Position numbers and translations under genes: made by a program
Shown here: piece after piece, positions 1 through 64,000 of the stretch
How the letters are laid out: every line of letters starts with the position of its first letter
How positions within the stretch are numbered: the first letter of the stretch is position 1
NCBI GenBank assembly: GCA_964639855.1
Contig: CAZXFY010000013.1
Span: 6,756 to 70,755, forward strand
Origin: an uncultured Stakelama sp.
GTDB taxonomy: Bacteria > Pseudomonadota > Alphaproteobacteria > Sphingomonadales > Sphingomonadaceae
Length of the DNA: 64,000 nucleotides
Reading direction: 5' to 3'
The notes under the pieces: model-generated
What the model was told of the DNA's origin: nothing
Databases searched by the model: none
What the model saw: the letters and a program-made list of their open reading frames with translations, nothing else

Positions 1-1
1 C

Positions 2-922
2 GCCGCCTCGGTCCACCGCGAGCATCACGCGCCCGACGAGGTGCAGCTCTGCACGTTGCTCTCGATCAAGACCGGCGGGTGCCCGGAGGATTGCGGCTAT
101 TGCTCGCAATCCGCGCATGCCGACAGCGGCGTCAAGGCGACCAGGCTGATGGACGTGCGCGCCGTGCTGCAATCGGCGGCGCAGGCGAAGGATGCAGGGT
201 CGCAGCGTTTCTGCATGGGCGCGGCGTGGCGCAACCCCAAGGACCGCGACATGCCTGCGATCGTCGAAATCGTGAAGGGCGTCGCCGCGATGGGGATGGA
301 AACCTGCATGACGCTCGGCATGCTCACCCCCGATCAGGCGGCGCAGCTCAAGGAAGCGGGGCTCGATTACTACAACCACAATATCGACACCGCGCCGGAG
401 AATTACGCCAACGTCATCACCACGCGCAGCTTCGAGGAGCGGCTCGAGACGCTGGAGAATGTGCGCGGGGCGGGGATCAACGTCTGCTCGGGCGGGATCG
501 TCGGCATGGGCGAGACTCGGGAGCATCGGGTCGGTTTCGTCCACGCGCTCGCGACGCTGCCGCGGCACCCCGAAAGCGTGCCGATCAACGCGCTGGTGCC
601 GGTCAAGGGTACGCCGCTCGGCGATATGCTCGCCGATACGCCGATGGGAAGAATCGACGATATCGAGTTCGTCCGCACCGTGGCGGTCGCGCGGATCACG
701 ATGCCGCGCTCGATGGTCCGCCTCTCGGCCGGCCGCGAGAGCATGTCGGAGGCGACGCAGGCTTTGTGCTTCCTCGCCGGCGCCAACTCGATCTTCACCG
801 GCGACAAGCTCCTCACCGCCGCGAACGCTGGCGACGACAAGGACGCAGCGCTGTTCGCCAAACTCGGCCTGACGCCGCTGCAAGGCGAAGAACCGATGCG
901 CCCCTGCGAGGCGGTGGAGTGA
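2..922 (+). CDS. bioB: Biotin synthase (radical SAM), 5'-truncated by the window edge
   Basis: CxxxCxxC motif CPEDCGYC in [25 protein letters not shown] and VPIN motifs. The frame is open from base 2, so the true start lies upstream. Confidence 0.97.
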
Positions 923-1143
923 TGTTGCCGAGCCCGCAATCGAATAGCGCCCTTTTGGGCAGAAGCCTTCTAGCGACGCTCTGGGGATTGCTTGGTGCGC
1001 CAATAATAATGGTGCTGCTGTTTGCTGTCGGTGCGGGCGATCTCGGACAAGATGCGGTTTTGTATGCGCTGATTGTTGCGCTTGCGCTTGCGACGGCTGG
1101 TTATGCCGGTTCTCTTTTCCTTCTCCGCCGCTGGAGCCGTTGA
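922..1143 (+). CDS. Small 73-aa hypothetical membrane protein (2 predicted TM segments)
   Basis: ATG at 922 overlaps the bioB TGA, and its stop overlaps the next ATG. Translation [34 protein letters not shown]...ALALATAGYAGSLFLLRRWSR; visibly lower GC than the flanks. Confidence 0.55.
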   Translation: MLPSPQSNSALLGRSLLATLWGLLGAPIIMVLLFAVGAGDLGQDAVLYALIVALALATAGYAGSLFLLRRWSR

Positions 1144-3317
1144 TGTTCAAGAAAATCCTGGTCGCCAATCGCGGCGAGATTGCCTGCCGCGTGATGCGCA
1201 CCGCCAAGAAGATGGGGATCGCGACGGTCGCGGTCTATTCGGACGCCGACGCCCGCGCGCCGCATGTGCTGATGGCCGACGAAAGCGTGCGGCTCGGCCC
1301 GCCGCCTGCGGCCGAGAGCTATCTCAAGGCCGACGAGATCCTGCTCGCCGCCAAGGAGACCGGCGCCGATGCGATCCATCCCGGCTACGGCTTCCTCTCC
1401 GAGCGCGAGAGCTTCGCGCGGGCGTGTGCCGAGGCGGGGATCGCGTTCATCGGCCCGCCCCCGGAAGCGATCGCGGCGATGGGGGACAAGATCCAATCGA
1501 AGAAGCTCGCCAAGGAAGCGGGCGTCAACGTCGTGCCCGGCTATCTCGGCGAGATCGCCGATACCGAGGAAGCCGTCAAAATCGCCAAGGACATCGGCTT
1601 TCCGGTGATGATGAAGGCCTCGGCCGGCGGCGGCGGCAAGGGAATGCGGCTCGCCTGGTCCGAGCAGGACGTGCGCGAAGGGTTCGAGGCCACGAAACGG
1701 GAAGGCCTGGCGAGCTTCGGCGACGACCGCGTGTTCATCGAGAAGTTCATCGAAAGCCCGCGCCACATCGAGATTCAGGTGCTCGGCGACCGGCACGGCA
1801 ATGTCGTCTATCTCGGCGAGCGCGAATGCTCGATCCAGCGGCGGCACCAGAAGGTGGTCGAGGAGGCGCCGTCGCCCTTCGTCACGCCGGACATGCGCAA
1901 GGCGATGGGCGAGCAGGCGGTCGCGCTGGCCAAGGCGGTGGGCTATTATAGCGCGGGCACGGTCGAGCTGATCGTCTCGGGTGCGGACCCGACGGGCGAG
2001 AGCTTCTACTTCCTCGAAATGAACACGCGGCTTCAGGTCGAGCATCCCGTCACCGAGGAGGTGACCGGGCTTGATTTGGTCGAGCAGATGATCCGCGTCG
2101 CGGCGGGGGAGAAGCTGGGCTTCACGCAGGCCGACGTGAAACTCGACGGCTGGGCGATCGAGACGCGCGTCTATGCGGAGGACCCGTATCGCGGCTTCCT
2201 GCCGAGTATCGGGCGGCTCGTGCGGTATAATCCGCCGTCCCAATCACCTCGTTACCCCGGCCCCCGAGCCGGGGTCCCGCTTCCTAACGAAGCGCATCCC
2301 AGGGAATACAGCGGGACCCCGGATCAAGTCCGGGGTGACGACGTGGTTGTCCGCGTCGATGACGGCGTCGCCGAAGGGGGCGAGGTCTCGATGTTCTACG
2401 ACCCCATGATCGCCAAGCTGATCACCTGGGCGCCGACCCGCGAGGAGGCCGCCGATGCGCAGGTGGCGGCGCTCGACGCGTTCGAAATCGAGGGGCCGGG
2501 GCACAATATCGACTTCCTCTCGGCGTTGATGCAGCACCCGCGTTTCCGCTCGGGCAAGCTCACCACCGGCTTCATCGCCGAGGAATATCCCGACGGCTTC
2601 ACCGGCGCCCCCGCCTCGCCCGAACTGGAGCGCGCGCTCGCGGGCATCGCGGCGTTCGCGGCGACTGCGGAGGCCGATCGCGCGCGGCGGATCGACGGGC
2701 AGCTCGGCAGCCGCCTGCGCCCGCCGGCGGACTGGTCGGTGAGGATCGGCGATGCCGAGCATCGGGTGTCGGTCTCGACCGAGGGGCTGATCGTGGATGG
2801 CGAGGAATTGCCGCTGGGACTCGAATATACGCCGGGCGACCGGATGATCGAGGCGGAGCTTCTTTCCTCCGGTCGCCCTGAGCCTGTCGATGGGCGAGAG
2901 GCCCAGAGCGATGCGCTCGCGGAGAAGCGGCCTTCGACAGGCTCGGGCCAAACGGGCGTGGAGGAAACACTCACCGTCCGTATCGCCCCCGTCCGATCGG
3001 GCTTCCGCCTCACTACGCGCGGCGCCAGCCATGTCGCCCGCGTGCTGCCGGGCCGGATCGCGCCCTATGCGGCGCACATGATCGAGAAGGTGCCGCCCGA
3101 CCTCTCCAAATTCCTGCTCTGTCCGATGCCCGGCCTGCTCGTGCGGCTCGACGTGGGCGAAGGGGATGTGGTCGAGATCGGCCAGCCGCTTGCGGTGGTC
3201 GAGGCGATGAAGATGGAGAACATCCTGCGCGCCGCGAAGGCGGGAACGGTGAAGGCGGTGAACGCGCAAGCTGGAGACAGCCTCGCCGTCGATGAAGTCA
3301 TTCTGGAGCTGGAATAA
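1140..3317 (+). CDS. pccA: Acetyl/propionyl-CoA carboxylase alpha subunit (biotin carboxylase + biotinyl domain) with two in-frame repeat insertions
   Basis: ILVANRGEIA, HPGYGFLSE, GGGGKGMR, EMNTRLQVEHPVTE, and the biotin attachment motif EAMKM. Confidence 0.9.
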   Translation: MMFKKILVANRGEIACRVMRTAKKMGIATVAVYSDADARAPHVLMADESVRLGPPPAAESYLKADEILLAAKETGADAIHPGYGFLSERESFARACAEAGIAFIGPPPEAIAAMGDKIQSKKLAKEAGVNVVPGYLGEIADTEEAVKIAKDIGFPVMMKASAGGGGKGMRLAWSEQDVREGFEATKREGLASFGDDRVFIEKFIESPRHIEIQVLGDRHGNVVYLGERECSIQRRHQKVVEEAPSPFVTPDMRKAMGEQAVALAKAVGYYSAGTVELIVSGADPTGESFYFLEMNTRLQVEHPVTEEVTGLDLVEQMIRVAAGEKLGFTQADVKLDGWAIETRVYAEDPYRGFLPSIGRLVRYNPPSQSPRYPGPRAGVPLPNEAHPREYSGTPDQVRGDDVVVRVDDGVAEGGEVSMFYDPMIAKLITWAPTREEAADAQVAALDAFEIEGPGHNIDFLSALMQHPRFRSGKLTTGFIAEEYPDGFTGAPASPELERALAGIAAFAATAEADRARRIDGQLGSRLRPPADWSVRIGDAEHRVSVSTEGLIVDGEELPLGLEYTPGDRMIEAELLSSGRPEPVDGREAQSDALAEKRPSTGSGQTGVEETLTVRIAPVRSGFRLTTRGASHVARVLPGRIAPYAAHMIEKVPPDLSKFLLCPMPGLLVRLDVGEGDVVEIGQPLAVVEAMKMENILRAAKAGTVKAVNAQAGDSLAVDEVILELE
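2250..2340. repeat. CGTC-type REP dimer inserted in frame in pccA
   Basis: cgttaccccggcccccgagccggggtccc ... gggaccccggatcaagtccggggtgacg; terminal inverted repeats with an internal hairpin in each arm. Confidence 0.9.
2869..2955. repeat. Second-family palindromic element (RPEPVEG/PSTGSG type) inserted in frame in pccA
   Basis: ccggtcgccctgagcctgtcgatggg ... ccttcgacaggctcgggccaaacgg; the arms are inverted complements and are related to the element at 53754-53873. Confidence 0.85.
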
Positions 3318-3327
3318 GCATTTACGC

Positions 3328-3392
3328 CGTCGCCCCGGCGAGCGGTGAAGGCTTTCGAAAGCGCTGGAATGCCGGCGTTCGCCGGCGTGACG
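3328..3392. repeat. Short CGTC-type REP dimer
   Basis: cgtcgccccggcg ... gccggcgttcgccggcgtgacg, downstream of pccA. Confidence 0.8.
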
Positions 3393-3463
3393 GCGGTGGC
3401 CCGGATACAAATTGCGACAATATTTCGATGGACGGCTGCGCAAGCGGCCGCCATTTCAATTAC

Positions 3464-4945
3464 ATGACGATGAAGCGCGTCCTTTGCGCGATGCTGCCCG
3501 CGACAGCGCTCGCGGCGTGCACGGTCGGGCCGGATTATCGCCCCGCATCGCCCGCGGCGCTCGGCGTGCCCGTGCACTATTCGGTCGCTGCGGACCAGCG
3601 CGCGCAGGAGGACCTGTCGCGTTGGTGGACGCGTTTCGGCGATCCGTTGCTCACGCGGCTGGTCGAACAGGCGCGGACCGACAATCTCGACATCGCGCAG
3701 GCGGTCGCGCGGCTGCGGCAGGCGCATGAGGGGCTGATCCAGTCGCGTGCGCAGCTCCTGCCGCAGGTGAGCGGCTCGGGCGGCTATTCGCGCTCGTTCG
3801 ACGTGACCGGCGCGAGCACGGTCACGCTGCCCGACGGCACGATCACGACGATCTCGCGCGGCTCGAACGACAGCTTCTCGCTCGGCGCCGACGTGTCGTA
3901 CCAGGCCGGGCTGTTCGGCGAGGTGCGCCGCGGCGTCGAGGCGAGCCGCGCGCAATATGAGAGCGCGGGCTACGATTACGCCACCGTGCTCATCTCCACC
4001 GAGGCCGAGATCGCGCGCAACTACGTGCTTGCGCGCGCCTATCAGGCGCAGCTCGCCAACGCGCAGGCGTCGCTCGCCATTCAGGACGACAATCTCGAAA
4101 TCGCCGGTTTCCGCGTTCAGGCGGGGCTCGTCTCCTCGCTCGATCAGGAGCAGGCGCGCGCATCGCGGGCGCAGACCGCGGCGTCGATCCCCTCGATCGC
4201 GCAGTCCTACAACCAGGCGGTGTCGCGGCTCGGTGTGCTGACGGGGCAGGCGCCCGGCGCGCTCAAGGCCGAGATGGAGGCGGTGAAGCCGATCCCGGCC
4301 GCGCCCGGCGACGTCGCCGTCGGAATCCCGGCCGATACGCTGCGCCAGCGCCCCGACGTGCGCGCCGCCGAACGCGCGCTCGCCGCCGCGACCGCCCGGA
4401 TCGGCGTCGCCGAGGCGCAGCTTTATCCGGGGCTGTCGTTCTCGGGCAGCCTCGGCGCGAACGCCGCGTCGATCGGCAACCTCTTCGACATCATCACCGG
4501 GCGGGTGTTCGCAGGGCTGGCGCAGACGATCTTCGACGGCGGTCGCCTGCGCTCGCAGGTGCGCGCGAACGAGGCCGCGGCCGAGGCGGCGTTCGCGGCC
4601 TATAAGGGCACGGTGCTCACCGGCCTCGAAGATGTCGAAAATGCGATCGTCGCGCTCGATACCGCGCAGGAGCGCGAGAAGCAGTTCGCCATCGCGCTCG
4701 ACGCCGCAAACAACTCGGCGATCCTCTCGCGCAGCCAGTATCGCGCGGGGCTCACCGATTTCACCACGCTCAACACCGCCGAGAGCCAGCTCATCTCGGC
4801 ACGCAACGGGCTGACCCAGGCGCATGCCGACCGGGCGAACGCGCTCGTCCAGCTCTATCTGGCGCTCGGCGGCGGGTGGGACAGCGCGGCCGTGCCCGTC
4901 GCGCCCGATACGCCCCCCGTCTTCCAGCCCGCTGAGGAACAGTGA
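3464..4945 (+). CDS. Efflux outer-membrane lipoprotein, NodT/TolC family
   Basis: Lipobox LAAC, VGPDY, LRQRPDVRAAE, LYLALGGGW. Alternative starts at 3428 and 3470. Confidence 0.93.
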   Translation: MTMKRVLCAMLPATALAACTVGPDYRPASPAALGVPVHYSVAADQRAQEDLSRWWTRFGDPLLTRLVEQARTDNLDIAQAVARLRQAHEGLIQSRAQLLPQVSGSGGYSRSFDVTGASTVTLPDGTITTISRGSNDSFSLGADVSYQAGLFGEVRRGVEASRAQYESAGYDYATVLISTEAEIARNYVLARAYQAQLANAQASLAIQDDNLEIAGFRVQAGLVSSLDQEQARASRAQTAASIPSIAQSYNQAVSRLGVLTGQAPGALKAEMEAVKPIPAAPGDVAVGIPADTLRQRPDVRAAERALAAATARIGVAEAQLYPGLSFSGSLGANAASIGNLFDIITGRVFAGLAQTIFDGGRLRSQVRANEAAAEAAFAAYKGTVLTGLEDVENAIVALDTAQEREKQFAIALDAANNSAILSRSQYRAGLTDFTTLNTAESQLISARNGLTQAHADRANALVQLYLALGGGWDSAAVPVAPDTPPVFQPAEEQ

Positions 4946-6301
4946 TGGCAGATCAGGATCTTTCGCCCGCGGATACGCAGGATTTCCTCGGTGTCGAGGA
5001 AAAGCCCGCCTGGCGGCGCTGGCTCAAATGGGGGCTGATCGGCCTCGGCGCGGTGCTGGTCCTGCTGCTGCTCTCGCACTATCTGCGCGGCGGCGAGAGC
5101 GCGGCCTATGCGACCGAGCCGGTTCGCCGGGGCGCGCTCACCACCAGCGTTTCGGCGACCGGCAAGCTCGCGCCCACCAACCAGGTCGATGTCGGCTCGG
5201 AACTGTCCGGCCTCGTCACCAGGGTCGTGGTCGACGTCAACGATCGCGTCACCGCCGGTCAGCCGCTCGCGCTGATCGATCCGTCGCGCTACGACGATGC
5301 GATCAAGCAGGCCGAGGCGTCGCTCAACGCCAATCGCGCGCAGGTGGCTCAGGCGCAGGCGACGCTCGCGCAGGCGCAGGCGCAGCTCGATCGCGAGCTG
5401 GAGGTGAGCCGCCTGTCGGGCGGGCGCGTGCCCTCGAAGGTCGAGCTGGAACAGGCGCGCGCCGACCGCGACCGTGCGGCGGCCGGGCTCAAATCCGCAC
5501 AGGCCAATGTCGTCTCGGCGCAGGCACAGCTTTCCTCCGCGCAGACCGAGCGCACCAAGGCCGTGATCCGTTCGCCGGTGAACGGCGTCGTGCTCGCGCG
5601 GCAGATCGAGCCGGGCCAGACGGTCGCGGCCTCGTTCAACACGCCGACCTTGTTCGTGATCGCCGAGGATCTCAGCCGGATGAAGCTCGAGGTCGCGATC
5701 GACGAAGCCGATGTCGGGCAGGTGAAAGAGGGCCAGAAGGCGACCTTCACCGTCGATGCCTTTCCCGGCAAGACCTTCCCCGCGACGATCACCCGCGTCG
5801 ATCTCGGCTCAAACCTGTCGGCGCAGTCGAGCAGTTCGTCGCAGGGCACGAGCACGGCCTCCTCGACGGGGCAGGTCGTCTCCTATGCGGCGGAACTCAG
5901 CGTCGCCAATCCCGACCTCCAGCTCCGCCCGGGCATGACCGCGACCGCGGACATCATCACCTCGCAGCAGGATAACGTGCTGCTCGTCCCCAACGCCGCG
6001 CTCCGCTTCGCGCCTCAAAAGAATGCGGCGCCGAGCGCGCGGGAAAGCGGCGGCATCACCGGCGCGCTCGTCCCGCGCCGTCGCCGCCGCGGCGGCGGCA
6101 ATGAGGAGGTCGCCTCGACCGCCGGCGGCAAGGCGACCGTCTATGCCAAGGGCGAGAACGGCCAGCCGAAGCCGATCCAGATCACCACGGGCAAGACCAA
6201 CGGCACGAGCACGGCGGTTCTCTCCGGCGATCTCAAGCCCGGCATGGAGGTGATCGTCGGCCAGCTTTCGGGCGAACAGGGCGTCTCGGGCGGTGGGCGG
6301 C

Positions 6302-6312
<11 letters not shown>
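4942..6312 (+). CDS. Periplasmic adaptor (membrane fusion protein), MacA-like
   Basis: N-terminal TM segment, VDVGSELSG, IRSPVNGVV, EADVGQV, LRPGMTA. Confidence 0.92.
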
Positions 6313-7036
<724 letters not shown>

Positions 7037-7037
7037 G

Positions 7038-8246
7038 ATGCTCGGCACCACCTTCGTCCTCGCGATCCGGTCGATCCGGCGGCATCTGCTGCGCTCGTTC
7101 CTGACGATCCTCGGCATCGTCATCGGCGTCGGCGCGGTCGTCACGATGGTGACGCTCGGCAACGCCACCACCGCGGCGGTGCAGGAGCAGATCGCGAGTC
7201 TCGGCACCAACATCCTCCAGGTCCGGCCGAGCCGCGGTTTCGGGCGCGGCGGCGGCGGGCCGCGGCCGCCCGAGTTCAAGCCCGAGGACGTCGAGGCGAT
7301 CGAGAAGCAGATCACCGGCGTCACGGCCGTCGCCCCGCAGGCGCAGACCAGCGTCACCGCGATCTACGAAGGCGCCAATTGGGAGACGACGATCAACGGC
7401 ACCACCAATGCCTATTTCCGCGTCCAGCCGTGGGATCTCACCGCCGGCCGATATTTCCTGCCCGCCGAGGAGCAGGCAGGCAAATCGGTGTGCATCATCG
7501 GCGCGACGGTCGATGCCAACCTGTTCCAGGGCACGCCCGCGATCGGCAAGCGGATGCGCGTCGGCAATATCTCTTGCGACGTGATCGGCGTGCTCGCGCG
7601 CAAGGGGCAGAGCGGCTTCGGCGGCGATCAGGACGACGTCGTCATCATGCCGATCAAGACGGTCCAGCGCCGCTTCACCGGAAGCCGCGACATCCGGCTG
7701 ATGCTCGTCGGCGTCGATCAGGCATACGATACCACGCAGGTCCAGGCCTCGCTCACCGGTTTGCTGCGCGAGCGGCGCAACCTCGAACCGGGCGAGGAAG
7801 ATGATTTCAACATCTTCGACACCAAGCAGATTTCGGACACGCTGACCGGCACGACGCGCTTGCTCACCGGTATCGTCACCGCGGTCGCGGCGATCAGCCT
7901 CGTCGTCGGCGGGATCGGGATCATGAACATCATGCTGGTCTCGGTGACGGAGCGGACGCGCGAGATCGGCATCCGCCTCGCGATCGGCGCGGTCGCGCGC
8001 GAGGTGCTGATGCAGTTCCTCGTCGAGGCGGTGGTGCTCTCGTGCCTCGGCGGGCTGATCGGGCTCGTGATCGCGCAGATCGCGGTCGCCGCGCTCGCGC
8101 CCGTGATGCAGGTCGATTGGGTCTTCTATCCCGGCATCAATTTTATCGCCTTCGCGATCTCCGCGCTGATCGGTGTGGTGTTCGGCTATTTCCCCGCCCG
8201 CCGCGCCGCCGCGCTCAACCCCATCGATGCGCTGCGGCACGAGTGA
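7038..8246 (+). CDS. ABC permease, MacB/FtsX family
   Basis: [51 protein letters not shown]. Confidence 0.95.
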
Positions 8247-8247
8247 A

Positions 8248-8823
8248 TCACACCATCGCGCGCAGCCGCTCCAGATCCTCGGGCGTGTCGATGTCCATCA
8301 GTTCGTGCGCGGCGGCGATGACGTGGTGGGCCTTCAAGATCATATCGCGCGCGCCCTTGTCGCCGGTAAGCTTGACCAGCCAGTCGAAATGGTTGCGGCC
8401 GAACAATGCCGGCGGGCGCGGACGCGCGCCGTCGCTGGAGGCGAGAATCGTGTCTGCGCCGTCGGCATAATCGAGCAGGCGATAGACGTGCGTCGCGGTG
8501 ACGCGCGGCATGTCGGCGAGCGCGATCAGCACGGCCTCGGGATCGCATCCGCGCGCCGCCTCGATGCCGCGCGTGACCGAGCTGGCGAGGCCCTCGCCGC
8601 GATGCGGATTCTCGACCATCTCGAAGCCGCGCGCGCCGAAATCGAGCCGTGTCCTCGAAACGACGGCAATCCGCCGCTTGAACGGCACGCCTTCGAGTGC
8701 GGTGACGACATGGAAGGCGAGCCGATGGCCGAGATAGGGCTGTTCGAGCTTGTCGAGCGGCCCGAACCGCTTCGATCCGCCCGCGGCGAGCAGGATGAGC
8801 ACGGTGTCGCCGGCGCTGATCAT
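8248..8823 (-). CDS. Nucleotidyltransferase family protein (MocA/MobA-like)
   Basis: LLAAGGSKRFG..K, LADMP, GDKGAR, DIDTPED. Start taken at ATG 8823. Confidence 0.85.
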   Translation of the reverse strand: MISAGDTVLILLAAGGSKRFGPLDKLEQPYLGHRLAFHVVTALEGVPFKRRIAVVSRTRLDFGARGFEMVENPHRGEGLASSVTRGIEAARGCDPEAVLIALADMPRVTATHVYRLLDYADGADTILASSDGARPRPPALFGRNHFDWLVKLTGDKGARDMILKAHHVIAAAHELMDIDTPEDLERLRAMV

Positions 8824-8908
8824 GAAGATGCAGGATCGATCATGGCATGCATGGGATAGACCTCTTTCGGCTTGGGGGGAACGCCGCGGGCGTCTATCGT
8901 TTGCGTCG

Positions 8909-10009
8909 ATGAGCGGGGGAGTGCGGATCTGGCTGCTGTCGGGCATGTGCGCGCTGGCGTCCGCCTGCGGCAGCGGGCAGACTGCGCCGATGACGCCACC
9001 CACGCCCTCGCTCTCGCCGCCGATCGTCATCGCGCATCGCGGCGCGAGCGGCCTTCGCCCCGAGCATACGCTCGCCGCCTATGAACTCGCGATCGAGCAG
9101 GGCGCCGATTTCATCGAGCCCGATCTGGTGCCGACCAAAGACGACGTGCTCGTCGCCCGGCACGAGAACGACATATCGGACACCACCGACGTCGCCGATC
9201 ATCCCGAATTCGCCGATCGCCGCACGACCAGGACGATCGACGGCAAGCGCATCACCGGCTGGTTCACCGAGGATTTCACGCTGGCCGAATTGAAGACGCT
9301 GCGCGCGAAGGAACGCATCCCGCTGCTCCGGCCCGACAACACCGCCTATGACGACCGCTTCGAGGTGGCGACGCTCGCCGAGATCATCGCGCTCGCCAAG
9401 CGCGAGACGGCGAAGACCGGGCGGATGATCGGCATCTATCCCGAAACCAAGCATCCGAGCTATTTCGCATCGATCGGCCATCCGATCGCGCCGCTGCTGA
9501 TCGCGGCGCTGAAGGCGGCGGGATGGAATTCGGCCGAGGCGCCGGTCTTCATCCAGTCGTTCGAGGTCGCGAACCTGAAGGCGCTGCACGAGAGCACCCC
9601 GGTCCGCCTGATCCAGCTCATCGACAAGGACGGCGCCCCCGCCGACGGCGCGGTGGAAAGCTATGCCGAAATGACGACGCCCGAGGGGCTGAAGGCGGTT
9701 GCCGCTTATGCCTGGGGAATCGGCCCCGCCAAGGCGATGGTGATCGATGGCGGGCGGCCGACGCGGCTTGTGGCGGATGCCCATGCGGCGGGGCTGCGCG
9801 TCCATCCCTGGACGTTTCGCGCGGAGAATTATTTCCTGCCTTCGCGATATCGCAAGGGGCTCAATCCGCGCGGCCATGGCGACCTTTCGGGCGAGATACG
9901 GGATCAGTTGCACGCCGGCGTGGATGGTTTTTTCACCGATTTCCCGCAAATTGGGGTAGAAGCGCGTGAGGCGGCGCGCGCCGCCGTGCCGCAAAGGAGT
10001 GCCGAGTGA
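8909..10009 (+). CDS. Glycerophosphodiester phosphodiesterase (probable lipoprotein)
   Basis: IAHRGASG..PEHTL, IEPDLVPTKD, HEND, YPETKHP, FIQSFE, DGFFTDFP; LASAC lipobox-like. Confidence 0.92.
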   Translation: MSGGVRIWLLSGMCALASACGSGQTAPMTPPTPSLSPPIVIAHRGASGLRPEHTLAAYELAIEQGADFIEPDLVPTKDDVLVARHENDISDTTDVADHPEFADRRTTRTIDGKRITGWFTEDFTLAELKTLRAKERIPLLRPDNTAYDDRFEVATLAEIIALAKRETAKTGRMIGIYPETKHPSYFASIGHPIAPLLIAALKAAGWNSAEAPVFIQSFEVANLKALHESTPVRLIQLIDKDGAPADGAVESYAEMTTPEGLKAVAAYAWGIGPAKAMVIDGGRPTRLVADAHAAGLRVHPWTFRAENYFLPSRYRKGLNPRGHGDLSGEIRDQLHAGVDGFFTDFPQIGVEAREAARAAVPQRSAE

Positions 10010-10293
10010 TGCGGAAAATCCTGATCCTGCCGGCCGCGCTGCTGCCGCTGTTCGCGGGTGGCTGCCTCGTCAAGACCGCCGCCAATGTGGCGACGCTTCC
10101 CGTCAAGGCGGTGGGCAAGACGGTCGACTGGACGACCACCAGCCAGGACGAGGCCGATCGCAATTACGGCCGCGAAATGCGCGAGAAGGAAGCCCGCGAA
10201 GGCCGCGAGCGCCGCGAATGGGCGGAAGAATGCCAGGAGCATCCCGACACCTGCGGCGACTATGACGGCTATCGCGCCGGGTATGACGACTGA
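10006..10293 (+). CDS. Small hypothetical lipoprotein
   Basis: Signal peptide ending FAGGC; overlaps the upstream stop; charged C-terminus. Confidence 0.7.
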   Translation: MMRKILILPAALLPLFAGGCLVKTAANVATLPVKAVGKTVDWTTTSQDEADRNYGREMREKEAREGRERREWAEECQEHPDTCGDYDGYRAGYDD

Positions 10294-10314
10294 TCTTTCG
10301 CTGCGTGCCGCGGC

Positions 10315-11661
10315 TTACCGCGCGGCGGCGGCCCTGCCGGCCTTGCTCACCCGCCAGATCGTGTTGCCCACGTCGTCGGCGACAAGCAGCCCGCTCTCGC
10401 CCGCGATCACGCCGACGGGCCGGCCATAGGCCTCGTCTTCGTCCTTGCTGAGGAAACCGGTCAGCACGTCGATCGGCTTGACGCCCTTCACGGGGAAGCC
10501 GTTCGCGTCGAAGGGAATGAAGATCACCTTGTAGCCCGATTTGGGCTCACGGTTCCATGAGCCGTGCAGCCCCACGAACGCCCCGCGCGCGAACCGCTCG
10601 CCCAGGGCCGGCCCGTGGGCGAAAGCGAGCCCCAATGCGGCGGTGTGCGGCCCCAGCGCATAATCGGGGCGCTTCGAATATTCCTGCATCGCGGGGTTCT
10701 TGGGCTCGACGCGATTGTCGGGATAGCCGCCCCAATAATACCACGGCCAGCCGAAGAAATCGCCCAGCGCGATGCTGGTGAGGTAATCGGGCGGCACGTC
10801 CGATCCCAGCATGTCGCGCTCGTTGACCACGGCCCACAGGCGGCCGGTATCGGGCTCGAAATCCATGCCATTGGGGTTGCGCATCCCCGCGGCGTAGATG
10901 CGGAAGGTCTTCGCCTTCGGATCGACTTCGAGGATGTTGGCGCGGTTGCGCTCGGCGTCGAGCCCGTTCTCGGCGATGTTGCTCGACGAGCCGACCGTCA
11001 CGTAGAGGCGGCTGCCGTCGGGCGTGGCGAGCACGTTGCGCGCCCAGTGATTGCCGCCGCCGGGCAGGTCGACGATCTTCTCCGGCTTGGCGGTGATCCT
11101 GGTCTGCCCCGGCTGGTAGGGAAAGCGCAGCAGCGCGTCGGTGTTCGCGACGTAGAGGTCGTTGCCGACCAGCGCCATGCCGAACGGCGAATTGAGGCCG
11201 GAAAGGAACACCGACCGCGCCTCGGCGACGCCGTCGTGATTCGCGTCGCGCAATAACGTGATGCGGTTCGCCGAGGGGACGCCCGCGCCGGCCTTCTTCA
11301 TCAGCCGTCCCATCACGAAGCCCGCGATCCCGCCGCCTTCGCGCGGCGGTGAGTTGGTCTCGGCGACCAGCACGTCGCCATTGGGCAGGCGATAGAGCCA
11401 GCGCGGGTGATCGAGCCCGGTCGCGAACGCATTGACCGCCAGCCCCTCGGCGGCGGTCGGGTGCGCCCCGTCCGCCCATCCGACCGCCTCGGCAACGTTC
11501 GTCGTGGGGATGATCTCGGATCGGGGAGTCGTCATCTCCGGGCGGGGGCCGGTCACGGCCGCGACGCTGAGTTCAGCCTCGTCGGGCCGGCTCAGCCAGA
11601 ACAGGACGCCCGCCGCGACGACGACGACGATCAGAAGGACGATCAGGATATGTTTGCGCAT
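10315..11661 (-). CDS. PQQ-dependent sugar/L-sorbosone dehydrogenase family protein
   Basis: LDHPRWL, PNGDVLVAE, HWARN, GMRNPNG, VNERD, FYGWP-like, GRPVGV, LLVADDVGN. Start at ATG 11661. Confidence 0.88.
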   Translation of the reverse strand: MRKHILIVLLIVVVVAAGVLFWLSRPDEAELSVAAVTGPRPEMTTPRSEIIPTTNVAEAVGWADGAHPTAAEGLAVNAFATGLDHPRWLYRLPNGDVLVAETNSPPREGGGIAGFVMGRLMKKAGAGVPSANRITLLRDANHDGVAEARSVFLSGLNSPFGMALVGNDLYVANTDALLRFPYQPGQTRITAKPEKIVDLPGGGNHWARNVLATPDGSRLYVTVGSSSNIAENGLDAERNRANILEVDPKAKTFRIYAAGMRNPNGMDFEPDTGRLWAVVNERDMLGSDVPPDYLTSIALGDFFGWPWYYWGGYPDNRVEPKNPAMQEYSKRPDYALGPHTAALGLAFAHGPALGERFARGAFVGLHGSWNREPKSGYKVIFIPFDANGFPVKGVKPIDVLTGFLSKDEDEAYGRPVGVIAGESGLLVADDVGNTIWRVSKAGRAAAAR

Positions 11662-11707
11662 GGGCGCGAAGGTAAGCCCCTGACGGGTCGCGCGGAAGGG
11701 CAAAAAT

Positions 11708-11727
11708 CCTCCCCGTGCCGGGGAGGA
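11708..11727. repeat. Half copy of the murD-type palindromic element, just downstream of corC
   Basis: cctccccgtgccgggaggag, nearly identical to the right arm at 62457-62477; may act as a terminator. Confidence 0.65.
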
Positions 11728-11730
11728 GCG

Positions 11731-12633
11731 TCAGACTTCTTCCTCCTCGGTGTGCTTTTCGGGCGGATGCAGCCTCAGCCGTGCGACGCGGCGCGGGTCG
11801 GCATCGACCACCTCGAGCTTCCAGCCCGATTCGTGGTGCAAACACTCGCCCGCCTGCGGCACATGGCCCGCGAGCGTCGCGGCAAGGCCGCCGATCGTGT
11901 CGATATCGTCCTCGGTCTCGGCGAGGCGGGGATCGATGGCGTCGGCGACGTCCTCCAGCTCGGCGCGCGCATCGGCCTCCCAGCCGCCGCCTTCGATCGG
12001 AACGAGCAGCGCGGTGGGCGCCTCGTCATGCTCGTCCTCGATATCGCCGACGATCTCCTCGATCAGGTCTTCGATCGTCACCAGCCCCTCGGTGCCCGAA
12101 TATTCGTCGAGCACGACCGCGAGGTGGACGCGGCGCTGGCGCATGTCGGCGAGCAGATCGAGCGCACCGCGCGATTGCGGCACGTAGAGCGGCTCGCGGA
12201 TCAGGCGCGTGATGCTCGCGGGCGGCGGTGCGCCGGAGGCGAGGATCGCGAACACGTCCTTGACGTGGACCATGCCGATGATCGTATCGAGATTCTCCCG
12301 ATAGACGGGCAGGCGGCTATGCCCCGCCTCGGCGAAGGTCTTCACGAGTTCGTCGAACGGAATGCCTTCCTCGACCGCGATCATGTCCGCGCGCGGCACG
12401 CCGACATCGCCCGCGTCGCGCTCGCCGAAATGGAGCAGGTTGCGGACCATCTGCCGCTCGAGCGGGGTAAGGTCGCCCTTGGCGTCGGGGCCGGGCTCGC
12501 CTTCATGCTCGTCGATTACTTCCTCGAGGCGCGCGCGCAGCGTCTCGTCGCCTTCCTCGCCGAAGAGCAGGGCGCGCAGGCCCCTCCAAATCCCACCGCT
12601 ATCGGCGGGCGTGGTACTCGAATCGTCGGGCAT
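11731..12633 (-). CDS. corC: CBS-pair + CorC/HlyC transporter-associated protein
   Basis: VPRADM, GHSRLPVY, HLAVVLDEYSGTEGLVTIEDLIEEIVGDIEDEHD; position after ybeY. Confidence 0.88.
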   Translation of the reverse strand: MPDDSSTTPADSGGIWRGLRALLFGEEGDETLRARLEEVIDEHEGEPGPDAKGDLTPLERQMVRNLLHFGERDAGDVGVPRADMIAVEEGIPFDELVKTFAEAGHSRLPVYRENLDTIIGMVHVKDVFAILASGAPPPASITRLIREPLYVPQSRGALDLLADMRQRRVHLAVVLDEYSGTEGLVTIEDLIEEIVGDIEDEHDEAPTALLVPIEGGGWEADARAELEDVADAIDPRLAETEDDIDTIGGLAATLAGHVPQAGECLHHESGWKLEVVDADPRRVARLRLHPPEKHTEEEEV

Positions 12634-12708
12634 CGTTCCTTGTCGTATCCCTGTTGAACGGCGGCATATAGGGTGTGCGCCCCCCCCAAGTTAAGAGGGC
12701 GCGTGCGC

Positions 12709-13227
12709 TCACGCCCCGTCCTCGCGAGCGAGATAGGGATCGGCAAGGCCCAGATCGGCCATCGCGCGGCGCTCGATCTCCTCCATCGCCTCGGCTTCGG
12801 TATCGTCGATATGATCGTAGCCGAGCAGGTGGAGCGTGCCGTGGATGACGAGGTGCGCGGCGTGATCCTCGGGCGAAACGCCCTTCTCCCCGGCCTCGGC
12901 GGTGCACACGCCATGCGCGAGCACGATGTCGCCCAGCAGCACCTCGCCATCGTCCGAATTCTCGCTGATCGCCTCGATCAGATCGGGCTGTACCATCGGG
13001 AAGGAGAGGACGTTGGTGGGCTTGTCCTTGCCGCGATAGTCGCGGTTGAGCACGCGCACGTCCTCGTCGCTCGTCAGCCGCACCGAAATCTCGATCCGCG
13101 CGGGCGTGTCGATCAGCGGCCCCTGCGGTGTCCGCCGGATCGCCGCCGTCACCGCGCTGCGGGCGAGCGCGGGCCAGTCCGGGGCGGACGGCCAGGGGGG
13201 CTCACGGGTGAGTTCGATCTCGATCAT
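12709..13227 (-). CDS. ybeY: rRNA maturation RNase YbeY
   Basis: LNRDYRGKDKPTNVLSFP, LLGDIV, HGTLHLLGYDH. Confidence 0.96.
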   Translation of the reverse strand: MIEIELTREPPWPSAPDWPALARSAVTAAIRRTPQGPLIDTPARIEISVRLTSDEDVRVLNRDYRGKDKPTNVLSFPMVQPDLIEAISENSDDGEVLLGDIVLAHGVCTAEAGEKGVSPEDHAAHLVIHGTLHLLGYDHIDDTEAEAMEEIERRAMADLGLADPYLAREDGA

Positions 13228-14225
13228 GCCTCACGCCCCTCATATGCCTCGACGATGCGGCCGACGATCGGGTGGCGCACGACGTCGGCGGCGGTGAAGC
13301 GGACCATGGCGATGCCCTCGATCCCCTCCAGCCGCGCGGTGGCATCCGCCAAACCCGAGGCGGCGACGCCGCCGGGGAGATCGACCTGGCGCGGATCGCC
13401 GCAGACCACCATGCGGCTGTTCTGGCCGAAGCGCGTCAGGAACATCTTCATCTGCGCGGGCGTCGTGTTCTGCGCCTCGTCGAGGATCACGAAGGCGTCG
13501 GAGAGGGTGCGGCCGCGCATGAAGGCGATCGGCGCGATCTCGATCTCGCCGCTCGCGATCCGCCGCTCGACCTGCTCGGGCGGCATGCAATCGTAGAGCG
13601 CGTCGTAGAGCGGACGGAGATAGGGATCGACCTTCTCCTTCATGTCGCCCGGCAGGAAGCCCAGCCGCTCACCCGCCTCGACCGCGGGGCGCGAGAGGAT
13701 GAGGCGCTGCACCGATCCGGTGATGAGCTGCGCCACCGCCTGTGCGACCGCGAGATAGGTTTTGCCCGTGCCCGCGGGGCCGAGCGCGAAGATCATGTCG
13801 TTGCCCACCAGCTCGCGCATGTAATGCGCCTGGGCGGGCGTGCGCGGCACGATCGTCTTGCGGCGCGTGCGGATCATGATCTGCGGCGCGCGGTCCCCCG
13901 CTTCGGCGCGCACGATGCCGTCCAGCTCGGGCTCGGACGCCATCGCGATCGCGGCGTCGACCAGGCCGGGATCGATTTCCTCGCCGCGCTGGATGCGCTT
14001 GTAGAGATCGCTCAGCACGTCGCGGGCGAGCGCCACGTTCTCGGCGGTGCCTTCGAGGCCGACGCGGTTGCCGCGCGCGGTGATATAGACGCCGAGCCGG
14101 TTTTCGAGCGCCGCCAGGTTCTGGTCGTATTGCCCGAAAAGGACGCTGAGGAGCTGCGGCTTGTCGAACGTCACCTCGAGGCGGGAGCGATCGCCTTGCT
14201 GGGCGGGAACGGGCTTGCGGCTCAT
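13224..14225 (-). CDS. phoH: PhoH family ATPase
   Basis: GPAGTGKT, LSRPAVEAGERLGFLPG, RGRTL, LDEAQN, GDPRQVDL. The true start is ATG 14225; the ORF-track extension runs through a REP. Confidence 0.95.
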   Translation of the reverse strand: MSRKPVPAQQGDRSRLEVTFDKPQLLSVLFGQYDQNLAALENRLGVYITARGNRVGLEGTAENVALARDVLSDLYKRIQRGEEIDPGLVDAAIAMASEPELDGIVRAEAGDRAPQIMIRTRRKTIVPRTPAQAHYMRELVGNDMIFALGPAGTGKTYLAVAQAVAQLITGSVQRLILSRPAVEAGERLGFLPGDMKEKVDPYLRPLYDALYDCMPPEQVERRIASGEIEIAPIAFMRGRTLSDAFVILDEAQNTTPAQMKMFLTRFGQNSRMVVCGDPRQVDLPGGVAASGLADATARLEGIEGIAMVRFTAADVVRHPIVGRIVEAYEGREA

Positions 14226-14292
14226 GCGGTCCTTTCGGGAGCGGCGAAGTTGACGAAGTTGACGGTCCGGCGCGCATCGGCCGCAACGGCCG

Positions 14293-14317
14293 AACGGTGC
14301 GGGCGGACACTGGTTCC
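14293..14317 (-). promoter_or_regulatory. Candidate EcfG/sigma-T-type promoter upstream of phoH
   Basis: The minus strand reads GGAAC-CAGTGTCCGCCCGCAC(16)-CGTT, 68 nt upstream of the ATG. A single hit could be chance. Confidence 0.4.
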
Positions 14318-14452
14318 GCGAGCGCCGGCAAGGGGAGTGGCGAGACTCATCCGGGTGCGAGTGTGGCAGAGCGGGGGCGTGTAGGACAGGGGGATTGCGC
14401 CATTCCGGTGCGGCTTTCGCGAAGGGCGTTGCGGAAAAGGCGCACCCGATTT

Positions 14453-14517
14453 CGTCATGCCGGCGAAAGCCGGCATCTCGTTGTAACGGAGAGACCCCGG
14501 CTTTCGCTGGGGTGACG
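14453..14517. repeat. Short CGTC-type REP dimer
   Basis: cgtcatgccggcgaaagccggcatc ... gaccccggctttcgctggggtgacg. Confidence 0.92.
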
Positions 14518-14523
14518 GCGGGT

Positions 14524-15828
14524 TCAGGCCGCCGCGCGCACCCGCTCGACGCCGCCAAGCGAATTCGGCCCGGCCGCGATCAGTTCGACCTCGATCATGT
14601 CGCCCACGCGTGCGTCGGTCGTGAGGTGGACCGATTGGAGCCAGGGCGACTTGCCGAGCATCTGCCCCGGATGCCTGCCCTGCCGCTCGATCAGCACCGT
14701 GCAGGCGCGGCCGACGCTCGCCTCGTTGAACGCGGCCTGATCGCGGTTGAGTGCGGCCTGGAGGCGCTGGAGGCGCTCGTCCATGACCTCGGGCGCGATC
14801 TGGCCATCCATCCCGGCGGCGGGGGTGCCGGGGCGGGGGGAGTATTTGAAGCTGAACGCCTGAGCGTAGCGGACCTCGTCGATCAGGCGCAAAGTGTCCT
14901 CGAACTCGGCATCGGTCTCGCTGGGAAAGCCGACGATGAAATCGCCAGACAGCGCGATGTCGGGCCGCGCGGCGCGGACCTTGTCGAGGATGCGGAGATA
15001 TGAATCGCGGCCGTGCGACCGGTTCATCGCCTTCAGGATGCGGCTGTTGCCCGATTGCACCGGCAAATGAAGGAAGGGCATCAGCTTCTCGACATCGCGG
15101 TGCGCGTCGATCAGGCCCTGCGTCATGTCGTTGGGGTGGCTCGTCGTGTAGCGGATACGGTGCAGTCCCTCGATCCGGTCGAGCGCGCGGATCAGCGCAT
15201 CGAACCCGCGATCGCCGTCGGCCCATGCGTTGACGTTCTGGCCGAGCAGCGTGATCTCCTTCGCGCCCGCATCGACCAGCGCCTTTGCCTCGTCCAGGAT
15301 CGCGGCGAAGGGGCGCGAAACCTCGGCGCCGCGCGTATAGGGCACGACGCAATAGGTGCAGAACTTGTCGCACCCTTCCTGCACGGTGAGGAAGGCGGAC
15401 GGGCCGACCTTGCGGCGGGCCGGGAGCGCCCCGAACTTGCTCGCGATCGGCATGTCGGTGTCGAGCGCAGCCTTGCCCGCGGCGGCGTCGGCGACGAGTT
15501 TGGGCAGGTTGTGATAGGCCTGCGGGCCGACCACCACGTCCACCTTCGCGCGGTCGACGATCTCCTCGCCCTCGGCCTGCGCGACGCAGCCGGCGATCGC
15601 GATCATCGGATCGCCGTTCTTCCGCAGCCGGCCGATGTCCGAATAAACCTTCTCGGTCGCCTTCTCGCGGATGTGGCAGGTGTTGAGCACGACCAGATCG
15701 GCCTCGCCGATCTCGGCCGGCATCAGGCCCTGCGCGGTCATCAATTCGGCCATGCGCTCGCCGTCATAGACGTTCATCTGGCAGCCGAACGACTTGACGG
15801 CGAAGGTTTTCGGAGCGGGCTTGGGCAT
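14524..15828 (-). CDS. miaB: tRNA methylthiotransferase MiaB
   Basis: FGCQMNVYD, LNTCHIREKA, QEGCDKFCTYCVVPYTRG, HLPVQSG, FSFKYSPRPGTPAA, and a TRAM domain. Confidence 0.97.
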   Translation of the reverse strand: MPKPAPKTFAVKSFGCQMNVYDGERMAELMTAQGLMPAEIGEADLVVLNTCHIREKATEKVYSDIGRLRKNGDPMIAIAGCVAQAEGEEIVDRAKVDVVVGPQAYHNLPKLVADAAAGKAALDTDMPIASKFGALPARRKVGPSAFLTVQEGCDKFCTYCVVPYTRGAEVSRPFAAILDEAKALVDAGAKEITLLGQNVNAWADGDRGFDALIRALDRIEGLHRIRYTTSHPNDMTQGLIDAHRDVEKLMPFLHLPVQSGNSRILKAMNRSHGRDSYLRILDKVRAARPDIALSGDFIVGFPSETDAEFEDTLRLIDEVRYAQAFSFKYSPRPGTPAAGMDGQIAPEVMDERLQRLQAALNRDQAAFNEASVGRACTVLIERQGRHPGQMLGKSPWLQSVHLTTDARVGDMIEVELIAAGPNSLGGVERVRAAA

Positions 15829-15880
15829 GGGCGTGCCTATACGCGGATGCGCAGCGGGCGGCTAGGGCGCGTAGGTGGCC

Positions 15881-15914
15881 AAAAAAAGGCGCGCCTCGTC
15901 ATGCGAAGCGCGCC
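15881..15914 (-). terminator. Rho-independent terminator of the channel gene
   Basis: ggcgcgc...gcgcgcc stem with an A7 run (U tract on the minus strand). Confidence 0.6.
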
Positions 15915-15936
15915 CTGAAGCGAATCCGCCTGCCGA

Positions 15937-17142
15937 TCAGAGCGGCGGGCGGGGGCCGCGCGACGTCCAGCGTTCAAGCAGCTTGTGCGCGGTTTCGCGT
16001 CCGCCCAGGCCGAAGGCAAGCGCGCAGGCGACCGCGGCCGAGCCCAGGATCAGGCCGAAGGCGAGGTTCACGATCTCGTTCGCCAGCCCCATGAAACGCA
16101 GGCCCATCGCGGTGGCCAGCGCGATGATCGCATAGCGCACGATGGTCGGCGCGAAGCCGCTGTCACCCGACGCATTGGCGACGATGCCGGCGAGGACGCG
16201 CGCCAGCAACGTCCCGACAACGATGATGACGGCACCGAACAATACGTGGCCGCCGAGCAGGGTCAGCCGCGCCATCAGCATTTCGAGCGTGGGGATGTCG
16301 AGCACGTCGACCGCCGCCATCGCCGCGACCAGCATGATCGCGGTCAGCACGATCGCGCCCGCAACGCGCGAGCCGTTGGTTCCCTCGGCGACCAGGCCCG
16401 AGCCGGCTAGCGCATTGTCGAAGCCGAGCGTCGACAGCAATTGTTCGGTCCAGCGCCTGACGTAACGGCCGATCAGATAGGCGCCGGCCAGGATGAGCGC
16501 GGCAGCCACCAGCTTCGGCAGGAACAGCGCGACGCTGTCGAGGATGCCGACAAGCGGATCGGAAAGCGAGTTCAGGTGCAGCGTCTGGAGCGCGGCGGTC
16601 GCCACCGGGACGATGATGAGGATGAAGACGATCAGCCCGATCGCCTTGCTGAGCGAGAGGGCTCCTTCGTGCGCGGCGCCTGTCACCTCGTCGGCGCCCG
16701 CGCGGGCGAGCCAGCCATCCGCGTTGATTGCGGCCAGCCCGGTCTCGACCACGCGGCGCGTGATGGTCGCCAGAATGAAGCCGAAAAAGAAGATCAGGCC
16801 CGCGCCGACCAGATTCGGGATGAACGCGAAGACGCTGCTGGTCAGGTCGTTGATCGGGGCGACGACCTGGTTGAGCCCGAGTGGCGCCAGCGCGGCGACG
16901 AGACCGACGAGCCAGATCACCCAATAAGCGAGCGCGCCGATTTGCTTGCCGATCGTGTCACCTGCCTGCTCGTTCCAGTGGCGCTTCAGCACGGGGATGC
17001 GGTCGACGAGGCGCGCGACCCCCCATTGCACCGCCTTGGCGATGAAATGAGTCACGACCAGAATGGCCAATGCCGCGATTATCCTGAGCCCCCATGACTG
17101 AACTGCCGGCCAGTCCACGCTGCTCTGCCAATTGTGGTTCAC
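15937..17142 (-). CDS. TM-helix-repeat / mechanosensitive-channel-like membrane protein (CmpX-like)
   Basis: Repeated FIPNLVGAGLI / FLPKLVAAALI units and a C-terminal ALAFGLGG. Start taken at GTG 17142. Confidence 0.75.
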   Translation of the reverse strand: MNHNWQSSVDWPAVQSWGLRIIAALAILVVTHFIAKAVQWGVARLVDRIPVLKRHWNEQAGDTIGKQIGALAYWVIWLVGLVAALAPLGLNQVVAPINDLTSSVFAFIPNLVGAGLIFFFGFILATITRRVVETGLAAINADGWLARAGADEVTGAAHEGALSLSKAIGLIVFILIIVPVATAALQTLHLNSLSDPLVGILDSVALFLPKLVAAALILAGAYLIGRYVRRWTEQLLSTLGFDNALAGSGLVAEGTNGSRVAGAIVLTAIMLVAAMAAVDVLDIPTLEMLMARLTLLGGHVLFGAVIIVVGTLLARVLAGIVANASGDSGFAPTIVRYAIIALATAMGLRFMGLANEIVNLAFGLILGSAAVACALAFGLGGRETAHKLLERWTSRGPRPPL

Positions 17143-17274
17143 GTCATGTTCCCCATTTCCATGAATCCAGGAAAGACAAGCTAACATAACCGGCGACCTG
17201 TCGCCAAGGCAGCACTATTCGTCGTCGAAGAACGGCTTTGGATTATCTTTGCGATCGGCAATCGCGGCGATCAA

Positions 17275-18057
17275 TTACCGGTGCCGGATCGTTTCATTAT
17301 CGGCGATCAATGCCGCAACCGACGGTATCTGGGGCATCGCCTCCGCGATTCTCCGACGCGCTTCGGCGGCGATGGCTTTGCGGTCGGGCCAGGCGGCGGG
17401 GTCGAACGGGGCGAGGCAGGTGACGGTCACCGTGAAGCTCCCCGGCCGGGCGAGGATCTTGAGCGCGTTCGTCTGCCCCGGCTCGTCGCCGAGCCATTCG
17501 ACGTCGTGCGCGCCCGCGCCGTAATCGAGCAGCACCGGCTGGACCATCACGCCGGGCGGCGGCGGTTCGAGCACGGCGAGCAGCGGCGCCTTGAACGGCA
17601 GCAGCGCGCCCGCGCCGCTCGTGGTGCCCTCGGGGAAGATCGTCACCGGCCAGGCATGGGCGAGCGCGTCCCTCAAGTCGGCGATCTGGCGCGCGATCCC
17701 CATTCGGTCGGTGCGCGCGACGAAGATCGTGTGGTTGAGCGTGCACAGCCAACCGATCAGCGGCACGGTCTTCAGCTCGGCCTTGGCGACGAACGCGGTG
17801 CCCGTCGCGCCCGCAAGCACGAGGATGTCGAGCCAGCTCGTATGGTTGGCGAGGAAGATCACGTCGCGCCGCAGCGGCCGCCCGACCATGCGCCGCCGCA
17901 CGCCGCACACCCATGCCGCCGTCCCCAGGAACCAGCGCGGCCAGGGCGAGGGAAGCCGGAACAGCCGCCACAGGCCATGGCCGGCGACACAGCCGAGCAG
18001 CGCCAGGGCAAGCCCCGCCAGCCTCAGCCCGATCCGCAGCCGGGCGGCCGCGTCAAT
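17275..18057 (-). CDS. Lysophospholipid acyltransferase (PlsC family), start codon unresolved
   Basis: FLANHTSWLD (NHxxxxD) and IFPEGTT. The frame is open up to the fur stop, but the first ATG/GTG/TTG is at 17910, after the N-terminal hydrophobic segment. Confidence 0.85.
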   Translation of the reverse strand: MDAAARLRIGLRLAGLALALLGCVAGHGLWRLFRLPSPWPRWFLGTAAWVCGVRRRMVGRPLRRDVIFLANHTSWLDILVLAGATGTAFVAKAELKTVPLIGWLCTLNHTIFVARTDRMGIARQIADLRDALAHAWPVTIFPEGTTSGAGALLPFKAPLLAVLEPPPPGVMVQPVLLDYGAGAHDVEWLGDEPGQTNALKILARPGSFTVTVTCLAPFDPAAWPDRKAIAAEARRRIAEAMPQIPSVAALIADNETIRHR

Positions 18058-18475
18058 TCTTGCGGTCGAGCGCGACGCCGTAGAGTTCCATGCGGTGGTC
18101 GACGAGGCGGAAGCCCAGCCGTTCGGCGATCTGCTTCTGGAGCTGCTCCAGCTCGGGATCGACGAATTCGAGCACCTTGCCCGTCTCGACGTCGATCAGA
18201 TGGTCGTGGTGCGATTCGGGCGCGGGCTCGTAGCGCGAGCGGCCGTCGCCGAAATCGTGGCGGTCGAGAATGCCCGCCTCCTCGAACAGCCGCACCGTGC
18301 GATAGACGGTCGCGATCGAGATGCCCGGATCGATCGCCGAGGCACGCTCGTACACCTTCTCGACGTCGGGATGGTCGTCGGCATCGGAGAGCACGCGCGC
18401 GATCACGCGGCGCTGCTCGGTGATACGCAGGCCCTTTTCGTTGCACAGGGCTTCGAGATCGATCTTGCGCGGCAT
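18053..18475 (-). CDS. fur: Ferric uptake regulator family protein
   Basis: GLRITEQR, DHPDVE, ISIATVYRTVRLFEEAG, HHDHLID. Confidence 0.93.
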   Translation of the reverse strand: MPRKIDLEALCNEKGLRITEQRRVIARVLSDADDHPDVEKVYERASAIDPGISIATVYRTVRLFEEAGILDRHDFGDGRSRYEPAPESHHDHLIDVETGKVLEFVDPELEQLQKQIAERLGFRLVDHRMELYGVALDRKN

Positions 18476-18545
18476 GATCCCGATGTAATGCGATATCCTG
18501 CGCGGGCCAAGGGCGACCGACTCGCAATAAGCGGTCGCCCAATTA

Positions 18546-18610
18546 CGTCATGCCAGCGAAAGCTGGTATCGTTCAGTCGTTGCGAGACCCCGGCTTTCGC
18601 TAGGGTGACG
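18546..18610. repeat. Short CGTC-type REP dimer
   Basis: cgtcatgccagcgaaagctggtatc ... gaccccggctttcgctagggtgacg. Confidence 0.92.
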
Positions 18611-18615
18611 GCATG

Positions 18616-19032
18616 TTACCGCGATTTGCGGCGCTTGGTGCCCAGGCCGATCTTCTTGGCGAGGTTGCGGCGCTGCTCGGCGTAATTGGGGGCGACCATC
18701 GGATAATCGACGGGCAGGTTCCATTTCTGCCGATATTGTTCGGGCGTCATCTGATAGTGCGTCATCAGATGCCGCTTGAGCATCTTGAGCTTCTTGCCGT
18801 CCTCGAGGCAGACGATGTAGTCGGGTTTCACAGAAGAACGGATCGAAACCGCGGGCTCTTGCTTCACTTCGGGCTCTTCGACGGGCTTGGTGAGCCCGGC
18901 GAGCGCGCCGTGGACGTTCTGGATGATGAGCGGAAGGTCCGAAACCGCGACGCTGTTGTTGCTCACGTGCGCGGCGACAATATCCGCGGTCAGCGTGACC
19001 AGTGTTTCCTGCATGTCGTTGTCGGTATCCAT
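18616..19032 (-). CDS. mucR: Ros/MucR zinc-finger transcriptional regulator
   Basis: [48 protein letters not shown]. Start at ATG 19032. Confidence 0.95.
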
Positions 19033-19139
19033 GACGTTCCTTTCGACCCTTACTGCGCCTGCGGGAAAAAACAGGCATGCGGTGTCTATCGAGCCGTTCG
19101 GGCCCAAGTGCAAGGGGGTTTCGGCCGCGATGTCGCGAA

Positions 19140-19616
19140 TCAACCGAGCGCGCGCGCAAAGGTGTGCGCGTCGAACAACTTGCCGCCCGCGCCGCGATAG
19201 TAATTTCGGCGTTCACCGATTTTCTCGAATCCCGCCTTGCGATACAGCATCACCGCTTCGTTGCCCGCGCGCACTTCGAGATGGAGCTTCCTGGCGCCTT
19301 GCGTTTCGCATGCGGCGATCGCCGCGCGGAGCAGCGCGCTGCCGATTCCGCGCCGCCGCTTCTTCGGATCGACCGCGAGCAGCAGCAGCTCGGCTTCGTC
19401 GAGGATCGCGCGGGTAATGGCGAAGCCGACGGGGGCGCCGTCCAGCTCGGCGATGGTCAGCGTGACGCCGGGCATCGCCATCACGCCCGTGCATTGGCTG
19501 CGTGTCCATGCCTCGCCGTAGCGCGGATCGAACGCGGCCTGGATGATCGGCTCGACGGTCGCGAGATCGGCGATCCCGCCGCTGCGCAACGTGACGTGGG
19601 TCAGCACGGTGCTCAT
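19140..19616 (-). CDS. rimI: Ribosomal protein S18 alanine N-acetyltransferase (GNAT)
   Basis: [28 protein letters not shown]...RRNYY; follows tsaB. Confidence 0.85.
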
Positions 19617-20230
19617 GCGCGCGCGCTCAGCGGCACCGCGTCGGGCGCGCGGCCGTAGATCGGGCTGGGCGGCAGCGCGCGGCAGTCGGGCGGAAGCAGC
19701 CGGGCGTCGGCGGCGCGCGGAAGCGCTTCGATCGCGTCGCCTGTCTCGCCGAGCCAGCGAATGCCGCTGCCGACCGCGCGGCGCCCGTCGAGCGCGGCCA
19801 GCGCCGCATCGGGCCTCAGCGAGAAGAGCGGTCCGTCGTCCGCGAAGGGCTGCGAAAAGGGCTGCATGAACAGCTCGCCATGCCCGCCCTCGAGCACGAC
19901 CGCAAGGCGATCGAGCGCGGGATCGCGCGCGAATTCGGCGGCGGCGACGAGCGCGGTCGAGGAATAGCCGCGCGCCCCGACACCCCAGCCGAGCGCCAGC
20001 GCGCGCGCCGCGGCGATCCCGACGCGAACGCCGGTGAAGCTGCCCGGCCCGACATCGACGAGGATCGCGCCGGCGCGCCCGCCTTCCGGCAGCGCGGCGA
20101 TCATCGGCAGCAGCCGCTCGGCATGGCCCCGGCCCACGATCTCGTGGCGCTCGGCGTGCACGGCATCCCCCTCGATCAGCGCGACCGAGCAGGCGGCGGT
20201 GGCGGTGTCGATGACGAGAGTTCTGGCCAT
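19613..20230 (-). CDS. tsaB: t6A biosynthesis protein TsaB
   Basis: LVIDTAT..CSVAL, HAERLLPMI, GPGSFTGVRVG. Start at ATG 20230. Confidence 0.93.
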   Translation of the reverse strand: MARTLVIDTATAACSVALIEGDAVHAERHEIVGRGHAERLLPMIAALPEGGRAGAILVDVGPGSFTGVRVGIAAARALALGWGVGARGYSSTALVAAAEFARDPALDRLAVVLEGGHGELFMQPFSQPFADDGPLFSLRPDAALAALDGRRAVGSGIRWLGETGDAIEALPRAADARLLPPDCRALPPSPIYGRAPDAVPLSARA

Positions 20231-20235
20231 ATACC

Positions 20236-20299
20236 CGTCATGCCGGCGAAAGCCGGCATCTTTCCGTTTCAAGAGACCCCAGCTTTCGCCGGGGTGACG
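20236..20299. repeat. Short CGTC-type REP dimer immediately upstream of tsaB
   Basis: cgtcatgccggcgaaagccggcatc ... gaccccagctttcgccggggtgacg. Confidence 0.92.
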
Positions 20300-20306
20300 C
20301 GAGGCG

Positions 20307-20906
20307 TCAATCGATCCGGTTGAACCGCTCGAACTCGGGCCGCGGGCTGCGGCCGAAGATCGTGGCGGGATCGCCGTGGCCCAGGGTCGAGATGAAGTTG
20401 GATGTCACATGCGGCGTATCGGCGAAGAAGGCGGCGTCGACCGCGGCGTTGTCGAACCCCGACATCGGCCCCGTGTCGAGCCCGATCGCGCGGGCGGCGA
20501 TGATGAAATAGGCGCCCTGGAGCGAGGAATTGCGGAACGCATGCGCCCGCCGCAGCGCAAGCTTGTCGTCGCCCGCGAACCAGCTCTTCGCGTCGGTATG
20601 CGGGAACAGGAAGGGCAGGTGCTCGTGAAATTCCTCGTCCATGCCGATGATCACGGCGGCGGGCGCCTTCCTGATCTTGTCGGGATTGGTCCCGGTCGCG
20701 AGCGCGGCGAGCTTGTCCTTCGCCTCCTGCGACAACAGCCAGACGAAGCGCGCGGGCTGCTGATTGGCCGAGGTCGGCCCCATCTTGAGCAGGTCGTAGA
20801 TCTGCCGGATTTCGGCTTCGGTGACGGGCTCGTCGGTATAGCCGTTATAGGTGCGCGCGGTGCGGAAGATCGTGTCGAGCGCCGCGTCGGAAAGCTTCTC
20901 GCCCAT
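20307..20906 (-). CDS. Nitroreductase family, malonic semialdehyde reductase (RutE-like)
   Basis: FRTARTYN, GPTSANQQPARF, NSSLQGAYFI, GLDTGPMSGFD, GRSPRPEF. Confidence 0.88.
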   Translation of the reverse strand: MGEKLSDAALDTIFRTARTYNGYTDEPVTEAEIRQIYDLLKMGPTSANQQPARFVWLLSQEAKDKLAALATGTNPDKIRKAPAAVIIGMDEEFHEHLPFLFPHTDAKSWFAGDDKLALRRAHAFRNSSLQGAYFIIAARAIGLDTGPMSGFDNAAVDAAFFADTPHVTSNFISTLGHGDPATIFGRSPRPEFERFNRID

Positions 20907-20942
20907 TCTTTTCCCTGTTTTTCGTGTCGGCAGCGGCGCGGA

Positions 20943-21518
20943 TCAGACCGCGCGAACCTCGGTGACCTCGGGCACGTAATATTTGAGCAATTGCTCGATG
21001 CCGTTCTTCAGGGTCGCGGTCGAGGAGGGGCAGCCGGAGCAGGCGCCGTGCATGGTGAGGAACACCTTCCCCTTGTCGAACCCGCGAAAGACGATGTCGC
21101 CGCCGTCATTGGCGACCGCGGGGCGCACGCGCGTGTCGATCAGATCCTTGATCTGGACGATGATGTCCTCGTCTTCCGGATCGTTGCCGAAACTCGCCTC
21201 CTCGACGGGGACGGCGATGCCGGCGGCCGAGCCGGGCTTGAACAGCGGCATGTTGGCCGAGAAATGGTCGAGCAGGATCGCAAGCACGTCGGGCTTGAGC
21301 GTGGTCCATGCGACGCCCGGCGCCGCCGTCACCGAGACGAAATTCCCGCCGAAGAACACGCCCGTCACATCGCCCAGGCCGAACAATGCCTCGGCCAGCG
21401 GCGACGCTTCGGCCTCCTCGGGACTGGCGAAATCGCGCGTGCCGGCCTCCATCACCTTGCGGCCGGGCAGGAACTTGAGCGTCGCCGGATTGGGCGTGGT
21501 TTCGGTCTCGATCAGCAT
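20943..21518 (-). CDS. NifU/Nfu-family Fe-S cluster carrier
   Basis: IETETTPNPATLKF, VRPAVANDGGDI, GACSGCPSS (CxxC). Alternative start at 21527. Confidence 0.92.
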   Translation of the reverse strand: MLIETETTPNPATLKFLPGRKVMEAGTRDFASPEEAEASPLAEALFGLGDVTGVFFGGNFVSVTAAPGVAWTTLKPDVLAILLDHFSANMPLFKPGSAAGIAVPVEEASFGNDPEDEDIIVQIKDLIDTRVRPAVANDGGDIVFRGFDKGKVFLTMHGACSGCPSSTATLKNGIEQLLKYYVPEVTEVRAV

Positions 21519-21604
21519 ATATGCCATGTGGCGGCGATGGCGGTGCGGATCAAGGGGAACCGGGGCGGGGTCTCGCGCGTCGCATTGCCGAAGGAGGAAC
21601 GATC

Positions 21605-21952
21605 ATGGCGCAAGCGAAGAAGACGGGCGGAGACAAGGGCGGCGTCGCCGACAGAATGCGCGACGCGGGCGAGAAGATGCGCGCCTCGGGCGAGCGGGCG
21701 GCCGAACGCGGCACCGAACTCGGCATGAAGCTGCTCGACCAGGCCGAGCAGAACACGCGCGAGGCGTTCGCGGCGATGCGCAAGGCGGCCAGGGCACGCG
21801 ACCTTTCGGAGGTGATGCACGTCCAGGGCGACTATCTGCGCGAGCAGGGCAGCCGATCGATGGCCCAGGCGCGCGAGGTCGGCGAGATGATCGCCAATTT
21901 CGGCCGCGACACGCTCAACCGGATGACGGGCCGCGACGAGGACAAGAAGTAA
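21605..21952 (+). CDS. Phasin-like protein
   Basis: Small helical protein with AEQNTREAFAAMRKAARARDLSEVMHVQGDYLREQ; SD ggagg before ATG 21605. Confidence 0.65.
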   Translation: MAQAKKTGGDKGGVADRMRDAGEKMRASGERAAERGTELGMKLLDQAEQNTREAFAAMRKAARARDLSEVMHVQGDYLREQGSRSMAQAREVGEMIANFGRDTLNRMTGRDEDKK

Positions 21953-22022
21953 AAGCGCTCTCCACTCTTCCCGCATCGGTGTGCTAGCAGGGCGCATCAC
22001 ACCATGAAGCGGGAGAACGGGT

Positions 22023-23969
22023 ATGCGGGTTCGGCTTGGTGGGGCGGCGCTCGCCCTGGTTCTGGCGGGGGCGAGCGGCCTCGCGGTCGCGCAGCAGGTG
22101 CCGGCGGACATCTGGCCGCCCAAGGGCGACATCCCCGAAAACTTCACCCCGCCCACCGAGGGCCGCGATTACATCAAGCGCGAGGTGATGATCCCGATGC
22201 GCGACGGGGTGAAGCTCCACACCGTCATCGTCATCCCCAAGGGGGCGACCAATGCACCGATCATCCTGACGCGCACGCCCTACAACGCCTCCGGCCGGGC
22301 CGAGCGCTCGGACTCCGATTCGATGCTCGCGACGCTGCCGCTCGCCGACGAGCCGTTCGTGAAGGCGGGCTATATCCGCGTCTATCAGGACGTGCGCGGC
22401 AAATACGGATCGGAAGGCGTCTATGTCGTGACGCGTCCGGTGAAGGGGCCGCTCAATCCGACCGACACCGATCACGTCACCGACGCTTACGACACGATCG
22501 ACTGGCTGGTGAACAAGAAGAACCTGCCGCAATCGAACGGCAAGGTCGGCATGATCGGCTCGTCCTACGAAGGCTTCACCGTCGTCATGGCGCTGCTCCA
22601 CCCGCACCCGGCATTGAAGGCCGCGGTGCCCGAAAGCCCGATGGTCGATGGCTGGATGGGCGACGACTGGTTCCATTACGGCGCCTTCCGCCTCGCCAAC
22701 ATCGCCTGGATCGGCGGGCAGACGGGCTACAAGGGGCCGGGCAAGGCGCCGTCCACCGGCGGCTATGACGATTACGACAATTTCCGCCACGGCTCGGCCG
22801 GGGATTGGGCGAAGAAATCGGGTTACGACCAGCTTCCCTTCTGGAAGCGGACGAGCGAGCATCCGGCCTACGACGCCTATTGGCAGGGCCAGGCGCTCGA
22901 CAAGCTCGTCGCCGCCAATCCCTCGAATGTCCCCACGCTCTGGGAACAGGGCCTGTGGGATCAGGAGGACATGTACGGCGCGATCCATAGCTGGGAAGCG
23001 CTCAAGGCCGCGGGGCACATGGGCAACAACCATATCGTCATGGGCCCGTGGCGGCACAGCCAGATCAATCGCGAGGGCCGCAGCCTCGGCCCGTTCGAAT
23101 GGAATGGCGACACCGCCGCGCAATTCCGCGAGGATATGGTGCTGCCCTTCTTCAACCATTATCTGAAGGACGGCCCGGCGCCGAACCTGCCGCCGGCGAT
23201 CATCTACAATACCGGCGAGAACCACTGGGACCGGTTGAGCACCTGGCCGCTCGCCTGTTTCGAAGGCTGCCCCAATCCGTTGAAGCCGATCTATCTCCAG
23301 GCCGATGGCGGGCTGGGCTTCGCGCCCGCGGCGCCGGGCGGCGACAGCTACGTCTCCGATCCCGCCAAGCCCGTCCCGCATCTGCCGCGCCCGGTCAATT
23401 TCCGCGACGGCCGCTGGGGGGATTGGCTGGTGCAGGATCAGCGCAGCTATGACGGGCGCCCCGACGTGATGACCTATCAGACGCCGGTGCTGACCCGGCC
23501 TGTGCGCGTCTCGGGTGCGCCGATCGCGGACATCTTCGCCAGGACGACCGGCACCGACGGCGATTTCGTCGTCAAGGTGATCGATGTCTTCCCGCCCGAA
23601 AACGCGACCGATCCGAAAATGGGCGGCTATCAGCTCGCGATGAGCATGGACATTTTCCGCGGCCGCTACCGCGACAGCTTCGAGCATCCCTCGCCGATCC
23701 CGGCGGGCGAGGTTCAGGAATACAAGTTCCGCCTGCCGACGGTGAATCACGTCTTCCAGCCCGGCCACCGGATCATGGTGCAGATCCAGTCGACGCTGTT
23801 CCCGGTCTATGACCGCAATCCGCAGAAATACGTGCCCAACATCTTCTTCGCCAAGCCCGAGGATTATCAGAAGGCCACGATCACGCTGATGCGCGGGGGC
23901 GAGCAGGGGAGCAAAGTGTGGCTCCCGGTCGTGCCACTCGATCCCGCTGCGGTGATCGGGGAGGAGTGA
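22023..23969 (+). CDS. CocE/NonD family hydrolase (alpha-amino acid ester hydrolase-like), secreted
   Basis: Signal peptide, RTPY, catalytic GSSYEG, GPWRH. Confidence 0.92.
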   Translation: MRVRLGGAALALVLAGASGLAVAQQVPADIWPPKGDIPENFTPPTEGRDYIKREVMIPMRDGVKLHTVIVIPKGATNAPIILTRTPYNASGRAERSDSDSMLATLPLADEPFVKAGYIRVYQDVRGKYGSEGVYVVTRPVKGPLNPTDTDHVTDAYDTIDWLVNKKNLPQSNGKVGMIGSSYEGFTVVMALLHPHPALKAAVPESPMVDGWMGDDWFHYGAFRLANIAWIGGQTGYKGPGKAPSTGGYDDYDNFRHGSAGDWAKKSGYDQLPFWKRTSEHPAYDAYWQGQALDKLVAANPSNVPTLWEQGLWDQEDMYGAIHSWEALKAAGHMGNNHIVMGPWRHSQINREGRSLGPFEWNGDTAAQFREDMVLPFFNHYLKDGPAPNLPPAIIYNTGENHWDRLSTWPLACFEGCPNPLKPIYLQADGGLGFAPAAPGGDSYVSDPAKPVPHLPRPVNFRDGRWGDWLVQDQRSYDGRPDVMTYQTPVLTRPVRVSGAPIADIFARTTGTDGDFVVKVIDVFPPENATDPKMGGYQLAMSMDIFRGRYRDSFEHPSPIPAGEVQEYKFRLPTVNHVFQPGHRIMVQIQSTLFPVYDRNPQKYVPNIFFAKPEDYQKATITLMRGGEQGSKVWLPVVPLDPAAVIGEE

Positions 23970-23994
23970 GACGGCAACAGATCGAACCAAGCGC

Positions 23995-24115
23995 CGTCAT
24001 GCTGAGCGTGTTTCGGCATCCATCATGGTTTTGGGGCAATGAGTTGTCGTTGCTGCGCCTCCATCCATGCCAAGGAAGAAGCATGGATGGACCTTGAAAC
24101 AAGTTCAGGGTGACG
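23995..24115. repeat. Long CGTC-type REP dimer
   Basis: cgtcatgctgagcgtgtttcggcatcc ... ggaccttgaaacaagttcagggtgacg; same subfamily as 42394-42492. Confidence 0.88.
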
Positions 24116-24136
24116 GCGGGGGTATAATCCACCATC

Positions 24137-24180
24137 AAGAAAAAAGGGCGGCCCCCGCGCGGGAGCCGCCCCTTCTTTTG
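24137..24180. terminator. Bidirectional-looking terminator downstream of rplL
   Basis: aagaaaaaa-gggcggc...gccgccc-cttctttt. Confidence 0.75.
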
Positions 24181-24223
24181 CTCTCGCTCCCGGATCGGTC
24201 CGGGACGAAGCAAGCCTTGCGGC

Positions 24224-24607
24224 TTACTTCAGCTCGACCGTGCCGCCCGCGGCCTCGATCTGCGCCTTGAGCTTTTCGGCCTCGTCCTTCGACACGCCTT
24301 CCTTGACGGCCTTGGGCGCGCCCTCGACCAGCGCCTTCGCCTCGGTGAGGCCGAGGCCGGTGATCGCGCGGACCTCCTTGATGACGTTGATCTTCTTGCC
24401 GCCGTCGCCGGTCAGGATGACGTCGAACTCGTCCTTCGCCTCGGCAGCGGCCTCGCCACCGCCGGCGCCGCCGGCCGCGGGGCCGGCAACCGCGACCGCA
24501 GCCGCGGCCGAAACGCCCCACTTCTCTTCGAGAAGCTTGGCAAGGTCCGCCGCCTCGAGGACGGTCAGTTCGGAAAGCTGGTCAACGAGCTTGTTCAGGT
24601 CTGCCAT
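24224..24607 (-). CDS. rplL: 50S ribosomal protein L7/L12
   Basis: [44 protein letters not shown]. Confidence 0.98.
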
Positions 24608-24624
24608 TGTTCAATTCCTCAAAT

Positions 24625-24688
24625 CGTCACCCCAGCGAAAGCTGGGGTCTTTCAGTTCAACGAGACCCCAGCTTTCGCTGGGGTGACG
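24625..24688. repeat. Short CGTC-type REP dimer in the rplJ-rplL spacer
   Basis: cgtcaccccagcgaaagctggggtct ... agaccccagctttcgctggggtgacg. Confidence 0.93.
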
Positions 24689-24698
24689 GTTGTTCAGT

Positions 24699-25214
24699 TC
24701 AGGCCGCTTCCTTGGCGCCCTGGGCGGCGAACACGCGCGCGAGCTTCGATGCCGGAGCGGTCGAAAGCTGGGCGATCTTGGTCGCGGGCGCCTGGACGAG
24801 GCCCATGATCTTGGCGCGCAGCTCGTCGAGCGACGGCAGCGAGGCGAGTGCGTTCACACCCTTGACGTCGAGGATCGTCGCGCCCATCGCCCCGCCCACG
24901 ATTTCCAACTTGTCGTTGGTCTTCGCGAAATCCGTCACCACCTTGGCGGCGGCGACCGGATCGGACGAGGTTGCAAGGCCTACCGGGCCGGTCAGCAGGT
25001 CGCTGATCCCGGCATAATCGGTGTCCTCGAGCGCGATCTTGGCAAGCCGGTTCTTCGCGACCTTGTAGCTGGCGCCGGCCTCACGCATCTTGTTACGAAG
25101 CTCGGTCGATTGCGCGACGGTGAGCCCGAGGTTGCGGGTGACGACCACCACGCCGACCTCGTTGAAGGTGCGGTTCAGCTCGGCAACGGCCTCGGTCTTT
25201 TGAGCACGATCCAT
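24699..25214 (-). CDS. rplJ: 50S ribosomal protein L10
   Basis: [38 protein letters not shown]. Start at ATG 25214 with SD ggag. Confidence 0.97.
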
Positions 25215-25364
25215 GCCATTCTCCACGTTTGGCGATCCCGAAGGATCACCGGTTACACGCCGGGCAAAGGGCAAGGGCCCTGCACCCGGTTTGTCCAGCG
25301 ATGGGGAATGGGCGCCGCATGGCAGCGGCAGACCGGCGCGCGGGGCGGCCGGTGAAATCCTTTT

Positions 25365-25420
25365 CCCCGTCTCGGCGGGAAATTAAGCCTGTGAAGGGCA
25401 CCCGCTGTCTCGGACGGCGA
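25365..25420 (-). ncRNA. L10 leader (rplJ autoregulatory structure)
   Basis: The minus strand reads CCGTCCGAGACAGCGGGTG...TTAATTTCCCGCCGAGACGG, matching the general L10-leader layout, in the rplJ 5' UTR. Confidence 0.75.
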
Positions 25421-25449
25421 CCGGAATCAGCGTCCCGGTCGAGCGCAGC

Positions 25450-25477
25450 CCTCTAGCGCGTTCGGCCGGCAAGTCAA
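25450..25477 (-). promoter_or_regulatory. Sigma70-type promoter for rplJL
   Basis: TTGACT-N16-TAGAGG (GCTAGA context), just upstream of the L10 leader. Confidence 0.6.
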
Positions 25478-25588
25478 CCGCGATCGCTTGCGATCTGCCG
25501 CGCAGCACGCGAAACGCACGGGCCGAGAAAGGCAGGAGCGATCCTCGAACGACGATCGCATTGCTTTTTGCCATCTGCGGCGAGCACG

Positions 25589-25623
25589 AAAAAAAAGCCC
25601 CGCGATCATCGATCGCGGGGCTT
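25589..25623 (-). terminator. Terminator of small-protein copy 1
   Basis: aagccccgcgatc-atc-gatcgcggggctt with an A8 run. Confidence 0.85.
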
Positions 25624-25643
25624 CCATATCGGTTGCGCGTCGA

Positions 25644-25934
25644 TCAGCCCGCGCTGTCGGGCTCGTCGTCGCCGTCGGTCGCGACGATGACGCCGGCGAT
25701 AACCGCACCGGCTGCGAGCACGCCGACGCCGATCGCAGCGCCCTGGCTGATCGCGTTGCTCTTCTTCTTGAGCTTGGTCGCGGTCCGGAGGCCGTTGGTC
25801 GGTGCCTGAGCCGTCTGCACTCCCGCGACGGGGAGCGCGCTGCTCGACCGCGTGGCGTCGGCCGCGAAGGCCGCCGTCGAGGTGAGCAGGCAGGCAATAG
25901 CACCAAGGCCGGCGGCGTACTTTCTCCGAGTCAT
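25644..25934 (-). CDS. Small secreted/membrane protein, paralog 1 of 4 (96 aa)
   Basis: MTRRKYAAGLGAIACLLTSTAAFA|ADATRS...GLRTATKLKKKSNA-hydrophobic segment-DGDDEPDSAG; SD gggag. Confidence 0.88.
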   Translation of the reverse strand: MTRRKYAAGLGAIACLLTSTAAFAADATRSSSALPVAGVQTAQAPTNGLRTATKLKKKSNAISQGAAIGVGVLAAGAVIAGVIVATDGDDEPDSAG

Positions 25935-25985
25935 CGTCGTCTCCCTTTGGATAGGTTGCAGGGCGAAATACTCCTCTGGCCGGTA

Positions 25986-26010
25986 AACGCAAGGGGTTTT
26001 TGCTTGTTCC
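25986..26010 (-). promoter_or_regulatory. EcfG/sigma-T-type promoter of copy 1
   Basis: GGAAC-AAGCAAAAACCCCTTG(16)-CGTT, 52 nt upstream of the ATG. Confidence 0.75.
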
Positions 26011-26204
26011 CCATCCATATGGGATGAATCGGTGCGCCCGGGCCACATGCCGAGAGGCGCGGCATCGCAACGCGCAACGTCAACGGGCGGCATGCTCCGG
26101 CGGGCATTCGGGACCAGCACGTCGCGCGCATCGTCAGAACGATCAATTACCGATCGGCGGGGCTGCGCAGCGTCGTTCTTCGGCGCCCGGCTCGAACGGA
26201 TGCG

Positions 26205-26236
26205 AAAGGCCCTGCGATCGCGTGGATCGCAGGGCC
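26205..26236 (-). terminator. Terminator-like hairpin of copy 2
   Basis: ggccctgcgatc-gcgtg-gatcgcagggcc, a perfect 12-bp stem with only a short A run. Confidence 0.7.
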
Positions 26237-26267
26237 AGCGTTTTCCGACCGGTGCCTGTGCGTCGGA

Positions 26268-26570
26268 TCAGCCCGGGCTGTCGGGTCCGTCGTCGTCGTC
26301 ATCGAGTGCGACGTAGACGCCCGTTCCGACCGCGGCGATCCCGATGATGCTGAGCGCGATCACGCCGTCCTGGCCCAATGCGTTGCTCTTCTTCTTGAGC
26401 TTGGTCGCGGTCCGAAGACCGTTGACCGGCGCGGGCGCCGTCTGCGCGATCGGGACGGGGAGCGCGCTGCTCGACCGCGTGGCGTCGGCCGCGAAGGCCG
26501 CCGTCGAGGTGAGCAGGCAAGCAATCGCTCCAAGGCCGGCGGCATACATTCTCGTCGTGCGAATCATCAT
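26268..26570 (-). CDS. Small secreted/membrane protein, paralog 2 of 4 (100 aa)
   Basis: Same leader, GLRTATKLKKKSNA, hydrophobic segment, and DDDDDGPDSPG. Confidence 0.88.
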   Translation of the reverse strand: MMIRTTRMYAAGLGAIACLLTSTAAFAADATRSSSALPVPIAQTAPAPVNGLRTATKLKKKSNALGQDGVIALSIIGIAAVGTGVYVALDDDDDGPDSPG

Positions 26571-26617
26571 CGTCTCCCTTTCCGATGGGGTCGTCGGGCG
26601 GAACTCCTGATCGCGAT

Positions 26618-26642
26618 AACGCGATGAGTCCAGGCTTGTTCC
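26618..26642 (-). promoter_or_regulatory. EcfG/sigma-T-type promoter of copy 2
   Basis: GGAAC-AAGCCTGGACTCATCG(16)-CGTT, 48 nt upstream of the ATG. Confidence 0.75.
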
Positions 26643-26657
26643 ACGCGATCAGGGTGT

Positions 26658-26688
26658 AAAAAGCCCTGCGATGGCGCCACCGCAGGGC
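26658..26688 (-). terminator. Terminator of copy 3
   Basis: aaaaa-gccctgcg...cgcagggc. Confidence 0.7.
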
Positions 26689-26711
26689 CCTTGAGAATCG
26701 CTTGCGCCCGA

Positions 26712-27002
26712 TCAGCCGGGGCTGTCGGCATCGTCGTCGTCGGCCACGACGACGATCGCGGCCCCGACCGCCACCGCGCCCAGGATGCCGACGGCGATCA
26801 TCGCATCCCGGTTCAGCGCGTTGCTCTTCTTCTTGAGCGTGGTCGAAGACCGAAGCCCTTGCGTCGGCGCATGCGTCCCCGGTTGCGCAACCGGATTGAG
26901 GAGCGCGCTGCCCGATCGCGTCGCATCGGCAGCGAAGGCTGCGGTGGAGGCGAGCAGGCACGTGATCGCTCCCAGGCCGGCGGCGTACTTTGTAAGGGTC
27001 AT
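26712..27002 (-). CDS. Small secreted/membrane protein, paralog 3 of 4 (96 aa)
   Basis: KYAAGLGAITCLLASTAAFA, GLRSSTTLKKKSNA, hydrophobic segment, and DDDDADSPG. Confidence 0.88.
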   Translation of the reverse strand: MTLTKYAAGLGAITCLLASTAAFAADATRSGSALLNPVAQPGTHAPTQGLRSSTTLKKKSNALNRDAMIAVGILGAVAVGAAIVVVADDDDADSPG

Positions 27003-27049
27003 CGTCGTCTCCCGTTGGTTGGCTCCAGAGCCTAGTTCATCCCCACGTA

Positions 27050-27074
27050 AACGCGAAGGGTTTTCGGTGGTTCC
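27050..27074 (-). promoter_or_regulatory. EcfG/sigma-T-type promoter of copy 3
   Basis: GGAAC-CACCGAAAACCCTTCG(16)-CGTT, 48 nt upstream of the ATG. Confidence 0.75.
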
Positions 27075-27165
27075 ACCTCGTTTCGCGACGAAAACGACCC
27101 TTCGGTTCGTGCGATCCCGCGCGGCGTCATTGCCGGAATGCCGCGGCGGGAGGCGCAGGAATACG

Positions 27166-27198
27166 AAAAAGGCCCCGCGATCTTCCGACAGCGGGGCC
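27166..27198 (-). terminator. Terminator of copy 4
   Basis: aaaaa-ggccccgc...gcggggcc. Confidence 0.7.
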
Positions 27199-27221
27199 CC
27201 TTGAATTCGCTCGTGGACCGA

Positions 27222-27506
27222 TCAGCCCGCGCTGTCGGGCTCGTCGTCCTGCGTCGCGACCAGAATCCCGCCTCCCACGACGACCGCGCCGATGAGGCCG
27301 ACGCCGATCCATTCGTTTCCGGTGAGCTTGCTCTTCTTCTCGAGCTTGGTCGCGGTCCGGACGCTGCTGGTCGGCGCCGCCTGAACCTGTGCCGCCGGGG
27401 CGGGCAGCGCGCTGGCCGACCGCGTGGCGTCGGCCGCAAAGGCCGCCGTCGAGGTGAGCAGACACGCGATCGCACCGAGCCCGGCCGCGTACTTCATCCG
27501 AGTCAT
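27222..27506 (-). CDS. Small secreted/membrane protein, paralog 4 of 4 (94 aa)
   Basis: MTRMKYAAGLGAIACLLTSTAAFA, VRTATKLEKKSKL, hydrophobic segment, and QDDEPDSAG. Confidence 0.88.
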   Translation of the reverse strand: MTRMKYAAGLGAIACLLTSTAAFAADATRSASALPAPAAQVQAAPTSSVRTATKLEKKSKLTGNEWIGVGLIGAVVVGGGILVATQDDEPDSAG

Positions 27507-27704
27507 TTGGTTTCCCCTTTTCTTGAATATATTGGATGGCGGGATACTCGTCTCGGCGGCGGACGCAAGGGGTTTCTGCTTGTGCGCCATCGATTTGGCA
27601 AACCACCGGTGCAGTCATGTCACATCCGCAACGTCCCCCCGTCGCTCGGGCAAACCGCTCTTCCGCATTGCAGGGCGGCGGGCGTCGATGATAGCCGGCA
27701 CGGC

Positions 27705-28709
27705 ATGAAGAGGGGTCGAGTTCGCCTGTTCGTCTGCCTTCTGGGCGTATGCGTGATGGTCGCGCCGGTCGGTGGCGGCGCCCGCGCGCATCCGCCCGAG
27801 CGCGATCGGCAGGCGCTGTTCGCCGGGTTGCGCGCCGCGGACCTGCGGCTGGCGACGATCGCCTATCGGCTGATGGTCGCCAATGTCGCGCTCTGCGATC
27901 GGCGCGCGGGCGCGACCGGCCTCGTTCTCCACGCGCTCGATTCGTACGATTCGGATGTCCGGGCCGATGCACGGCGCTATTTCCGATTCGAAACGCCGAT
28001 CGCGATCGAGGCTGTCGTTGCGGGAAGCCCGGCCGCGCGCGCCGGTGCCGCCGCCGACCAGTCGGTCGCCGCGATCGACGGCGCCTCCACGCGCGAGGGC
28101 GGGCTGTCGCTCGACGAGGTCCGCGCCCGCCTGGCCGCGATTCCGCCGCGGGGCGCGCTCTCGCTCGCGGTGACGAGCGGCGGGCGCGCGCACCGGCTGA
28201 CGATCGCCGCGGTTCCCGCCTGCGCCGGCCGCGCCGAGCTCAAGCTCACCGACGACCTCAACGCCGCGACCGACGGGCTCGTGCTCCAGGTCAATTCGGC
28301 GATGCTCAACGTGATCGGCGAGGATGACGAGCTCGCCGCGCTCGTCGCGCACGAGCTCGCGCATATTGTGCTCCGCCATCCCGAGCGGCTCACCGCGGCG
28401 CATGTCTCGCGCGGCATGTTCAGCATCTTCGGCCGCAACGCGCGGCTGATCCGCAGGACCGAGATCGAGGCCGACCGGCTGAGCGTCGTGCTGCTCGCCA
28501 ATGCGGGCTACGATCCGCGCGCCGCCGTGCGATTGTGGCGCCGCCACGGCGAGGCGCTGGGCGACGGCGGCCTGCTCGCGGGCACGACGCATCTCGACCT
28601 CGAGGACCGGATCGCGCTGGTCGAGCGCGAGGCGGCGCTGATCCCGCCCGACGGCCCGCGCCCGATCGTGCCCCAGTGGATCGAGAGCCGCACGCAGCCG
28701 CTCGACTGA
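27705..28709 (+). CDS. Secreted PDZ + M48-family zinc metallopeptidase
   Basis: Signal peptide, PDZ-like IEAVVAGSPAARAG, HELAH zinc motif, EIEADR third-ligand motif, AGYDP, and a THx motif. Start at ATG 27705. Confidence 0.85.
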   Translation: MKRGRVRLFVCLLGVCVMVAPVGGGARAHPPERDRQALFAGLRAADLRLATIAYRLMVANVALCDRRAGATGLVLHALDSYDSDVRADARRYFRFETPIAIEAVVAGSPAARAGAAADQSVAAIDGASTREGGLSLDEVRARLAAIPPRGALSLAVTSGGRAHRLTIAAVPACAGRAELKLTDDLNAATDGLVLQVNSAMLNVIGEDDELAALVAHELAHIVLRHPERLTAAHVSRGMFSIFGRNARLIRRTEIEADRLSVVLLANAGYDPRAAVRLWRRHGEALGDGGLLAGTTHLDLEDRIALVEREAALIPPDGPRPIVPQWIESRTQPLD

Positions 28710-28775
28710 CGCGACGCGCTTGACGCGCACGCGCCTTCCCCCGCACCGTCGAACGCGAAGAAGGAGAGGGGGCCG

Positions 28776-30320
28776 ATGATCCGAACGATGCTCTTCGCGC
28801 TCGCCGCGCTGCTGTTCGCGGGTGCCGTGCAGGCGGAGAAGCCGCTGCCGCGCCTCGATGGGCGCCACCTGATCGTGGACGGCGCGCCCTGGCTGCTGCT
28901 GGGCGGCGAGCTTGCCAATTCGAGCGCATCGAGCCGCGCCTGGATGGCGCCGCGCTGGGCCCGGCTCGCGGCGCTTCACCTCAACACCGTGCTGATGCCG
29001 GTGAGCTGGGAGCTGATCGAGCCCGAGGAAGGCCGCTTCGATTTCGCCGCTGTCGATGGCCTCCTCGCCGATGCCCGCGCGCACGATCTGCGCGTCGTGC
29101 TGCTCTGGTTCGGAAGCTGGAAGAATTCGATGTCGAGCTACGTTCCCGCCTGGGTGAAGCGCGATACCGCGCGCTTTCCCCGCGCGCGCACCGCGGACGG
29201 GGCGCCGATCGAGATGCTCTCCCCCTTCGCCCCCGCGAACCGACAGGCGGACGCCCGCGCCTTTGCCGCCTTGATGGCGCACCTCGCCCGAACCGATCCC
29301 GGCCGCACGGTGCTGATGGTCCAGGTCGAGAACGAGATCGGCATGATCCCCGAACCGCGCGATCGCTCCCCGCTCGCGCGCGCCGCCTGGGCGAAGCCCG
29401 TGCCCGAGGGGCTGCCCGGCGCGGGCAAGAGCTGGGCGGAAGCCTATGGCGGCGAGGCGGACGAGGCGTTCATGGCCTGGGCCTATGCCCGCTATACAGG
29501 GCAGGTCGCCGCCGCGGGCAAGCGCGCCTATCCGCTCCCGATGTACGTCAACGCCGCGCTTCCGCGCCCCGGCGCCGCGCCCGGCAGCGGCTATCCCGCC
29601 GCCGGCCCGCTCCCGAAGCTCGCGGCGATCTGGCGCGCGGCGGCGCCCTCGATCGATTTCCTCGCACCCGACATCTATTTCCCCAATTTCGTCGAATGGA
29701 CGACGCGTTACGCCGCGCTCGGCGGGCCCTGGTTCATCCCCGAAGCGAACCGCGCCGGCGCACCCGAGGCGTGCGCGAACGCGCTCTACGCGATCGGCGC
29801 GCTGGATGCGTTCGGCTTCAGCCCCTTCTCGATCGACAGCCTCGCGCCTGGGAAGGACGCCGGCCTCGCCGAATGCTACGCCATGCTCGCGGGCATCGCC
29901 CCGCTGATCCTCGATCGCCAGGGCACCGGCCGCCTCGCCGCCGTCCGCGCGCCCGTCGCCTTCGACGGCACCGCCGATCTCGCCAACCAGGTGTTCACGA
30001 TGGGCGAAACGCGGATCACCGCGCACCTGATCGATCCATGGACCCCGCGCGACGCGCAGCACCCCGAAACCCACGGCGCGATCGTCCTCCAGCTCGGACC
30101 CGACGCCTATCTGATGGCCGGCCGCGGCGTCACCTTCACCTTCGCCCCCGCGGACGGGGAGGGGAAGACGGGCATCCTCGCGATCGACGAGGGCCGCTAC
30201 GAAGACGGCCGCTGGAATCCCGGCCGCCGCCTCAACGGCGACGAAAGCCATCAGGGCCGCCACCTTCGTCTCCCGCCCGACGGCTTCTCGATCCAGCGCG
30301 TGCGGCTGTATCGGTATTAA
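28776..30320 (+). CDS. GH35-like beta-galactosidase with C-terminal DUF5597-type domain, secreted
   Basis: GGELANSSAS, LLWFGSWKNSMSSYVPAWVK, MVQVENEIG, FLAPDIY, WFIPE, NGDESHQG. Confidence 0.82.
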   Translation: MIRTMLFALAALLFAGAVQAEKPLPRLDGRHLIVDGAPWLLLGGELANSSASSRAWMAPRWARLAALHLNTVLMPVSWELIEPEEGRFDFAAVDGLLADARAHDLRVVLLWFGSWKNSMSSYVPAWVKRDTARFPRARTADGAPIEMLSPFAPANRQADARAFAALMAHLARTDPGRTVLMVQVENEIGMIPEPRDRSPLARAAWAKPVPEGLPGAGKSWAEAYGGEADEAFMAWAYARYTGQVAAAGKRAYPLPMYVNAALPRPGAAPGSGYPAAGPLPKLAAIWRAAAPSIDFLAPDIYFPNFVEWTTRYAALGGPWFIPEANRAGAPEACANALYAIGALDAFGFSPFSIDSLAPGKDAGLAECYAMLAGIAPLILDRQGTGRLAAVRAPVAFDGTADLANQVFTMGETRITAHLIDPWTPRDAQHPETHGAIVLQLGPDAYLMAGRGVTFTFAPADGEGKTGILAIDEGRYEDGRWNPGRRLNGDESHQGRHLRLPPDGFSIQRVRLYRY

Positions 30321-30325
30321 CGTCC

Positions 30326-30422
30326 CGTCACCCCGGACGTGTTCCGGGGTCAACCGGAGCACACAAACGGCAAGCCATTGATCGTGCGCAACGGTGGATG
30401 CCGGAACGAGTCCGGTATGACG
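30326..30422. repeat. Long CGTC-type REP dimer
   Basis: cgtcaccccggacgtgttccggggtc ... ggatgccggaacgagtccggtatgacg. Confidence 0.88.
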
Positions 30423-30520
30423 GCGGAGGAGATGGACTCTCGGATTTCGCAGCTCCTGCCTCCGCAGGAGCACAGGGACCCGATTCCGATCTGATCCGAA
30501 TCGGCCGGCGGCAGAAGCGC

Positions 30521-30545
30521 GGAACACCGCTCCCTTCCACGGGTT
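30521..30545 (+). promoter_or_regulatory. Candidate EcfG-type promoter of the AI-2E gene
   Basis: GGAAC-N17-GTT, about 30 nt upstream of ATG 30576. Confidence 0.45.
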
Positions 30546-30575
30546 GGCACCACGCCGCCAACGAAACGATCCCGG

Positions 30576-31613
30576 ATGACCGCACCCGCCTCCTCCAACC
30601 GTCTGCGCGACAGGATGCTCGCCGCGATCGCGCTGGTGGCGGTGTTCGCCGCGCTCAAGGCGAGCTACCCGGTCGCGATGCCCGCCTTGTTCGCGCTCGT
30701 CATCGTGCTGGGCGCGTGGCCGCTCGACGCGCTGCTCAGGCGATGGCTGCCCGGCTGGATCGCGACGATGCTCACCATCCTCGTGCTCGTCGCCCTGCTC
30801 GCCGGCTTCGGCTGGGCGTTGTTCCTCGCGAGCCGCGAGACGGTGGAAGTGCTCGCGGACAAGTGGCCCGACATCCAGCGCCGCGGCGCGGCCGTCGCCG
30901 ATCGGCTCGGCGTGCCGCCGCCGCGGCTCGACGGCGCGGCGGCGCGCGAGCAGGTGACCGGCGTCGCCCGGCCGGTCGCGAGCGCGATCTACGGCATCGT
31001 CACCTATATCGGCTTCATCGGCATCCTCGTCATCTTCGGCCTGCCGGAAGTGCCGCGGCTGCGCGCGCGGCTCTCGGCCGCGTTCGACAAGGGCACGCGG
31101 CACGAGCTGGTCGGAATCGCGGCCGAATCGTCGCGCCAGATCCGCAGCTATTTCGCGGTGACGCTGTTCACCAGCGTGCTCACCGGCCTCGGCTCCGCCG
31201 CCGTCGCCTGGGCCACCGGGCTCGATCTCGCGCTCGTCTGGGGGCTGCTCAACTTCGTGCTCAACTTCGTGCCGGTGATCGGCAACATCGTCGGCATCGT
31301 CCCGCCGGCGCTCTACGCGATCCTCCAGTTCGACGGGATCACGATGCCGCTCGTCGTCTTCATCGCCTTCGCCGTGCTCCAGCTCGTCATCAGCAACATC
31401 GTCTATCCGCTGCTCCAGGGGCGCCGGCTCGCCATCTCGCCGCTGGTGATCGTGCTCGCGATGGCGTTCTGGAGCTGGCTGTGGGGCATTGCCGGCGCGC
31501 TGCTCGCGGTGCCGCTCACCGCCGCGATCATCATCGTGTGCGAACAATCCGAGCGCACCCGCTGGTTCGCCGAGCTCCTCACCCGCAGCCCCCCGCCGCG
31601 CGTCGGGCGTTAG
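30576..31613 (+). CDS. AI-2E family (PerM-like) transporter
   Basis: Multi-TM protein, LNFVLNFVPVIG, GRRLAISP, WLWGIAGALLAVP. Confidence 0.9.
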   Translation: MTAPASSNRLRDRMLAAIALVAVFAALKASYPVAMPALFALVIVLGAWPLDALLRRWLPGWIATMLTILVLVALLAGFGWALFLASRETVEVLADKWPDIQRRGAAVADRLGVPPPRLDGAAAREQVTGVARPVASAIYGIVTYIGFIGILVIFGLPEVPRLRARLSAAFDKGTRHELVGIAAESSRQIRSYFAVTLFTSVLTGLGSAAVAWATGLDLALVWGLLNFVLNFVPVIGNIVGIVPPALYAILQFDGITMPLVVFIAFAVLQLVISNIVYPLLQGRRLAISPLVIVLAMAFWSWLWGIAGALLAVPLTAAIIIVCEQSERTRWFAELLTRSPPPRVGR

Positions 31614-31801
31614 AGTCGTTTTCAGCTAAGCTGAAGCGGCACCGGCCCGCTCCCCCACCCGACCACCCACGGCAGTATCATATGGGTGGTCGGGTGGGGG
31701 AGTGGGCGGAAGCGCCCAAGGTTCCGGCGATGCGCAGCATCGTTGGAATAGCGCTGGAGGGTGGTGCCGATACTGTTTCAGCTCTGCTGAAACAGAGTCT
31801 A
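31611..31801. mobile_element. MITE-like element with TAG-ended imperfect terminal inverted repeats and a central hairpin
   Basis: Left end tagagtcgttttcagctaagctgaa; right end (reverse complement) tagactctgtttcagcagagctgaa; central stem ctcccccacccgaccaccca/tgggtggtcgggtgggggag. Confidence 0.7.
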
Positions 31802-33280
31802 GGCTCCGGCGGGCAGCGGCTGCACGTCCGGCTCGCTTCGCCGGTGCGTGACGCCGTCGATGCCGATCAGCACCAGCGCGAGCGCGATCAGCGTCGCGTC
31901 GATTACCAGCACCGCCGCCGGCGCCGTCAGCGCCAGCAGCAGGTGGAGGATCGCGGTTGCGCCGATCATCGCCCCCAGCACCCGCCGCAGCGTCACCGGC
32001 GACAGCGCATCGGGCCGCACCATGCATCCGACGATCGCCACTGCCAGCCCGATCCAGAACAGTGCCGCGAACGGCGCCTTGGGCCCGATCGCGAAGCGCA
32101 TCCAGCAGGCGGCGACGATCAGGATCGGCACGCCCCACACCACCGCCTTCCAGAAGCCCTCGAGCCGCGGGCTCGGCAGCCCGCGCCGCGCGCGCTTCTG
32201 CAGCCACAGCGACATGCCCGTCGCGCTGACCACGCACATCGCCAGCCCGAACAGCACATAGGCCAGTTCTACCGGAATCCCGCCGAAATTGCCGAAATGC
32301 AGCTTGTAGGTCGATGCCGCCGCCTGCCGCCCCAGCGGCCCGTCGGAAAGCCCCACCTTGTCCAGATAATGGCCCGCCGCGTCGAACCGATAGGTCTCGC
32401 CATAGATCAGCCGCCGCGCATGATCGGCGAGCACCAGCACGCGCTGCCCCGCGGTGCCCGGCTCCTCGATCGTTACATAGGTCGGGCGCACGCTCGGAAA
32501 GCGGGCCTGCATCACCTCGAGCGCGGCCGCGACATCGGCGACCGGCGCGGGCGTGGGATCGGCCTTGGGCTCGCCGCCGAAGATCGCGCCGTATGTCTCG
32601 ATCAGGTCGCCGCCGTGATAGGCCTTGGCGATCATCGTCGCGCCGATCGACGACAGCCCGATCGCCGCCCCCGTGATCGCGATCGCCAGCGTGAAGGGCA
32701 GGGTCCACACCCCCAGCCGGTTGTGCCAATCGGCCTGCGCGAGCTGCCGCCCGCCGCGCACGCGCATCCGGAAGGCGTCGCGGAAGATGCGCGGGTGCGC
32801 GATCACGCCGGTGATCGCGAGCGCCGCCAGCATACTCCCCAGCGCGCCGACGATCAGGATGCCGATCGTGATCGGCAGGTTGAGGTTGATGTGAAGCGCC
32901 AGCAGGAACTCGGTCCAGCCGTGCGCCTCGGGCGCGACGATGTTGCCCGCCACATCGACATAATGCGCGCCGTGATCGGTGGTGACGACCGTGCGCGGCA
33001 GGTCGTCGGTGGGCAGATGGACGAAGAGGTGCTCGGACGCGGGCTTGCCGGCATCGGCGGCGAGCGCCGATTCGACCGTGCGCTGCACCGCCTGCGGCGA
33101 GATCACCGGCGTCTCGGCGACCAGCGGCTGTTCCCAGCGCTGCCAATGCTCGAACACCACCGCGAGCGTGCCGGAGAGCGCGATCACATACATCAGCGCG
33201 CCCGCGATCAGCCCGATCGCCGCGTGCCCCGCCAGCGCCGAATCGATCAGCCGCGCGACGCCGCGGCGCGGCGCGCTCAC
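31799..33280 (-). CDS. PepSY-associated TM-helix (iron-regulated) membrane protein
   Basis: GHAAIGL..GALMYVIALSG, WTEFLLALHINL, DWHNRLGVWTLPF, YKLHFGNFGG, CVVSATGMSLWL. The GTG start overlaps the upstream TGA. Confidence 0.88.
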   Translation of the reverse strand: MSAPRRGVARLIDSALAGHAAIGLIAGALMYVIALSGTLAVVFEHWQRWEQPLVAETPVISPQAVQRTVESALAADAGKPASEHLFVHLPTDDLPRTVVTTDHGAHYVDVAGNIVAPEAHGWTEFLLALHINLNLPITIGILIVGALGSMLAALAITGVIAHPRIFRDAFRMRVRGGRQLAQADWHNRLGVWTLPFTLAIAITGAAIGLSSIGATMIAKAYHGGDLIETYGAIFGGEPKADPTPAPVADVAAALEVMQARFPSVRPTYVTIEEPGTAGQRVLVLADHARRLIYGETYRFDAAGHYLDKVGLSDGPLGRQAAASTYKLHFGNFGGIPVELAYVLFGLAMCVVSATGMSLWLQKRARRGLPSPRLEGFWKAVVWGVPILIVAACWMRFAIGPKAPFAALFWIGLAVAIVGCMVRPDALSPVTLRRVLGAMIGATAILHLLLALTAPAAVLVIDATLIALALVLIGIDGVTHRRSEPDVQPLPAGA

Positions 33281-33828
33281 AGCGGCCACCACATGACGAG
33301 GCCGATCGCGGCGCAGATCAGCGCGGGCGCGATCATTCGTGCCGGGCCGGGCTTCATGCTCTGGATCGCGGCGAGGATGGCCCAGGCGACGGGCTGCACG
33401 AACAGCGCGAGCGCGAGGCTGTCGGCCTCGACCCACCCCGCGCGGCGCGCCAGCGCGTCCGCGCCGAACGCCAGCACCGCGCTCGCGACGAGGCCGACCG
33501 GCACGATCAGCAGGAAAACGGCGATCCGCCGCGCGAGCCCGCGCCAGCGCCAGCGCGGCGGGGTGACGGTGGGGATGGCGCGGGGGCTGCGCTTGTCGCG
33601 GGCCGGCTCGGCGATCCCGGCGCGCGCGAGGATCGCCATCGCCGCCGCCATCGCGGCGGAGCTGCCGATCGCCAGCCCCCACGCCCCCGCGGTCACGGCC
33701 AGCGCGATCAAGGCGGCGCCGATCAGCGTCCAGCCCGCGATGATCCAGCCGCGCCGCCCGCCCCAGCCGCGTCGCAGTGCCGCGACGCCCAGCGCGGCGC
33801 CCAGCCCCGGCAGCGCGATCTCGATCAC
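33277..33828 (-). CDS. Hypothetical multi-TM protein of the iron-uptake operon (183 aa)
   Basis: GTGA-coupled at both ends; about 6 hydrophobic segments. Confidence 0.75.
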   Translation of the reverse strand: MIEIALPGLGAALGVAALRRGWGGRRGWIIAGWTLIGAALIALAVTAGAWGLAIGSSAAMAAAMAILARAGIAEPARDKRSPRAIPTVTPPRWRWRGLARRIAVFLLIVPVGLVASAVLAFGADALARRAGWVEADSLALALFVQPVAWAILAAIQSMKPGPARMIAPALICAAIGLVMWWPL

Positions 33829-36065
33829 AGCGACCACCCCAGCGTCACCATCGCGGTGCGCGGCGCGCCGTAATAGGCCTGGTCCCAATAAAGGCTGGTG
33901 AGAACCTTCTTGTTGGTCACGTTTCGCAGGTTGCCTGCGATGTACCAATGCGGGTCGAAGCGCCAGCGCGCCTGCAGGTCGATCAGCGCATAGCCGTCCT
34001 GCCGCGTCACGATTTCGCTGCCGTCGGTCGCGACCACGCTCTGCAGCCGCTTGATCCGGCTCTGATATTGCACCGCGCCGCCGATCGTCAGTGCGGGCAG
34101 GGCAGGGGGCGTGTAGCTGAGGTTCAGTCGCGCCGTATTGCGCGGCACATAGGTGCGCACCGGATCGCCCTCGGGGCTCTCGATGCGCAGCAGGGTGTAG
34201 CCCGCCGTCACCTGCAATCCGGGCAACAGCTCGCCGCCGATATCCGCCTCGATGCCTTCGGAGGTCGCGTCGATCGTGGTGTAATAGGTCTGGCCCGTCT
34301 CCGGATCGAAGCCCGTCGCCTCGGCGGTGTTCCGCTGCCGCGCGCGGAAGATCGAGAGGCTTGCGTTGAGCTTGCCGTCATGCCACGCGCCCTTGATGCC
34401 CGCCTCCAGATTGTCGCCCTCGATCGGCGGCAGCACGCGGTGTGCGACATCGGTCTCGGTCTGCGGGTTGAAGATGGTCGCGAAGCTGGCATAGGCGGTC
34501 AGGTGTGGCGTCAGGTCGGCGGTCGCGCCGACGAAGGGCAGCGCCTTGGTCTTCGAAAAATCGCTCGCCACCCCGTATGAATAGCCATCGCTCATTGCGT
34601 GGGTCACGTTGCCGCCCAGCATCAGCTTCACCCCGTCGGCGGGGTCGAGCCGCACCAGCGCATAGGCCGATTCGCGCCGCTGGTGGAAGTCGGCCGACAG
34701 GTCGAACTCGGGAAAATCGGGCAGCGGATAGCTGCCGTCGAACGCGCTGTCGCCGGGCAGCGGCGTGCCGATCCCGGCGGGATAGCTCGAATATTGCTTC
34801 ACGCGCGCGGCGCCGCGGTTGACGCCGACGACCAGCTCGTGGCGGCGCCCGAACAGCGCGAACGGGCCGCTGACATAGGCATCCAGCGTCAGGTCGCGCG
34901 TCGGGCCCCTGAATGCGCCCGGATAGCTGAACAGCCCGTCGCCCGTCTCGCGGTCGGGTGTGCCATAGACGTAGAACAGCCGGTCCTCCTCGTCGATCGC
35001 GTGGCGCAGCGCGGAGATCTTGGCGATCCAGCCGCCGCCAAGCTGCTGCGTCACGTCGCCGAAGATCTGCTGATCCTTGATGTTCCAGTGCGACCAGTCG
35101 GTGCCCGTGCTGGCCGATCGCGCGTAATCGGTCGGCGTGCCGTCGGTGTAGAACAGCGGCAGCGCCCCCCACAGGCTCCCCGCGGTGCGGTTGTCCTGCC
35201 GCTGATAGCCCGCGCTCACCAGCGTCGTCGGCGTTACGTCCGCCTCGATGATGCCGTACAGCACCGATCGCTTGGTGTGATAGCGGTCGAGATAGCTGTC
35301 CGTGTCGAGATACGCCCCCACGCCGCGCGCACGAATGCTGCCGTCGCGCGTCAGCGGCATCGAGACGTCGCCGTCGAGCCGCACCTGGTCGAACGAGCCG
35401 AACAGCACGCTCATCGCGGCGGCCGGATCGCGCGTCGGCCGCTTGTGGACGAAGTTGATCGTCGCCGAGGGGTTGCCCGTCGAGGAGAGCAGCCCGTTCG
35501 CCCCGCGCAGCACCTCGACCCGGTCGTAGCTCGCGGTGTCGAGCGCGCCGTTCTGCAACCCATAGGGGAAGGGCAGCCCGATCCCGTCGATCTGGAAATT
35601 GGTGATGTCGAACCCGCGCGCCGAATAATAGGTGCGGTCGGTCTCGACCTGCTGGACGTTGACGCCGGTGGTGGTCGCGAGCAGCGTGTTGACGTCGTCG
35701 AGGTTGAACGTGTCGATCTGCGCGCGCGTCACGATGCTCACCGATTGCGGCGTCTCGCGCTGGCTCAGCGACAGCCGCGTCGCCGCGCTCGTCGCCCTGA
35801 CGCCGAAATCGTCCGCATCGCGCTCTCCGGTGACGAGGATCTCCGGCCGCGCCTGCGGGTCTTCGGCCTCGCTCGTCCCACCGGTCGCAGCCCCACCCTC
35901 GACCGCCGCCCCGGCCGCGCGCGTCCCACCGGCCGCAACCTCACCCTCGACCGTCGGCCCAGTGCCCGTGCCGGCGATGCCCGGGGCCGTCGATGCGTCG
36001 CTCGCCGGATCGATCGCTCCCGGAGCAGCGGCGGCGGCGAGGCAGAAGGCGAGCGTTAGCGACAC
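33825..36065 (-). CDS. TonB-dependent siderophore receptor (FhuE/FpvA-like)
   Basis: EILVTG TonB box, LSQRETPQSVSIVT, YSARGF, DRVEVLRGANGLL, and a C-terminal YGAPRTAMVTLGWSL. Confidence 0.93.
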   Translation of the reverse strand: MSLTLAFCLAAAAAPGAIDPASDASTAPGIAGTGTGPTVEGEVAAGGTRAAGAAVEGGAATGGTSEAEDPQARPEILVTGERDADDFGVRATSAATRLSLSQRETPQSVSIVTRAQIDTFNLDDVNTLLATTTGVNVQQVETDRTYYSARGFDITNFQIDGIGLPFPYGLQNGALDTASYDRVEVLRGANGLLSSTGNPSATINFVHKRPTRDPAAAMSVLFGSFDQVRLDGDVSMPLTRDGSIRARGVGAYLDTDSYLDRYHTKRSVLYGIIEADVTPTTLVSAGYQRQDNRTAGSLWGALPLFYTDGTPTDYARSASTGTDWSHWNIKDQQIFGDVTQQLGGGWIAKISALRHAIDEEDRLFYVYGTPDRETGDGLFSYPGAFRGPTRDLTLDAYVSGPFALFGRRHELVVGVNRGAARVKQYSSYPAGIGTPLPGDSAFDGSYPLPDFPEFDLSADFHQRRESAYALVRLDPADGVKLMLGGNVTHAMSDGYSYGVASDFSKTKALPFVGATADLTPHLTAYASFATIFNPQTETDVAHRVLPPIEGDNLEAGIKGAWHDGKLNASLSIFRARQRNTAEATGFDPETGQTYYTTIDATSEGIEADIGGELLPGLQVTAGYTLLRIESPEGDPVRTYVPRNTARLNLSYTPPALPALTIGGAVQYQSRIKRLQSVVATDGSEIVTRQDGYALIDLQARWRFDPHWYIAGNLRNVTNKKVLTSLYWDQAYYGAPRTAMVTLGWSL

Positions 36066-36118
36066 GGGCGATCCTTGTTGCGGGCGTTGACGACCGCGCC
36101 CTCATACCCATTCTTATC

Positions 36119-36143
36119 GCTAATGCAACAGACTCTCATTAGC
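36119..36143. promoter_or_regulatory. Fur-box-like palindrome upstream of the receptor
   Basis: gctaatg-caacagactct-cattagc; an AT-rich inverted repeat 54 nt upstream of the start. Confidence 0.75.
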
Positions 36144-36154
36144 ATAACCGACAC

Positions 36155-36190
36155 AAGAAAGGGGCCGGGAGAAACGCCTCTCCCGGCCCC
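36155..36190 (-). terminator. Terminator downstream of rplA
   Basis: aagaaa-ggggccgggaga-aacgcc-tctcccggcccc. Confidence 0.85.
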
Positions 36191-36219
36191 CTTCGTTCAA
36201 TTCATCGGATGGCTGAGGC

Positions 36220-36912
36220 TCAGGCCCCCGCGACCTCGCTCGTGTCGATCTTGATCCCCGGCCCCATCGAGGAGCTGATCGCCACCTTTTTCACATACTT
36301 GCCCTTCGCTCCGCTCGGCTTGGCCTTCACCACCGCGTCGACCAGCGCGTCGAAGTTCGCGCGCAGGTCCTCCGCCGCGAAGCTCGCCTTGCCGATGCCC
36401 GAGTGGATGATCCCCGCCTTCTCGACGCGATATTCGACCTGGCCGCCCTTGGCCGCCTTCACGGCCGCCGCGACGTCCATCGTCACCGTGCCCAGCTTCG
36501 GGTTCGGCATCAGCCCCTTGGGGCCGAGCACCTTGCCCAGCCGCCCGACCACGCCCATCATGTCCGGGGTCGCGATGCAGCGGTCGAAATCGATCGTGCC
36601 GCCCTGGATCGTCTCCATCAGATCCTCCGCGCCCACGACATCCGCGCCCGCTTCACGCGCCTCGTCGGCCTTGGCGCCCTTGGCGAACACGCCCACGCGC
36701 ACCGTCTTGCCGGTGCCCTTGGGCAGCGTGACGACGCCGCGCACCATCTGGTCGGCATGGCGCGGATCGACGCCCAGGTTGAGCGCGATCTCGATCGTCT
36801 CGTCGAACTTCGCGGTCGCGTTCTCCTTGGCGAGCAGAATCGCCTCGTCCACGCCGTGGAGCTTGTCGCCGTCGACCGTCCAGGCCTTCTGCTTCTTGGT
36901 CAGCTTCGCCAT
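36220..36912 (-). CDS. rplA: 50S ribosomal protein L1
   Basis: [38 protein letters not shown]. Confidence 0.98.
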
Positions 36913-36916
36913 GATC

Positions 36917-37348
36917 TCAGCCCTCCACCACGTCGAGGCCCATCGCGCGGGCGCTGCCTTCGATGATGCGGGTCGCCGCCTCGATGTCGTTCGCGTTGAG
37001 GTCCTTCATCTTGGTCTCGGCGATCTCCTGAAGCTGCGAGCGCTTGATCTGCCCCGCGGAAACCTTGCCCGGCTCCTTCGATCCTGCCTTCAGCTTCGCG
37101 GCCTTCTTGATCAGATAGGTCGCCGGCGCCGTCTTGGTGGTGAACGAGAAGGAACGGTCCGCATAGACGGTGATGATCGTCGGGATCGGCGAGCCTTTTT
37201 CGAGGTCCCCGGTCGCGGCGTTGAACGCCTTGCAGAATTCCATGATGTTCACGCCGCGCTGGCCCAAAGCAGGGCCGATCGGCGGCGAGGGGTTGGCGGT
37301 GCCGGCCGGCACCTGCAGCTTGATATAGCCGGTAATCTTCTTTGCCAT
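36917..37348 (-). CDS. rplK: 50S ribosomal protein L11
   Basis: [35 protein letters not shown]. Confidence 0.98.
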
Positions 37349-37370
37349 GACTCACTCTATTTCAAGTTTA

Positions 37371-37409
37371 GCGGTCCGAACGCCCCGGACGTGATCCGCG
37401 GCTCCCGCA
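37371..37409 (-). promoter_or_regulatory. Putative L1-binding leader upstream of rplK
   Basis: GCG-GGAG-[CCGCGGA/TCCGGGG stem]-...ACCGC stem with an internal loop, in the rplK 5' UTR. Confidence 0.45.
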
Positions 37410-37529
37410 GGGTTTCCATTGCCGATGCGTTGGAAGCGCGCGCCCATAGCGCATCCGCCGCGCCCCGGCAACACCCGCGCCCGCGCCCCCCTTGCAATGT
37501 TGGAGATAGTGCGAAACAAACCAGGAACG

Positions 37530-38504
37530 ATGCCCCGCAAGCTCACCCGCGCCCAGCGTCTGGAGAATCGCGCCTTCCTGGCCGCGCTCGCCCGCACCGG
37601 CAACGCCCGCGAGGCCGCGCGCCGCGTCGGCGCCCACCGCGCCAAATTCACCCGCCGCCGCGCCAATCACCCCGATTTCGCCACCCAATGGGACGCCGCC
37701 CTCGCGCTCGCCCACGCAACGCTCCAAAATCCTCCCCAGCCTGTCCCCGCGAAGGCGGGGAGGGAGGGGGGCCAAGCCGCAAAGCGGCTTGGTGGAGGGG
37801 GCCCCGCGCCACAATCCTCCCTCCGCGAAACCGTCCACCGCACCCCCTCCGGCCGCCTCCAGCTCCGCCGCCCCGGCGGGCGCCGACGCCTCGGCCGAGC
37901 GGCCGAGCAGGCCTTCCTCGCCGCGCTCAGCGCCACCGCCAACATCCGCTTGAGCGCCGCCGCGGCCGGCTTCACCCACGGCGCTTTCTACGCCCACCGC
38001 CGCCGCAATCCCGGCTTCGCCCGCGAATGGCGCCTCGCGCTCCAGATCGGCTATGATCGGATCGAGGCCGCGCTCCTCGAAGGCTTCCGCCCCGACGCGT
38101 ATGAGGACGATGGCTGGCGCCACAACGATCCCCCGCCGATCCCGAAGATGAGTCCGGGCCAGGCGCTCCAGCTCCTCTACCTCCACCAGAAGGAGGCGCG
38201 CCTGTGGACCGAGCCCGACTACATCAAGCGCCGCCGCGGCGAGAGCAAGGAGGCGCATTCGATCCGCCTCGGCGCCATGTACGAGGCCCGCCTCCAGCGC
38301 GACCGCGAGGCCTTCGCCCTGGCCGAAGCCGCCCGCCGCGAGCGCGGCTGGCCGTCCCCCTTCGAGCCCGATCCCCCGACGCTCCCCGCGCTCGATCAGG
38401 TGACGGGGTGGAGCGAGGCCGATCCGAACAAGCCGCCGCATAATGAGGACCGGGCGCTGTTCGGCGGCTGGCGGATCGAGGATTGGGAGAAGGGTGAGGA
38501 GTGA
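37530..38504 (+). CDS. Hypothetical protein with two tandem HTH-like repeats (terminase-small-subunit-like motif)
   Basis: AFLAALARTGNAREAARRVG...FATQWDAAL and AFLAALSATANIRLSAAAAG...FAREWRLAL. Start at ATG 37530 with SD agga. Confidence 0.75.
   Translation: MPRKLTRAQRLENRAFLAALARTGNAREAARRVGAHRAKFTRRRANHPDFATQWDAALALAHATLQNPPQPVPAKAGREGGQAAKRLGGGGPAPQSSLRETVHRTPSGRLQLRRPGGRRRLGRAAEQAFLAALSATANIRLSAAAAGFTHGAFYAHRRRNPGFAREWRLALQIGYDRIEAALLEGFRPDAYEDDGWRHNDPPPIPKMSPGQALQLLYLHQKEARLWTEPDYIKRRRGESKEAHSIRLGAMYEARLQRDREAFALAEAARRERGWPSPFEPDPPTLPALDQVTGWSEADPNKPPHNEDRALFGGWRIEDWEKGEE
37730..37806. repeat. Left half of the murD-type element, in frame in the linker of the tandem-HTH gene
   Basis: tcctcccc...ccccgcgaaggcgggg-agggagggggg-ccaagccgcaaagcggcttgg-tggagggggcccc; same layout as 62340-62396. 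Confidence 0.75.
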
Positions 38505-38535
38505 TCGGCCGCGTATTCAGGCGCCGTCGTGCCTC

Positions 38536-38829
38536 TTACGCCGCCGCCAGCAACGGCTCGATCCGCTCCAGCTCCAGCTCGAACTGCCGGCGCAGGAACT
38601 CGGCTTCCTCGGGCGGCAACCAATTGGCCATCTGCGGAAACACGACCTGATGATATTGGTGCGTCCGCCGGTCCCACGGCGCGGTGTCGCGCGCGGCCCG
38701 CGCAACGGCGAGGATCGCGTTCAACTCCTCGCGAATGCTCTGCGGATCGACATGAGTCGGGTCCGGCCGCGTGTCCTCCAGCCCTAATCCGAGCTGCGCC
38801 GGTCCAAAAAGATCGTCTTGATCGCCCAT
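38536..38829 (-). CDS. Small hypothetical protein (97 aa), divergent from the R-M gene
   Basis: MGDQDDLFG...IREELNAILAVARAA..APW...VFPQMANWLPPEEAEFLRRQFELELERI; reads as a natural helical protein. Confidence 0.7.
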   Translation of the reverse strand: MGDQDDLFGPAQLGLGLEDTRPDPTHVDPQSIREELNAILAVARAARDTAPWDRRTHQYHQVVFPQMANWLPPEEAEFLRRQFELELERIEPLLAAA

Positions 38830-38993
38830 GCGCGTTCCATGCCACGCGACTGCCCAAAAGGGTGTCTGTGGAAAACGGGGAAATCGGGGGTAAGAGTCGG
38901 AAATGCGGTGAACGGTGATCGACACCGCCCGGCGCCCTCTCACTTGCAGGAAAAGCTTGCCCATGCGACCAGCGTTCCGATGACGGGGGAGCG

Positions 38994-41900
38994 ATGACGC
39001 AAGACGAGCGTGTTCAAGCGGCTGTGAGCAAGTTTGGCGCGGCGGCGAAGGTCAAGCTCGCCAACCCCGCCGCCACGGGCCAGCCCGAGGACCAGCTTCG
39101 CGGGCCGCTGGAAACGCTGTTCGCCGCGCTTGCCGAGGCCGCCGGCCAACCCGCAGGCGCGACCGTGCTGGTCGGCGAAACCTCGCTCGCCGATCTCAAG
39201 ACGCGGCCCGATTATTCGGTGACGAGCGGCGCGGGGAAAGCCAAGGCGCTGATCGGCTTCATCGAGGTGAAGGCGCCCGGCAAGGGCTTCGACCCGCGCA
39301 AGTTCAAGGACGAGCACGACAAGGCGCAATGGGCGAAGCTCAAGGCGCTGCCCAATCTGATCTATACCGACGGCAACGGTGTCTCGCTGTGGCGCAATGG
39401 CGAGATCGTCGGCGCCCCCGTCGCGCTCGATGGCGATGTCGAAATATCGGGCGCCGCGCTCGCCGCGCCGGCCGCGTTGCTGCCGCTGATCCACGATTTC
39501 CTGACCTGGACGCCGATCGCGCCCAAGAAGCCGGGCGAGCTGGCGGTGACGGCGGCCCGGCTCTGCCGCTTTCTGCGCGACGAGGTGCTGGAGCAGCTCG
39601 AGCGCGACAATGCCGATCTGAAGGGGCTCGCCGGCGATTGGCGCGCACTGCTGTTCCCGGACGCGAGCGACGAGCGCTTCGCCGACGGCTATGCGCAGGC
39701 CGTCACCTTCGGGCTGCTGATGGCGAAATCGCGCGGGCTGGCGCTGAGCGACGGGCTCGATCGCGTCGCGAAGGAGCTGGGCAAGACCGACACGCTGATC
39801 GGCGCGGCGCTGCGCCTGCTGACCGAGCAGGAGGTGCTCGGCCCCTCGCTCGATACGCTGGTGCGCGTGCTCGACGTGGTCGATTGGGCCGTGATCGCCA
39901 ACGGCGATCCCGAAGCGTGGCTCTATTTCTACGAACAGTTCCTGGAGGTGTACGACAACAAGCTCAGGAAGCTGACCGGCAGCTATTACACCCCGCCCGA
40001 GGTGGTGCAGGCGATGGTGCGGCTGTGCGACGAGGCGCTGAAAAGCCCCGCCCGCTTCAACCGGCACAAGGGGCTGGCCGATAGCGGCATCGAAATCGCC
40101 GATCCGGCGGTGGGCTCGGGCACCTTCCTGCTCGCGCTGCTCCGCCACATCGCGCGCGCGATCGAAGAGGATCAGGGCAAGGACGCGGTCGGCCCCGCCA
40201 TCGCGGAGGTCGCCAAACGGCTGTTCGGCTTCGAGCTGCAATTCGGCGCCTATGCCGTCGCCGAGCTTCGGCTGCTCGCCGAGATGATCGACCTCAAGGC
40301 TGCCGGCAGCCCGCGGCTGTTCGTCACCGATACGCTGAGCGATCCCTACGCGCCGATCGAGGCGGGGCAGGGCATCTACAAGGAGATTTCCAAACAGCAC
40401 GCCGCCGCCGCCGAGGTGAAGCGCGCCGAACCGATCACGGTGGTCATCGGCAACCCGCCCTACAAGGAAAAGGCGAAGGGCAAGGGGAGCTGGATCGAGA
40501 GCGGCAGCGGCAACAAGGCCGCGCCGCTCGACGATTGGCAGCCGCCCCGGAAATGGGGCGTCGGCGCCCACGCCAAGCATTTGCGCAACCTCTACGTCTA
40601 TTTCTGGCGCTGGGCGGCGTGGAAGGTGTTCGAACAGGGCGCCGGCGGGCGCGACCGCGAGCCGCCGGTCGAGGAGAAAAGGTCGGGGCTGGTCTGCTAC
40701 ATCACCGTCGCCGGATTCCTGAACGGCCCCGGTTTCCAGAAGATGCGATCCGATCTGCGCCGCGACTGCGACGAGATCTGGGTGATCGATTGCTCGCCCG
40801 AGGGGCACCAGCCCGAAGTGGCGACGCGCATCTTCGAAGGCGTCCAGCATCCGGTGTGCATCGTCCTCGCCTCGCGCTCGCCGGGCAACGATCCGAACGT
40901 GCCGGCCAAGGTCCGCTTTCGCTCGCTCGCCAAGGGCAACCGCAAGGACAAGTTCGCCGAGCTGGCGGGGATCGCGCTCGGCGGCGCGGGCTGGAGCGAC
41001 GCCGCGCGCGACTGGCGCGCGCCCTTTCTGCCGGAGTTCACCGGTGGCTGGGCCGATTTCGTCCCGCTAGATGCGGTGATCGGCGATAGCGGATCGGGCG
41101 TGATGCCGGGGCGGACGTGGATCATCGCACCCGACGAAAGATCGTTACAAAGGCGATGGGAAAGGCTGCTCGGCGAGAAGGATACGGCGAAGCGGGCGGC
41201 GTTGTTTCACCCACACGAAGGCGGCGATCGCACGACCGCCAAACCCAGCAAGGCGCTCTCCGGCAAACATGAGGCGCTCGCCTCAATCGACTTTGCGCTG
41301 ACCAAAGGCGATAGCACCGATCCGAAGGAGGCCAGCGACGCGGCGAAGGCGCGCTCACTTCAGCAGCCGGTGCGCTACGGCTTTCGATCGTTCGATCGCC
41401 AATGGATCATTCCCGACAACCGGCTCATCAATCGTCCCAATCCCAACCTATGGGCGGCGTATGGCGACCAGCAGATATATCTCACGGCATTAATGGCGCA
41501 CAGTCCGACAGACGGACCCGCTGCAACTTTCACAGCGCAAATACCCGACCTCCATCAATACAAGGGTTCGTTCGGCGGCCGCGCATTCGCTCTCTGGAAA
41601 GACGCTGCCGCCACCCAAACCAATGTCACCGCGCCGGCGCTCGCCGCGCTGGCGCGCGCTTACGGCGCGGCGCCCGATCCGGTCGACGTGTTCGCCTATG
41701 TCGCCGCCTTGCTCGCTTGCCCCGCCTATACCGAGACGTTCCGCGACGACCTGATCCGCCCCGGCCTGCGCGTGCCGCTCACCGCCAGCAAGCCGTTGTT
41801 CGACGAAGCGGCGGCGCTCGGGCGTGAGGTGATCTGGCTGATGACCTTCGGCGATCGCTTCGGTGCTCAGGTGGGGGGCGGCCGTCCCGCCGGTCCGCCG

Positions 41901-42317
41901 CGCCTGCCCGACGGCCGCCGCCCGCGCGTGATCGACGGCCACGGTATTCCGGCGACGCCCGAGGGTTTCCCCGACAGCATCGACTATGACGCGGCGGCGC
42001 GGCAGCTCATCATCGGGACGGGGCGGATCGGCCCGGTGACGCCGGCGATGTGGGCCTATCAGGTCTCGGGCAAGCAGGTGCTGCGCCAGTGGTTCAGCTA
42101 TCGCAAGAAGGACCGCACCCGCCCGCAGATCGGTGACCGCCGCAAGCCTTCAGAACTCGGCGATATCCAGCCCGAAACCTGGCTCCCCGAATATACCGAG
42201 GAACTGCTCAACGTTCTCAACGTGCTCGGCCTGCTGATCGACCTCGAGCCGAAGCAGGCCGACCTGCTGAAGCGCGTGGTGGACGGGCCGCTGATCCCGG
42301 CGGGGAAGGTGGTGTGA
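38994..42317 (+). CDS. Single-chain restriction-modification enzyme (type IIG / type ISP-C-terminal-like: nuclease + N6-adenine MTase + TRD)
   Basis: PD-(D/E)XK-like RPDYSV...FIEVKAPG, GSYYTPPEVV, motif I DPAVGSGTFL, motif IV VIGNPPY, YRSFDR-like FRSFDRQW, and YQVSGKQVLRQWFSYR. No helicase Walker A seen. Confidence 0.88.
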   Translation: MTQDERVQAAVSKFGAAAKVKLANPAATGQPEDQLRGPLETLFAALAEAAGQPAGATVLVGETSLADLKTRPDYSVTSGAGKAKALIGFIEVKAPGKGFDPRKFKDEHDKAQWAKLKALPNLIYTDGNGVSLWRNGEIVGAPVALDGDVEISGAALAAPAALLPLIHDFLTWTPIAPKKPGELAVTAARLCRFLRDEVLEQLERDNADLKGLAGDWRALLFPDASDERFADGYAQAVTFGLLMAKSRGLALSDGLDRVAKELGKTDTLIGAALRLLTEQEVLGPSLDTLVRVLDVVDWAVIANGDPEAWLYFYEQFLEVYDNKLRKLTGSYYTPPEVVQAMVRLCDEALKSPARFNRHKGLADSGIEIADPAVGSGTFLLALLRHIARAIEEDQGKDAVGPAIAEVAKRLFGFELQFGAYAVAELRLLAEMIDLKAAGSPRLFVTDTLSDPYAPIEAGQGIYKEISKQHAAAAEVKRAEPITVVIGNPPYKEKAKGKGSWIESGSGNKAAPLDDWQPPRKWGVGAHAKHLRNLYVYFWRWAAWKVFEQGAGGRDREPPVEEKRSGLVCYITVAGFLNGPGFQKMRSDLRRDCDEIWVIDCSPEGHQPEVATRIFEGVQHPVCIVLASRSPGNDPNVPAKVRFRSLAKGNRKDKFAELAGIALGGAGWSDAARDWRAPFLPEFTGGWADFVPLDAVIGDSGSGVMPGRTWIIAPDERSLQRRWERLLGEKDTAKRAALFHPHEGGDRTTAKPSKALSGKHEALASIDFALTKGDSTDPKEASDAAKARSLQQPVRYGFRSFDRQWIIPDNRLINRPNPNLWAAYGDQQIYLTALMAHSPTDGPAATFTAQIPDLHQYKGSFGGRAFALWKDAAATQTNVTAPALAALARAYGAAPDPVDVFAYVAALLACPAYTETFRDDLIRPGLRVPLTASKPLFDEAAALGREVIWLMTFGDRFGAQVGGGRPAGPPRLPDGRRPRVIDGHGIPATPEGFPDSIDYDAAARQLIIGTGRIGPVTPAMWAYQVSGKQVLRQWFSYRKKDRTRPQIGDRRKPSELGDIQPETWLPEYTEELLNVLNVLGLLIDLEPKQADLLKRVVDGPLIPAGKVV

Positions 42318-42393
42318 GGGCAGCCCGACGCGAGAGGTAATCTCCCGGTGTCTACCCCTCGCCACCCCGTTATCGAGCCCGGGTCCCTTTCTC

Positions 42394-42492
42394 CGTCATG
42401 CTGAACTTGGTTCAGCATCCATGGCGCAACAGCCGCCGTTGCGCGTGACGCGAATGGTGCGCCATGGGCCCTGAAACGAGTTCAGGGTGACG
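42394..42492. repeat. Long CGTC-type REP dimer
   Basis: cgtcatgctgaacttggttcagcatcc ... gggccctgaaacgagttcagggtgacg. Confidence 0.9.
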
Positions 42493-42631
42493 GTGGGGAT
42501 GGGGAGCCCGACGCGGGAATAAATTTCGCGTCGTGGTGGACGGGGGCTAGCGCCTTTTACCCGCCGTCCTGCCCGCCCCGTTCGGCGGGTCTCATCCTCC
42601 CGGTTATCGGCCGGGCGGCGCTGGCTCTGTT

Positions 42632-43168
42632 CTACTTGCTGCGCTCGACTTGTTCAAAGTCCAATTCAACGGGGGTCGCGCGGCCGAAGATGCTGACGGA
42701 AACCTTCACCTTGGCCTTGTCGAAATCGAGCTCCTCGACCACGCCGTTGAAGCTCGCGAACGGGCCTTCCAGCACCTTCACCGCGTCGCCGATCTCGTAA
42801 TCGACCTTGATCTGCGTCTTGGGCGCGGCGGCGGCTTCCTCCTTGGAATTGAGCATCCGCGCGGCTTCCTTGTCGCTGATCGGCTGCGGCTTGCCGCTCG
42901 CGCCCAGGAAGCCCGTCACCTTCGGCGTGTTCTTGACGAGGTGATAGACGTCGTCGTTCATGGCGAGCTTGGCGAGCACGTAGCCGGGCATGAACTTGCG
43001 CTCGACCTGCACCTTCTTGCCGCGGCGCGCCTCCGTCACCGTCTCGGTCGGCACCTCGATTTGCTCGACGAGGCTTTCGAGGCCCATCCGCTCGGCCTCG
43101 GCCATGATCGCATCGCGGACCTTGCCTTCGAAGCCCGAATAAGCGTGAATGATGTACCAGCGCGACAT
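42632..43168 (-). CDS. nusG: Transcription elongation factor NusG
   Basis: RWYIIHAYSGFE, KFMPGYVL, TPKVTGF, GPFASFNG, VSIFGRATPVELDF. Confidence 0.98.
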   Translation of the reverse strand: MSRWYIIHAYSGFEGKVRDAIMAEAERMGLESLVEQIEVPTETVTEARRGKKVQVERKFMPGYVLAKLAMNDDVYHLVKNTPKVTGFLGASGKPQPISDKEAARMLNSKEEAAAAPKTQIKVDYEIGDAVKVLEGPFASFNGVVEELDFDKAKVKVSVSIFGRATPVELDFEQVERSK

Positions 43169-43204
43169 GTGTTTGGTGTGTCCTTCTTGTCCGTCGGTCC
43201 CGGG

Positions 43205-43402
43205 TCAGCCCGCGAGCGAGAGCAGCGCCTTGACGATCGCGTCGAAAACCGAATCGGTGGCGAGGAAGAAGAGCGCGAGCAGCGACGTCATGATGATCAC
43301 CATCACCGACGTCATCACCGTCTGGCGGCGGTCGGGCCACACCACTTTTCTGGTCTCGGCCTGTACCTGCCGGATGAACTCGATCGGGGTCGTCTTCGCC
43401 AC
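43205..43402 (-). CDS. secE: Preprotein translocase subunit SecE
   Basis: FIRQVQAETRKVVWP plus one TM segment; lies between tRNA-Trp and nusG. Confidence 0.96.
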   Translation of the reverse strand: MAKTTPIEFIRQVQAETRKVVWPDRRQTVMTSVMVIIMTSLLALFFLATDSVFDAIVKALLSLAG

Positions 43403-43476
43403 GGGCTTGCTACTTCTCGAAATGTCCGGAAAGCGCGCGAGATAGCGCTCGCGGGCGCGGATGACAAGGCGGGTGA

Positions 43477-43553
43477 TGGCAGGGGCGCTCGGATTCGAAC
43501 CGAGGGCCTTCGGTTTTGGAGACCGACGCTCTAACCAGCTGAGCTACGCCCCT
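43477..43553 (-). tRNA. tRNA-Trp (CCA)
   Basis: AGGGGCGTAGCTCAGCTGGTTAGAGCGTCGGTCTCCAAAACCGAAGGCCCTCGGTTCGAATCCGAGCGCCCCTGCCA; cloverleaf with anticodon CCA and encoded 3' CCA. Confidence 0.98.
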
Positions 43554-43602
43554 ATCCCCGCCCCTCTACTCACATGTTTTTGCGCGGGCAAGATAGTGTG
43601 GA

Positions 43603-45975
43603 TCAGGCGACGGCGGCGGCCGGATCGCCGTAGCGGCGGCAGGCGATCTCGCGGGCTTCCTCGACCGGAAGCGGGCGGCCGAAATAATAGCCCTGTACCT
43701 TCGTGCAGCCGAATTCCTGCACCATTTCGTGCTCCTCGGCGGTCTCTACACCCTCTGCGGTGGTCGCCATGTCGAGGCTCTGCGCGAGCGCGACCACCGC
43801 GCGGATGATCGCGATCGCCTCCTTCTTCTCCTTGGACGCGCCCTGGACGAAGCTGCGGTCGATCTTGATCGTCGAGAAGCGCGTGCGCGAGAGATAGGCG
43901 AGCGAGGAATAGCCGGTGCCGAAATCGTCGAGGCTGAGGCGGATGCCGAGATCGAGCAGCCGTTCGAGCACGGTGGTCGCGCAGGTGCCTTCGTGGAGGA
44001 AGACGCTCTCGGTCACCTCGAGCTCGAGCCGGTCAGGCGAGAGCCCGCTTTGCGAGAGTGCCTGCGCGACGGTCGTCACGAATTGCGGGTTGTGAAGCTG
44101 CTCGGCCGAAACGTTGACCGCGACGCGAATGTCCGAGGGCCAGCGCGCCGCTTCCTCGCACGCGGCGCGCAGCACCCATTCGCCGATCGGTGCGATCAGG
44201 CGCGCTTCCTCCGCGAGCGGCACGAACTTGTCGGGAGGCACGATGCCGAATTCGGGGTGGGTCCAGCGCAACAGGGCTTCGAAGCCCGTCAACGAGCCGG
44301 TCTCGGCATCGACGACGGGCTGGTATTGGAGGTGCATCTCCTCGTTCGCGAGCGCCGCGCGAAGCGCCATTTCGAGGACGCGCCGCTCCTCGGCCTGGAC
44401 GTGGAGCTGGGGCTCGTAGATGTGGAAGCCCGCGCCGCCGCCGTCCTTGGTGCGGTAGAGCGCGAGGTCGGCCGAACGGATCAGCATTTCGGCGGTGCGC
44501 CCGTCGCGGGGGCCGATCGCGACGCCCACCGACGCGCCGATATAGAGCGTGTTCTGATCGACCTCATAGGGTCGCGAGAGCGTCTCGATGATCGACAGCG
44601 CGAGCTTTTCGATGCGGTGCGTGTCGCCCGCATCGCGCATCACGACCGCGAACTCGTCACCGCCGAGGCGCCCGCACATCTCGTTGTCGCTCATCAACTG
44701 GCCGAGCCGCTCGGACACGCGGCGCAGCAAGCGATCGCCGATCGGGTGGCCGAGCGTATCGTTGACTGCCTTGAAGCGATCGAGATCGATCATCATGAAG
44801 GCGCAGCGCGAGCCCCATTTCTCCGCCTCGGCCATCGCCTTGCCGAGCGTCTCGTTGATGTGGAGCCGGTTGGGCAGCCCCGTGAGCGTGTCGAACCGCG
44901 CCATCCGGTTGATCCGGTCCGCGGAGGCGCGCTGCTCGGTCACGTCCGAGCCGACACCGCGAAAACCGCAAAAGCGCCCATCCTCGTCGAAGCGCGGGCT
45001 CGCCGTCATCTCCCACCACCGCTCTTCGCCGCGGACATGGACCGGAAGCAGCAGATCGCGAAACGCCTCGCGCTGCTTGAGCCTGTCGGAGAGATTGCGC
45101 AGGCCGTTGGAGAAATCGCCCGCCTCCCATGTCGGGCCGGCGAGGATCTGGAGGAACGACATGCCGTTGATCTTCAGCGGATCGAGCCCGACCGCATGGC
45201 AGAAGCGCGGGCTGGCGCGCACGACCCGGCGTGCCGCATCGATCTCCCACAGCCAGTCGGCGCCCTGGTCCTCGAAATCGCGCAGCAGCAGCCGTACGGT
45301 CTCGTCGCGCTCGGCAAGCGCAATCTCGCCGGCACGGATCACGACGAGCGCGCGGCCGCGGGTGAAGCAGCCGAGCATGAGCAGGATCGTGAACAGTGCG
45401 GTGCCCATCGCCAGCAATGGGCCGCTGACCAGCGCCGCCACCGCCGTGACCGCGCCGCCGAGCAGGCCGAGAAAAGCGAGCGTCGCAAGCGGCAGTGCGG
45501 CGAGCGCCACCGCCGAGGCGGTCATCAGCAGCGAGATCACCACCCACAGCCCGAGCGCCGCACCATTCGTCGCCTGCGGGCCGATCGCGAAGGGAACCGC
45601 GGACCAGATGGCGGCGAGGCCGATACCGTCCAGCACCGTGTCGCGTACGTCGCGTACGCTTGCGGTGGTGGCGCCGCGATGCCGCGACGAAAGCCTGCGG
45701 AGCGCAACGATCGTGCTCACCAGCGTGACCAGCCCCGCCCAGGCGGCGAGCACCCACGCCGGCATCAGCGTGGTCGCGAGCAGGGTGACGATCGCTGCGC
45801 TGATCACGTTGACGCCGAGCAGGAACAACGCGAGCTGCGCGCCGGCATGGAGCTGGGCGGCCCGGATCGGACCCCAGTCGGTCGAATCCTCCGGATCGTA
45901 CAGGCCCAGCAACGCGCGGGCATCGATCCGCGGCGTCGCGAATTCTGAAGTCTGGCTGCTCACGCACGCACACAT
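43603..45975 (-). CDS. Membrane PAS-GGDEF-EAL protein (c-di-GMP turnover)
   Basis: N-terminal TM segments, PAS DWLWEID, DTLTGLPNR, RLGGDEF, FEALLRW, LDDFGTGYSSL, EGVET. Start uncertain by a few codons. Confidence 0.93.
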   Translation of the reverse strand: MCACVSSQTSEFATPRIDARALLGLYDPEDSTDWGPIRAAQLHAGAQLALFLLGVNVISAAIVTLLATTLMPAWVLAAWAGLVTLVSTIVALRRLSSRHRGATTASVRDVRDTVLDGIGLAAIWSAVPFAIGPQATNGAALGLWVVISLLMTASAVALAALPLATLAFLGLLGGAVTAVAALVSGPLLAMGTALFTILLMLGCFTRGRALVVIRAGEIALAERDETVRLLLRDFEDQGADWLWEIDAARRVVRASPRFCHAVGLDPLKINGMSFLQILAGPTWEAGDFSNGLRNLSDRLKQREAFRDLLLPVHVRGEERWWEMTASPRFDEDGRFCGFRGVGSDVTEQRASADRINRMARFDTLTGLPNRLHINETLGKAMAEAEKWGSRCAFMMIDLDRFKAVNDTLGHPIGDRLLRRVSERLGQLMSDNEMCGRLGGDEFAVVMRDAGDTHRIEKLALSIIETLSRPYEVDQNTLYIGASVGVAIGPRDGRTAEMLIRSADLALYRTKDGGGAGFHIYEPQLHVQAEERRVLEMALRAALANEEMHLQYQPVVDAETGSLTGFEALLRWTHPEFGIVPPDKFVPLAEEARLIAPIGEWVLRAACEEAARWPSDIRVAVNVSAEQLHNPQFVTTVAQALSQSGLSPDRLELEVTESVFLHEGTCATTVLERLLDLGIRLSLDDFGTGYSSLAYLSRTRFSTIKIDRSFVQGASKEKKEAIAIIRAVVALAQSLDMATTAEGVETAEEHEMVQEFGCTKVQGYYFGRPLPVEEAREIACRRYGDPAAAVA

Positions 45976-46123
45976 AGGCGCGTCTGGTTAGCGGAAGGTT
46001 AGAAGGGGCGGCCGGAAATCAATTTTGGCCATGCGGCGGAGAGAAGGCGAAGGCATCGGTGCGCCGGTACGATTCCGGCGCTCATAGTTGCGCACGAACC
46101 CAGGCGGGTTCGCCCGGGCGTCC

Positions 46124-46151
46124 GAGACCCCGGAACAAACCCAGGGTGACG
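46124..46151. repeat. Right arm of a CGTC-type REP (left arm degenerate)
   Basis: gagaccccggaacaaacccagggtgacg. Confidence 0.65.
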
Positions 46152-46185
46152 TGCTTTCCGCGGGAGCGTAACCGTAGCGGCGTGC

Positions 46186-47952
46186 TCACGCCGCGATGGC
46201 GTAGGGCTTTATCTCGCCGGCGAGATAAAGGTTGCGTGCCTTGGTGCGGCTCAGCTTGCCCGAGCTGGTACGCGGCAGCGTGCGCGGGGGCACGAGTTCG
46301 ATCACGCAGTTCATGCCCGTCACCGAGCGGACGCGCTCGCGGATTTCGTCGCGCAGACGCTGGCGCTCGGCATCGTCGGAGGTACGGCACTGGACGAGCA
46401 CGGCGGGGGTTTCCTCACCGCCCGGTGTTTGAATCGCGAAGGCGGCGATGTCGCCCGCCTTGAAGCCGGGAAGCTGCTCGACCGCCCATTCGATGTCCTG
46501 CGGCCAGTGGTTGCGGCCGTTGACGATGATCATGTCCTTGGCGCGGCCGACGATATAGACGTAGCCGTCCGACATGTAGCCCATGTCGCCGGTATCGAGC
46601 CAACCGTCGGCCATGCATGCCGCGGTCGCCTCGGGATCGCGGAAATAGCCGCTCATCACCGACACGCCCTTGCACCAGACCTTGCCGATCGCGCCGTCGG
46701 GAAGCGGGGTGCCGTCCTCCTCGCGAATCTCGATGAGCATGTCGTTGACCGGCTTGCCGCAATTGACGATCGCGCGATAGCGCTGCGGCCGATCCTCGCC
46801 GGCGGGCACGCCCGAAAGCTGCGTTTCCTCGACCAGCTCGACGCGGATGCCTTCGCCCGGCGGCATGATCGAGACGGCGAGCGTCGCCTCGGCGAGGCCG
46901 TAGCTCGGCAGGAACGCGGAGGCCTGGAAGCCTGCGTCGGCGAAGGCATCGACGAAATTCTGCATCACGTCGGGCCGGATCATGTCGGCGCCGTTGCCGG
47001 CGACGCGCCAGCGGGAGAGGTCGAAACGCTCCGACGCCTTGGTCTGGCTCGACATGCGGCGCGCGCAGATATCGTAGCCGAAGGTCGGCGAGTAGGAGAG
47101 GGTGGTGCCCCGATTGCGGCTGATCAGATCGAGCCAGGCGAGCGGGCGGCGGGCGAAGTCCTCGGTCTTGAGGTAATCGGTCGAGACCTGGTTCGCGACC
47201 GGCGAGAGGAAGCAGCCGACCAGTCCCATGTCGTGATACCAGGGCAGCCACGACACGCAGCGGTCGGTGTCGACGAGTTTCATCCCCGCGGAGTGCGCGG
47301 CGAGGTTGTTGAGCAGCGCGCGGTGCGTGATGACGACGCCGTGCGGGAAGCGCGTCGAGCCACTCGAATATTGCAGATAAGCGATGTCGTCGCTCTTGGC
47401 TTGCGGAAGCGGGGCTTCGGGCGCCTCGCGTGCGGCAAGCGTGTCCCAATCGAGTCCCTCGACGCCGGTAAGCTGTGCTGCCTCGCTTGCCATTTGCGCA
47501 AGCTCGGGCGGGAAGACGAGCAGCCTGGGATCACAACTCGCGAGCTGGACGCGGAGTTGCTCGACGTACGATTCCTTGCCGCCGAACGAGGTTGGCAGCG
47601 GCAGCGGCACGGGCCAGGCGCCGGCATAGACCGTGCCGAAGAAGAGCGCGGCGAATTCGGCGCCCGTTTCGGCGACGAGCGCGACTCGGTCTTCGGGCGC
47701 GATGCCCGCGGCGATCAACCGATAGGCCGACTCAAGCGCGTCGCGGCGCAGCTCGGCGAAGGAATAGGCACGCACGAGATTGCCGCGCGGATCGTGGAAA
47801 TTAAGGCCGCGCGCGCCCTTGGCGGCATAATCGAGCGCATCGCCCAGCGTCGCGAAATCCGCGCAGCGCCGCGGCAGCGCGTCCTCGGTCGGCGTGGCGA
47901 CCGGCGCCGTCGCGGCGACGGGCTCGATCGTATCGAGTTCGTTGGCCATCAT
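46186..47952 (-). CDS. Fatty acyl-AMP ligase (FAAL)
   Basis: AYLQYSSGSTRFPHG, SWLPWYHDMGLVG, PSYGLAEATL, WLDTGD, VGRAKDMIIVNGRN, LPRTSSGK. Confidence 0.9.
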   Translation of the reverse strand: MMANELDTIEPVAATAPVATPTEDALPRRCADFATLGDALDYAAKGARGLNFHDPRGNLVRAYSFAELRRDALESAYRLIAAGIAPEDRVALVAETGAEFAALFFGTVYAGAWPVPLPLPTSFGGKESYVEQLRVQLASCDPRLLVFPPELAQMASEAAQLTGVEGLDWDTLAAREAPEAPLPQAKSDDIAYLQYSSGSTRFPHGVVITHRALLNNLAAHSAGMKLVDTDRCVSWLPWYHDMGLVGCFLSPVANQVSTDYLKTEDFARRPLAWLDLISRNRGTTLSYSPTFGYDICARRMSSQTKASERFDLSRWRVAGNGADMIRPDVMQNFVDAFADAGFQASAFLPSYGLAEATLAVSIMPPGEGIRVELVEETQLSGVPAGEDRPQRYRAIVNCGKPVNDMLIEIREEDGTPLPDGAIGKVWCKGVSVMSGYFRDPEATAACMADGWLDTGDMGYMSDGYVYIVGRAKDMIIVNGRNHWPQDIEWAVEQLPGFKAGDIAAFAIQTPGGEETPAVLVQCRTSDDAERQRLRDEIRERVRSVTGMNCVIELVPPRTLPRTSSGKLSRTKARNLYLAGEIKPYAIAA

Positions 47953-48076
47953 TCTTTCGCGCCCCTCATCGTCGCGCAGTGTTTCGCAAAACTATGGGCC
48001 GCACAAAGCGGCCAAGCTCGCTCTGCCCCGCGCTGGCGTTCAAATTCCGTTGCGAGTGTGGCACAATGATGGCGCC

Positions 48077-48613
48077 ATGGCCTGCTCGCGACGATCCACA
48101 AGACCGCTCGACGCGGCCGCGCTCGACCGGCTCGCTTTGCGCTATGTCGAGCGATTCGCAACCACGCGTGCGCGGCTCACGGCGTATCTTGCCCGCAAGA
48201 TCCGCGAACGAGGATGGGAAGGAGTGCCGGTCGATCCGGCGGCGGTCGCGGCGCGGCTCGCGGGGCTCGGCTATGTGGACGATCGGGCCTTCGCCGAGGC
48301 GCGCGCGCGATCGATGACGCGGCGGGGCCTGGGCGGACGCCGAGTCGCAGGCGCGCTGCGCGCGGCGGGTATAGAGGCGGACGATGCCGAGGCGGCGGCG
48401 CCGATCGTCGAGGCGGGCGCGGTCGAGGCGGCGCTCGCGTTCGCACGACGGCGCCGAATCGGGCCTTATGGCGACGGTGACCCGGACCGTGCCGTGCGCG
48501 AGAAGCAGCTCGCGGCGATGATTCGCGGCGGGCATGAGCTCGCGCTCGCCAAACGGATCGTGGCGATGCAGCCGGGCGACGAGACCGAGTGGCCCGAATC
48601 GATACAAAGGTAA
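48077..48613 (+). CDS. recX: RecX family protein
   Basis: LALRYVERFATTRARL..YL, GYVDDRAFAE, FARRRRIGP. Start at ATG 48077. Confidence 0.8.
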   Translation: MACSRRSTRPLDAAALDRLALRYVERFATTRARLTAYLARKIRERGWEGVPVDPAAVAARLAGLGYVDDRAFAEARARSMTRRGLGGRRVAGALRAAGIEADDAEAAAPIVEAGAVEAALAFARRRRIGPYGDGDPDRAVREKQLAAMIRGGHELALAKRIVAMQPGDETEWPESIQR

Positions 48614-48681
48614 ACGCGCGATCAACCCTTTTCGACTCGGCGTATTCTTGTGATACAGGGCGTCGGGTGGGGGAGTTCGTG

Positions 48682-49257
48682 ATGAGTGTGAGTCCGCAGG
48701 CGGCATCGTGCGCGCCGGATCATCAAGACGAGGGTGACGACCTGGAAACGGTCGGTCGCGCCTATTCGGGCACGCTCAAATGGTTCGATGTGACGCGCGG
48801 CTTCGGTTTTCTGGTCGCGGACGAGCCCGGCGTCGGCGACATCCTGATCCATTTCGCCGTCCTGCAGCCGCACGGCCGCCGCAGCCTGCCCGAAGGCGCG
48901 CGCGTCGAATGCATCGCGGTGCAGCGCCAGCGGGGCCTTCAGGCACGCGAGATAGTGTCGATCGACCTGTCCGATGCGGTCGAGCCTGCGCCCCGCCGCG
49001 GATCGGGCGGACATGCCGATCTCGACGCGCTCGTGCATCTCGCAGGACCGTTCGAGGTCGTTCGCGTAAAGTGGTTCAACCGGCTCAAAGGGTACGGGTT
49101 CCTGGTGCGCGACGACGAATCGGCGGACATCTTCGTCCATATCGAGACCTTGCGCCGCGCGGATATTGCCGACATCGAGCCGGATCAGTTGCTTCGTGCG
49201 CGCGTTGTGGAGACCGACAAGGGGCCGCTCGCGATTGTGGTCGAACAGGAAGGCTGA
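48682..49257 (+). CDS. Tandem cold-shock-domain protein
   Basis: Two CSDs: GTLKWFDVTRGFGF...DILIHF and VKWFNRLKGYGF...DIFVHIE. Confidence 0.9.
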   Translation: MSVSPQAASCAPDHQDEGDDLETVGRAYSGTLKWFDVTRGFGFLVADEPGVGDILIHFAVLQPHGRRSLPEGARVECIAVQRQRGLQAREIVSIDLSDAVEPAPRRGSGGHADLDALVHLAGPFEVVRVKWFNRLKGYGFLVRDDESADIFVHIETLRRADIADIEPDQLLRARVVETDKGPLAIVVEQEG

Positions 49258-49263
49258 ACCATC

Positions 49264-49758
49264 ATGAACGCTCGTATCATCGTCGCCATGAGTGCCGCGG
49301 CGCTGGCGATCCCGGCCGCGTGCACCGGCGGCAACGCCGCGCAGAGCGCTTCGAACGAGGCAGCGGAGGCGCAGACGATTCCCGTGACGATCACCAGCGC
49401 ATCGGGCACGCACCGCTTCGATGTCGAGATCGCCAAGACTGCGGCCGAGCAGGAACGCGGCCTGATGTTCCGCACCGACATCCCCGAAAACGGGGGCATG
49501 CTCTTCTGGCCCTATCCGGCGGGGGGCGGGGTGCCGCGTATGGCGAGCTTCTGGATGAAGAACACGCCGAGCGCGCTCGACATCATCTTCATCCGCCCCG
49601 ATCACACGATCGCGCGGATCGCCGAGAACACCACGCCTTATTCGACGACGCCGGTCGTTTCGGGCGAGCCTGTGAGTGCGGTGCTTGAGCTCCGGGGCGG
49701 CAAGGCCGCCGAGCTGGGGATCGCCGAGAACGACGCGGTAAGCTGGCCCGGCGCCTGA
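49264..49758 (+). CDS. DUF192 family lipoprotein
   Basis: FDVEIAKT..EQERGLMFR, GMLF, FWMKNT..LDIIFI, VLELRGG. Confidence 0.9.
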   Translation: MNARIIVAMSAAALAIPAACTGGNAAQSASNEAAEAQTIPVTITSASGTHRFDVEIAKTAAEQERGLMFRTDIPENGGMLFWPYPAGGGVPRMASFWMKNTPSALDIIFIRPDHTIARIAENTTPYSTTPVVSGEPVSAVLELRGGKAAELGIAENDAVSWPGA

Positions 49759-49834
49759 CATACCGGGTCCCGCCCACGCGGATGCGCCGACACGAGTGTT
49801 GCCCGGCTCTCCGGCAAGAGCTAAGCGCGAGGCC

Positions 49835-50224
49835 ATGGGCATCCTGAAATCGATCTTCACCTGGTGGGAAGGCGCGACCTTCGGCACGTGGATGGGCCTC
49901 GGCGGCAAATCAAGGGTCGGCGAGGACGCGCTCGGTAATATCTATTACCAGGGCGGACGCGATACGGCGGGGCGGCCGCGCCGCTGGGTGATCTATGAGG
50001 GGTCGAACGATGCCAGCCGCGTCCCGCCCGAATGGTTTTCCTGGCTGCACCACCAGATCGACGATGTGCCCGATCGCGCGCTGCCACCGGTGCGGCGCTG
50101 GGAGAAGCCTGCCGTGCCCAACATGACCGGCACCGCGCTCGCCTATCGCCCGCCGGGTGCGCTCGAAAAAGGTGGGCACCGCGCGGCCGCGACCGGCGAC
50201 TACGAAGCCTGGACTCCCGAATAA
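49835..50224 (+). CDS. NADH:ubiquinone oxidoreductase NDUFA12-family subunit
   Basis: FTWWEGAT.GT, VGED..GN.YY, RRWVIYEG, SRVPPEW.SWLH, NMTGT..AYRP. Confidence 0.92.
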   Translation: MGILKSIFTWWEGATFGTWMGLGGKSRVGEDALGNIYYQGGRDTAGRPRRWVIYEGSNDASRVPPEWFSWLHHQIDDVPDRALPPVRRWEKPAVPNMTGTALAYRPPGALEKGGHRAAATGDYEAWTPE

Positions 50225-50943
50225 TGACGAGCATGCGGCTCCTCGGCGGGGCGGCGATCGCGATCGCGATCGCGCTCGGCGTGGGTGCGTGGCAGGGTAT
50301 CGAGGCAATGCGCTCGCCCGCGGTGCCGACGCCGGGCTCGACCGCCATCCCGGCGGTCGAAGAAGGGACTGAGCCGGCCTCCGACATCGTCACGATCGAC
50401 GTGCCGCAGGCGAGTGTCAGCGAGGCGGGCGCGACCCCGATGGCCGAGCGCGTCGCCGTGCTCGGTCTGCTCAACAAGCGCAACGGAGAGAGCCGCGACG
50501 TCACGCTCAGGCCTGGTCAGGCGGTGCGCGTGGGCGACGCGATCGTGCGGCTACGCGCGTGCGAGAAGACGGCGCCATGGGAGCCGCAGGAGTTGACCGG
50601 CGCGTTCGTTCAGCTCGACGTGCGGCAGACCGACCAGAGCTGGCGGCGCGTCTTTTCGGGCTGGCTCTACAAGGAACGTCCGGCGCTCAACGTCGTCCAG
50701 CACCCGATCTATGACGTATGGACCAAGAGCTGCAAGATGTCGCGACCGGATAGCGGGCCGGAGACGGTTTCCCTTTCATCGGTGCGTTCGGGCGGGGCGA
50801 GCGATTCGAGCGCGAAGAAATCGGGCGGCGACGAGGCTGTCGAGAACTCGGCGCCCGAACCGACGCCGACGGCGGAAGCGACCGCTCCCGCACGGCCCGC
50901 GCCCGCTAATTCGCCGAGCGCTGAGGCTAATAGGGTGAGGTAA
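50224..50943 (+). CDS. DUF2155 domain protein
   Basis: LLNKRNG, VRLRACE, GAFVQL, VFSGWL, HPIYDVW..SC. Confidence 0.85.
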   Translation: MTSMRLLGGAAIAIAIALGVGAWQGIEAMRSPAVPTPGSTAIPAVEEGTEPASDIVTIDVPQASVSEAGATPMAERVAVLGLLNKRNGESRDVTLRPGQAVRVGDAIVRLRACEKTAPWEPQELTGAFVQLDVRQTDQSWRRVFSGWLYKERPALNVVQHPIYDVWTKSCKMSRPDSGPETVSLSSVRSGGASDSSAKKSGGDEAVENSAPEPTPTAEATAPARPAPANSPSAEANRVR

Positions 50944-51485
50944 TCGGCACGCGACACTTCAATGGTGCCTAATGAGGCGAGGTGGTCGGTCTGGAACTGG
51001 CAATCGAGCAAGGTGAAGCCGCCCGCCTTGAGCCGTGCGACGAGCCAGGCGAGCGCGACCTTCGAGGCGTCGGTCGCGCGGCTCACCATGCTCTCGCCGA
51101 AGAATGCGCGGCCGAGCGCGAGGCCGTAGAGGCCGCCCGCGAGCCGATCGCCCGCCCAGCATTCGATCGAATGCGCGAAGCCCATGCCGTTGAGCGCGGT
51201 GAAGACGCGCTCGATCGGGCGGTTGATCCAGGTGTCGGGCCGATCCTCGACCGATTCGGCACAGAGCGCGACGACATCGGCAAAGGCGGTGTCGGCGGTG
51301 ACGCGGAACCTGTCCGACGCGATCGTCTTGCGGAGCGAGCGAGAGACGCACAGGCCGTCGAGCGGCAGGATCGCGCGCCGGCGCGGTTCGACCCAGAACA
51401 CGCCGGGTGCGTCTCGCCCGTCGGCCATCGGGAACACGCCGGTCGCATAGGCGCCGAGCACCAGGTGCGGATCGAGCATCTCCAT
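50709..51485 (-). CDS. aat: Leucyl/phenylalanyl-tRNA--protein transferase
   Basis: AYATGVFPMA, TWIN, AHSIECW, GGLYGL, FFGESM, ASKVAL, LLDCQFQTDHLASLG. Confidence 0.95.
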   Translation of the reverse strand: MEMLDPHLVLGAYATGVFPMADGRDAPGVFWVEPRRRAILPLDGLCVSRSLRKTIASDRFRVTADTAFADVVALCAESVEDRPDTWINRPIERVFTALNGMGFAHSIECWAGDRLAGGLYGLALGRAFFGESMVSRATDASKVALAWLVARLKAGGFTLLDCQFQTDHLASLGTIEVSRADYLTLLASALGELAGAGRAGAVASAVGVGSGAEFSTASSPPDFFALESLAPPERTDERETVSGPLSGRDILQLLVHTS

Positions 51486-51531
51486 CGCCGGCGATTGTGC
51501 CACGTTGGACGAAGCGACGATAGGCCGATGC

Positions 51532-51563
51532 AAAAAGGGGCCGGCGCGATGCCGACCCCCTTT
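51532..51563 (-). terminator. Terminator of the upstream lipoprotein gene
   Basis: aaaaa-ggggccggc...gccgacccc-cttt. Confidence 0.55.
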
Positions 51564-51585
51564 GGTAACTGGTATGCGACGTTGA

Positions 51586-51963
51586 TCAGTGCTTGCAGGT
51601 TTGCGTGCCCTCGGGCGTCGTCAGCGTGATCTTCTTCTGATCGCCTTCGAGCTTGTAGCCGCCCTCGGCGGTCAGCGGATCGCCCGCATTCTCGGCGGTG
51701 AGGCGAATGATGTCGCCGCCCTTTTCGGTGCGCAGGTTGGCCATCTTGTCGCCCGCGAAGAAATCGACATAGGCGAGGCTGTTGTCTTCGCAGCGATAGC
51801 TGACCGATGCGGTCATCGCCGGGGGCAACTCGACGGGCGCGGCGTTGGCGAGCGCGGCCGCCATCGGATCGGGGGCGGTGGTGCTGACGGTTTCGGTCTT
51901 TTGTTCGCAGCCGGCGAGTGCCAGCATCGCGATGACGGCGGTAGCAAGGGGAAGGGTCTTCAT
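51586..51963 (-). CDS. Hypothetical lipoprotein
   Basis: MKTLPLATAVIAMLALAGC lipobox; SVSYRCEDNSLAYVDF; C-terminal Cys. Confidence 0.8.
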   Translation of the reverse strand: MKTLPLATAVIAMLALAGCEQKTETVSTTAPDPMAAALANAAPVELPPAMTASVSYRCEDNSLAYVDFFAGDKMANLRTEKGGDIIRLTAENAGDPLTAEGGYKLEGDQKKITLTTPEGTQTCKH

Positions 51964-52068
51964 AGCGGCGCGGTGCTTCGCGCACGCGAACCCGTTCGTC
52001 AAGGGGCGTATAATGAATATTATCCGCATATCGGCAGGCCCGCCGCGACCACTCGATACGCGGCCCGC

Positions 52069-52338
52069 TCAGCCGTCGCGCGATCGTCGGAGCGCGCGAC
52101 GCACGACGACATAGCCGAGGGCGAGCGCGACGAGCGCCAGCACGATCACGCCGGCGAGCGACAACCCCGCGCGAAGCAGCGCCAGCAGCAATGTTTCGAT
52201 GAAGCGCGCGACCGCGACCGAAAGATGGATCAACCCGGTATTCCTCTCTTGCGGCCGTTTCGCCGCGCCGTGCGGCCGTTTCGGAACGGAGCGAGCGAAA
52301 GCTTGCGTGCCATCAACAATATCCTCGGTTGTCGGCAC
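52069..52338 (-). CDS. Possible small membrane protein; start uncertain, probably shorter
   Basis: Hydrophobic C-terminal half FIETLLLALLRAGLSLAGVIVLALVALALGYVVVRR. Confidence 0.35.
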   Translation of the reverse strand: MPTTEDIVDGTQAFARSVPKRPHGAAKRPQERNTGLIHLSVAVARFIETLLLALLRAGLSLAGVIVLALVALALGYVVVRRALRRSRDG

Positions 52339-52364
52339 TGGTCGTCGAGGCTTATCTGAAGGCC

Positions 52365-53348
52365 ATGCACATCACCAAGGATACGCTCGCGCTGATCGGC
52401 AATACCCCGCTCGTGCGGCTCGAAGGGCCGAGCGCGGCGAGCGGCTGCGACATATACGCCAAGTGCGAGTTCATGAACCCCGGCGCCTCGGTCAAGGATC
52501 GCGCCGCATTGTTCATCGTCGAGGACGCCGAGGCGAAGGGCCAGCTCACGCCCGGCGGCACGATCGTCGAGGGCACCGCGGGCAATACGGGAATCGGGCT
52601 CGCGCTCGTCGGCAATGCCAAGGGCTACAAGACGATCATCGTCATGCCCGAGACGCAGAGCCGCGAGAAGATGGATACGCTGACCGCATTGGGCGCCGAG
52701 CTGGTGCTCGTACCCGCGGCGCCCTATTCGTCTCCCTGCCACTTCGTCCACACCTCGCGCCGCATCGCCGAGGAGACGGAGAACGCGATCTGGGCCAACC
52801 AGTTCGACAACATCGCCAATCGCCGCGCGCACATCCACGGAACCGCGGAGGAGATCTGGGCGCAGATGGAAGGGCGGGTGGACGGGTTCGCCTGTGCGGT
52901 CGGCACCGGCGGGACGCTCGCGGGCATCGCGCTCGGCCTCAAGGCGAAGGACGAGGCCGTGACGATCGCGCTCAGCGACCCCCACGGCGCCGCACTCTAC
53001 GAATATTATGCCCATGGCGAATTGAAGGCCGAAGGCTCGTCGGTTGCCGAAGGGATCGGGCAGGGCCGGATCACCGCCAACCTAGAGGGCGCGCCGATCG
53101 ATACGCAATTCCGCATCTCCGACGAGGAAGGACTCGAATGGGTGCGGCGGCTGCTCGACAAGGAGGGGCTGTGCCTGGGACTTTCCTCGGGAATCAACGT
53201 CGCGGGCGCGGTGCGGCTCGCGAAGGAATTGGGGCCGGGCAAGCGGATCGCGACGATCCTCGCCGATACGGGGTTCCGCTATCTCTCCACGCTCTACAAT
53301 CCCGAATGGCTCGCGGCGAAGGGGCTGCCGCCCCGCGCGTCGGGGTGA
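52365..53348 (+). CDS. cysK: Cysteine synthase A
   Basis: IGNTPLVRL, PLP lysine NPGASVKDRAA, EGTAGNTGIGLA, VGTGGT, EGIG, GLSSG. Start at ATG 52365. Confidence 0.93.
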   Translation: MHITKDTLALIGNTPLVRLEGPSAASGCDIYAKCEFMNPGASVKDRAALFIVEDAEAKGQLTPGGTIVEGTAGNTGIGLALVGNAKGYKTIIVMPETQSREKMDTLTALGAELVLVPAAPYSSPCHFVHTSRRIAEETENAIWANQFDNIANRRAHIHGTAEEIWAQMEGRVDGFACAVGTGGTLAGIALGLKAKDEAVTIALSDPHGAALYEYYAHGELKAEGSSVAEGIGQGRITANLEGAPIDTQFRISDEEGLEWVRRLLDKEGLCLGLSSGINVAGAVRLAKELGPGKRIATILADTGFRYLSTLYNPEWLAAKGLPPRASG

Positions 53349-53398
53349 AGCCGCGCGCATCGACAAGGCGGCGAGGCGCCGCTACATCTCGCGGCGGC

Positions 53399-53725
53399 AT
53401 GAAGACGACCGAGGATTCAAGCCAGACGGTGCAGCGCGTGAAGGTCGCGATGACCGGGCTGGCGCTGGTGCTGCTGCTCATCGGGCTGGCGAGCGTGATC
53501 TTCAGTTCCGCGAGCGAGGATAAGGCGGTCGACGTCGCGGGGGCCGCGCAGCCCGATGTCGTCGCCAACCTGTCGCTCACCAACGGACCCGAGCCGGACG
53601 AGGCGGTCTCGACCGAGCCGCTCGCCGAACTCGGCGTCGCGCCGAGCACGACGACGCCGGTCACGCCGCCGCCGACCAACACGGTCGAGCCTGCCGCCCC
53701 TTCGGCACGGCAGCCGCGGCGCTAG
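53399..53725 (+). CDS. Hypothetical single-TM protein with Pro/Thr-rich tail
   Basis: QRVKVAMTGLALVLLLIGLAS, EPLAELGVAP. Confidence 0.75.
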   Translation: MKTTEDSSQTVQRVKVAMTGLALVLLLIGLASVIFSSASEDKAVDVAGAAQPDVVANLSLTNGPEPDEAVSTEPLAELGVAPSTTTPVTPPPTNTVEPAAPSARQPRR

Positions 53726-53753
53726 GGCAACGTGCGTTTAATCTGACCCGACA

Positions 53754-53873
53754 CCGTTCGCCCCCGGCCTTCGCCGGGGCAGGCTCTGAGCTTGTCGAAG
53801 GGCCGTTTTTCTTTTCCACGGCGGGAAAAGGACGGTGCTTCGACAACCCCGGATCAAGTCCGGGGACGAACGG
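53754..53873. repeat. Hybrid palindromic element (RPELVEG-type frame with CCCCGG-type hairpins)
   Basis: ccgttcg-[ccccggccttcgccgggg]-...ctgagcttgtcgaaggg ... cttcgacaa-[ccccggatcaagtccgggg]-acgaacgg. Confidence 0.8.
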
Positions 53874-53972
53874 TCCTGATTTAAGGCACGTTGCTCTGGA
53901 GGCAGGTCATCGGGTCGTCCCTGATTGGCCGTAGCGATCCGCATGACGGCCTCCGCCTTAGCTGCAACGCAT

Positions 53973-54074
53973 CGTCATCCCGGTCTCACGTCGGAGTCCC
54001 GTTGTTCTTTGTGCCGAGCGGACGCTTGTTCGAGGATGGTAGAAGCGCGACCCCGGCTCGAGGCCGGGGTGACG
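53973..54074. repeat. Long CGTC-type REP dimer
   Basis: cgtcatcccggtctc ... gaccccggctcgaggccggggtgacg. Confidence 0.8.
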
Positions 54075-54379
54075 AAAGGGGAATGCGGGCGCGAATGGCG
54101 GCTTGCACCACCGTTCAGTTCGTGCGTTTGCGCCGGACCGCCGCTGCCATCGGGGATAGTGTTTCATGTTCGCCTGACGTCATATTCTGCTCCAAGAATA
54201 ATGCGGTCGATCATGGCTTGATCATAGCTGGCGGAATATCCGCTTTCCACTGATCCCCGACTTGAATTCAGCCTCAGCGTTCACGGCCGGCATTCGCACG
54301 GGCCGCGTCTTTTGATGTCTTCAAGTGATTGAAGGCTTGTCGTTCGACCGAGGAACATTCCATGAATCGCCGCTTTCAA

Positions 54380-54434
54380 CCACAATATGCCCGTGAAATC
54401 CCCGATAATCCCCTTGGCACCCCAGCTATCCCCT
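54380..54434. promoter_or_regulatory. Six short C-runs at exact 10-bp spacing upstream of mraZ (probable MraZ operator)
   Basis: CCAC/CCCG/CCCC/CCCC/CCCC/CCCC starting at 54380, 54390, 54400, 54410, 54420 and 54430. Confidence 0.7.
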
Positions 54435-54469
54435 GATATTGATTTTCCAACAGAGGAGCAGGGAGGTTT

Positions 54470-54997
54470 GTGCTCCGCGTCGAGGTGGGCGTGTTGGATC
54501 GGGGTAATTATCAGGGCTACGGGCTGGCGCAGGTGGACGACAAAGGTCGCGTCGCCATCCCGGCTGCCCTGCGCGCCACGATCGAGGCCAACACCCCGCC
54601 GGGCGACAACGGCAAGGATGTGCGCCGCGTCATCATCTCGACGCATCCCAAGGAAACCTGCCTGATCGGCTATGATCTCGCCTACGTAACCGAGCTCAAG
54701 GAACGGCTGACCGCGCGCGAGCTGGCGCACACCGATGCGCAGGGCGAGGTCGATTACAACATCAAGCGGCGCGGTTCGGGCGCGGCCGAGGCGGTGCCGT
54801 TCGACGGCAGCGGGCGCTTCATCCTGCCGCCGTTCCCGCGCTTCGAGGCGGGAATCGAGAATTTCGCCTTCTTCTGGGGCGTGATGGATTTCTTCGAGAT
54901 CTGGAACCCCAAGACGCTGATCGAATGCCCGACCGCGACCGACGTGCAGAAGCGCGCCGCACGCTTCTTCATGGCCGAAAAGGGCATCCAGCTATGA
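54470..54997 (+). CDS. mraZ: Division/cell-wall cluster regulator MraZ (divergent)
   Basis: [14 protein letters not shown] and [10 protein letters not shown] (two DxxGR repeats), [14 protein letters not shown]; precedes rsmH. The start may be 54491. Confidence 0.88.
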
Positions 54998-55941
54998 CCG
55001 CGGCCGCGCCCCATGTTCCGGTGCTGCTCGACGAGGTGCTCGACGCGCTCGCCATCACGCCGGGCGAGCGCCACGTCGATGCGACCTTCGGTGCGGGCGG
55101 CTACACGCGCGCGATGCTCGCCCGCGGCGCCGAGGTGATCGCGTTCGACCGCGATCCCGACGCGATCGCGGAAGGGCAAGTGCTGGCGGACGAGGCCGAT
55201 GGCGCGTTGATCCTTGTGGAAGCGCCCTTCTCCGCGCTCGACGGCGAGATCGCGGCGCGCGGCCTCGCGCCCGTCGATGGCGTCACGATGGATATCGGCG
55301 TCTCCTCGATGCAGCTCGATCGCGCCGAGCGCGGCTTCTCGTTCCAGGCGGACGGGCCGCTCGACATGCGGATGAGCCGGGAAGGGCCGACGGCGGCCGA
55401 TTTCGTCAACACCGCCGACGAGGGCGAGATCGCGGACGTGCTCTATCTCTACGGCGAGGAGCGCCAGTCGCGCCGCGTGGCGCGCGCGATCGTCGCCGCA
55501 CGGCCGATCACGCGCACGTCCGAGCTGGCAAGGGCGGTGCGCAAGGCGCTCGGCCACAAACCGCATGACAAGAAGGACCCGGCGACGCGGACCTTTCAGG
55601 CGATCCGCATCCATCTCAACCGCGAGCTGGACGAGCTGGAGCAGGGGCTGGCGGCGGCGGAGCGGGTGCTGAAGCCCGGCGGGCGGCTTGCGGTCGTCAC
55701 CTTTCACAGCCTCGAGGACCGGCTGGTGAAGCGGTTCCTGCGCGTGCGCAGCGGCGCGGCGCCCGGCGGCTCGCGGCATCTGCCGCAAGCGCGGCCCGAG
55801 GCGGCGCCGAGCTTCGAGCAGGTCGGGCGCGCGGTGCGGCCCGGCAACGACGAGGTCGAGCGCAATCCACGCGCGCGCTCGGCGACATTACGCGTGGCGC
55901 GGCGGACCGCCAACGCCGCCTGGACGGGAGAAGCAGCATGA
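54994..55941 (+). CDS. rsmH: 16S rRNA m4C1402 methyltransferase
   Basis: [62 protein letters not shown]. Confidence 0.97.
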
Positions 55942-56573
55942 CCGCGACCTATCGGCTCAAGGGCATGGGATGGTTCCTTGTCGTCGTGATCGGTGCGCTC
56001 GGATGCTATCTGATGTCGCTCCAGGTCGCGACCGAGCGCAAGAAGCTCGAGGACCTCAATCACGACATCGCCCAGGCGCATCGCGATATCCGCGCGCTCC
56101 AGACCGAATTCGCGACCCGCTCCAACCTCGCCCAGCTGGAGCGCTGGAACGGCGAGGTGCTTGCGCTTACGGCGCCGACGTCCGCGCAGTTCATCTCGAG
56201 CGAGGCGCAACTCGCGTCGCTCGATTTCAATGGCGCGGCCGGCCCCGAGATTCAGACGGCGGCGCTCGTCATTCCGGCCGCGCCGCCGCTCGACGGCCGC
56301 GCGCCCGAGCCTGTCGAGAAGAAGACGCCCGCACCGATCGTGATGGCGGCGGCCGCGCCGGTAGCGGTCGCCCCGACCCCGGCGCGCGTGCATGAGACGA
56401 AGGCGTCGGAGCCGGTTCGCATCGTCGCGGAGCAGAAGGCGCCGGCCAAGTCCGCATCGCACCGCACCAAGGCCAAGATCGAGGCGATGGCGATGCTCGA
56501 CAATACGCTGCTGAGCGATGCCACGCTCGGCGACCTTCTGGCGGGTGCGCGCGCCGAGCGCCGGCGCCGTTGA
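55938..56573 (+). CDS. ftsL: FtsL-like cell division protein with long Pro/Ala-rich extension
   Basis: TM segment + coiled coil ([18 protein letters not shown]), between rsmH and ftsI. Confidence 0.7.
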
Positions 56574-58288
56574 GCGTCCTCCTTGCCCGACCGCTGCCGC
56601 AGCGGCGGCTGACCGGCCAGCGCCACGCGCTGGTCGTCACGTCGCACCAGCGGCTGGTGATGCTGCTGATGCTGTTCGCCGCGGGCGCGCTGCTGATCGT
56701 CATGCGGCTCGCCTATCTCGCCGCCTTCACCGATCCCGCGACGAGCCGCGACGGGGCAGCCGCATTGGTGCCGTTGCGCGCCGATATCGTCGATCGTAAC
56801 GGCGAGCCGCTGGCGCGCACGATCGATGCCTGGTCGATCGGCGTGCATCCGCGCAAGATCATCGGCGACCGCGATCAACTGGCCCGCGAGCTGGCCGAGC
56901 TGATTCCGGCGCATGACGAGGCCTATTTCTCGGAAAAGCTTCGTTCGGACGTCAACTTTACCTATATCCAGCGGCGCGCATTGCCCGATCTGGTCGAGAA
57001 GGTGAATGCGCTGGGTGAGCCGGCGATCGTGTTCGATCGCGAGCCCGAGCGGCTCTATCCGCAATCGACGCTCGCGGCGCATGCGCTGGGCTTCATCGAT
57101 TATTCGGGGCATGGCGCGCGCGGAATGGAGCGCGCGCTCGACGAGCGGCTGACCGATCCGGCGCTGCGGGGCGCGCCCGTGGCGTTGTCGATCGACAGCC
57201 GTGTCCAGGCCGCGATGGAAAGCGAGCTGGGGGCGGCGGTCGCCACCTTCCAGGCGCGGGCCGGGGCGGGGATCGTGCTCGACGTCCATACCGGCGAGGT
57301 GCTGGCGATGGTCTCGCTGCCGCAGTTCAACCCCAACCGGATCAAGGACGCGACCGACGACGAACTGCGCAACAACGTGACGCAGAGTGTGTTCGAGCTG
57401 GGATCGACCTTCAAGCCGATCACCGTCGCGGCGGCGATCGACATGGGGGTCGAGACCTCGATGTCGAAGCGGTTCGACGCGACCAAGCCGCTCAAGGTCG
57501 GGCGCTTCACGATCCACGACGATCCCGGCGACGAGCAGTTCCGCTGGCTCAACATCCCCGAGACGCTGATCTATTCGTCCAATATCGCGACCGCGCGGAT
57601 CGCGGATGAACTGGGCGCCGATCGTCTCCAGGCGATGTTCCGCAGGCTGTCGTTCGACACCAGGCCTCATATCGAACTCAGGGAGAAGGCTACGCCGCTC
57701 TGGCCCGATTACTGGGCACGGGTGACGGTGATGACGGCCGCGTACGGCCATGGCATCGCGGTGACGCCGCTGCAGCTCGCGAACGCCTATGCGGCGCTGG
57801 TCAATGGCGGTATCTGGCGGCCGGCGACGCTGCTCAAGGTGCCCGAGGGCGAGGCGGTGCAGGGTCGGCGCGTGTTGAAGCAATCGACGAGTGACCGGAT
57901 GCGCCAGCTCCTCCGCCTGATCGTGATGAAGGGCACGGGGCGCAAGGGCGCCGCGCCGGGCTATCGCGTCGGCGGCAAGACGGGCACCGCCGAGATCGCG
58001 CAGGCGGGCGGCTATTCGGCGCACCGGAACGTATCGACCTTCGCGGCGGCCTTTCCGATGGACAATCCGCAATATGTGGTGGTCGCGACGTTGGTGGCGC
58101 CGCACGGGACGAAGGAGACCTACGGCTTCACCACCGCCGCCTGGAACGCGGCGCCCGTGGTGAGCCGCGTGATCCAGCGAGCCGGGCCGCAACTGGGCGT
58201 GATCCCCGATCCGAACAAGGACATCGACGTTTCCGAGCTGCTGCCGCTCCTGTGGCAGTCGCCGGCGGAAAAAGAGGCGGCGCAATGA
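56570..58288 (+). CDS. ftsI: Peptidoglycan transpeptidase PBP3
   Basis: RADIVDRNG, SxxK in GSTFKP, SSN, GYGHG-like AYGHG, KTG in GGKTGTA. Confidence 0.95.
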   Translation: MSVLLARPLPQRRLTGQRHALVVTSHQRLVMLLMLFAAGALLIVMRLAYLAAFTDPATSRDGAAALVPLRADIVDRNGEPLARTIDAWSIGVHPRKIIGDRDQLARELAELIPAHDEAYFSEKLRSDVNFTYIQRRALPDLVEKVNALGEPAIVFDREPERLYPQSTLAAHALGFIDYSGHGARGMERALDERLTDPALRGAPVALSIDSRVQAAMESELGAAVATFQARAGAGIVLDVHTGEVLAMVSLPQFNPNRIKDATDDELRNNVTQSVFELGSTFKPITVAAAIDMGVETSMSKRFDATKPLKVGRFTIHDDPGDEQFRWLNIPETLIYSSNIATARIADELGADRLQAMFRRLSFDTRPHIELREKATPLWPDYWARVTVMTAAYGHGIAVTPLQLANAYAALVNGGIWRPATLLKVPEGEAVQGRRVLKQSTSDRMRQLLRLIVMKGTGRKGAAPGYRVGGKTGTAEIAQAGGYSAHRNVSTFAAAFPMDNPQYVVVATLVAPHGTKETYGFTTAAWNAAPVVSRVIQRAGPQLGVIPDPNKDIDVSELLPLLWQSPAEKEAAQ

Positions 58289-59700
58289 GGCTCGGCGCGC
58301 TCACCGGCGGAGACGAGAGCGCCACGGTGACCGGCTTCGCGATCGACCACCGCAAGGTGGCGCCGGGCACCGTGTTCGGCGCGTTCCAGGGGATGCGAGC
58401 CAATGGCGAGGACTTCATCCCGGCCGCGGTCGCGGCGGGGGCGATCGCCGTGGTGGCGCGGCCGGAGGCGCGCGTCGAGCGGGCTGTGCATATCGCCGAT
58501 CACAATCCGCGCGCGCTGTTCGCGCGGCTGGCGGCAAGCTTCTTCGCGCCGTTCCCGCCGGTGACGGTGGCGGTGACGGGGACCAACGGCAAGACCTCGA
58601 CGGTCGAGATGACGCGTCAGCTCTGGCGGATGGCGGGGCATCACGCCGCCTCGATCGGCACGTTGGGTGTAACGACCGCCGACGACAGCGTTTCGACCGG
58701 GCTGACGACGCCCGACATCGTGACCTTCCTTTCCAATGTCGCGGGGCTGGGACGCGAGGGCGTGACGCATGTCGCGTTCGAGGCGTCGAGCCACGGCCTC
58801 TCCCAATATCGCACCGAGGGGCTTCCGGTGCGGGCCGCGGCGTTCACCAATCTGAGCCGCGACCATCTCGATTATCACAAGGACATGGCGGAATATTTCA
58901 CCGCCAAGCTCAGGCTGTTCGCCGAGGTGCTCGATCCCGACGGAACCGCGGTCGTGTGGGTGGACGATCCCAATGCGGCGCGGGTGATCGATCTGGCGCG
59001 GGAGCGGCGCAACCCGATCGTCACGGTCGGCGTCCACGGCGAAGCGCTGCGTCTCGTCTCGCGTTCGCCGACGCTGCTCGGGCAGGGGCTCGTCGTCGAG
59101 GCGGAAGGGCGCGAGCATAAGGTGAACCTGCCCGTGATCGGCGCGTATCAGGCGGCGAACGCGCTGACCGCCGCCGGGCTGGTGATCGCCACCGGCGGCG
59201 ACGTGGCGACGACGATCGCCAACCTCGCACGGCTCCAGCCGGTGCGCGGGCGGTTGGAGCGCGCGGTCATCACGCGTAGCGGCGCGCCGGTCTATGTCGA
59301 TTACGCGCATACGGCCGATGCGCTGGAAGCGGCGATCGCGGCGTTGAAGCCGCACGCGCGCGGGCGGCTGATCGTCGTGTTCGGGGCAGGCGGCGATCGC
59401 GACGTGGGCAAGCGCGAGCCGATGGGGCAGGTCGCGGCGGCAAGCGCCGATCTCGTCATCGTCACCGACGACAATCCGCGCACCGAAGACCCGGCGGCGA
59501 TCCGCGCCGATGTGATCAAGGGAGCGCCGGGCGCGATCGAGATCGACGGGCGCCGCGCCGCGATCGCCGAGGCGATCCGGCGCGCGGGGCCGGAGGATAT
59601 CGTGCTGCTCGCGGGCAAGGGGCACGAGCAGGGGCAGGTGGTCGGCGATCTGGTGCTGCCGTTCGACGATGTCACCGTCGCGCGCGAGGCGGCGGCATGA
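58285..59700 (+). CDS. murE: UDP-MurNAc-tripeptide synthetase (meso-DAP adding)
   Basis: TGTNGKTS, LTTPD, FEASSHGL, FTNLSRDHLDYH, VDYAHT, DNPR. Confidence 0.97.
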   Translation: MRLGALTGGDESATVTGFAIDHRKVAPGTVFGAFQGMRANGEDFIPAAVAAGAIAVVARPEARVERAVHIADHNPRALFARLAASFFAPFPPVTVAVTGTNGKTSTVEMTRQLWRMAGHHAASIGTLGVTTADDSVSTGLTTPDIVTFLSNVAGLGREGVTHVAFEASSHGLSQYRTEGLPVRAAAFTNLSRDHLDYHKDMAEYFTAKLRLFAEVLDPDGTAVVWVDDPNAARVIDLARERRNPIVTVGVHGEALRLVSRSPTLLGQGLVVEAEGREHKVNLPVIGAYQAANALTAAGLVIATGGDVATTIANLARLQPVRGRLERAVITRSGAPVYVDYAHTADALEAAIAALKPHARGRLIVVFGAGGDRDVGKREPMGQVAAASADLVIVTDDNPRTEDPAAIRADVIKGAPGAIEIDGRRAAIAEAIRRAGPEDIVLLAGKGHEQGQVVGDLVLPFDDVTVAREAAA

Positions 59701-61070
59701 CTCTCTGGACCTCTGCCGAGGTTGCCGCCGCAACCGGCGGCACGGCCTCGACGGACTTTGCGGCCGGCGGCGTCACCTTCGATTCGCGCGAGGTGGGGCC
59801 GGGCGATCTCTTCATCGCGCTCGAGGGCGAGACGACCGACGGGCATCGGTTCCTCGATTCGGCGTTCGAGCGGGGAGCAGCGGGTGCGGTGGTGGGCACG
59901 CCGACCCCGCACCCGCATGTGCTGGTCGGCGACACCGCCGCCGCGCTCGACGATCTCGGCCGCGCGGCGCGGGCGCGGACGGGCGCGACGATCATCGGCG
60001 TCACCGGCTCGGTCGGCAAGACCGGAACCAAGGAGGCGCTGTTCGCCGCGCTCGACCGGCCCGAGCCGGGGCAGGCGCACCGATCGGTCAAGAGCTACAA
60101 CAATCATACCGGCGTGCCGCTCTCTCTCGCGCGGATGCCGGCGGAGTGCCGCTTCGGCGTGTTCGAGATGGGGATGAACCATGCCGGCGAGCTTGCGGTG
60201 CTGGCCCGATTGGTGCGGCCGCATATCGCGATCATCACCGCGATCGCGCCCGCGCACACGGCGTTCTTCCCCGACGAATCGGCAATCGCGGACGCCAAGG
60301 GAGAAATCTTTCAGGGTCTGGAGCCCGGTGGCACCGCGATCGTGCCCTATGACAGCCCGCATCGCGATCGGCTGATCGCCGCCGCCAAGCCTCATGCCGG
60401 CCGCATCGTCACGTTCGGGCTCGACCGCGGCGCCGACGTGTATGCGATCGAGACAATGCGCACGCCGACCGGCGGCACCTTCGTCTCGGCGCGGTTGGGC
60501 GAGGAGGAGCTGAGCTACACGCTGTCGCAACCGGGCGCGCATTGGGTGTCGAACAGCCTCGCGGTGCTCGCGGCGGTGCAGGCGGCGGGCGGCGATCTCG
60601 CGATGGCGGGGCTGGCGCTCGCCGAACTGGGCGGGCTGCCGGGGCGCGGCGCGCGGTTCGTGGCGCCGGTCGATGGCGGCGAGGCGCTCGTCATCGACGA
60701 GAGCTACAACGCCAATCCTTCATCGATGCGCGCGACGCTGGCGGTGCTCGCGGCCGAAACCGCGTCGCGCAAGATCGCGGTGCTGGGCGAGATGCGCGAG
60801 CTGGGCGACAAAAGCGACGCGTATCACGCCGATCTCGCCGAGCCGCTGCTGGCTTCGGGCGCCGAGGCGGTGCTGCTCGTCGGCAAAGCGATGGCGCCGC
60901 TTGCGAACGCGCTTGAGGGGCGGATCGATTTCGTTCATGTGCCCGACGCCGCGGCTGCGCGCGACCGGCTGGCGACGATGCTGGCGCCGGGCGACGCGGT
61001 GCTTGTCAAGGGATCGAACGGGGTGGGGCTCGCAAGCGTGGTTGCCGCGCTCGCGGGCAGGAAATCGTAA
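59697..61070 (+). CDS. murF: UDP-MurNAc-pentapeptide synthetase
   Basis: [52 protein letters not shown]. Confidence 0.97.
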
Positions 61071-62140
61071 TGCTGTACCTCATCGCCGAGCATCTGGGCT
61101 TCCCCGGCATCCTCAACCTCATCCGCTATCTGAGCTTCCGTTCGGGCGGGGCGGTGGCGACCGCCTTGTTCATCGGCCTCATCATCGGGCCGAAATTCAT
61201 CGGCTGGCTGCGTGTGCGGCAGGGCAAGGGCCAGCCGATCCGCAGCGACGGGCCGCAATCGCACCTCGCCAAGCGCGGCACGCCGACCATGGGCGGGCTG
61301 ATGATCCTCACCAGCATGACGCTGTCGATCCTGCTGTGGATGGACCTCAAGAATCCCTATGTCTGGGCGTGTTTGTGCGTGACGCTGGGCTTCGGTGCGA
61401 TCGGCTTCCTCGACGATTACGACAAGGTGCGCAAAGCGAGCAGCGCGGGTGTATCGGGCAGGATGCGGCTTTTGGGCGAATTCCTGATCGCCGGCATCGC
61501 GAGCTGGCTGATCGTGCTCCAGAACGGCACCCATCTCTATCTGCCGTTCCTGATGGGCGTGTCGATCGATCTCGGCTGGTTCTACATCGTCTTTGCCGCG
61601 TTCGTGATCGTGTCGTTCGGCAATGCCGTGAACCTGACCGACGGGCTGGACGGGTTGGCGACCATGCCCGTCATCATCGCCTCGGTGACGTTCATGATCA
61701 TCGTCTATCTGGTCGGCAACGTGAAGTTCGCCGGTTATCTCGGCATCCCGCATGTCGCCGGCGCGGGCGAGCTGGCGATCTTCTGCGGCGCGATGGTGGG
61801 GGGCGGGCTCGCCTTCCTGTGGTTCAACGCGCCGCCCGCGGCGGTTTTCATGGGCGATACCGGCAGCCTTGCGCTGGGCGGCGCCCTGGGCGCGATCGCG
61901 GTGACGGCGCATCACGAGATCGTGCTCGCGATCGTCGGCGGGCTGTTCGTCGTCGAGGCGCTCAGCGTCATCATCCAGGTCTTCTTCTTCAAGCGAACCG
62001 GCAAGCGCGTGTTCAAGATGGCGCCGATCCACCACCATTTCGAGCAACTGGGCTGGAGCGAGCCGACCGTGGTGATCCGCTTCTGGATCATCGCGTTGGT
62101 GCTCGCGCTGGCCGGGCTTTCGACGCTGAAATTGCGGTGA
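61070..62140 (+). CDS. mraY: Phospho-N-acetylmuramoyl-pentapeptide transferase
   Basis: [45 protein letters not shown]. Confidence 0.98.
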
Positions 62141-62166
62141 TGGGGATGCGGCACGCAGCACCTTCA

Positions 62167-62192
62167 CCGCATCCCCGCGCAGGCGGGGATCC
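62167..62192. repeat. Single REP-like hairpin between mraY and murD
   Basis: atccccgcgcaggcggggat. Confidence 0.6.
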
Positions 62193-62198
62193 ATTGGC

Positions 62199-63611
62199 AT
62201 GATCACCTGCGACGCCTGGCGCGGCAGACGCTATGCGGTGCTCGGGCTGGCACGCTCGGGCGCGGCGACGGTCCGCGCGCTGCTGACAAGCGGTGCCGAG
62301 GTGACGGCGTGGGATGCGGATGAAGGGCGGCGCTCTCAACTCCTCCCCGGCACGGGGAGGGGGACCGTCGGCGCAGCCGATGGTGGAGGGGGCCCCGCCA
62401 CGAGCGGCACGATTTAGGGGGGGCCCCGCCACCCACCCGCGTCGCGTCTTGGTCCCCCTCCCCGTGCCGGGGAGGAGTTGGTTGTCGCCGATCCCGACGG
62501 GCTCGACCTCGCCGGTTTCGACGCGCTGGTCGTCTCGCCGGGGGTGCCGCTCAACCGGCATCCGCTGGCGGCGAAGGCGCGGGGCGCGGGCGTGCCGATC
62601 ATCGGCGATATCGAGCTGTTCGCCGAGGCGCGGGCCGGGTTGCCGCCGCACAAGGTTGTCGGGATTACGGGCACCAACGGGAAGTCCACCACGACGGCGC
62701 TGATCCATCACATCCTCCAGGCCGCGGGCGTGCCGTCGTTGATGGGCGGCAATATCGGGTTGCCGATTCTGGCGCAGGCGCCGCTGCCGGAAGGCGGCGT
62801 CTATGTGCTGGAGCTGTCGAGTTACCAGATCGACCTGACGGAAAGCCTCGATTGCGACGTCGCGATCCTGCTCAACATCACGCCGGATCACCTCGATCGG
62901 TACGAAGGATTCGAGGGCTATGCCGCGTCGAAGGCGCGGTTGTTCGCGATGCAGTCGGCCGATCACGCCGCCATCGTCGGGATCGGCGATGCCGTATCGG
63001 CGGCGATCGCGCGCGCGCTTTCGGGGCGGGGCGAGCATCTCACCAGGATCGCGCCGGGCGTGTGCCTCGATCAATCGCGCTGGCCCGCATTGCAGGGGCC
63101 GCACAATGCGCAGAACGCGCTCGCGGCGATTGCGGCGTGCGAAGCGCTGGGGATGCCGGCCGAGGCGATCGATCGCGGGCTTGCGAGCTTTGCGGGGCTG
63201 CCGCACCGGATGCAGCGCATCGGCGCGGTGAACGGCGTCGCCTATATCGACGACAGCAAGGCGACCAATCCGGAGTCCGCCGCCCCCGCGCTCGCCGCGT
63301 TCGACCGGATTCACTGGATTCTCGGCGGGCTCGCCAAGTCGGACGATCTCGATGCCTGCGCGCCCTGGTTCGATCGTGTTGCGCGCGCCTATACGATCGG
63401 CGAGGCGGGGCCGCGCTTCGCCGACATTTTGCGGCCGCATATGGCGGTGGACGAAAGCGGCACGCTCGACGTCGCGGTGCGGCGGGCGGCCGAGGTCGCG
63501 ACGCCGGGGGAGACGGTGCTGCTGTCGCCGGCCTGCGCCTCGTTCGACCAGTTCCGCGACTATGAAGCGCGCGGCGACGCATTCCGCATGGCCGTGGAGG
63601 GGTTGGCATGA
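62199..63611 (+). CDS. murD: UDP-MurNAc-L-Ala:D-Glu ligase, interrupted by an in-frame TAG (62415-62417) inside an inserted palindromic element
   Basis: The N part (YAVLGLARSG) and C part (VVSPGVP, ITGTNGKSTT, LELSSYQ, LNITPDHLDR, GLPHR, DDSKATN, LLSPACASFD) are in the same frame, separated by one TAG. Confidence 0.9.
62337..62480. mobile_element. 144-bp palindromic element with perfect 30-bp terminal inverted repeats, inside murD
   Basis: caactcctccccggcacggggagggggacc ... ggtccccctccccgtgccggggaggagttg; the length is a multiple of 3. Confidence 0.9.
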
Positions 63612-64000
63612 CCGACATTCGAGCCGATCATTCGGGATTGTGGAAGCGGATGAGGCCGCGCGCCGGGCGCGGCGACGCGACCCCGCTCGCGCTCTGGTTC
63701 TGGGACATCGATCGTGTGCTGCTGCTGATCGCGCTGTGCCTGATCGCGATCGGGTTGATCGCGGTAGCGGCCGCCTCGCCGGCGAGCGCCGTGCGCTATT
63801 CGGGCGCGCACCATCATATCGCGCCGCTTTATTATTTCTGGCGGCAGCTCGCCTGGGTCGCGATCTCGCTGCCGGTGATGTTCGTGGTGTCGATGCTGCC
63901 CGTCCAGACGGCCAAGCGCCTTGCGCTCGCGGGCACCGTCATCTGCTTCGTGCTGCTCGCGCTGGTGCCGTTCATCGGCGCCGAGACGAACGGCGCGCGG
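63608..64000 (+). CDS. ftsW: Cell division protein FtsW, 3'-truncated by the window edge
   Basis: The ATG overlaps the murD stop; WFWDIDR..L, GLIAVAAASP, RQL.W, GAETNGAR. Confidence 0.93.
   Translation, partial: MTDIRADHSGLWKRMRPRAGRGDATPLALWFWDIDRVLLLIALCLIAIGLIAVAAASPASAVRYSGAHHHIAPLYYFWRQLAWVAISLPVMFVVSMLPVQTAKRLALAGTVICFVLLALVPFIGAETNGAR

Follow-up and report, generated by a model that had tools for sequence, protein, structure and literature searches.

Four tandem mini-protein genes from an uncultured Stakelama sp. represent an unnamed family apparently specific to Sphingomonadaceae, with a PDZ-M48 metallopeptidase as candidate partner

The window, a 64,000-nucleotide stretch of DNA from an uncultured Stakelama sp., contains at 25644-27506 on the minus strand four tandem genes (c1 to c4; Table 1), which raise the question of whether their products are peptide precursors or membrane proteins, and of which protein they may act with. 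A sequence-only reading had described four co-oriented paralogues of about 95 aa with a shared leader, a basic motif and a DS[AP]G tail, and all of this is borne out: the four ORFs are present and encode paralogues of 94-100 aa, with 63-72% identity to c1 in the alignment. The four copies have in common the signal peptide KYAAGLGAI[AT]CLL[TA]STAAFA, followed by ADATRS, and the basic motif [LV]R[TS][AS]TxL[KE]KKS. A G/A/V/I-rich segment that diverges between copies comes next, and then a D-rich tail ending in DSAG or DSPG. Each gene is preceded by a GGGAG Shine-Dalgarno sequence; if c2 begins at its second ATG, giving a 99 aa product, its spacing to this sequence equals that in c1. Chance ORFs in GC-rich DNA are ruled out by selection, the Shine-Dalgarno sequences, terminators and the occurrence of homologues in other genomes and metagenomes, and c1 to c4 are confirmed as genuine genes. 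Their neighbours are rplJ/rplL and genes for an S15 peptidase, a PDZ-M48 peptidase and a GH35-like protein. The same genome encodes a fifth, close paralogue (c5, at G000:C17:2438-2719) and a sixth, distant one (c6, at G000:C18:14208-14486), making six members in total.

Table 1. Features of the mini-protein cluster and its flank (positions are those of the window)
Feature	Coordinates	Strand	Remarks
c1 intrinsic terminator	25593..25625	(-)	15-bp stem, U8; -30.4 kcal/mol, z -5.3
c1	25644..25934	(-)	96 aa; Sec signal peptide, disordered linker, TM helix, tail DGDDEPDSAG
c1 EcfG-type promoter GGAAC-N16-CGTT	25986..26010	(-)	51 nt before ATG; perfect motif
c2 terminator-like hairpin	26208..26236	(-)	12-bp stem, U3 only; z -4.0
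c2	26268..26570	(-)	100-aa paralogue, probably 99 aa; tail DDDDDGPDSPG
c2 EcfG-type promoter GGAAC-N16-CGTT	26618..26642	(-)	perfect motif
c3 terminator hairpin	26655..26692	(-)	followed by U5
c3	26712..27002	(-)	96-aa paralogue; tail DDDDADSPG
c3 EcfG-type promoter GGAAC-N16-CGTT	27050..27074	(-)	perfect motif
c4 terminator hairpin	27165..27202	(-)	followed by U5; z -3.3
c4	27222..27506	(-)	94-aa paralogue, most divergent: KLEKKSK, tail QDDEPDSAG
c4 degenerate promoter remnant CGCAC-N16-CGTC	27562..27586	(-)	3 mismatches to EcfG consensus
PDZ + M48 zinc metallopeptidase, secreted, HELAH motif	27705..28709	(+)	Pfam M48 + PDZ_6; divergent to c1-c4

Along the c1-c4 paralogues pS is uniform, at approximately 0.43-0.45, and pN/pS in the alignment is 0.19 in the leader, 0.23 in the tail and 0.87 in the linker and helix. 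The uniform pS, taken with the low pN/pS of leader and tail, indicates that the pattern results from selection at the protein level; recent gene conversion is excluded as the source of the constant leader. The four genes are old duplicates, in which purifying selection acts on leader and tail while linker and helix drift. The layout of constant leader, variable core and constant tail, to which attention had been drawn earlier, is thus real and driven by selection, but the supposed core is an anchor-like hydrophobic helix with no excess of change, its drift (pN/pS 0.87) staying within compositional limits. In c1 to c4 this hydrophobic helix is 19-25 residues long, is rich in Gly and Ala and has a mean Kyte-Doolittle value of 2.2-2.75. 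It is also amongst the better conserved parts of the wider family (consensus GxLAAAAVxAGIVVAAD). These properties suggest that the variable segment behaves as a membrane anchor and not as a diversified peptide core. An AF2 model of c1, which at a pLDDT of 53 is informative for helix boundaries only, places helices at residues 4-30 and 64-87, with the remainder disordered.

None of the four proteins had a significant match in Pfam or NCBIfam, in agreement with the earlier remark that no named family could be recognized. DUF680 reached 13.6 bits against a cut-off of 24 bits, and the Pfam glycine-zipper families did not match. That similar small proteins may be common in sphingomonads had also been proposed, and a profile search found relatives in 168 of 301 Sphingomonadaceae genomes, with 1-6 copies each, and in none of approximately 398 other alphaproteobacterial genomes. 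The mini-proteins appear, then, to constitute an undescribed family of 70-100 aa, specific to the Sphingomonadaceae and present in more than half of the genomes sampled, which has no name, Pfam or NCBIfam model or known function. An alignment of 40 diverse members reveals a conserved architecture: a Sec signal peptide with an AxA site, a disordered segment of approximately 35-40 aa with an invariant Arg, one helix and a D/N-rich tail of 8-12 aa that ends in a near-invariant Ser-(Pro/Ala)-(Gly). The invariant Arg and a largely conserved Ser lie immediately N-terminal to the helix. Two other export classes were rejected. A lipobox with its +1 Cys was not recovered, Cys15 being replaced by Phe in the orthologue P0010/L060 and not present in the wider family, and the twin arginine of Tat substrates occurs in c1 only, c2 to c5 lacking it.

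The region upstream of c1, c2 and c3, which the sequence-only reading had left unused, contains EcfG-type motifs that are all perfect and lie 47-51 nt upstream of the ATG. EcfG sites in S. melonis Fr1 have the matching consensus and show enrichment at distances of up to 100 bp from coding starts (PMC6599016). With the EcfG regulon defined by GGAAC-N16/17-CGTT within approximately 100 bp upstream of a coding sequence (consensus from PMC6599016), c1, c2 and c3 all qualify as putative members by promoter sequence. The c1 motif has an equal position in the orthologous loci L006, L007 and L059, and in L006, L007, L009 and L059 the motif is kept at -67 to -78 while the spacers diverge. Hephaestia caeni DSM 25527 has a single family gene, preceded by this promoter too. 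NepR is encoded in the source genome, where the motif also precedes DUF1328, DUF5670, Hva1_TUDOR, DUF308 and DUF326 genes. The raw number of perfect motifs genome-wide is uninformative, because base composition alone predicts approximately 43 and 41 were found; a motif is informative only through its placement with respect to a gene and through which gene follows it. A perfect motif is absent from c4, c5 (two mismatches), c6 and most distant relatives, and present in 10 of 43 family members; stress control is therefore predicted to be a trait of the subfamily and not of the family as a whole. A sigma-70 promoter scan found none, and an Rfam scan of 24000-28000 gave no match above the gathering score. 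Each of the four genes has its own GC-rich hairpin and U-run, and each is predicted to be a separate transcription unit.

Given the EcfG promoters, the simplest reading is that c1 to c4 encode stress-induced envelope proteins, and these promoters point to the condition under which the mini-proteins should be examined. The alphaproteobacterial general stress regulon still consists mostly of genes annotated as 'hypothetical protein'. Amongst known alphaproteobacterial stress proteins, the DUF1328/YtjA-like and DUF5670/lmo0937-like types are likewise small and hydrophobic, and have GGAAC-N16/17-CGTT upstream in the source genome. They are, however, unrelated in sequence to the mini-proteins, and lack the signal peptide, the disordered periplasmic segment, the acidic C-terminal motif and any tie to a protease.

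The divergently transcribed PDZ-M48 gene encodes a candidate partner or processing enzyme for the mini-proteins. In Foldseek searches its AF2 model (pLDDT 91) matched the M48 fold of BepA/3c37 and the PDZ domains of DegP, DegS and CtpA, and its PDZ fold resembles the peptide-binding PDZ domains of HtrA and Ctp type. Both genes are present in 161 of the 301 Sphingomonadaceae genomes, the family only in 7, the M48 gene only in 20 and neither in 113 (odds ratio 130, kinship ignored); the corresponding counts by genus are 71, 3, 7 and 31 (odds ratio 105, kinship again ignored). All close relatives examined (L006-L008, L059, L060) retain the divergent pair, adjacency of the two genes occurs in at least five genera and in two orientations, and joint gain or loss is seen within genera g7, g20 and g38. 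This suggests that the family and the neighbouring PDZ-M48 protein form an undescribed protease-partner pair. Through this near-exclusive co-occurrence, each of two unstudied proteins acquires a specific partner that can be tested. A functional pairing would mean that bacteria with a sphingolipid outer membrane have a new envelope protease-substrate (or sorting) module of their own, and that the general stress response of Alphaproteobacteria includes new effectors.

A family gene lies within 500 nt of the M48 gene in 7 of 97 genomes, in both divergent and co-directional arrangements, and at a distance of up to 10.3 kb in 16 of the 97. In the other 81 the genes are more than 10.3 kb apart, which counts against a functional pairing. 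Across genera the M48 gene is usually located inside a conserved polysaccharide block (Ugd, epimerase, Bac_transf, Wzy_C, Poly_export and Metallophos), and its linkage to the family may therefore be in part inherited synteny. PDZ-M48-like proteins also occur without the mini-protein family in approximately 11% of other alphaproteobacterial genomes, a further point against the pairing; at one non-sphingomonad PDZ-M48 locus, L065, there is no analogous small gene within 1.5 kb. The block, the distances and the occurrence of PDZ-M48 outside the Sphingomonadaceae would all be expected if the mini-proteins were simply small membrane proteins induced by stress and functionally unconnected with the protease, the association being due to shared ancestry in a lineage-specific polysaccharide block. 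This is unlikely in view of the strong genus-level co-occurrence, the joint gain and loss, and the persistence of adjacency in two orientations and with different flanks, which in the source window are rplJL and the GH35-like gene.

The explanation that we prefer, and in which our confidence is about evenly balanced, is that the mini-proteins are stress-induced, single-pass inner-membrane proteins that serve as substrates or partners of the PDZ-M48 protease. Once the PhyR-NepR-EcfG general stress response is switched on, they would be exported via Sec and lose their signal peptide. The helix would then anchor them in the inner membrane as type I bitopic proteins, so that the basic disordered segment faces the periplasm and the acidic tail the cytoplasm. 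Their role could be that of a stress-induced substrate, tether or modulator for PDZ-M48, which would cut or bind the periplasmic segment, and the fourfold tandem amplification may provide a higher and more diverse dose under stress in the source genome. Comparable systems are RseA-DegS and the periplasmic M48 proteases BepA and LoiP: in RseA-DegS a periplasmic PDZ protease is likewise paired with a single-pass membrane protein, which it cleaves, and BepA has a similar M48 fold. However, neither DegS nor BepA has the PDZ-M48 combination seen here, DegS being a serine protease and BepA having TPR repeats in place of a PDZ domain. Moreover, the predicted topology leaves only about 10 cytoplasmic residues, too few for the mini-proteins to sequester a sigma factor in the way of RseA.

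The charges around the helix bear on this topology. They had been described as reversed, which is correct for the c1-c4 subfamily (net charge +3 to +5 in the linker and -4 to -6 in the tail) but not for Erythrobacter-type members, in which the segment before the helix is acidic. In the subfamily, KKKS before the helix and acidic residues after it contradict the positive-inside rule, and the C-terminus, cytoplasmic in the predicted topology, would be beyond the reach of a periplasmic PDZ domain; both observations count against the preferred explanation. If the topology were inverted, or the protein were an outer-membrane oligomer, the acidic tail and free DS[AP]G end could be periplasmic and the PDZ domain could recognize the C-terminus in the manner of DegS and Prc. 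Such an arrangement would suit the near-invariant extreme C-terminal motif, which implies recognition of a free end, as well as the HtrA/Ctp-like, C-terminus-binding type of PDZ domain, the subfamily charges and the Gly-zipper-like character of the helix. Yet a canonical cleavable signal peptide with one strongly hydrophobic helix predicts N-out/C-in, the C-terminal AG, PG and SP are unlike the hydrophobic ligands typical for HtrA-type PDZ domains, and the glycine-zipper families gave no match; we consider this arrangement very improbable.

The mini-proteins had also been proposed to be precursors processed by a dedicated protease. This receives some support from the periplasmic PDZ-M48 candidate, which is divergent and co-occurring, but not from the leader, which is a canonical Sec signal peptide, or from the neighbourhood, in which neither a modifying enzyme nor a peptide exporter was found; a RiPP or similar leader-peptide precursor was rejected on the same grounds. 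In a related scheme, PDZ-M48 would cut at the membrane face and release a basic periplasmic segment of approximately 30-35 aa (ADATRS...KLKKKS) as the active product, an Asr-like protective peptide or a signal, the helix and acidic tail being a disposable C-terminal anchor or sorting domain. Asr (NF033636) is a stress-induced, Sec-exported, basic periplasmic polypeptide of low complexity, rich in A/T/Q/K, which is proteolytically processed; unlike the mini-proteins, it has no transmembrane helix or acidic tail. Three copies have weak, sub-threshold similarity to it (E 0.02-0.06, 14-16 bits), and the constant leader and tail around a varying middle, the often adjacent protease, and the invariant Arg and largely conserved Ser just before the helix are also consistent with release. 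The Asr scores (14.1-15.7 bits) are nevertheless far under the curated cut-off of 50 bits, and identity as an Asr acid-shock protein was rejected. A near-neutral linker (pN/pS 0.87) would be odd for an active peptide, and the equivalent segment is acidic in Erythrobacter-type members. Release of an active peptide is accordingly doubtful.

Similarities to sorting systems allow a broader proposal, which is distinctly improbable as it stands: the mini-proteins and PDZ-M48 may form a new protein sorting or processing system limited to bacteria with a sphingolipid outer membrane. The C-terminal module (helix, acidic run and S-P/A-G end) would be recognized and processed by the dedicated periplasmic PDZ-metalloprotease; ancestrally in a surface-polysaccharide locus, the system would here have come under the general stress response and undergone amplification. 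In function it would be analogous to PEP-CTERM/exosortase, but with other components. PEP-CTERM/exosortase, GlyGly-CTERM/rhombosortase and LPXTG/sortase substrates resemble the mini-proteins in having an N-terminal signal peptide, a short low-complexity 'cargo' and a C-terminal hydrophobic helix beside a conserved motif. These systems also show lineage-specific co-occurrence with one processing enzyme and are frequent in polysaccharide loci. In the CTERM sorting-domain signature the motif is N-terminal to the helix and a basic cluster follows it. A PEP-CTERM or other CTERM domain was rejected, since no NCBIfam/TIGRFAM CTERM model matched at E<=10 and the tail has a net charge of -4 to -6. Order and charge are reversed in the mini-proteins, whose strongest motif follows the helix and whose tail is acidic instead of basic, and their putative partner is a soluble periplasmic PDZ-M48 peptidase in place of a polytopic membrane transpeptidase.

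Open reading frame analysis and an alignment of the close paralogues bore out the sequence-only reading of four co-oriented paralogues, c1–c4. They share the leader M-x3-4-KYAAGLGAI[AT]CLL[TA]STAAFA, followed by ADATRS, and the basic motif [LV]R[TS][AS]TxL[KE]KKS; in the middle lies a segment of ~20 aa, rich in G, A, V and I, that differs between copies, and the D-rich tail ends in DSAG or DSPG. Identity to c1 is 63–72% for c2–c4. A GGGAG-type ribosome-binding site precedes each gene (the second ATG of c2 has the same Shine–Dalgarno spacing as c1), and 3' of each lies a separate GC-rich hairpin with a U-run, which makes them four monocistronic units rather than an operon. The same strand carries rplJ and rplL downstream of the array.

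Features of the array, its neighbour and related sites (window coordinates unless a contig, C, of the same genome is named)
Feature	Coordinates	Strand	Details
c1	25644..25934	minus	96 aa; GC-rich 3' hairpin, U8, z -5.3
c2	26268..26570	minus	100 aa, or 99 aa from second ATG; GC-rich 3' hairpin, U3, z -4.0
c3	26712..27002	minus	96 aa; GC-rich 3' hairpin, U5, z -2.1
c4	27222..27506	minus	94 aa; GC-rich 3' hairpin, U5, z -3.3
c1 EcfG-type motif	26010..25986	minus	
c2 EcfG-type motif	26642..26618	minus	
c3 EcfG-type motif	27074..27050	minus	
c1 5' UTR	25935-25985		~50 nt, -10 element to Shine–Dalgarno
PDZ-M48 gene	27705..28709	opposite to c4	334 aa; start 198 bp from c4 start codon
Further perfect motif	14293-14317	minus	67 nt upstream of a 333-aa ORF
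Further perfect motif	8878-8901	plus	
Further perfect motif	30319-30345	minus	
c5, close fifth paralogue	C17:2438-2719		L005:1495-1782
c6, distant sixth member	C18:14208-14486		L046; broad-family type; C-terminus DNDDETPASM
NepR	C16:46909-46995		

By Nei–Gojobori counts over the five close paralogues, pN/pS is 0.19 in the signal peptide with ADATRS, 0.87 in the linker, 0.41 in the basic motif, 0.87 in the hydrophobic segment and 0.23 in the tail. Synonymous divergence is uniform over the segments (pS 0.33–0.45); the copies are therefore old duplicates, and gene conversion is ruled out as the source of the constant leader and tail. These counts attribute that constancy to purifying selection at the protein level. 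It is unusual for a signal peptide to be the best-conserved part. The linker and helix gave no sign of positive selection in the same comparison, and the middle of the protein drifts within bounds set by composition.

The mini-proteins form an undescribed, lineage-specific family of unproven function. No significant match was found in Pfam or NCBIfam, in keeping with the earlier failure to recognize a named family; the best sub-threshold matches were to Asr (14–16 bits, cut-off 50) and DUF680 (13.6 bits, cut-off 24). Assignment to the CTERM sorting, Asr, DUF680 or glycine-zipper families was tested and rejected, as were lipoprotein and Tat substrate readings. Close relatives (54–94% identity), all annotated 'hypothetical protein', occur in Hephaestia caeni, another Hephaestia, a Sphingomonas MAG, and soil and other metagenomes, and only 65 clusters turned up when 1.8 billion representative proteins were searched with a profile. 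The suspicion that similar small proteins are common in sphingomonads proved right: a broad profile built from 40 diverse members found the family in 168 of 301 Sphingomonadaceae genomes (74 of 112 genera; one to six copies each), with no match in ~398 genomes of other alphaproteobacterial families. The window's genome has six members, the tandem four plus c5 and c6. As the closest relatives (L006–L008, L059 and L060) have a single copy at the same site, the amplification to four copies is local. Two or three copies in tandem are also seen elsewhere (L014, L020, L021, L028 and L062), and arrays are not unique to this genome, since L062, a 2040 nt soil metagenome contig from another organism, carries at least two tandem copies, c2-like then c1-like. 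There the array is followed by a KTSC-domain gene where the window has rplJ.

Across the family, a Sec signal peptide with an AxA site is accompanied by the motif R-[AS]-x-A-(L)-P, an invariant Arg ~13 residues N-terminal to the helix, and a mostly conserved Ser immediately before it (KKKS in this subfamily, SELEGGS in Erythrobacter-type members). The hydrophobic helix (consensus GxLAAAAVxAGIVVAAD) leads into a D/N-rich run and a near-invariant Ser 2–4 residues from the C-terminus (S-P-G, S-A-G or S-P). An AF2 model (pLDDT 53) has helices only at 4–30 and 64–87, with linker and tail disordered.

A perfect GGAAC-N16-CGTT lies 47–51 nt before the ATG of each of c1, c2 and c3, and by sequence this is the consensus of the general-stress sigma factor EcfG (sigma-T). 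In Sphingomonas melonis Fr1, the EcfG motif is GGAAC-N17-20-GTT, enriched within 100 bp of coding starts (PMC6599016). The hexamers are conserved while the 16-nt spacers vary. L006, L007, L009 and L059 have the motif in the same place (-67 to -78); L008 has one mismatch, and in L060 the -35 element has decayed. It is also decayed in c4 (CGCAC-N16-CGTC) and weakened in c5 (TGAAG-N17-CGTT). Genome-wide, 41 perfect motifs match the ~43 expected by chance, so the raw count is uninformative; the informative sites are those 20–50 nt upstream of a Shine–Dalgarno sequence and ORF. Perfect GGAAC-N16/17-CGTT motifs 20–50 nt upstream were found for DUF1328, DUF5670, Hva1_TUDOR, DUF308/HdeD-like and DUF326 genes which, like acidic hydrophilic mini-proteins, are typical general-stress genes. 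The candidate regulon also takes in DUF2391 and CoA_binding_2 genes, along with several hydrophilic mini-proteins of very acidic composition (e.g. C12:12376, C27:34714 and C31:30438), and the genome encodes NepR. In the wider family, only 10 of the 43 upstream regions have a perfect motif (background windows, 1.5%), and M48-adjacent family genes in other genera lack it; the predicted stress wiring is thus a trait of this subfamily. The c1 5' UTR (…AGTATTTCGCC.TG.AAC..AT.CAAAGGGAGACGACGATG) is kept in c1 orthologues beyond the promoter hexamers (L059:5950-6000 and L060:5950-6000) and may be a regulatory element. Three more perfect motifs in the window (GGAAC-N15-18-CGTT) may be due to chance.

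The divergent neighbour of c4 codes for a protein with a signal peptide, in which Pfam recognizes a PDZ domain and a zinc-peptidase domain of the M48 type with HELAH; databases name it only 'M48 family metallopeptidase'. In Foldseek searches with its confident AF2 model (pLDDT 91), the catalytic part resembles 3c37 and BepA, and the PDZ part the peptide-binding PDZ domains of DegP, DegS, DegQ, HtrA2 and CtpA. This PDZ-M48 is present in 181 of the 301 genomes: 161 have both genes, seven the family only, 20 the M48 only and 113 neither (odds ratio 130, ignoring kinship); by genus the counts are 71, three, seven and 31 (odds ratio 105, likewise ignoring kinship). Three of the seven family-only genomes (G137, G170 and G231) are fragmented assemblies, and two others (G096 and G256) gave borderline E-values. 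Within genera g7, g20 and g38 the two are jointly present or jointly absent. Of the other alphaproteobacterial genomes, ~11% encode PDZ-M48-like proteins (24–36% identity) and lack the mini-protein family, and no small analogous gene was seen next to one of these. Where both genes were listed (97 genomes), they lie within 500 nt in seven, either divergent or co-directional (M48 then mini-protein), and within 10.3 kb in 16, the remainder being dispersed. The divergent pair is retained in all close relatives, even with differing outer flanks. In most genera the M48 gene lies inside a conserved polysaccharide block (Ugd, NAD-epimerases, Bac_transf, Wzy_C, Poly_export and Metallophos), so some of the linkage may be inherited synteny; mini-proteins with no functional tie to the protease are, beside the joint occurrence of the two genes, an unlikely reading. 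In metagenome contigs L059 and L060, both of close relatives, the single-copy orthologue and divergent M48 sit in such a block, here with Ugd, two NAD-epimerases, Metallophos and Bac_transf and additionally an RmlA-like NTP transferase, CysQ, CysNC and CysD; it has the look of a surface-polysaccharide locus, whose product may be sulfated. The window's genome instead has rplJL on one flank and a GH35-like/DUF5597 gene on the other.

Given the established architecture, the selection acting on the leader and the tail, the EcfG-type promoters of three copies and the lineage-specific coupling to PDZ-M48, we give about even credence to the reading that the mini-proteins are induced by stress, span the inner membrane as bitopic proteins and serve the protease as partners or substrates. 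They would be exported by Sec and cut after AFA, and the helix (mean Kyte–Doolittle 2.2–2.75 in these copies, up to 3.5 in relatives) would act as a stop-transfer anchor, so that a disordered segment of 35–40 aa would face the periplasm and the acidic tail the cytoplasm. As the sole part within reach of a periplasmic PDZ-M48, the disordered segment is probably its substrate or ligand. The family thus has a concrete candidate partner and a predicted inducing condition, and is testable. The earlier precursor reading retains its dedicated protease, made plausible by this coupling, and loses its diversified peptide core, since the variable segment behaves as a membrane anchor; that a released periplasmic peptide is the active product seems improbable. 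In mode of action, the closest likeness is to other small EcfG-controlled membrane proteins. Coupling to one enzyme recalls the sorting-domain/enzyme pairs of PEP-CTERM/exosortase and protease/single-pass-substrate pairs such as DegS/RseA, but here motif order and charge are reversed and the enzyme is a PDZ-M48.

Two features fit the bitopic model poorly. The best-conserved residue outside the signal peptide lies at the very C-terminus, which is predicted to be cytoplasmic, and the charges of this subfamily, +3 to +5 in the linker and -4 to -6 in the tail, are contrary to the positive-inside rule. A tail-out or outer-membrane topology, with the PDZ domain reading the C-terminus, is judged very unlikely. 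The reversed-charge argument against a simple anchor holds for this subfamily but not family-wide, because both helix flanks are acidic in Erythrobacter-type members. In L050, a locus from another genus, two members (at 6860 and 15431) have a basic cluster, NRVKKRRGGGG, inserted immediately before the helix, which by its sequence shows that a positive patch next to the membrane, on the side predicted to be periplasmic, was acquired independently.

Follow-up and report, generated by a model that had tools for sequence, protein, structure and literature searches.

Three of the four small genes arrayed in tandem on the minus strand of the window (the whole 64,000-nt stretch analysed here, C13:6756-70755 of a 3.48 Mb assembly with 67% GC) are very probably separate single-gene units, each transcribed from a promoter of the general-stress sigma factor EcfG (ECF15), and such promoters would have been lost in copy 4 of the array and in a fifth paralog elsewhere in the genome. 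An earlier note on this DNA had read the GGAAC-N16-CGTT sequences upstream of copies 1-3 as EcfG-type promoters, and that reading is upheld by the agreement of the consensus itself, the cascade locus, the positional enrichment of the motif at spacers of 16 and 17 nt, and its conservation upstream of orthologs.

In the mechanism we propose, each unit would run from an EcfG promoter through a leader of roughly 40-45 nt, with GGGAGA as its Shine-Dalgarno sequence, and an ORF of 96-100 aa to a rho-independent terminator. HWE/HisKA2 kinases would phosphorylate PhyR under stress, and PhyR~P would sequester NepR and so free EcfG, which would bring RNA polymerase to GGAAC (the -35 box) and CGTT (the -10 box). 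Transcription would start about 6-8 nt downstream of CGTT (for copy 1, at a predicted position of about 25978-25980) and yield three mRNAs of about 400 nt, and the joint induction of three paralogs would provide a higher dose, or a greater diversity of isoforms, of a small envelope protein. The promoter would have decayed in copy 4, the one nearest the peptidase gene, and in the fifth copy, which is unlinked. We infer the start sites, the stress induction, the acting sigma factor and the mode of expression of copy 4 from sequence, the identity of the sigma factor specifically from the motif and the content of the regulon.

Four small genes, their terminators and their promoter motif

The four ORFs of the array are paralogs of 94-100 aa, 63-72% identical to copy 1. 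The features of the array and of its divergent neighbour are as follows:

25593..25625, minus strand: copy 1 terminator, a 15-bp GC-rich stem followed by U8
25644..25934, minus strand: copy 1 CDS, 96 aa
25986..26010, minus strand: copy 1 promoter, GGAAC-AAGCAAAAACCCCTTG-CGTT, exact match
26208..26236, minus strand: copy 2 terminator-like hairpin, a 12-bp stem followed by UUU
26268..26570, minus strand: copy 2 CDS, 100 aa
26618..26642, minus strand: copy 2 promoter, GGAAC-AAGCCTGGACTCATCG-CGTT, exact match
26659..26692, minus strand: copy 3 terminator hairpin, a 15-bp stem followed by U5
26712..27002, minus strand: copy 3 CDS, 96 aa
27050..27074, minus strand: copy 3 promoter, GGAAC-CACCGAAAACCCTTCG-CGTT, exact match
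27168..27201, minus strand: copy 4 terminator hairpin, followed by U5
27222..27506, minus strand: copy 4 CDS, 94 aa, ORF intact
27562..27586, minus strand: copy 4 decayed promoter remnant, CGCAC-AAGCAGAAACCCCTTG-CGTC, 3 mismatches in 9 box positions
27705..28709, plus strand: PDZ-like plus M48 metallopeptidase gene, divergent from copy 4 with 198 nt between

Behind a signal-peptide-like N-terminus (…TAAFA/ADATRS) the array proteins have a KLKKKS patch, then a hydrophobic stretch rich in Gly, Ala, Val and Ile, and finally an acidic tail with DS(A/P)G at its end. They would be exported or membrane-anchored envelope proteins; compared with Pfam and NCBIfam, they matched no family, with only sub-threshold noise (Asr, DUF680). 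A fifth paralog occurs on another contig of the same genome (C17:2432-2722, plus strand), with a Na+/H+ exchanger gene on one side and GH16-infC-thrS on the other. The earlier count of three motif-bearing genes out of four is thus correct within the array and incomplete for the genome, this fifth paralog having a decayed -35 box. The array copies are old (dS between copies 0.34-0.82), and dN/dS among copies is 0.3-0.56, copies 4 and 5 included. Two tandem copies on a soil contig (L055) resemble copies 2 and 1, in that order, and both have a perfect motif; the array is therefore older than this strain.

Strong GC-rich hairpins stand 3′ of all four ORFs (MFE -28.8 to -35.5 kcal/mol, z-scores -2.1 to -4.3), and since every ORF is followed by its own hairpin and U tract, the array is read as four single-gene units and not as an operon. 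The suggestion that copies 1-3 are independent units is plausible in this light, with a terminator of its own behind each copy. The promoter sites of copies 1-3 lie in non-coding DNA, co-oriented with their coding sequences and just 3′ of the terminator of the preceding unit; the end of the copy 3 terminator, for example, is only about 15 nt from the -35 box of copy 2.

Downstream of the promoter sites, in the predicted leader, copies 1 and 4 and the orthologs that adjoin a peptidase gene share a conserved block, GTATYYCGC-N3-TGCAAC (25940-25975, minus strand); a leader of the GAGTTCC(C)GC type takes its place in copies 2 and 3 and in certain other members of the family. An alignment of homologous leaders gave no consensus structure in the conserved 5′ leader (-0.56 kcal/mol).

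The three GGAAC-N16-CGTT sites were found exactly where they had been reported, on the minus strand, and the last T of CGTT is 51, 47 and 47 nt from the ATG of copies 1, 2 and 3, in agreement with the earlier figure of 48-52 nt under that note's way of counting. In a DNA alignment the boxes of the four units share the same columns and are invariant in copies 1-3. The spacers had been described as diverged, which is true of copies 2 and 3 (9/16 and 11/16 positions identical to copy 1) and not of copy 4 (15/16).

Within the window as a whole, GGAAC-N16-CGTT occurs 4 times where 0.39 would be expected, a number not attained in any of 100 shuffles. Taken by itself this count overstates significance, as the three array matches stand at homologous positions 5′ of paralogs and are not independent. 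GGAAC-N17-CGTT does not occur within the window. The fourth N16 match (14293-14317, minus strand) lies outside coding sequence, 67 nt 5′ of a gene for a PhoH-like ATPase (about 13224-14225, minus strand; PF02562, E = 1e-91); it could be a further EcfG target or have arisen by chance.

The motif across the genome and the PhyR-NepR cascade

For the genome-wide survey, genes were called with a crude codon log-odds caller of our own (3251 genes, 90% coding), which was used in place of a GC3-only calling that had missed three of the four array copies; the same calls served for every spacer length. Sites were counted as promoter-placed when they were intergenic and no more than 200 nt upstream of a co-oriented start. 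Promoter-placed GGAAC-Nx-CGTT sites number 11 at N16 and 13 at N17, against 0-4 at each of the spacers N10-15 and N18-24, and the consensus matches in upstream segments at N16/17 come to 24, where 3.6 were expected from the control spacers. Raw genome-wide counts show no enrichment (21 at N16, about 18 for control spacers). Positional enrichment of this spacer-specific kind shows the motif to be functional here, as judged from where the sites fall. The genes behind the promoter-placed sites include those for DUF1328, entericidin, Hva1_TUDOR, DUF326, DUF308 and DUF2171 proteins, as well as DUF5670, CoA_binding_2, MliC and several small hydrophilic proteins, a set that looks like an alphaproteobacterial general-stress regulon.

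The cascade that would govern these sites is encoded at one locus on contig C16, where a gene for an HWE-type kinase adjoins phyR, nepR and an ECF sigma gene:

C16:46909-46995: NepR (PF18557, 28.9 bits, above cut-off)
C16:47321-48124: PhyR (NF006623, 376.8 bits against a cut-off of 240 bits)
C16:48417-49055: ECF sigma factor, at the same locus as PhyR and NepR

We call this sigma factor EcfG by synteny only, its best NCBIfam matches being generic and below cut-off. The nepR promoter, GGAACCAACGAGACGGTATTTGGTT, is nearly identical to promoter #1444 of the EcfG regulon of Sphingomonas melonis Fr1, GGAACCAACGAACGCGACTTTGGTT.

AAC-type -35 boxes are read by many ECF sigma factors, and the sites in the array might be genuine ECF-type promoters that are read by a different member of this class in response to an envelope-specific signal, for example by the sigma/anti-sigma pair at C15:49078-50246. 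The genome has about eight ECF-like sigma matches (NF006089, a generic ECF model), the C15 sigma factor also matches the PhyR_sigma2 profile, its anti-sigma factor has a weak NepR-like stretch, and envelope products paired with the gene of an envelope protease would suit an envelope-stress ECF sigma. However, experiments in two other Sphingomonadaceae have established exactly this 9-nt consensus and spacing for EcfG, the same class of motif precedes nepR and typical general-stress genes in this genome, and no such motif was seen in front of the C15 sigma gene; we therefore regard control by another ECF sigma factor as quite improbable, and favour EcfG as the factor that would act on copies 1-3.

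Conservation of the motif in the gene family and comparison with known regulons

Close homologs of the array genes are few and none of them bears a name; the loci compared are those of Hephaestia caeni, a Hephaestia sp., a Sphingomonas MAG and several soil metagenome contigs. Upstream of orthologs the motif is conserved, as the earlier reading would lead one to expect: 12 of 17 distinct upstream regions of the gene family carry GGAAC-N16/17-CGTT without a mismatch and in a common register, at 36-52 nt from the start codon (in one locus, L054, counted from the likely MIRTQ start), and the boxes are kept while the spacer and flanks drift. Two further regions differ by a single mismatch (AGAAC…CGTT and GGAAC-N17-CATT), and the boxes have decayed in three, namely those of copy 4, of copy 5 (GAAGC…CGTT) and of L051/L052 (GAAAA…CGTT). 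In a 15-sequence alignment the majority frequency averages 0.94 over the nine box columns, 0.71 over the spacer and 0.66 over the other upstream columns (Mann-Whitney p = 2.7e-6, a descriptive value only, in that related rows are treated as independent).

The three array matches are paralogous and not independent, and raw motif counts in the genome equal those for control spacers, both of which would suit a reading of the motif as sequence without promoter function, retained by descent or homogenised among recent duplicates, with transcription from other promoters. Against this, all nine box positions are kept in copies 1-3, and the boxes are kept in most orthologs from other species, with spacers and flanks diverged; since the copies are as old as their dS values indicate, this retention points to selection and not to recent duplication or homogenisation. 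In addition, a scan of the array region for sigma-70-type promoters found none, hence also no alternative promoter for copy 4, and the enrichment of promoter-placed sites in this genome is specific to the N16 and N17 spacers. Mere descent or homogenisation is for these reasons very improbable indeed, and the comparison of upstream regions indicates that the EcfG-type promoter is ancestral to the gene family and maintained by selection.

A wider, unannotated family of 70-90-aa proteins (L019-L047), which combine a signal peptide and …ELEGGSG with a hydrophobic helix and a DDDD(E)PxSP tail, is found in 53 of 301 sampled Sphingomonadaceae genomes. A general link between EcfG and this wider signal-peptide/TM/acidic-tail family was considered and rejected, the motif being found in 2 of the 24 members examined, at -128. 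On two metagenome contigs (L054, 3001-3312, and L056, 1827-2117) a paralog with a perfect EcfG motif is directly downstream of PF10090 and Prok-JAB genes, and L054 has an rpoH-like gene nearby as well. PF10090 (HPTransfase) is a domain that we take to be ChpT/PhyT-like, and the adjacency to PF10090 and Prok-JAB may be a link to a general-stress phosphorelay neighbourhood.

The EcfG regulons of two other Sphingomonadaceae offer the closest comparison. In Sphingopyxis granuli TFA the EcfG consensus is GGAAC-N16-CGTT, the AAC triplet is near-invariant (3 mismatches among 79 promoters), the -10 box is flexible, and promoters with a consensus -10 are the strongest in vitro (PMC7083833); in S. melonis Fr1 the motif is GGAAC-N17-20-GTT, enriched less than 100 bp from coding sequences (PMC6599016). 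The consensus given in the earlier note agrees with both reports. The array promoters resemble those of the two strains in their boxes and spacing (GGAAC-N16-CGTT) and in lying within 100 bp of a coding sequence; many targets in those regulons are likewise small hypothetical, secreted or membrane proteins, and the locus of phyR, nepR, kinase and ECF sigma genes is shared, down to the nepR promoter in the case of S. melonis. Unlike the targets in these strains, those in the array are known solely from motif, conservation and genome statistics, and they form a tandemly amplified family that has no Pfam model and in which two paralogs have lost their boxes.

The SigT regulon of Caulobacter and the RpoE2 regulon of Sinorhizobium include many small uncharacterised proteins, among them DUF1328, entericidin and CsbD-like classes, and small envelope and hydrophilic stress proteins often occur in them as paralogs. 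The sigma family and the consensus are the same as for the array, a putative member of such a regulon; we know of no homolog of the small array protein in either regulon. The array promoters are in this sense further members of a well-known type of regulon, and the mechanism is a textbook one. Less ordinary are the lack of a Pfam model for the family, its tandem amplification, its divergent pairing with a PDZ-M48 gene and the decay of the promoter in some paralogs. The promoters would assign to the general stress response an unannotated family of small envelope proteins whose distribution is restricted to a lineage of Sphingomonas- and Hephaestia-like bacteria, and the perfect, one-mismatch and decayed promoters in homologous contexts are natural variants that could serve to calibrate EcfG promoter strength.

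Decayed boxes in copies 4 and 5 and the divergent peptidase gene

A degenerate version of the motif is present upstream of copy 4, at the place and in the form (CGCAC-N16-CGTC) given earlier; in it the AAC triplet has become CAC, the -35 box has lost its first G and the -10 box its last T. The single-mismatch variants enriched at N16/17 in this genome are GGCAC, GCAAC, GAAAC, GGTT and CGCT; classes like that of copy 4 are not enriched at these spacings (CGAAC 2 vs 4.8, CGTC 6 vs 4.4, CGCAC…CGTT 2 vs 6.8). The copy 4 site thus lacks both the intact AAC triplet and the NGTT-type -10 that mark an EcfG promoter, and we do not class it as one, because the AAC and the -10 are broken and the corresponding variant classes are not enriched. 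Three of the four differences between copies 4 and 1 across the 25-nt site fall in the boxes, a bias that is not significant (p about 0.12, hypergeometric estimate). The ORF has remained intact, with a dN/dS of 0.33-0.52 against the other copies. A change in the regulation of copy 4, as proposed in the earlier note, is reasonable given the broken boxes and the behaviour of their variant classes, and copy 4 probably remains in use, with EcfG control lost or only weak.

The leader of copy 4 (27507-27545, minus strand) contains an AT-rich insertion, CCAATATATTCAAGAAAAGG, which is unusual at 67% GC, and its Shine-Dalgarno region is changed. The insertion might create a new promoter or alter translation; to see a promoter in the weak TATATT of this leader is speculation only.

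At the homologous position copy 5 has GAAGC-N16-CGTT, in which the -35 box has decayed and CGTT is intact; a syntenic ortholog of copy 5 on a metagenome contig (L053) has a perfect motif. Having decayed boxes yet intact ORFs, copies 4 and 5 are probably driven by EcfG no longer or only weakly.

The peptidase gene that diverges from copy 4 is the divergent neighbour of a small gene of this family in at least six other loci (L015, L016, L048, L049, L051, L052), with 68-77% amino acid identity, and the pairing is kept even where other flanking genes differ. No EcfG motif was found on the peptidase strand. The conserved pairing suggests, from gene order, a functional link between the small gene and the peptidase. 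One could go further and suppose that, after the amplification of an ancestral EcfG-driven gene, copy 4 beside the peptidase gene and copy 5 at its unlinked site escaped general-stress control and stayed under purifying selection, a regulatory subfunctionalisation that would have produced a basal isoform and three stress-induced isoforms of a protein acting as a dedicated partner or substrate of the PDZ-M48 protease; we consider this extended scenario rather unlikely. In another genome the peptidase-adjacent copy (L051) has lost its -35 box and a second copy from the same sample (L053) has the perfect motif, a pair that hints at a recurrence of the subfunctionalisation pattern.

Follow-up and report, generated by a model that had tools for sequence, protein, structure and literature searches.

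Evolutionary linkage of an exported PDZ-M48 metallopeptidase with a family of small membrane proteins points to a possible envelope module in Sphingomonadaceae

The window, the whole stretch of DNA analyzed, comprises 64,000 nucleotides from an uncultured Stakelama sp. It includes a tandem array of four genes for small proteins and, divergent from this array, the gene for a metallopeptidase. The features of the locus are the following.

25593..25625, minus strand: strong intrinsic-terminator-like hairpin directly after copy 1, between the array and rplJ (15-bp stem, 9 GC pairs, T run)
25644..25934, minus strand: small-protein copy 1, 96 aa
25986..26010, minus strand: EcfG-type box GGAAC-N16-CGTT upstream of copy 1
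26268..26570, minus strand: small-protein copy 2, 100 aa
26618-26642: EcfG-type box of copy 2
26712..27002, minus strand: small-protein copy 3, 96 aa
27050-27074: EcfG-type box of copy 3
27222..27506, minus strand: small-protein copy 4, 94 aa, acidic tail ending EPDSAG
27507..27704, no strand: intergenic spacer of 198 bp that separates copy 4 from the divergent peptidase gene
27138-28709, plus strand: open reading frame of the peptidase
27705..28709, plus strand: peptidase gene including its stop codon, encoding the exported PDZ-M48 metallopeptidase of 334 aa
27705..27788, plus strand: predicted signal peptide of the peptidase, aa 1-28, cleavage after ARA, read from the sequence
27981..28211, plus strand: HtrA-type PDZ domain, about aa 93-169, with loop F93-R94-F95, from PDZ_6, the family profile and Foldseek
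28350..28364, plus strand: HELAH zinc-binding and catalytic motif (H216, E217, H220), aa 216-220, invariant in 74 relatives
28461..28478, plus strand: EIEADR, third zinc ligand region, aa 253-258, with E253 and D257 invariant in 74 relatives
28590..28610, plus strand: H296-L-D-L-E-D-R302, counterpart of the M48 HPx4R autoinhibitory plug with P replaced by L
28776..30320, plus strand: exported GH35/GH42-like glycosidase with DUF5597, 66 bp past the peptidase stop codon (context only)

The head-to-head layout with a 198-bp spacer, as described in a previous sequence-only reading, was confirmed: copy 4 starts at 27506 on the minus strand and the peptidase at 27705 on the plus strand. No sigma-70-like promoter was found within the spacer. 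The motif GGAAC-N16-CGTT has six matches in the window against 1.36 expected, and three of them are the boxes of copies 1 to 3. A search for GGAAC-N15-18-CGTT on the plus strand before the peptidase gene gave none, and EcfG control of the peptidase was rejected for this reason. It was also rejected as a trait of the small family since, among 33 small genes checked, the strict motif was present only in the window genome and in the genomes G097 and G173. The earlier description of the locus as a stress-induced module fits the small genes only, with EcfG-type boxes before copies 1 to 3, and fails for the peptidase; the motif is present in only two of the relatives examined.

The ATG at 27705 is the only start in the peptidase open reading frame that gives an N-terminal export signal, reading MKRGRVRLFVCLLGVCVMVAPVGGGARA up to the predicted cleavage point and HP after it. 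The public gene call (P0001) starts 17 aa further downstream, which would remove the leader. Equivalent hydrophobic N-terminal leaders are also present in the relatives of the peptidase. Secretion is predicted from the signal peptide recognized by inspection, the low-confidence N-terminus of the AlphaFold model (pLDDT below 50 over most of aa 1-19) and the pair Cys64/Cys173, which is invariant in the alignment of relatives. Apart from the signal peptide, the protein has no hydrophobic segment. Relatives of the peptidase numbered 617 at E<=1e-5, and the organism-named ones among the 120 matches listed belonged to Sphingomonas or Hephaestia.

The Pfam model Peptidase_M48 (PF01435) matches the peptidase with 48.6 bits (cut-off 20.3), and a profile of the peptidase family matches the M48 structure 3c37 (E=1.5e-14). 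Judged by its motifs, the M48 core is intact. The AlphaFold model (pLDDT 91.6, pTM 0.89) retrieved with Foldseek both an M48 core (3c37, BepA) and an HtrA-type PDZ domain, and no solved structure among the Foldseek matches listed covers the two together. These results bear out the previous description of a secreted protein with a PDZ-like segment, HELAH and EIEADR. The HPx4R autoinhibitory plug motif was described for BepA (PMC13655028). In the 74 relatives, R302 of the corresponding segment is invariant and H296 nearly so, the family consensus being T-H-x-S-x-x-x-R. Because the peptidase keeps the plug residues H296 and R302, an activating event is probably needed. The protein is best regarded as a periplasmic and probably latent M48 zinc endopeptidase.

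The PDZ domain sits between beta-strands of the protease domain, before the catalytic helix. The PDZ_6 match of the peptidase itself is below threshold (21.9 bits at aa 101-147, cut-off 27). The fold is nonetheless real, as indicated by the matches of relatives, many of which are above threshold, by the family profile, which matched the PDZ domain of DegQ with E=2.7e-11 when compared to those of DegQ and DegP, and by the AlphaFold model. With this model, Foldseek matched the PDZ domains of DegP, DegQ, DegS, HtrA2 and CtpA, and the target TM-score against isolated HtrA PDZ domains was about 0.7. The carboxylate-binding loop of the family is R86 ... F93-G94-F95, with G in 48 of 74 relatives; the window peptidase has F-R-F. 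Position 119 is D in 68 of the 74 and Q in the window peptidase. Judged by these substitutions, its putative carboxylate-binding loop appears degenerate.

The peptidase was compared with the known envelope M48 enzymes. BepA (YfgC) of E. coli is likewise an exported periplasmic M48 protein with HExxH and the Glu in E-x-x-A-D; it has the HPx4R plug, to which H296 and R302 of the peptidase correspond, and its structures 6ait and 6sar were matched by Foldseek and the family profile. However, BepA has a C-terminal TPR and works at the BAM complex, whereas the peptidase has a PDZ domain in its N-terminal sheet and ends about 35 aa past the plug with no TPR. Its score with the NCBIfam BepA model (NF052400) is 36 bits against a cut-off of 570. 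The model of LoiP/YcaL-type M48 lipoproteins (NF052399) gave 16 bits against a cut-off of 365, and there is no lipobox Cys, as Cys11 and Cys16 lack G, A or S at -1. The HtpX model gave 10.6 bits against a cut-off of 285, and HtpX-like membrane spans are absent. No PDZ-bearing M48 enzyme, nor the small family in sphingomonads, was found in the literature searched.

The small proteins belong to an unnamed family of about 70-100 aa present in 90% of the Sphingomonas-like genomes sampled. No Pfam or NCBIfam model matches them; among the family matches listed, every one with a source name bears the title hypothetical protein, and no Pfam domain is recorded for any of the matches. Copy 4 has the predicted layout of signal peptide, short periplasmic part, basic patch, membrane span and acidic tail. 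In the small proteins, the N-terminal segment resembles a signal peptide (Hessa dG +1.3 to +5.9) and the C-terminal segment a membrane span (-3.8 to +0.5). We infer a bitopic small protein in which the signal peptide is cleaved off, about 30-45 residues up to the end of the basic patch lie in the periplasm, and one span follows. A credible span behind a cleavable signal peptide would place the tail in the cytoplasm. This tail is acidic, has about 10 residues and carries an invariant Ser in P-x-S-[P/A/N](G). The charges that flank the span, basic outside and acidic inside, are the opposite of the positive-inside rule, so this topology is not certain. With such a topology, the N-terminal part, including the basic patch, is the portion open to a periplasmic protease, and a putative cleavage near the KKKS patch is topologically possible. 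Two other readings of the small proteins were rejected. As lipoproteins, they have a leader Cys confined to the window lineage, and the relatives have A-x-A signal-peptidase I sites without Cys. As RiPP precursors with an acidic tail for Asp-modifying enzymes of the SmaO/SmaX type (PMC12186529), they have no 2OG oxygenase or HD-domain gene among their annotated neighbors.

It had been proposed that the PDZ domain docks on the DS[AP]G C-terminus and that the small protein is then cut at KKKS or in the hydrophobic core. The extreme C-terminus is indeed the most conserved part of the small family, with the Ser of P-x-S-x invariant (130/130) and the Pro nearly so; therefore something recognizes this end, and the PDZ of the peptidase family has the canonical R...F-G-F loop. 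However, the tail is predicted to be cytoplasmic and the PDZ domain periplasmic. HtrA-type and canonical PDZ domains prefer a hydrophobic C-terminal ligand residue, and the last residue of the small family is P in 81 proteins, G in 36, N in 13 and A in 5. In addition, the window peptidase has the F-R-F loop and the D119Q substitution, and the conserved tail is explained equally well or better by a cytoplasmic phosphoesterase whose gene, in most genomes, neighbors that of the small protein (see below). Docking on the C-terminus is consequently very improbable.

Adjacency was regarded as the only evidence for a relation between the two genes. This statement is superseded by strong co-occurrence, joint absences and adjacency in three gene orders. 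In searches of relatives, genus and family, full-length matches to the peptidase and the small family were found in Sphingomonadaceae only. In the genus (201 genomes), 172 genomes have both genes, 9 only the small gene, 3 only the peptidase and 17 neither (Fisher p=1.5e-15, a value that takes no account of phylogeny). In the family (121 genomes in 105 genera), the corresponding numbers are 63, 1, 13 and 44. Thus, at the family level, 63 of the 64 genomes with the small gene have the peptidase, while the peptidase lacks a detectable small gene in 13 of 76; lower search sensitivity for short proteins could cause part of this asymmetry. On a ThrRS tree, the 17 genomes of the genus with neither gene are scattered, and well-supported branches force at least nine changes. 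Joint absence is weaker evidence than it looks because two adjacent genes can go in one deletion. Co-occurrence, co-absence and recurrent adjacency show that the link between the peptidase and the small family goes beyond local adjacency.

Among the 150 best peptidase orthologs, at least 16 have a divergent small gene upstream within 700 bp and at least 46 have one within 2 kb; in roughly half of the genus, no small gene lies that close to the peptidase. The condition set earlier for refutation, that orthologous peptidases usually occur without the small genes, does not overturn the link, although the small gene is within 2 kb for only about one-third to one-half of the peptidase orthologs. 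On the peptidase tree, the small gene is divergent and adjacent at 11 of 11 loci of the window clade and at eight of nine in a second clade, and adjacency was lost mainly in one derived subclade. The small gene precedes the peptidase on the same strand in G002, G027 and G028, the peptidase precedes the small gene on the same strand in G255, G268 and G350, which represent three other genera, and the divergent pair is found in a fourth other genus (G273).

These data bear on the possibility that the neighborhood is simply inherited, without direct interaction, the peptidase being a general periplasmic quality-control protease like BepA, LoiP and YcaL and the small genes old neighbors in an envelope-related region. 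In gene maps built with a GC1>GC2 filter against antisense frames, the genes wecB and rfbA and those for a UDP-sugar dehydrogenase, an epimerase and a sugar transferase recur near the peptidase in relatives, as do an FkpA-like isomerase gene, rpsU and cysS. Recurrence of these polysaccharide-synthesis and other genes implies that part of the synteny is plain inheritance. Adjacency of the small gene also tracks the peptidase phylogeny with few changes, a divergent pair over a common promoter region is intrinsically hard to separate, and one deletion suffices for the joint loss. Inheritance alone does not sit well with the near-constant presence of the peptidase in small-gene genomes at the family level, the joint absence on at least nine separate branches or the adjacency rebuilt in three gene orders, other genera included. 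Moreover, in the window genome the pair is intact although the flank on the small-gene side changed completely. Taken together, an inherited neighborhood is a somewhat unlikely explanation. The flanking genes rplJ and rplL and those for the GH35-like glycosidase, an AI-2E transporter and a PepSY protein were rejected as members of the unit, since they do not accompany the peptidase in any of 35 relatives, and the peptidase-side flank (glycosidase, AI-2E transporter and PepSY protein) is kept only in the closest relative, G097.

The most constant neighbor of the small gene is a phosphoesterase gene and not the peptidase gene. Of 150 genus genomes, at least 75 have it immediately upstream of a small gene in the same orientation, and at least 43 have the peptidase divergent from it within 400 bp. 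In 44 of 97 genomes, the small gene is beside the phosphoesterase and apart from the peptidase, as would also be expected of a merely inherited neighborhood. The encoded protein is predicted to be a cytoplasmic PPP-type phosphoesterase. It has the GDxHG, GDxxDRG and GNHE motifs of PrpA/PrpB and ApaH; the matches are weak, below every equivalog cut-off (58.5 against 176 bits for ApaH and 29 against 332 for PrpA/B). In the window genome it is located elsewhere, adjacent to neither the small genes nor the peptidase.

The proposal that the peptidase is dedicated to the array did not hold. The closest relative has one small gene at the array position, and the four-copy array is therefore most likely a recent amplification of one gene. 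The number of copies per genome ranges from one to six, most of them unlinked to the peptidase, and with 13 family-level genomes carrying the peptidase alone the relation is not an exclusive one-to-one pairing of protease and precursor. A fifth copy of the window genome is on another contig; inspection of the neighboring translations (a cation antiporter, a GH16-like protein, infC and thrS) revealed no protease beside it.

Our preferred reading, which is tentative and falls a little short of an even chance, has the peptidase acting on the small bitopic proteins at their periplasmic stretch close to the membrane, within a conserved envelope gene set of Sphingomonadaceae. This set would consist of the periplasmic peptidase, the small bitopic protein and, in most genomes, the cytoplasmic PPP-type phosphoesterase. 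The peptidase would cut or bind the periplasmic segment, serving turnover or a site-1-type cleavage, and the PDZ domain would be a gate or a substrate tether rather than a reader of the C-terminus. In the window genome, the single ancestral small gene would have given rise to the four tandem copies, three with EcfG-type promoters, with the phosphoesterase elsewhere. The best analogy for such a module is DegS/RseA, in which an HtrA-type PDZ domain gates a periplasmic protease that cuts a single-pass membrane protein on its periplasmic side. However, DegS, DegP and DegQ have a serine protease domain, whereas the catalytic domain of the peptidase has the zinc M48 fold. RseA is an anti-sigma factor; the small proteins, whose signal peptide is cleavable and whose cytoplasmic part has only about 10 residues, cannot be RseA-like anti-sigma factors. 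RseP also combines a zinc protease with PDZ domains, and the family profile matches the PDZ tandem of an Aquifex RseP homologue, but RseP, an M50 site-2 protease whose PDZ domains are in tandem, is an intramembrane enzyme, and the peptidase has no span beyond its signal peptide.

The same coupling would be observed if the small protein were a partner of the peptidase instead of its substrate, that is, an anchor, activator or inhibitor that places or unlocks the latent enzyme at the inner membrane. Retention of the plug residues, with the activation that it probably requires, is compatible with this role. Small partners are common to several such systems: NlpI partners Prc and LbcA partners CtpA. 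In these systems, too, a PDZ stands beside the protease domain in the periplasm, and Foldseek listed the CtpA-LbcA PDZ among its matches; however, Prc and CtpA are S41 serine proteases that read non-polar C-termini, whereas the small-protein end is polar or Pro/Gly and probably cytoplasmic. In Sinorhizobium meliloti, JspA, a 497-aa lipoprotein with M48 and LysM domains, works with the small lipoprotein LppA (PMC10659215). Here, too, an M48 protease of the alphaproteobacterial envelope combines an accessory binding domain with a small envelope partner, but JspA has LysM in place of PDZ, LppA is a lipoprotein while the small protein is bitopic, and there was no sign of orthology between the JspA/LppA families and those described here. 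A partner role is quite unlikely considering that genomes with the small gene but no peptidase are very rare while the peptidase does occur alone, and that one to six copies, tandem amplification and stress promoters are more in keeping with a client or effector than with a stoichiometric adaptor.

A more elaborate form of the preferred reading, in which the peptidase acts on the periplasmic part of the small protein, includes the phosphoesterase. The three proteins would form one undescribed trans-envelope device of Sphingomonadaceae in which the small protein is worked from both sides. In the cytoplasm, the invariant C-terminal Ser of the acidic P-x-S-P tail would receive a modification that the phosphoesterase removes again, while the M48 peptidase, latched by its plug and gated by its PDZ domain, would cut the periplasmic stalk, such that the state of one side controls the fate of the other. 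In the window genome this device would have been rewired: the phosphoesterase is no longer linked, and fourfold amplification has placed the small gene under general-stress promoters in several copies. In this full form the proposal is unlikely.

The M48 proteases BepA, HtpX, Oma1 and Ste24 are important quality-control enzymes of envelopes and membranes, and the mechanisms of their activation are only beginning to be understood. If the link between the peptidase and the small proteins is not functional, the locus is an ordinary uncharacterized M48 peptidase beside stress-induced small membrane proteins. The evolutionary linkage, as read from genome comparisons, points to a putative, undescribed module in the sphingomonad envelope. 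A PDZ-M48 enzyme, an evolutionarily linked candidate client and a linked phosphoesterase make up a three-gene system that can be tested in genetically tractable bacteria of plants and soil. If functional, the link would give a role to a widespread family of orphan small proteins, and PDZ-gated periplasmic proteolysis of the DegS-RseA type would gain a counterpart based on a zinc protease.

The peptidase lies in an ORF at 27138-28709 on the plus strand, in which ATG 27705 is the only biologically sensible start and gives a protein of 334 amino acids. Its N-terminus is a typical export signal (MKRGRVRLFVCLLGVCVMVAPVGGGARA, cleaved before HP). The public gene call P0001 (317 amino acids) starts 17 codons downstream (window 27705-27755), so that the signal peptide would lose its n- and h-regions, and relatives favour the longer form. 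The leader and a conserved Cys pair fit a periplasmic enzyme. Copy 4 of the small-gene array starts at 27506 on the minus strand, head-to-head with the peptidase across 198 bp (27507-27704). The HELAH and EIEADR motifs occupy residues 216-220 and 253-258, so the ORF, its start and the motif positions confirm the layout, spacing and motifs described in the sequence-only reading.

The peptidase and the small family were followed through 201 genomes of the genus, in which the small family was found in 181 and the peptidase in 175; 172 genomes have both, 9 the small family only, 3 the peptidase only and 17 neither, with homology searches being less sensitive for short proteins. In 121 genomes from 105 genera of the family, the corresponding numbers were 63, 1, 13 and 44. 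The 17 genomes with neither gene are scattered on a ThrRS tree (a single-gene tree) of 59 genus genomes, where well-supported branches force at least nine changes. Therefore, the pattern is not that of one clade missing both genes. Adjacent genes can vanish in one deletion, which weakens joint absence as evidence, and divergent gene pairs resist separation. Adjacency was counted over the best 150 matches per listing; among the 150 best peptidase orthologs, at least 46 are preceded within 2 kb by a small gene in divergent orientation. In the peptidase tree, the pair is present in 11 of 11 loci of the window's clade and 8 of 9 of a second clade, and one derived subclade lost it. Other arrangements were found as well: the small gene precedes the peptidase on one strand in three genomes (G002, G027, G028), follows it in the same orientation in three other genera (G255, G268, G350) and is divergent from it in a fourth (G273). 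The window's remaining neighbours do not accompany the peptidase, except that the flank on its side is preserved in G097, the closest relative. The evolutionary coupling of the two families is real and, as the co-occurrence and the several gene orders indicate, extends beyond the adjacency seen in the window. Many Sphingomonas genomes carry surface-polysaccharide genes beside the peptidase (wecB-like epimerase, UDP-sugar dehydrogenase, rfbA, NAD-epimerase, sugar transferase), and an FkpA-like isomerase, rpsU and cysS likewise recur near it in relatives (loci L039, L045, L048, L056, L058, L064, L066, L068).

A third gene, encoding a calcineurin-like (PPP-type) phosphoesterase, recurs among the mapped neighbours. 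Its product is cytoplasmic, lacks a signal peptide, carries the motifs GDxHG, GDxxDRG and GNHE and scores under every NCBIfam equivalog cut-off. Its positions are as follows.

L056:2752-3513, minus strand: example locus in a relative
L045, L048, L053, L039, L080, L082, L085, L086 and others: further loci in relatives
G000:C2:95371-96108 and G000:C51:7165-7863: copies elsewhere in the window's own genome, outside the window and unlinked

At least 80 of the 150 best phosphoesterase orthologs in the genus have a same-strand small-family gene within 400 bp; in 75 of those 80 the phosphoesterase comes first, and the median distance between the two is about 205 bp. The peptidase is within 400 bp of at least 46 of the 150, divergent in 43 of these. 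Among 97 genomes listed with all three genes, 38 have them all clustered, 44 cluster only the phosphoesterase and small gene, 7 (the window's genome included) only the peptidase and small gene, and 7 none; in the remaining genome the peptidase is near both, with the phosphoesterase and small gene more than 2 kb apart. Among the matches listed, 15 of the 17 genomes devoid of small gene and peptidase are also devoid of a phosphoesterase ortholog. The ancestral layout was likely a peptidase divergent from a phosphoesterase that is followed by the small gene. No other neighbour of the small gene is as constant in the genus as the phosphoesterase, which precedes it in at least 75 of 150 genomes.

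Where the window has the array, G097 has a single small gene, which lies 206 bp from the peptidase and whose GGAAC-N16-CGTT box is intact. Most simply, one gene was recently amplified in tandem to the four copies of the array; alternatively, G097 may have lost copies. Locus L072 of G097 (G097:C12:1-14000) has the same gene order as window 25600-33700 for the PepSY protein, AI-2E transporter, GH35-like glycosidase, peptidase and a single small gene; in the window, synteny breaks on the small-gene side, which is also where the fourfold amplification lies. Features flanking the array, and further family matches on other contigs of this genome, outside the window, are listed here.

24224-24607: rplL
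24699-25274: rplJ
25593-25625, minus strand: terminator-like hairpin directly after copy 1, with a 15-bp stem and T run
G000:C17:2432-2716, plus strand: fifth small-family copy, full-length, 65-70% identical to the array copies, without an EcfG box
G000:C18:14208-14486, minus strand: sixth, weak small-family match (E 1.5e-7)

Stress promoters precede array copies 1-3 only and are not family-wide among small genes. No terminator-like signal was found after copies 2-4, so the array may read through from several internal promoters to the one strong hairpin after copy 1. The rplJ and rplL genes are not beside the peptidase locus in G097, and in the window they are not followed by rpoB: no rpoB-sized ORF occurs on either strand in the 14 kb downstream (10000-24200). 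The fifth copy sits between genes named by inspection as a cation antiporter and a GH16-like gene. Tandem small-gene pairs are common elsewhere in Sphingomonadaceae (G264:C1:2052747-2053448; G298:C1:423195-423844 and 2183154-2183851; G303:C1:743640-744267; G327:C2:200504-201051; L092 in G326), so local duplication is recurrent and not particular to the window.

The peptidase is a member of peptidase family M48 (Pfam Peptidase_M48, 48.6 bits against a cut-off of 20.3), and PDZ_6 scores 21.9 bits, below its cut-off of 27. Identity with BepA, LoiP or HtpX was rejected on NCBIfam scores far under the cut-offs. There are 617 relatives with E<=1e-5; among the 120 listed, every entry with an organism name is an 'M48 family metallopeptidase' of Sphingomonas or Hephaestia, and PDZ matches are on record for many. 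The family profile matches the M48 structure 3c37 (1.5e-14), BepA (1e-8) and the PDZ domains of DegQ and DegP (2.7e-11). Residues invariant across 74 aligned relatives include C64, C173, H216, E217, H220, H225, E253, D257 and R302, and H296 is nearly invariant. H296 to R302 is the putative counterpart of the HPx4R autoinhibitory plug, described in PMC13655028 for the M48 family and BepA, with Leu in place of Pro. A confident AlphaFold model (pLDDT 91.6, pTM 0.89) places the PDZ (about residues 96-169) between beta-strands ahead of the catalytic helix. Foldseek matched M48 cores and HtrA-type PDZ domains separately; none of the solved structures listed covered both, and a PDZ insertion in an M48 enzyme was not found in the literature searched. 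Even within its family the PDZ of this peptidase diverges: its carboxylate-binding loop is F-R-F versus F-G-F in the family, and position 119, an Asp in 68 of the 74 relatives, is Gln. Where no small gene is adjacent, the peptidase more often misses R86 or F93 of the loop, a weak trend (R86 kept in 30 of 34 with the small gene versus 12 of 21 without, a raw count that ignores phylogeny).

The four array copies and the fifth copy share one plan: a signal-peptide-like N-terminus (Hessa dG +1.3 to +5.9), about 30-45 residues rich in Ala, Ser, Thr and Pro that include a conserved Arg, then the basic KKKS patch, a predicted membrane span rich in Gly, Ala, Val and Ile (dG -3.8 to +0.5) and an acidic tail of 8-12 residues. 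Neither Pfam nor NCBIfam has a model that matches the family, and all matches listed with a source name are called hypothetical. Across 137 members, conservation is highest at the signal-peptidase site, at one Arg, at one Gly of the span and in a C-terminal P-x-S-[P/A/N](G), of which DS[AP]G is the local form; the Ser of this motif is present in 130 of 130 aligned members and its Pro in nearly all. If the signal peptide is cleaved and the span is real, the stalk and basic patch would lie in the periplasm and the acidic tail in the cytoplasm. The charges around the span (25644-27506) are inverted with respect to the positive-inside rule, basic on the presumed periplasmic side and acidic on the presumed cytoplasmic side, which makes this topology uncertain. 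In other genera the basic patch reads RGRGRGG or RNRVKKRR.

On the predicted topology, the three proteins occupy different compartments (periplasmic protease, single-pass membrane protein, cytoplasmic phosphoesterase), and only the small protein touches both sides. With stalk and patch in the periplasm, cleavage by the peptidase near KKKS is possible. The PDZ is unlikely to dock on the DS[AP]G end: this end would be in the wrong compartment, the family's last residue is P (81), G (36) or N (13) and not a hydrophobic one, the PDZ loop is degenerate, and the phosphoesterase is a better candidate reader of the tail. Thus, of the proposal of a dedicated processing enzyme, the evolutionary coupling stands, but neither reading of the C-terminus by the PDZ nor dedication to the array is supported, the latter in view of the single small gene of G097 and the 44 of 97 genomes where the small gene accompanies the phosphoesterase and not the peptidase. 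By analogy with BepA and DegS, the peptidase may be kept latent through plug residue H296, and the PDZ would gate or tether it. The closest working analogies of peptidase and small protein are DegS with RseA, JspA with LppA (PMC10659215), Prc with NlpI and CtpA with LbcA. In these proposed roles, the peptidase would be a periplasmic protease, gated by its PDZ, whose client is a small membrane protein; what is unexpected is the third, cytoplasmic partner, the phosphoesterase, beside them.

Follow-up and report, generated by a model that had tools for sequence, protein, structure and literature searches.

The murD gene in the window analysed here (a stretch of 64,000 nt) carries a palindromic insertion that is real, translated and ordinary across the genus Sphingomonas. 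An in-frame amber codon interrupts it, and we infer, with a probability of about 0.6, that this stop is a sequencing or assembly artefact at the hairpin. According to this reading, a palindromic repeat of ~140 nt would be read through in frame in murD and would lengthen, by ~46 disordered residues, the surface loop that links helix 2 to strand 3 in the MurD N-terminal domain. The TAG at the hairpin tip would be absent from the organism's working gene, having arisen as an error at a very stable GC-rich palindrome, either through one miscalled base (e.g., the G of TAG) or because the centre was assembled the wrong way round within its perfect 30-nt arms. The protein made by the cell would in that case be a normal one-chain MurD of 470 residues. 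MurD, the UDP-N-acetylmuramoyl-L-alanine:D-glutamate ligase, is an essential cell-wall enzyme. The locus is organised as follows:

61070 to 62140, forward strand: upstream open reading frame of 356 codons, putatively mraY by synteny (in relatives, a PF00953 gene of 356 aa lies directly 5' of murD)
62199 to 62414, forward strand: N-terminal part of murD, 72 codons by translation, with codons 1-47 the native N domain and codons 48-72 the left repeat half
62337 to 62480, unstranded: nested palindromic repeat element of 144 nt, with the in-frame insert at 62340-62477 (138 nt, 46 codons)
62337 to 62366, unstranded: left arm, 30 nt, with its own small hairpin CCTCCCCGGCACGGGGAGG at 62342-62360; read as LLPGTGRGT
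62367 to 62450, unstranded: centre, 84 nt or 28 codons, carrying the TAG as assembled
62388 to 62401 and 62419 to 62432, forward strand: 14-nt direct repeat GGGGGCCCCGCCAC flanking the TAG, 31 nt from start to start
62415 to 62417, forward strand: in-frame TAG, the sole lesion in murD
62418 to 63611, forward strand: C-terminal part of murD, comprising the right repeat half, the remaining N domain and the Mur ligase middle and C domains
62451 to 62480, unstranded: right arm, 30 nt, with its own small hairpin at 62457-62475; read as GPPPRAGEEL
62471 to 62480, forward strand: SD-like GGAGGAG (62471-62477) abutting TTG 62478, with 2 nt from GGAGG to TTG
63608 to 64000, forward strand: downstream open reading frame, putatively ftsW by synteny (relatives have a PF01098 gene there), overlapping the murD stop and continuing past the window

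From the ATG at 62199 to the TGA at 63609-63611 the frame contains one internal stop only, the TAG, and the C-terminal part shares the frame of the N-terminal part. A sequence-only reading of this DNA had already described two murD parts in the same frame with the TAG as their sole separator, which translation bears out, and a 144-bp element with perfect 30-bp inverted repeats and the TAG in its loop, which agrees with both arm comparison and RNA folding. It had also pointed to an uninterrupted junction once the 138 bp at 62340-62477 are cut out, to a 14-bp direct repeat at 62388 and 62419 around the stop, and to GGAGGAG directly 5' of TTG 62478. All three are present as described: removal of the insert fuses ...DEGRRSQ to LVVADPDG..., and the spacing called poor in that reading amounts to 2 nt after GGAGG. 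The two 30-nt arms are 100% complementary, with 84 nt between them, and the predicted RNA fold of the element (-127.9 kcal/mol, versus -84 ± 4 in shuffled sequences; z = -9.9) places the TAG in its apical region. The arm motif has a chance expectation of 0 in the window, and the element is not a chance palindrome, since the genome holds ~30 copies of it. Five of its six frames are open, and all frames encode repeat peptide only, without a transposase ORF.

Codons 1-47 form a strand-helix-strand-helix unit, the MurD-type N-terminal nucleotide-binding domain (GLARSG loop, WD motif) is present in the window's N part, and the N-domain invariants established from 41 Sphingomonas MurDs (A13-G21, A23, A27, L28, A33, W38, D39, R45) are all retained. 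Against relatives, pN/pS is 0.2-0.35 for the C part and 0.3-0.5 for the N part, in which there is no sign of decay. The annotated product of 377 aa (P0001), whose TTG start at 62478 was chosen by the gene caller, contains PF08245 and PF02875, i.e., the Mur ligase middle and C-terminal domains, and E. coli MurD structures are matched at E = 1.7e-65 over residues 104-465. The nearest MurD to this product is 80% identical, and the product forms a cluster of one. With exactly one lesion, the gene is what would be expected after a very recent event or from an error.

At this point of MurD, insertions are commonplace in the genus. In ~120 of the 401 Sphingomonas genomes sampled, MurD is encoded by 445-490 codons in one open frame, with a stop-free, in-frame palindromic insert in the same loop. 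This comparison across the genus leaves the TAG at the insert as a property of the window's genome only, among the matches listed, and the window's murD as the sole case, among the matches listed in the genus genomes, that is not one uninterrupted frame. The same family occupies this position, and is in the same frame, in many Sphingomonas MurDs of 460-470 residues from isolates as well as MAGs, and the left-arm peptide, as LPGTGRGT, recurs together with ...GPPPRAGEEL in dozens of homologues. One such homologue reads ..ILPGTGRGTSEAGGGGLATSAPSADAPLHHPADGPPPRAGEEL.., and the window reads LLPGTGRGTVGAADGGGGPATSGTI, then the stop, then GGPRHPPASRLGPPPRAGEEL. Elsewhere the same spot holds other palindromic families (PSPEGEGL type, STSLDTNG type) or no insert. 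Because its length, frame and orientation vary between species, the centre of the insert is an unconstrained linker; and since the insert is always open and a multiple of three in length, it is, as judged from the reading frames, translated and not removed. In an AlphaFold2 model of the read-through sequence, built with 40 homologues, the MurD fold is confident (mean pLDDT 81) and the N domain is modelled with pLDDT ~90. Values below 50 are confined to residues 51-91, which in the N domain separate helix 42-48 from strand 94-96, and the TAG (residue 73) falls in the middle of this stretch. The insert is therefore predicted to be a disordered surface-loop excursion compatible with the MurD fold.

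Several further observations concern the history of the element at this site. Its arms are nearly identical in DNA across species (L066-L079) despite ~75% murD identity elsewhere, while the centre diverges freely. This pattern suggests that the hairpin or the arm peptides are under selection, or else that the murD copies have repeatedly been replaced or converted by copies from elsewhere. The centre is read in opposite orientations in different MurD homologues (P0003 versus P0004, P0007 and L066) with the arm peptides unchanged, implying either independent insertions both ways or inversion between the arms. At the locus of the closest MurD (L082, protein P0002, 86% nucleotide identity) the full element is absent and a short hairpin-like remnant, GCTCCCGCCCTCGCGGGGGAACG, is read as CSRPRGGT; it is possibly a solo arm kept in frame. 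In S. koreensis (L080 in genome G188, on a 262,815-nt contig) murD is intact with an in-frame element, ..APSPLQGRGPGRG...PTLSPEGERAFE.., and the public record for that contig lists a 369-aa product only (P0207), whose start was probably placed 3' of the repeat.

The murD insert belongs to a family of dispersed, nested palindromic repeats of ~140 nt with MITE-, REP- and RPE-like behaviour. The window's genome (3.48 Mb in 98 contigs, 67% GC) holds ~17 full and ~13 partial copies, with 74-83% identity to the murD copy, and most genus genomes hold dozens each. Stop-free copies are translated in frame in other genes of the window's genome:

C29:41493-41631: in the linker of a 2-oxoacid dehydrogenase E2 acyltransferase
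C12:71708-71860: in GlyS
C13:4527-4666: in methylmalonyl-CoA mutase, just upstream of the window
C28:18718-18784: in a UvrD-like helicase

Among 18 aligned copies, the flanks have AA...TT-like inverted-repeat extensions, with no clear direct duplication, and no empty site was found at close evolutionary distance. At the inner hairpin of the murD copy, TCGGC-GCA-GCCGA, the sequence CGTC (62366-62369) precedes the stem, and the outer arm hairpins are without such a tag; other copies read CGTCCCCGC...GCGGGGATG at this hairpin. Rfam has no family for the element and returned sub-threshold chance matches only (MIR1858, 37.7 bits where the gathering score is 137; blv_FSE, 23.5 where it is 34). The RAYT/Y1 transposase domain PF01797 has no match in the window's genome, and control genomes do match.

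Assemblies demonstrably fail at these palindromes. Several contigs of the window's genome terminate at or near element copies, and in one case the same locus was assembled twice: contig C91 ends, and contig C35 begins, with 173 nt from one and the same element copy, and the two versions have ~25 mismatches, mostly A/T to G/C and concentrated towards either contig tip. This disagreement points directly to poor base quality at these palindromes in this very assembly. A second kind of failure is seen in the species-representative assemblies of four related species, where the first ~50 murD codons are out of frame with the rest and a single 23-nt hairpin lies at the join:

L058 (G335), L059 (G395), L060 (G177) and L061 (G007): frame-broken murD loci, with the break ~150 nt into the gene

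In two of these four assemblies there are N's in the 3-nt hairpin loop. Near-identical intact genes in other assemblies read through a full element as ..PSPLRGEG[RGEGQPSSVASGTAPHPTLSPEG]RGLLEVAPLDDL.. (P0121, 97% identical and in a cluster of 470 members; P0125; P0123, on a 3.96-Mb contig; and also L083). In the intact DNA, 23-nt arms lie 76 nt apart, and when one such unit, from arm to arm, is deleted, the result equals the frameshifted assemblies at every base outside the loop. We read the four frame breaks as arm-to-arm collapses. A naturally split murD had initial support in these genomes from the pN/pS of the N part (0.1-0.3, i.e., purifying selection), and was rejected in view of the near-identical intact genes, the 76-nt collapse match and the N's in two loops. 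The consequences reach the databases: for Sphingomonas sp. Leaf242, one of the four, the public MurD record is a 373-aa protein (P0122) in a cluster of 29 sequences.

For the window's own murD, an artefact is favoured by the state of the gene, in which the insert is still a multiple of three, the N part is in frame with the C part, the invariants are kept and pN/pS stays at 0.3-0.5. It is favoured also by the base errors in the same element family within this assembly (C91/C35) and by the collapse of the murD palindrome in the four relatives. The demonstrated errors, however, lie at contig tips, and the murD element lies ~4 kb inside a 73-kb contig. General sloppiness of the assembly as the cause of the TAG was rejected: a genome-wide screen for further mid-gene stops in coding frames found none, and the assembly is not generally poor, since 42 of the 42 candidates look like gene junctions. 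The same result weighs against an artefact, and it counts in favour of the stop being genuine.

The two routes to an artefact fare differently in detail. The TAG aligns with GCG in the closest relative of the same length (G199), in an AT-rich stretch, GATTTAG. A G/C-biased miscall would explain the last base of that stretch only, and TAG and the relatives' GCG differ at two positions. As to misorientation, inverting the centre (62367-62450) turns the TAG into CTA and gives the stop-free reading KTRRGWVAGPPLNRAARGGAPSTIGCAD within an open frame of 470 codons, and the 470-aa homologue P0003 reads the element in just that way. Against this, the centre as assembled matches most relatives, e.g., G199, codon for codon and in length, and with five of six frames open an open inverted frame is to be expected by chance. 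The same inversion might take place in the cell instead of in the assembler, through recombination or template switching between the arms, so that murD would alternate between an open and a TAG-bearing form and the assembly would have caught the latter. In keeping with this idea, the arms are perfect over 30 nt, and species differ in the orientation found in murD (P0003 as against G199). We nevertheless hold it to be very improbable: a spacer of 84 bp leaves very little room for inversion, switching off an essential gene would serve no obvious purpose, and the open inverted frame carries little weight for the reason just given.

If the TAG is present in the organism and fixed, MurD activity would be rescued at expression, either by near-cognate readthrough of UAG-G at a low level or as a two-chain enzyme, a possibility that we regard as unlikely. 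In the two-chain version, a 72-residue N fragment, made up of the strand-helix-strand-helix unit and a tail, and a 377-residue C fragment starting at TTG 62478, perhaps by termination-reinitiation, would reassemble across the disordered loop. The position of the break is well suited to this, as the middle of a disordered, unconstrained loop is the most forgiving cut site; the N part is fully conserved; and GGAGGAG-TTG lies 60 nt 3' of the stop. There is also just one murD to be rescued. The sequence-only reading had allowed for an intact paralogue elsewhere, and a search of the window's genome found no second murD, the other matches being Mur-ligase paralogues of 33-39% identity. Means of rescue are harder to find. 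There is no tRNA with a CUA anticodon, i.e., no suppressor, among the 44 tRNAs found, and TAG terminates ordinary genes elsewhere in the genome. No in-frame ATG, GTG or TTG occurs between the TAG and TTG 62478, which makes the latter the sole in-frame restart; it lies inside the -128 kcal/mol stem, with an SD-start spacing of 2 nt. The absence of a visible rescue route (second murD, CUA tRNA, a TAG used otherwise than as a terminator) in turn favours the artefact. Relatives offer little encouragement to a rescued stop, as none of the ~120 insert-bearing species tolerates a stop, among the matches listed, and the four apparent split murD genes are collapses. Moreover, had the gene been split for long, its insert would be expected to have gathered indels or to have drifted in frame, and it has done neither. 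The stronger claim, that a mobile palindrome has split an essential single-chain MurD, with the real and fixed amber leaving two chains or inefficient readthrough or reinitiation, strikes us as more doubtful still.

Two other ways round the stop were considered and rejected. A hairpin-mediated bypass using the 14-nt direct repeats fails, because 31 is not a multiple of three and a hop from one repeat to the other lands out of frame; the +1 frame in the element region is not the MurD frame. Nor is the element likely to be excised, from either RNA or DNA, given that the other murD-resident copies, in ~120 species, are all kept stop-free and a multiple of three long. Among the options that the sequence-only reading had ranked, sequencing or consensus error, its first choice, is thus the one that the element family and the assembly failures favour; bypass and excision fall away, and readthrough or a two-chain enzyme gained no support (no CUA tRNA; TTG 2 nt after GGAGG).

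The TAG might also be real and yet belong to a non-functional allele, the consensus having taken the broken allele from a mixed template (a population, a metagenome bin or a culture that also holds the intact allele). An estimated contamination of 4.15% and the 98 contigs would suit a bin or a heterogeneous sample, and the element centre evolves fast and freely, so that nonsense variants must arise often. A lethal allele is, however, not expected at majority frequency; the assembly contains no second version of the locus; and a search for same-species DNA in public metagenome and genome contigs found no near-identical sequence. We consider such a mixture distinctly unlikely, and an error at the hairpin stays the preferred explanation of the stop.

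If the stop is an artefact, murD of Sphingomonas provides another case of translated selfish palindromes in housekeeping genes, of the kind known from RPEs and intragenic REPs. It also illustrates how short-read assemblies miscall or collapse such hairpins and so produce false pseudogenes and truncated annotations of the essential murD, of which the 373-aa record of Leaf242 is an example. If, on the other hand, the stop is real, MurD tolerates splitting or recoded expression at this loop, which would bear on protein engineering and on the reshaping of essential genes by mobile DNA. New with respect to the earlier reading are that the insertion is genus-wide and translated, that an inverted centre opens the frame, and that assemblies demonstrably fail at these palindromes.

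Compared with known systems, the murD locus resembles the bypass in phage T4 gene 60 in that its stop codon is part of a hairpin within a coding gap and has repeats on either side. It differs in that the murD repeats are 31 nt apart and out of frame, that it offers no matched take-off and landing codons by which the MurD frame could be regained, and that Sphingomonas relatives translate the element straight through. The element is like a MITE in its perfect 30-nt TIRs, its length (144 nt, thus <300 bp), its multiple copies between and within genes and its lack of a transposase gene, but no clear target-site duplication could be defined from the flanks of the 18 aligned copies. GTAG- and CGTC-tagged REPs (Di Nocera et al. 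2013; PMC3733652) are short GC-rich hairpins that occur within genes, including those of UvrD/Rep helicases, and in inverted pairs, which fold into larger structures; the CGTC type is reported from sphingomonads and reportedly has no transposase of its own (PMC3733652). The Sphingomonas element likewise consists of GC-rich hairpin units, is found within genes, has a copy in a UvrD-like helicase and carries, abutting the inner sub-hairpin, CGTC at 62366-62369 as a candidate tag. Unlike these REPs, it is a nested palindrome of greater length (~140 nt) whose 30-nt termini are defined, and its genome lacks RAYT. Rickettsia palindromic elements (RPEs; Ogata et al. 2000, reviewed in PMC10969869) are dispersed elements of ~100-150 bp that lie in frame in unrelated housekeeping genes; they are translated, and their position in surface loops makes them tolerable to the host proteins. 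The host here is instead a free-living alphaproteobacterium of 67% GC, many families recurrently occupy one MurD loop, and the window's murD copy has a stop, which functional RPE inserts do not. Homology with RPE families is unlikely because the element is ~75% GC; the likeness is one of behaviour, the Sphingomonas element being dispersed, multi-copy, in frame in unrelated genes and accommodated in a disordered loop.
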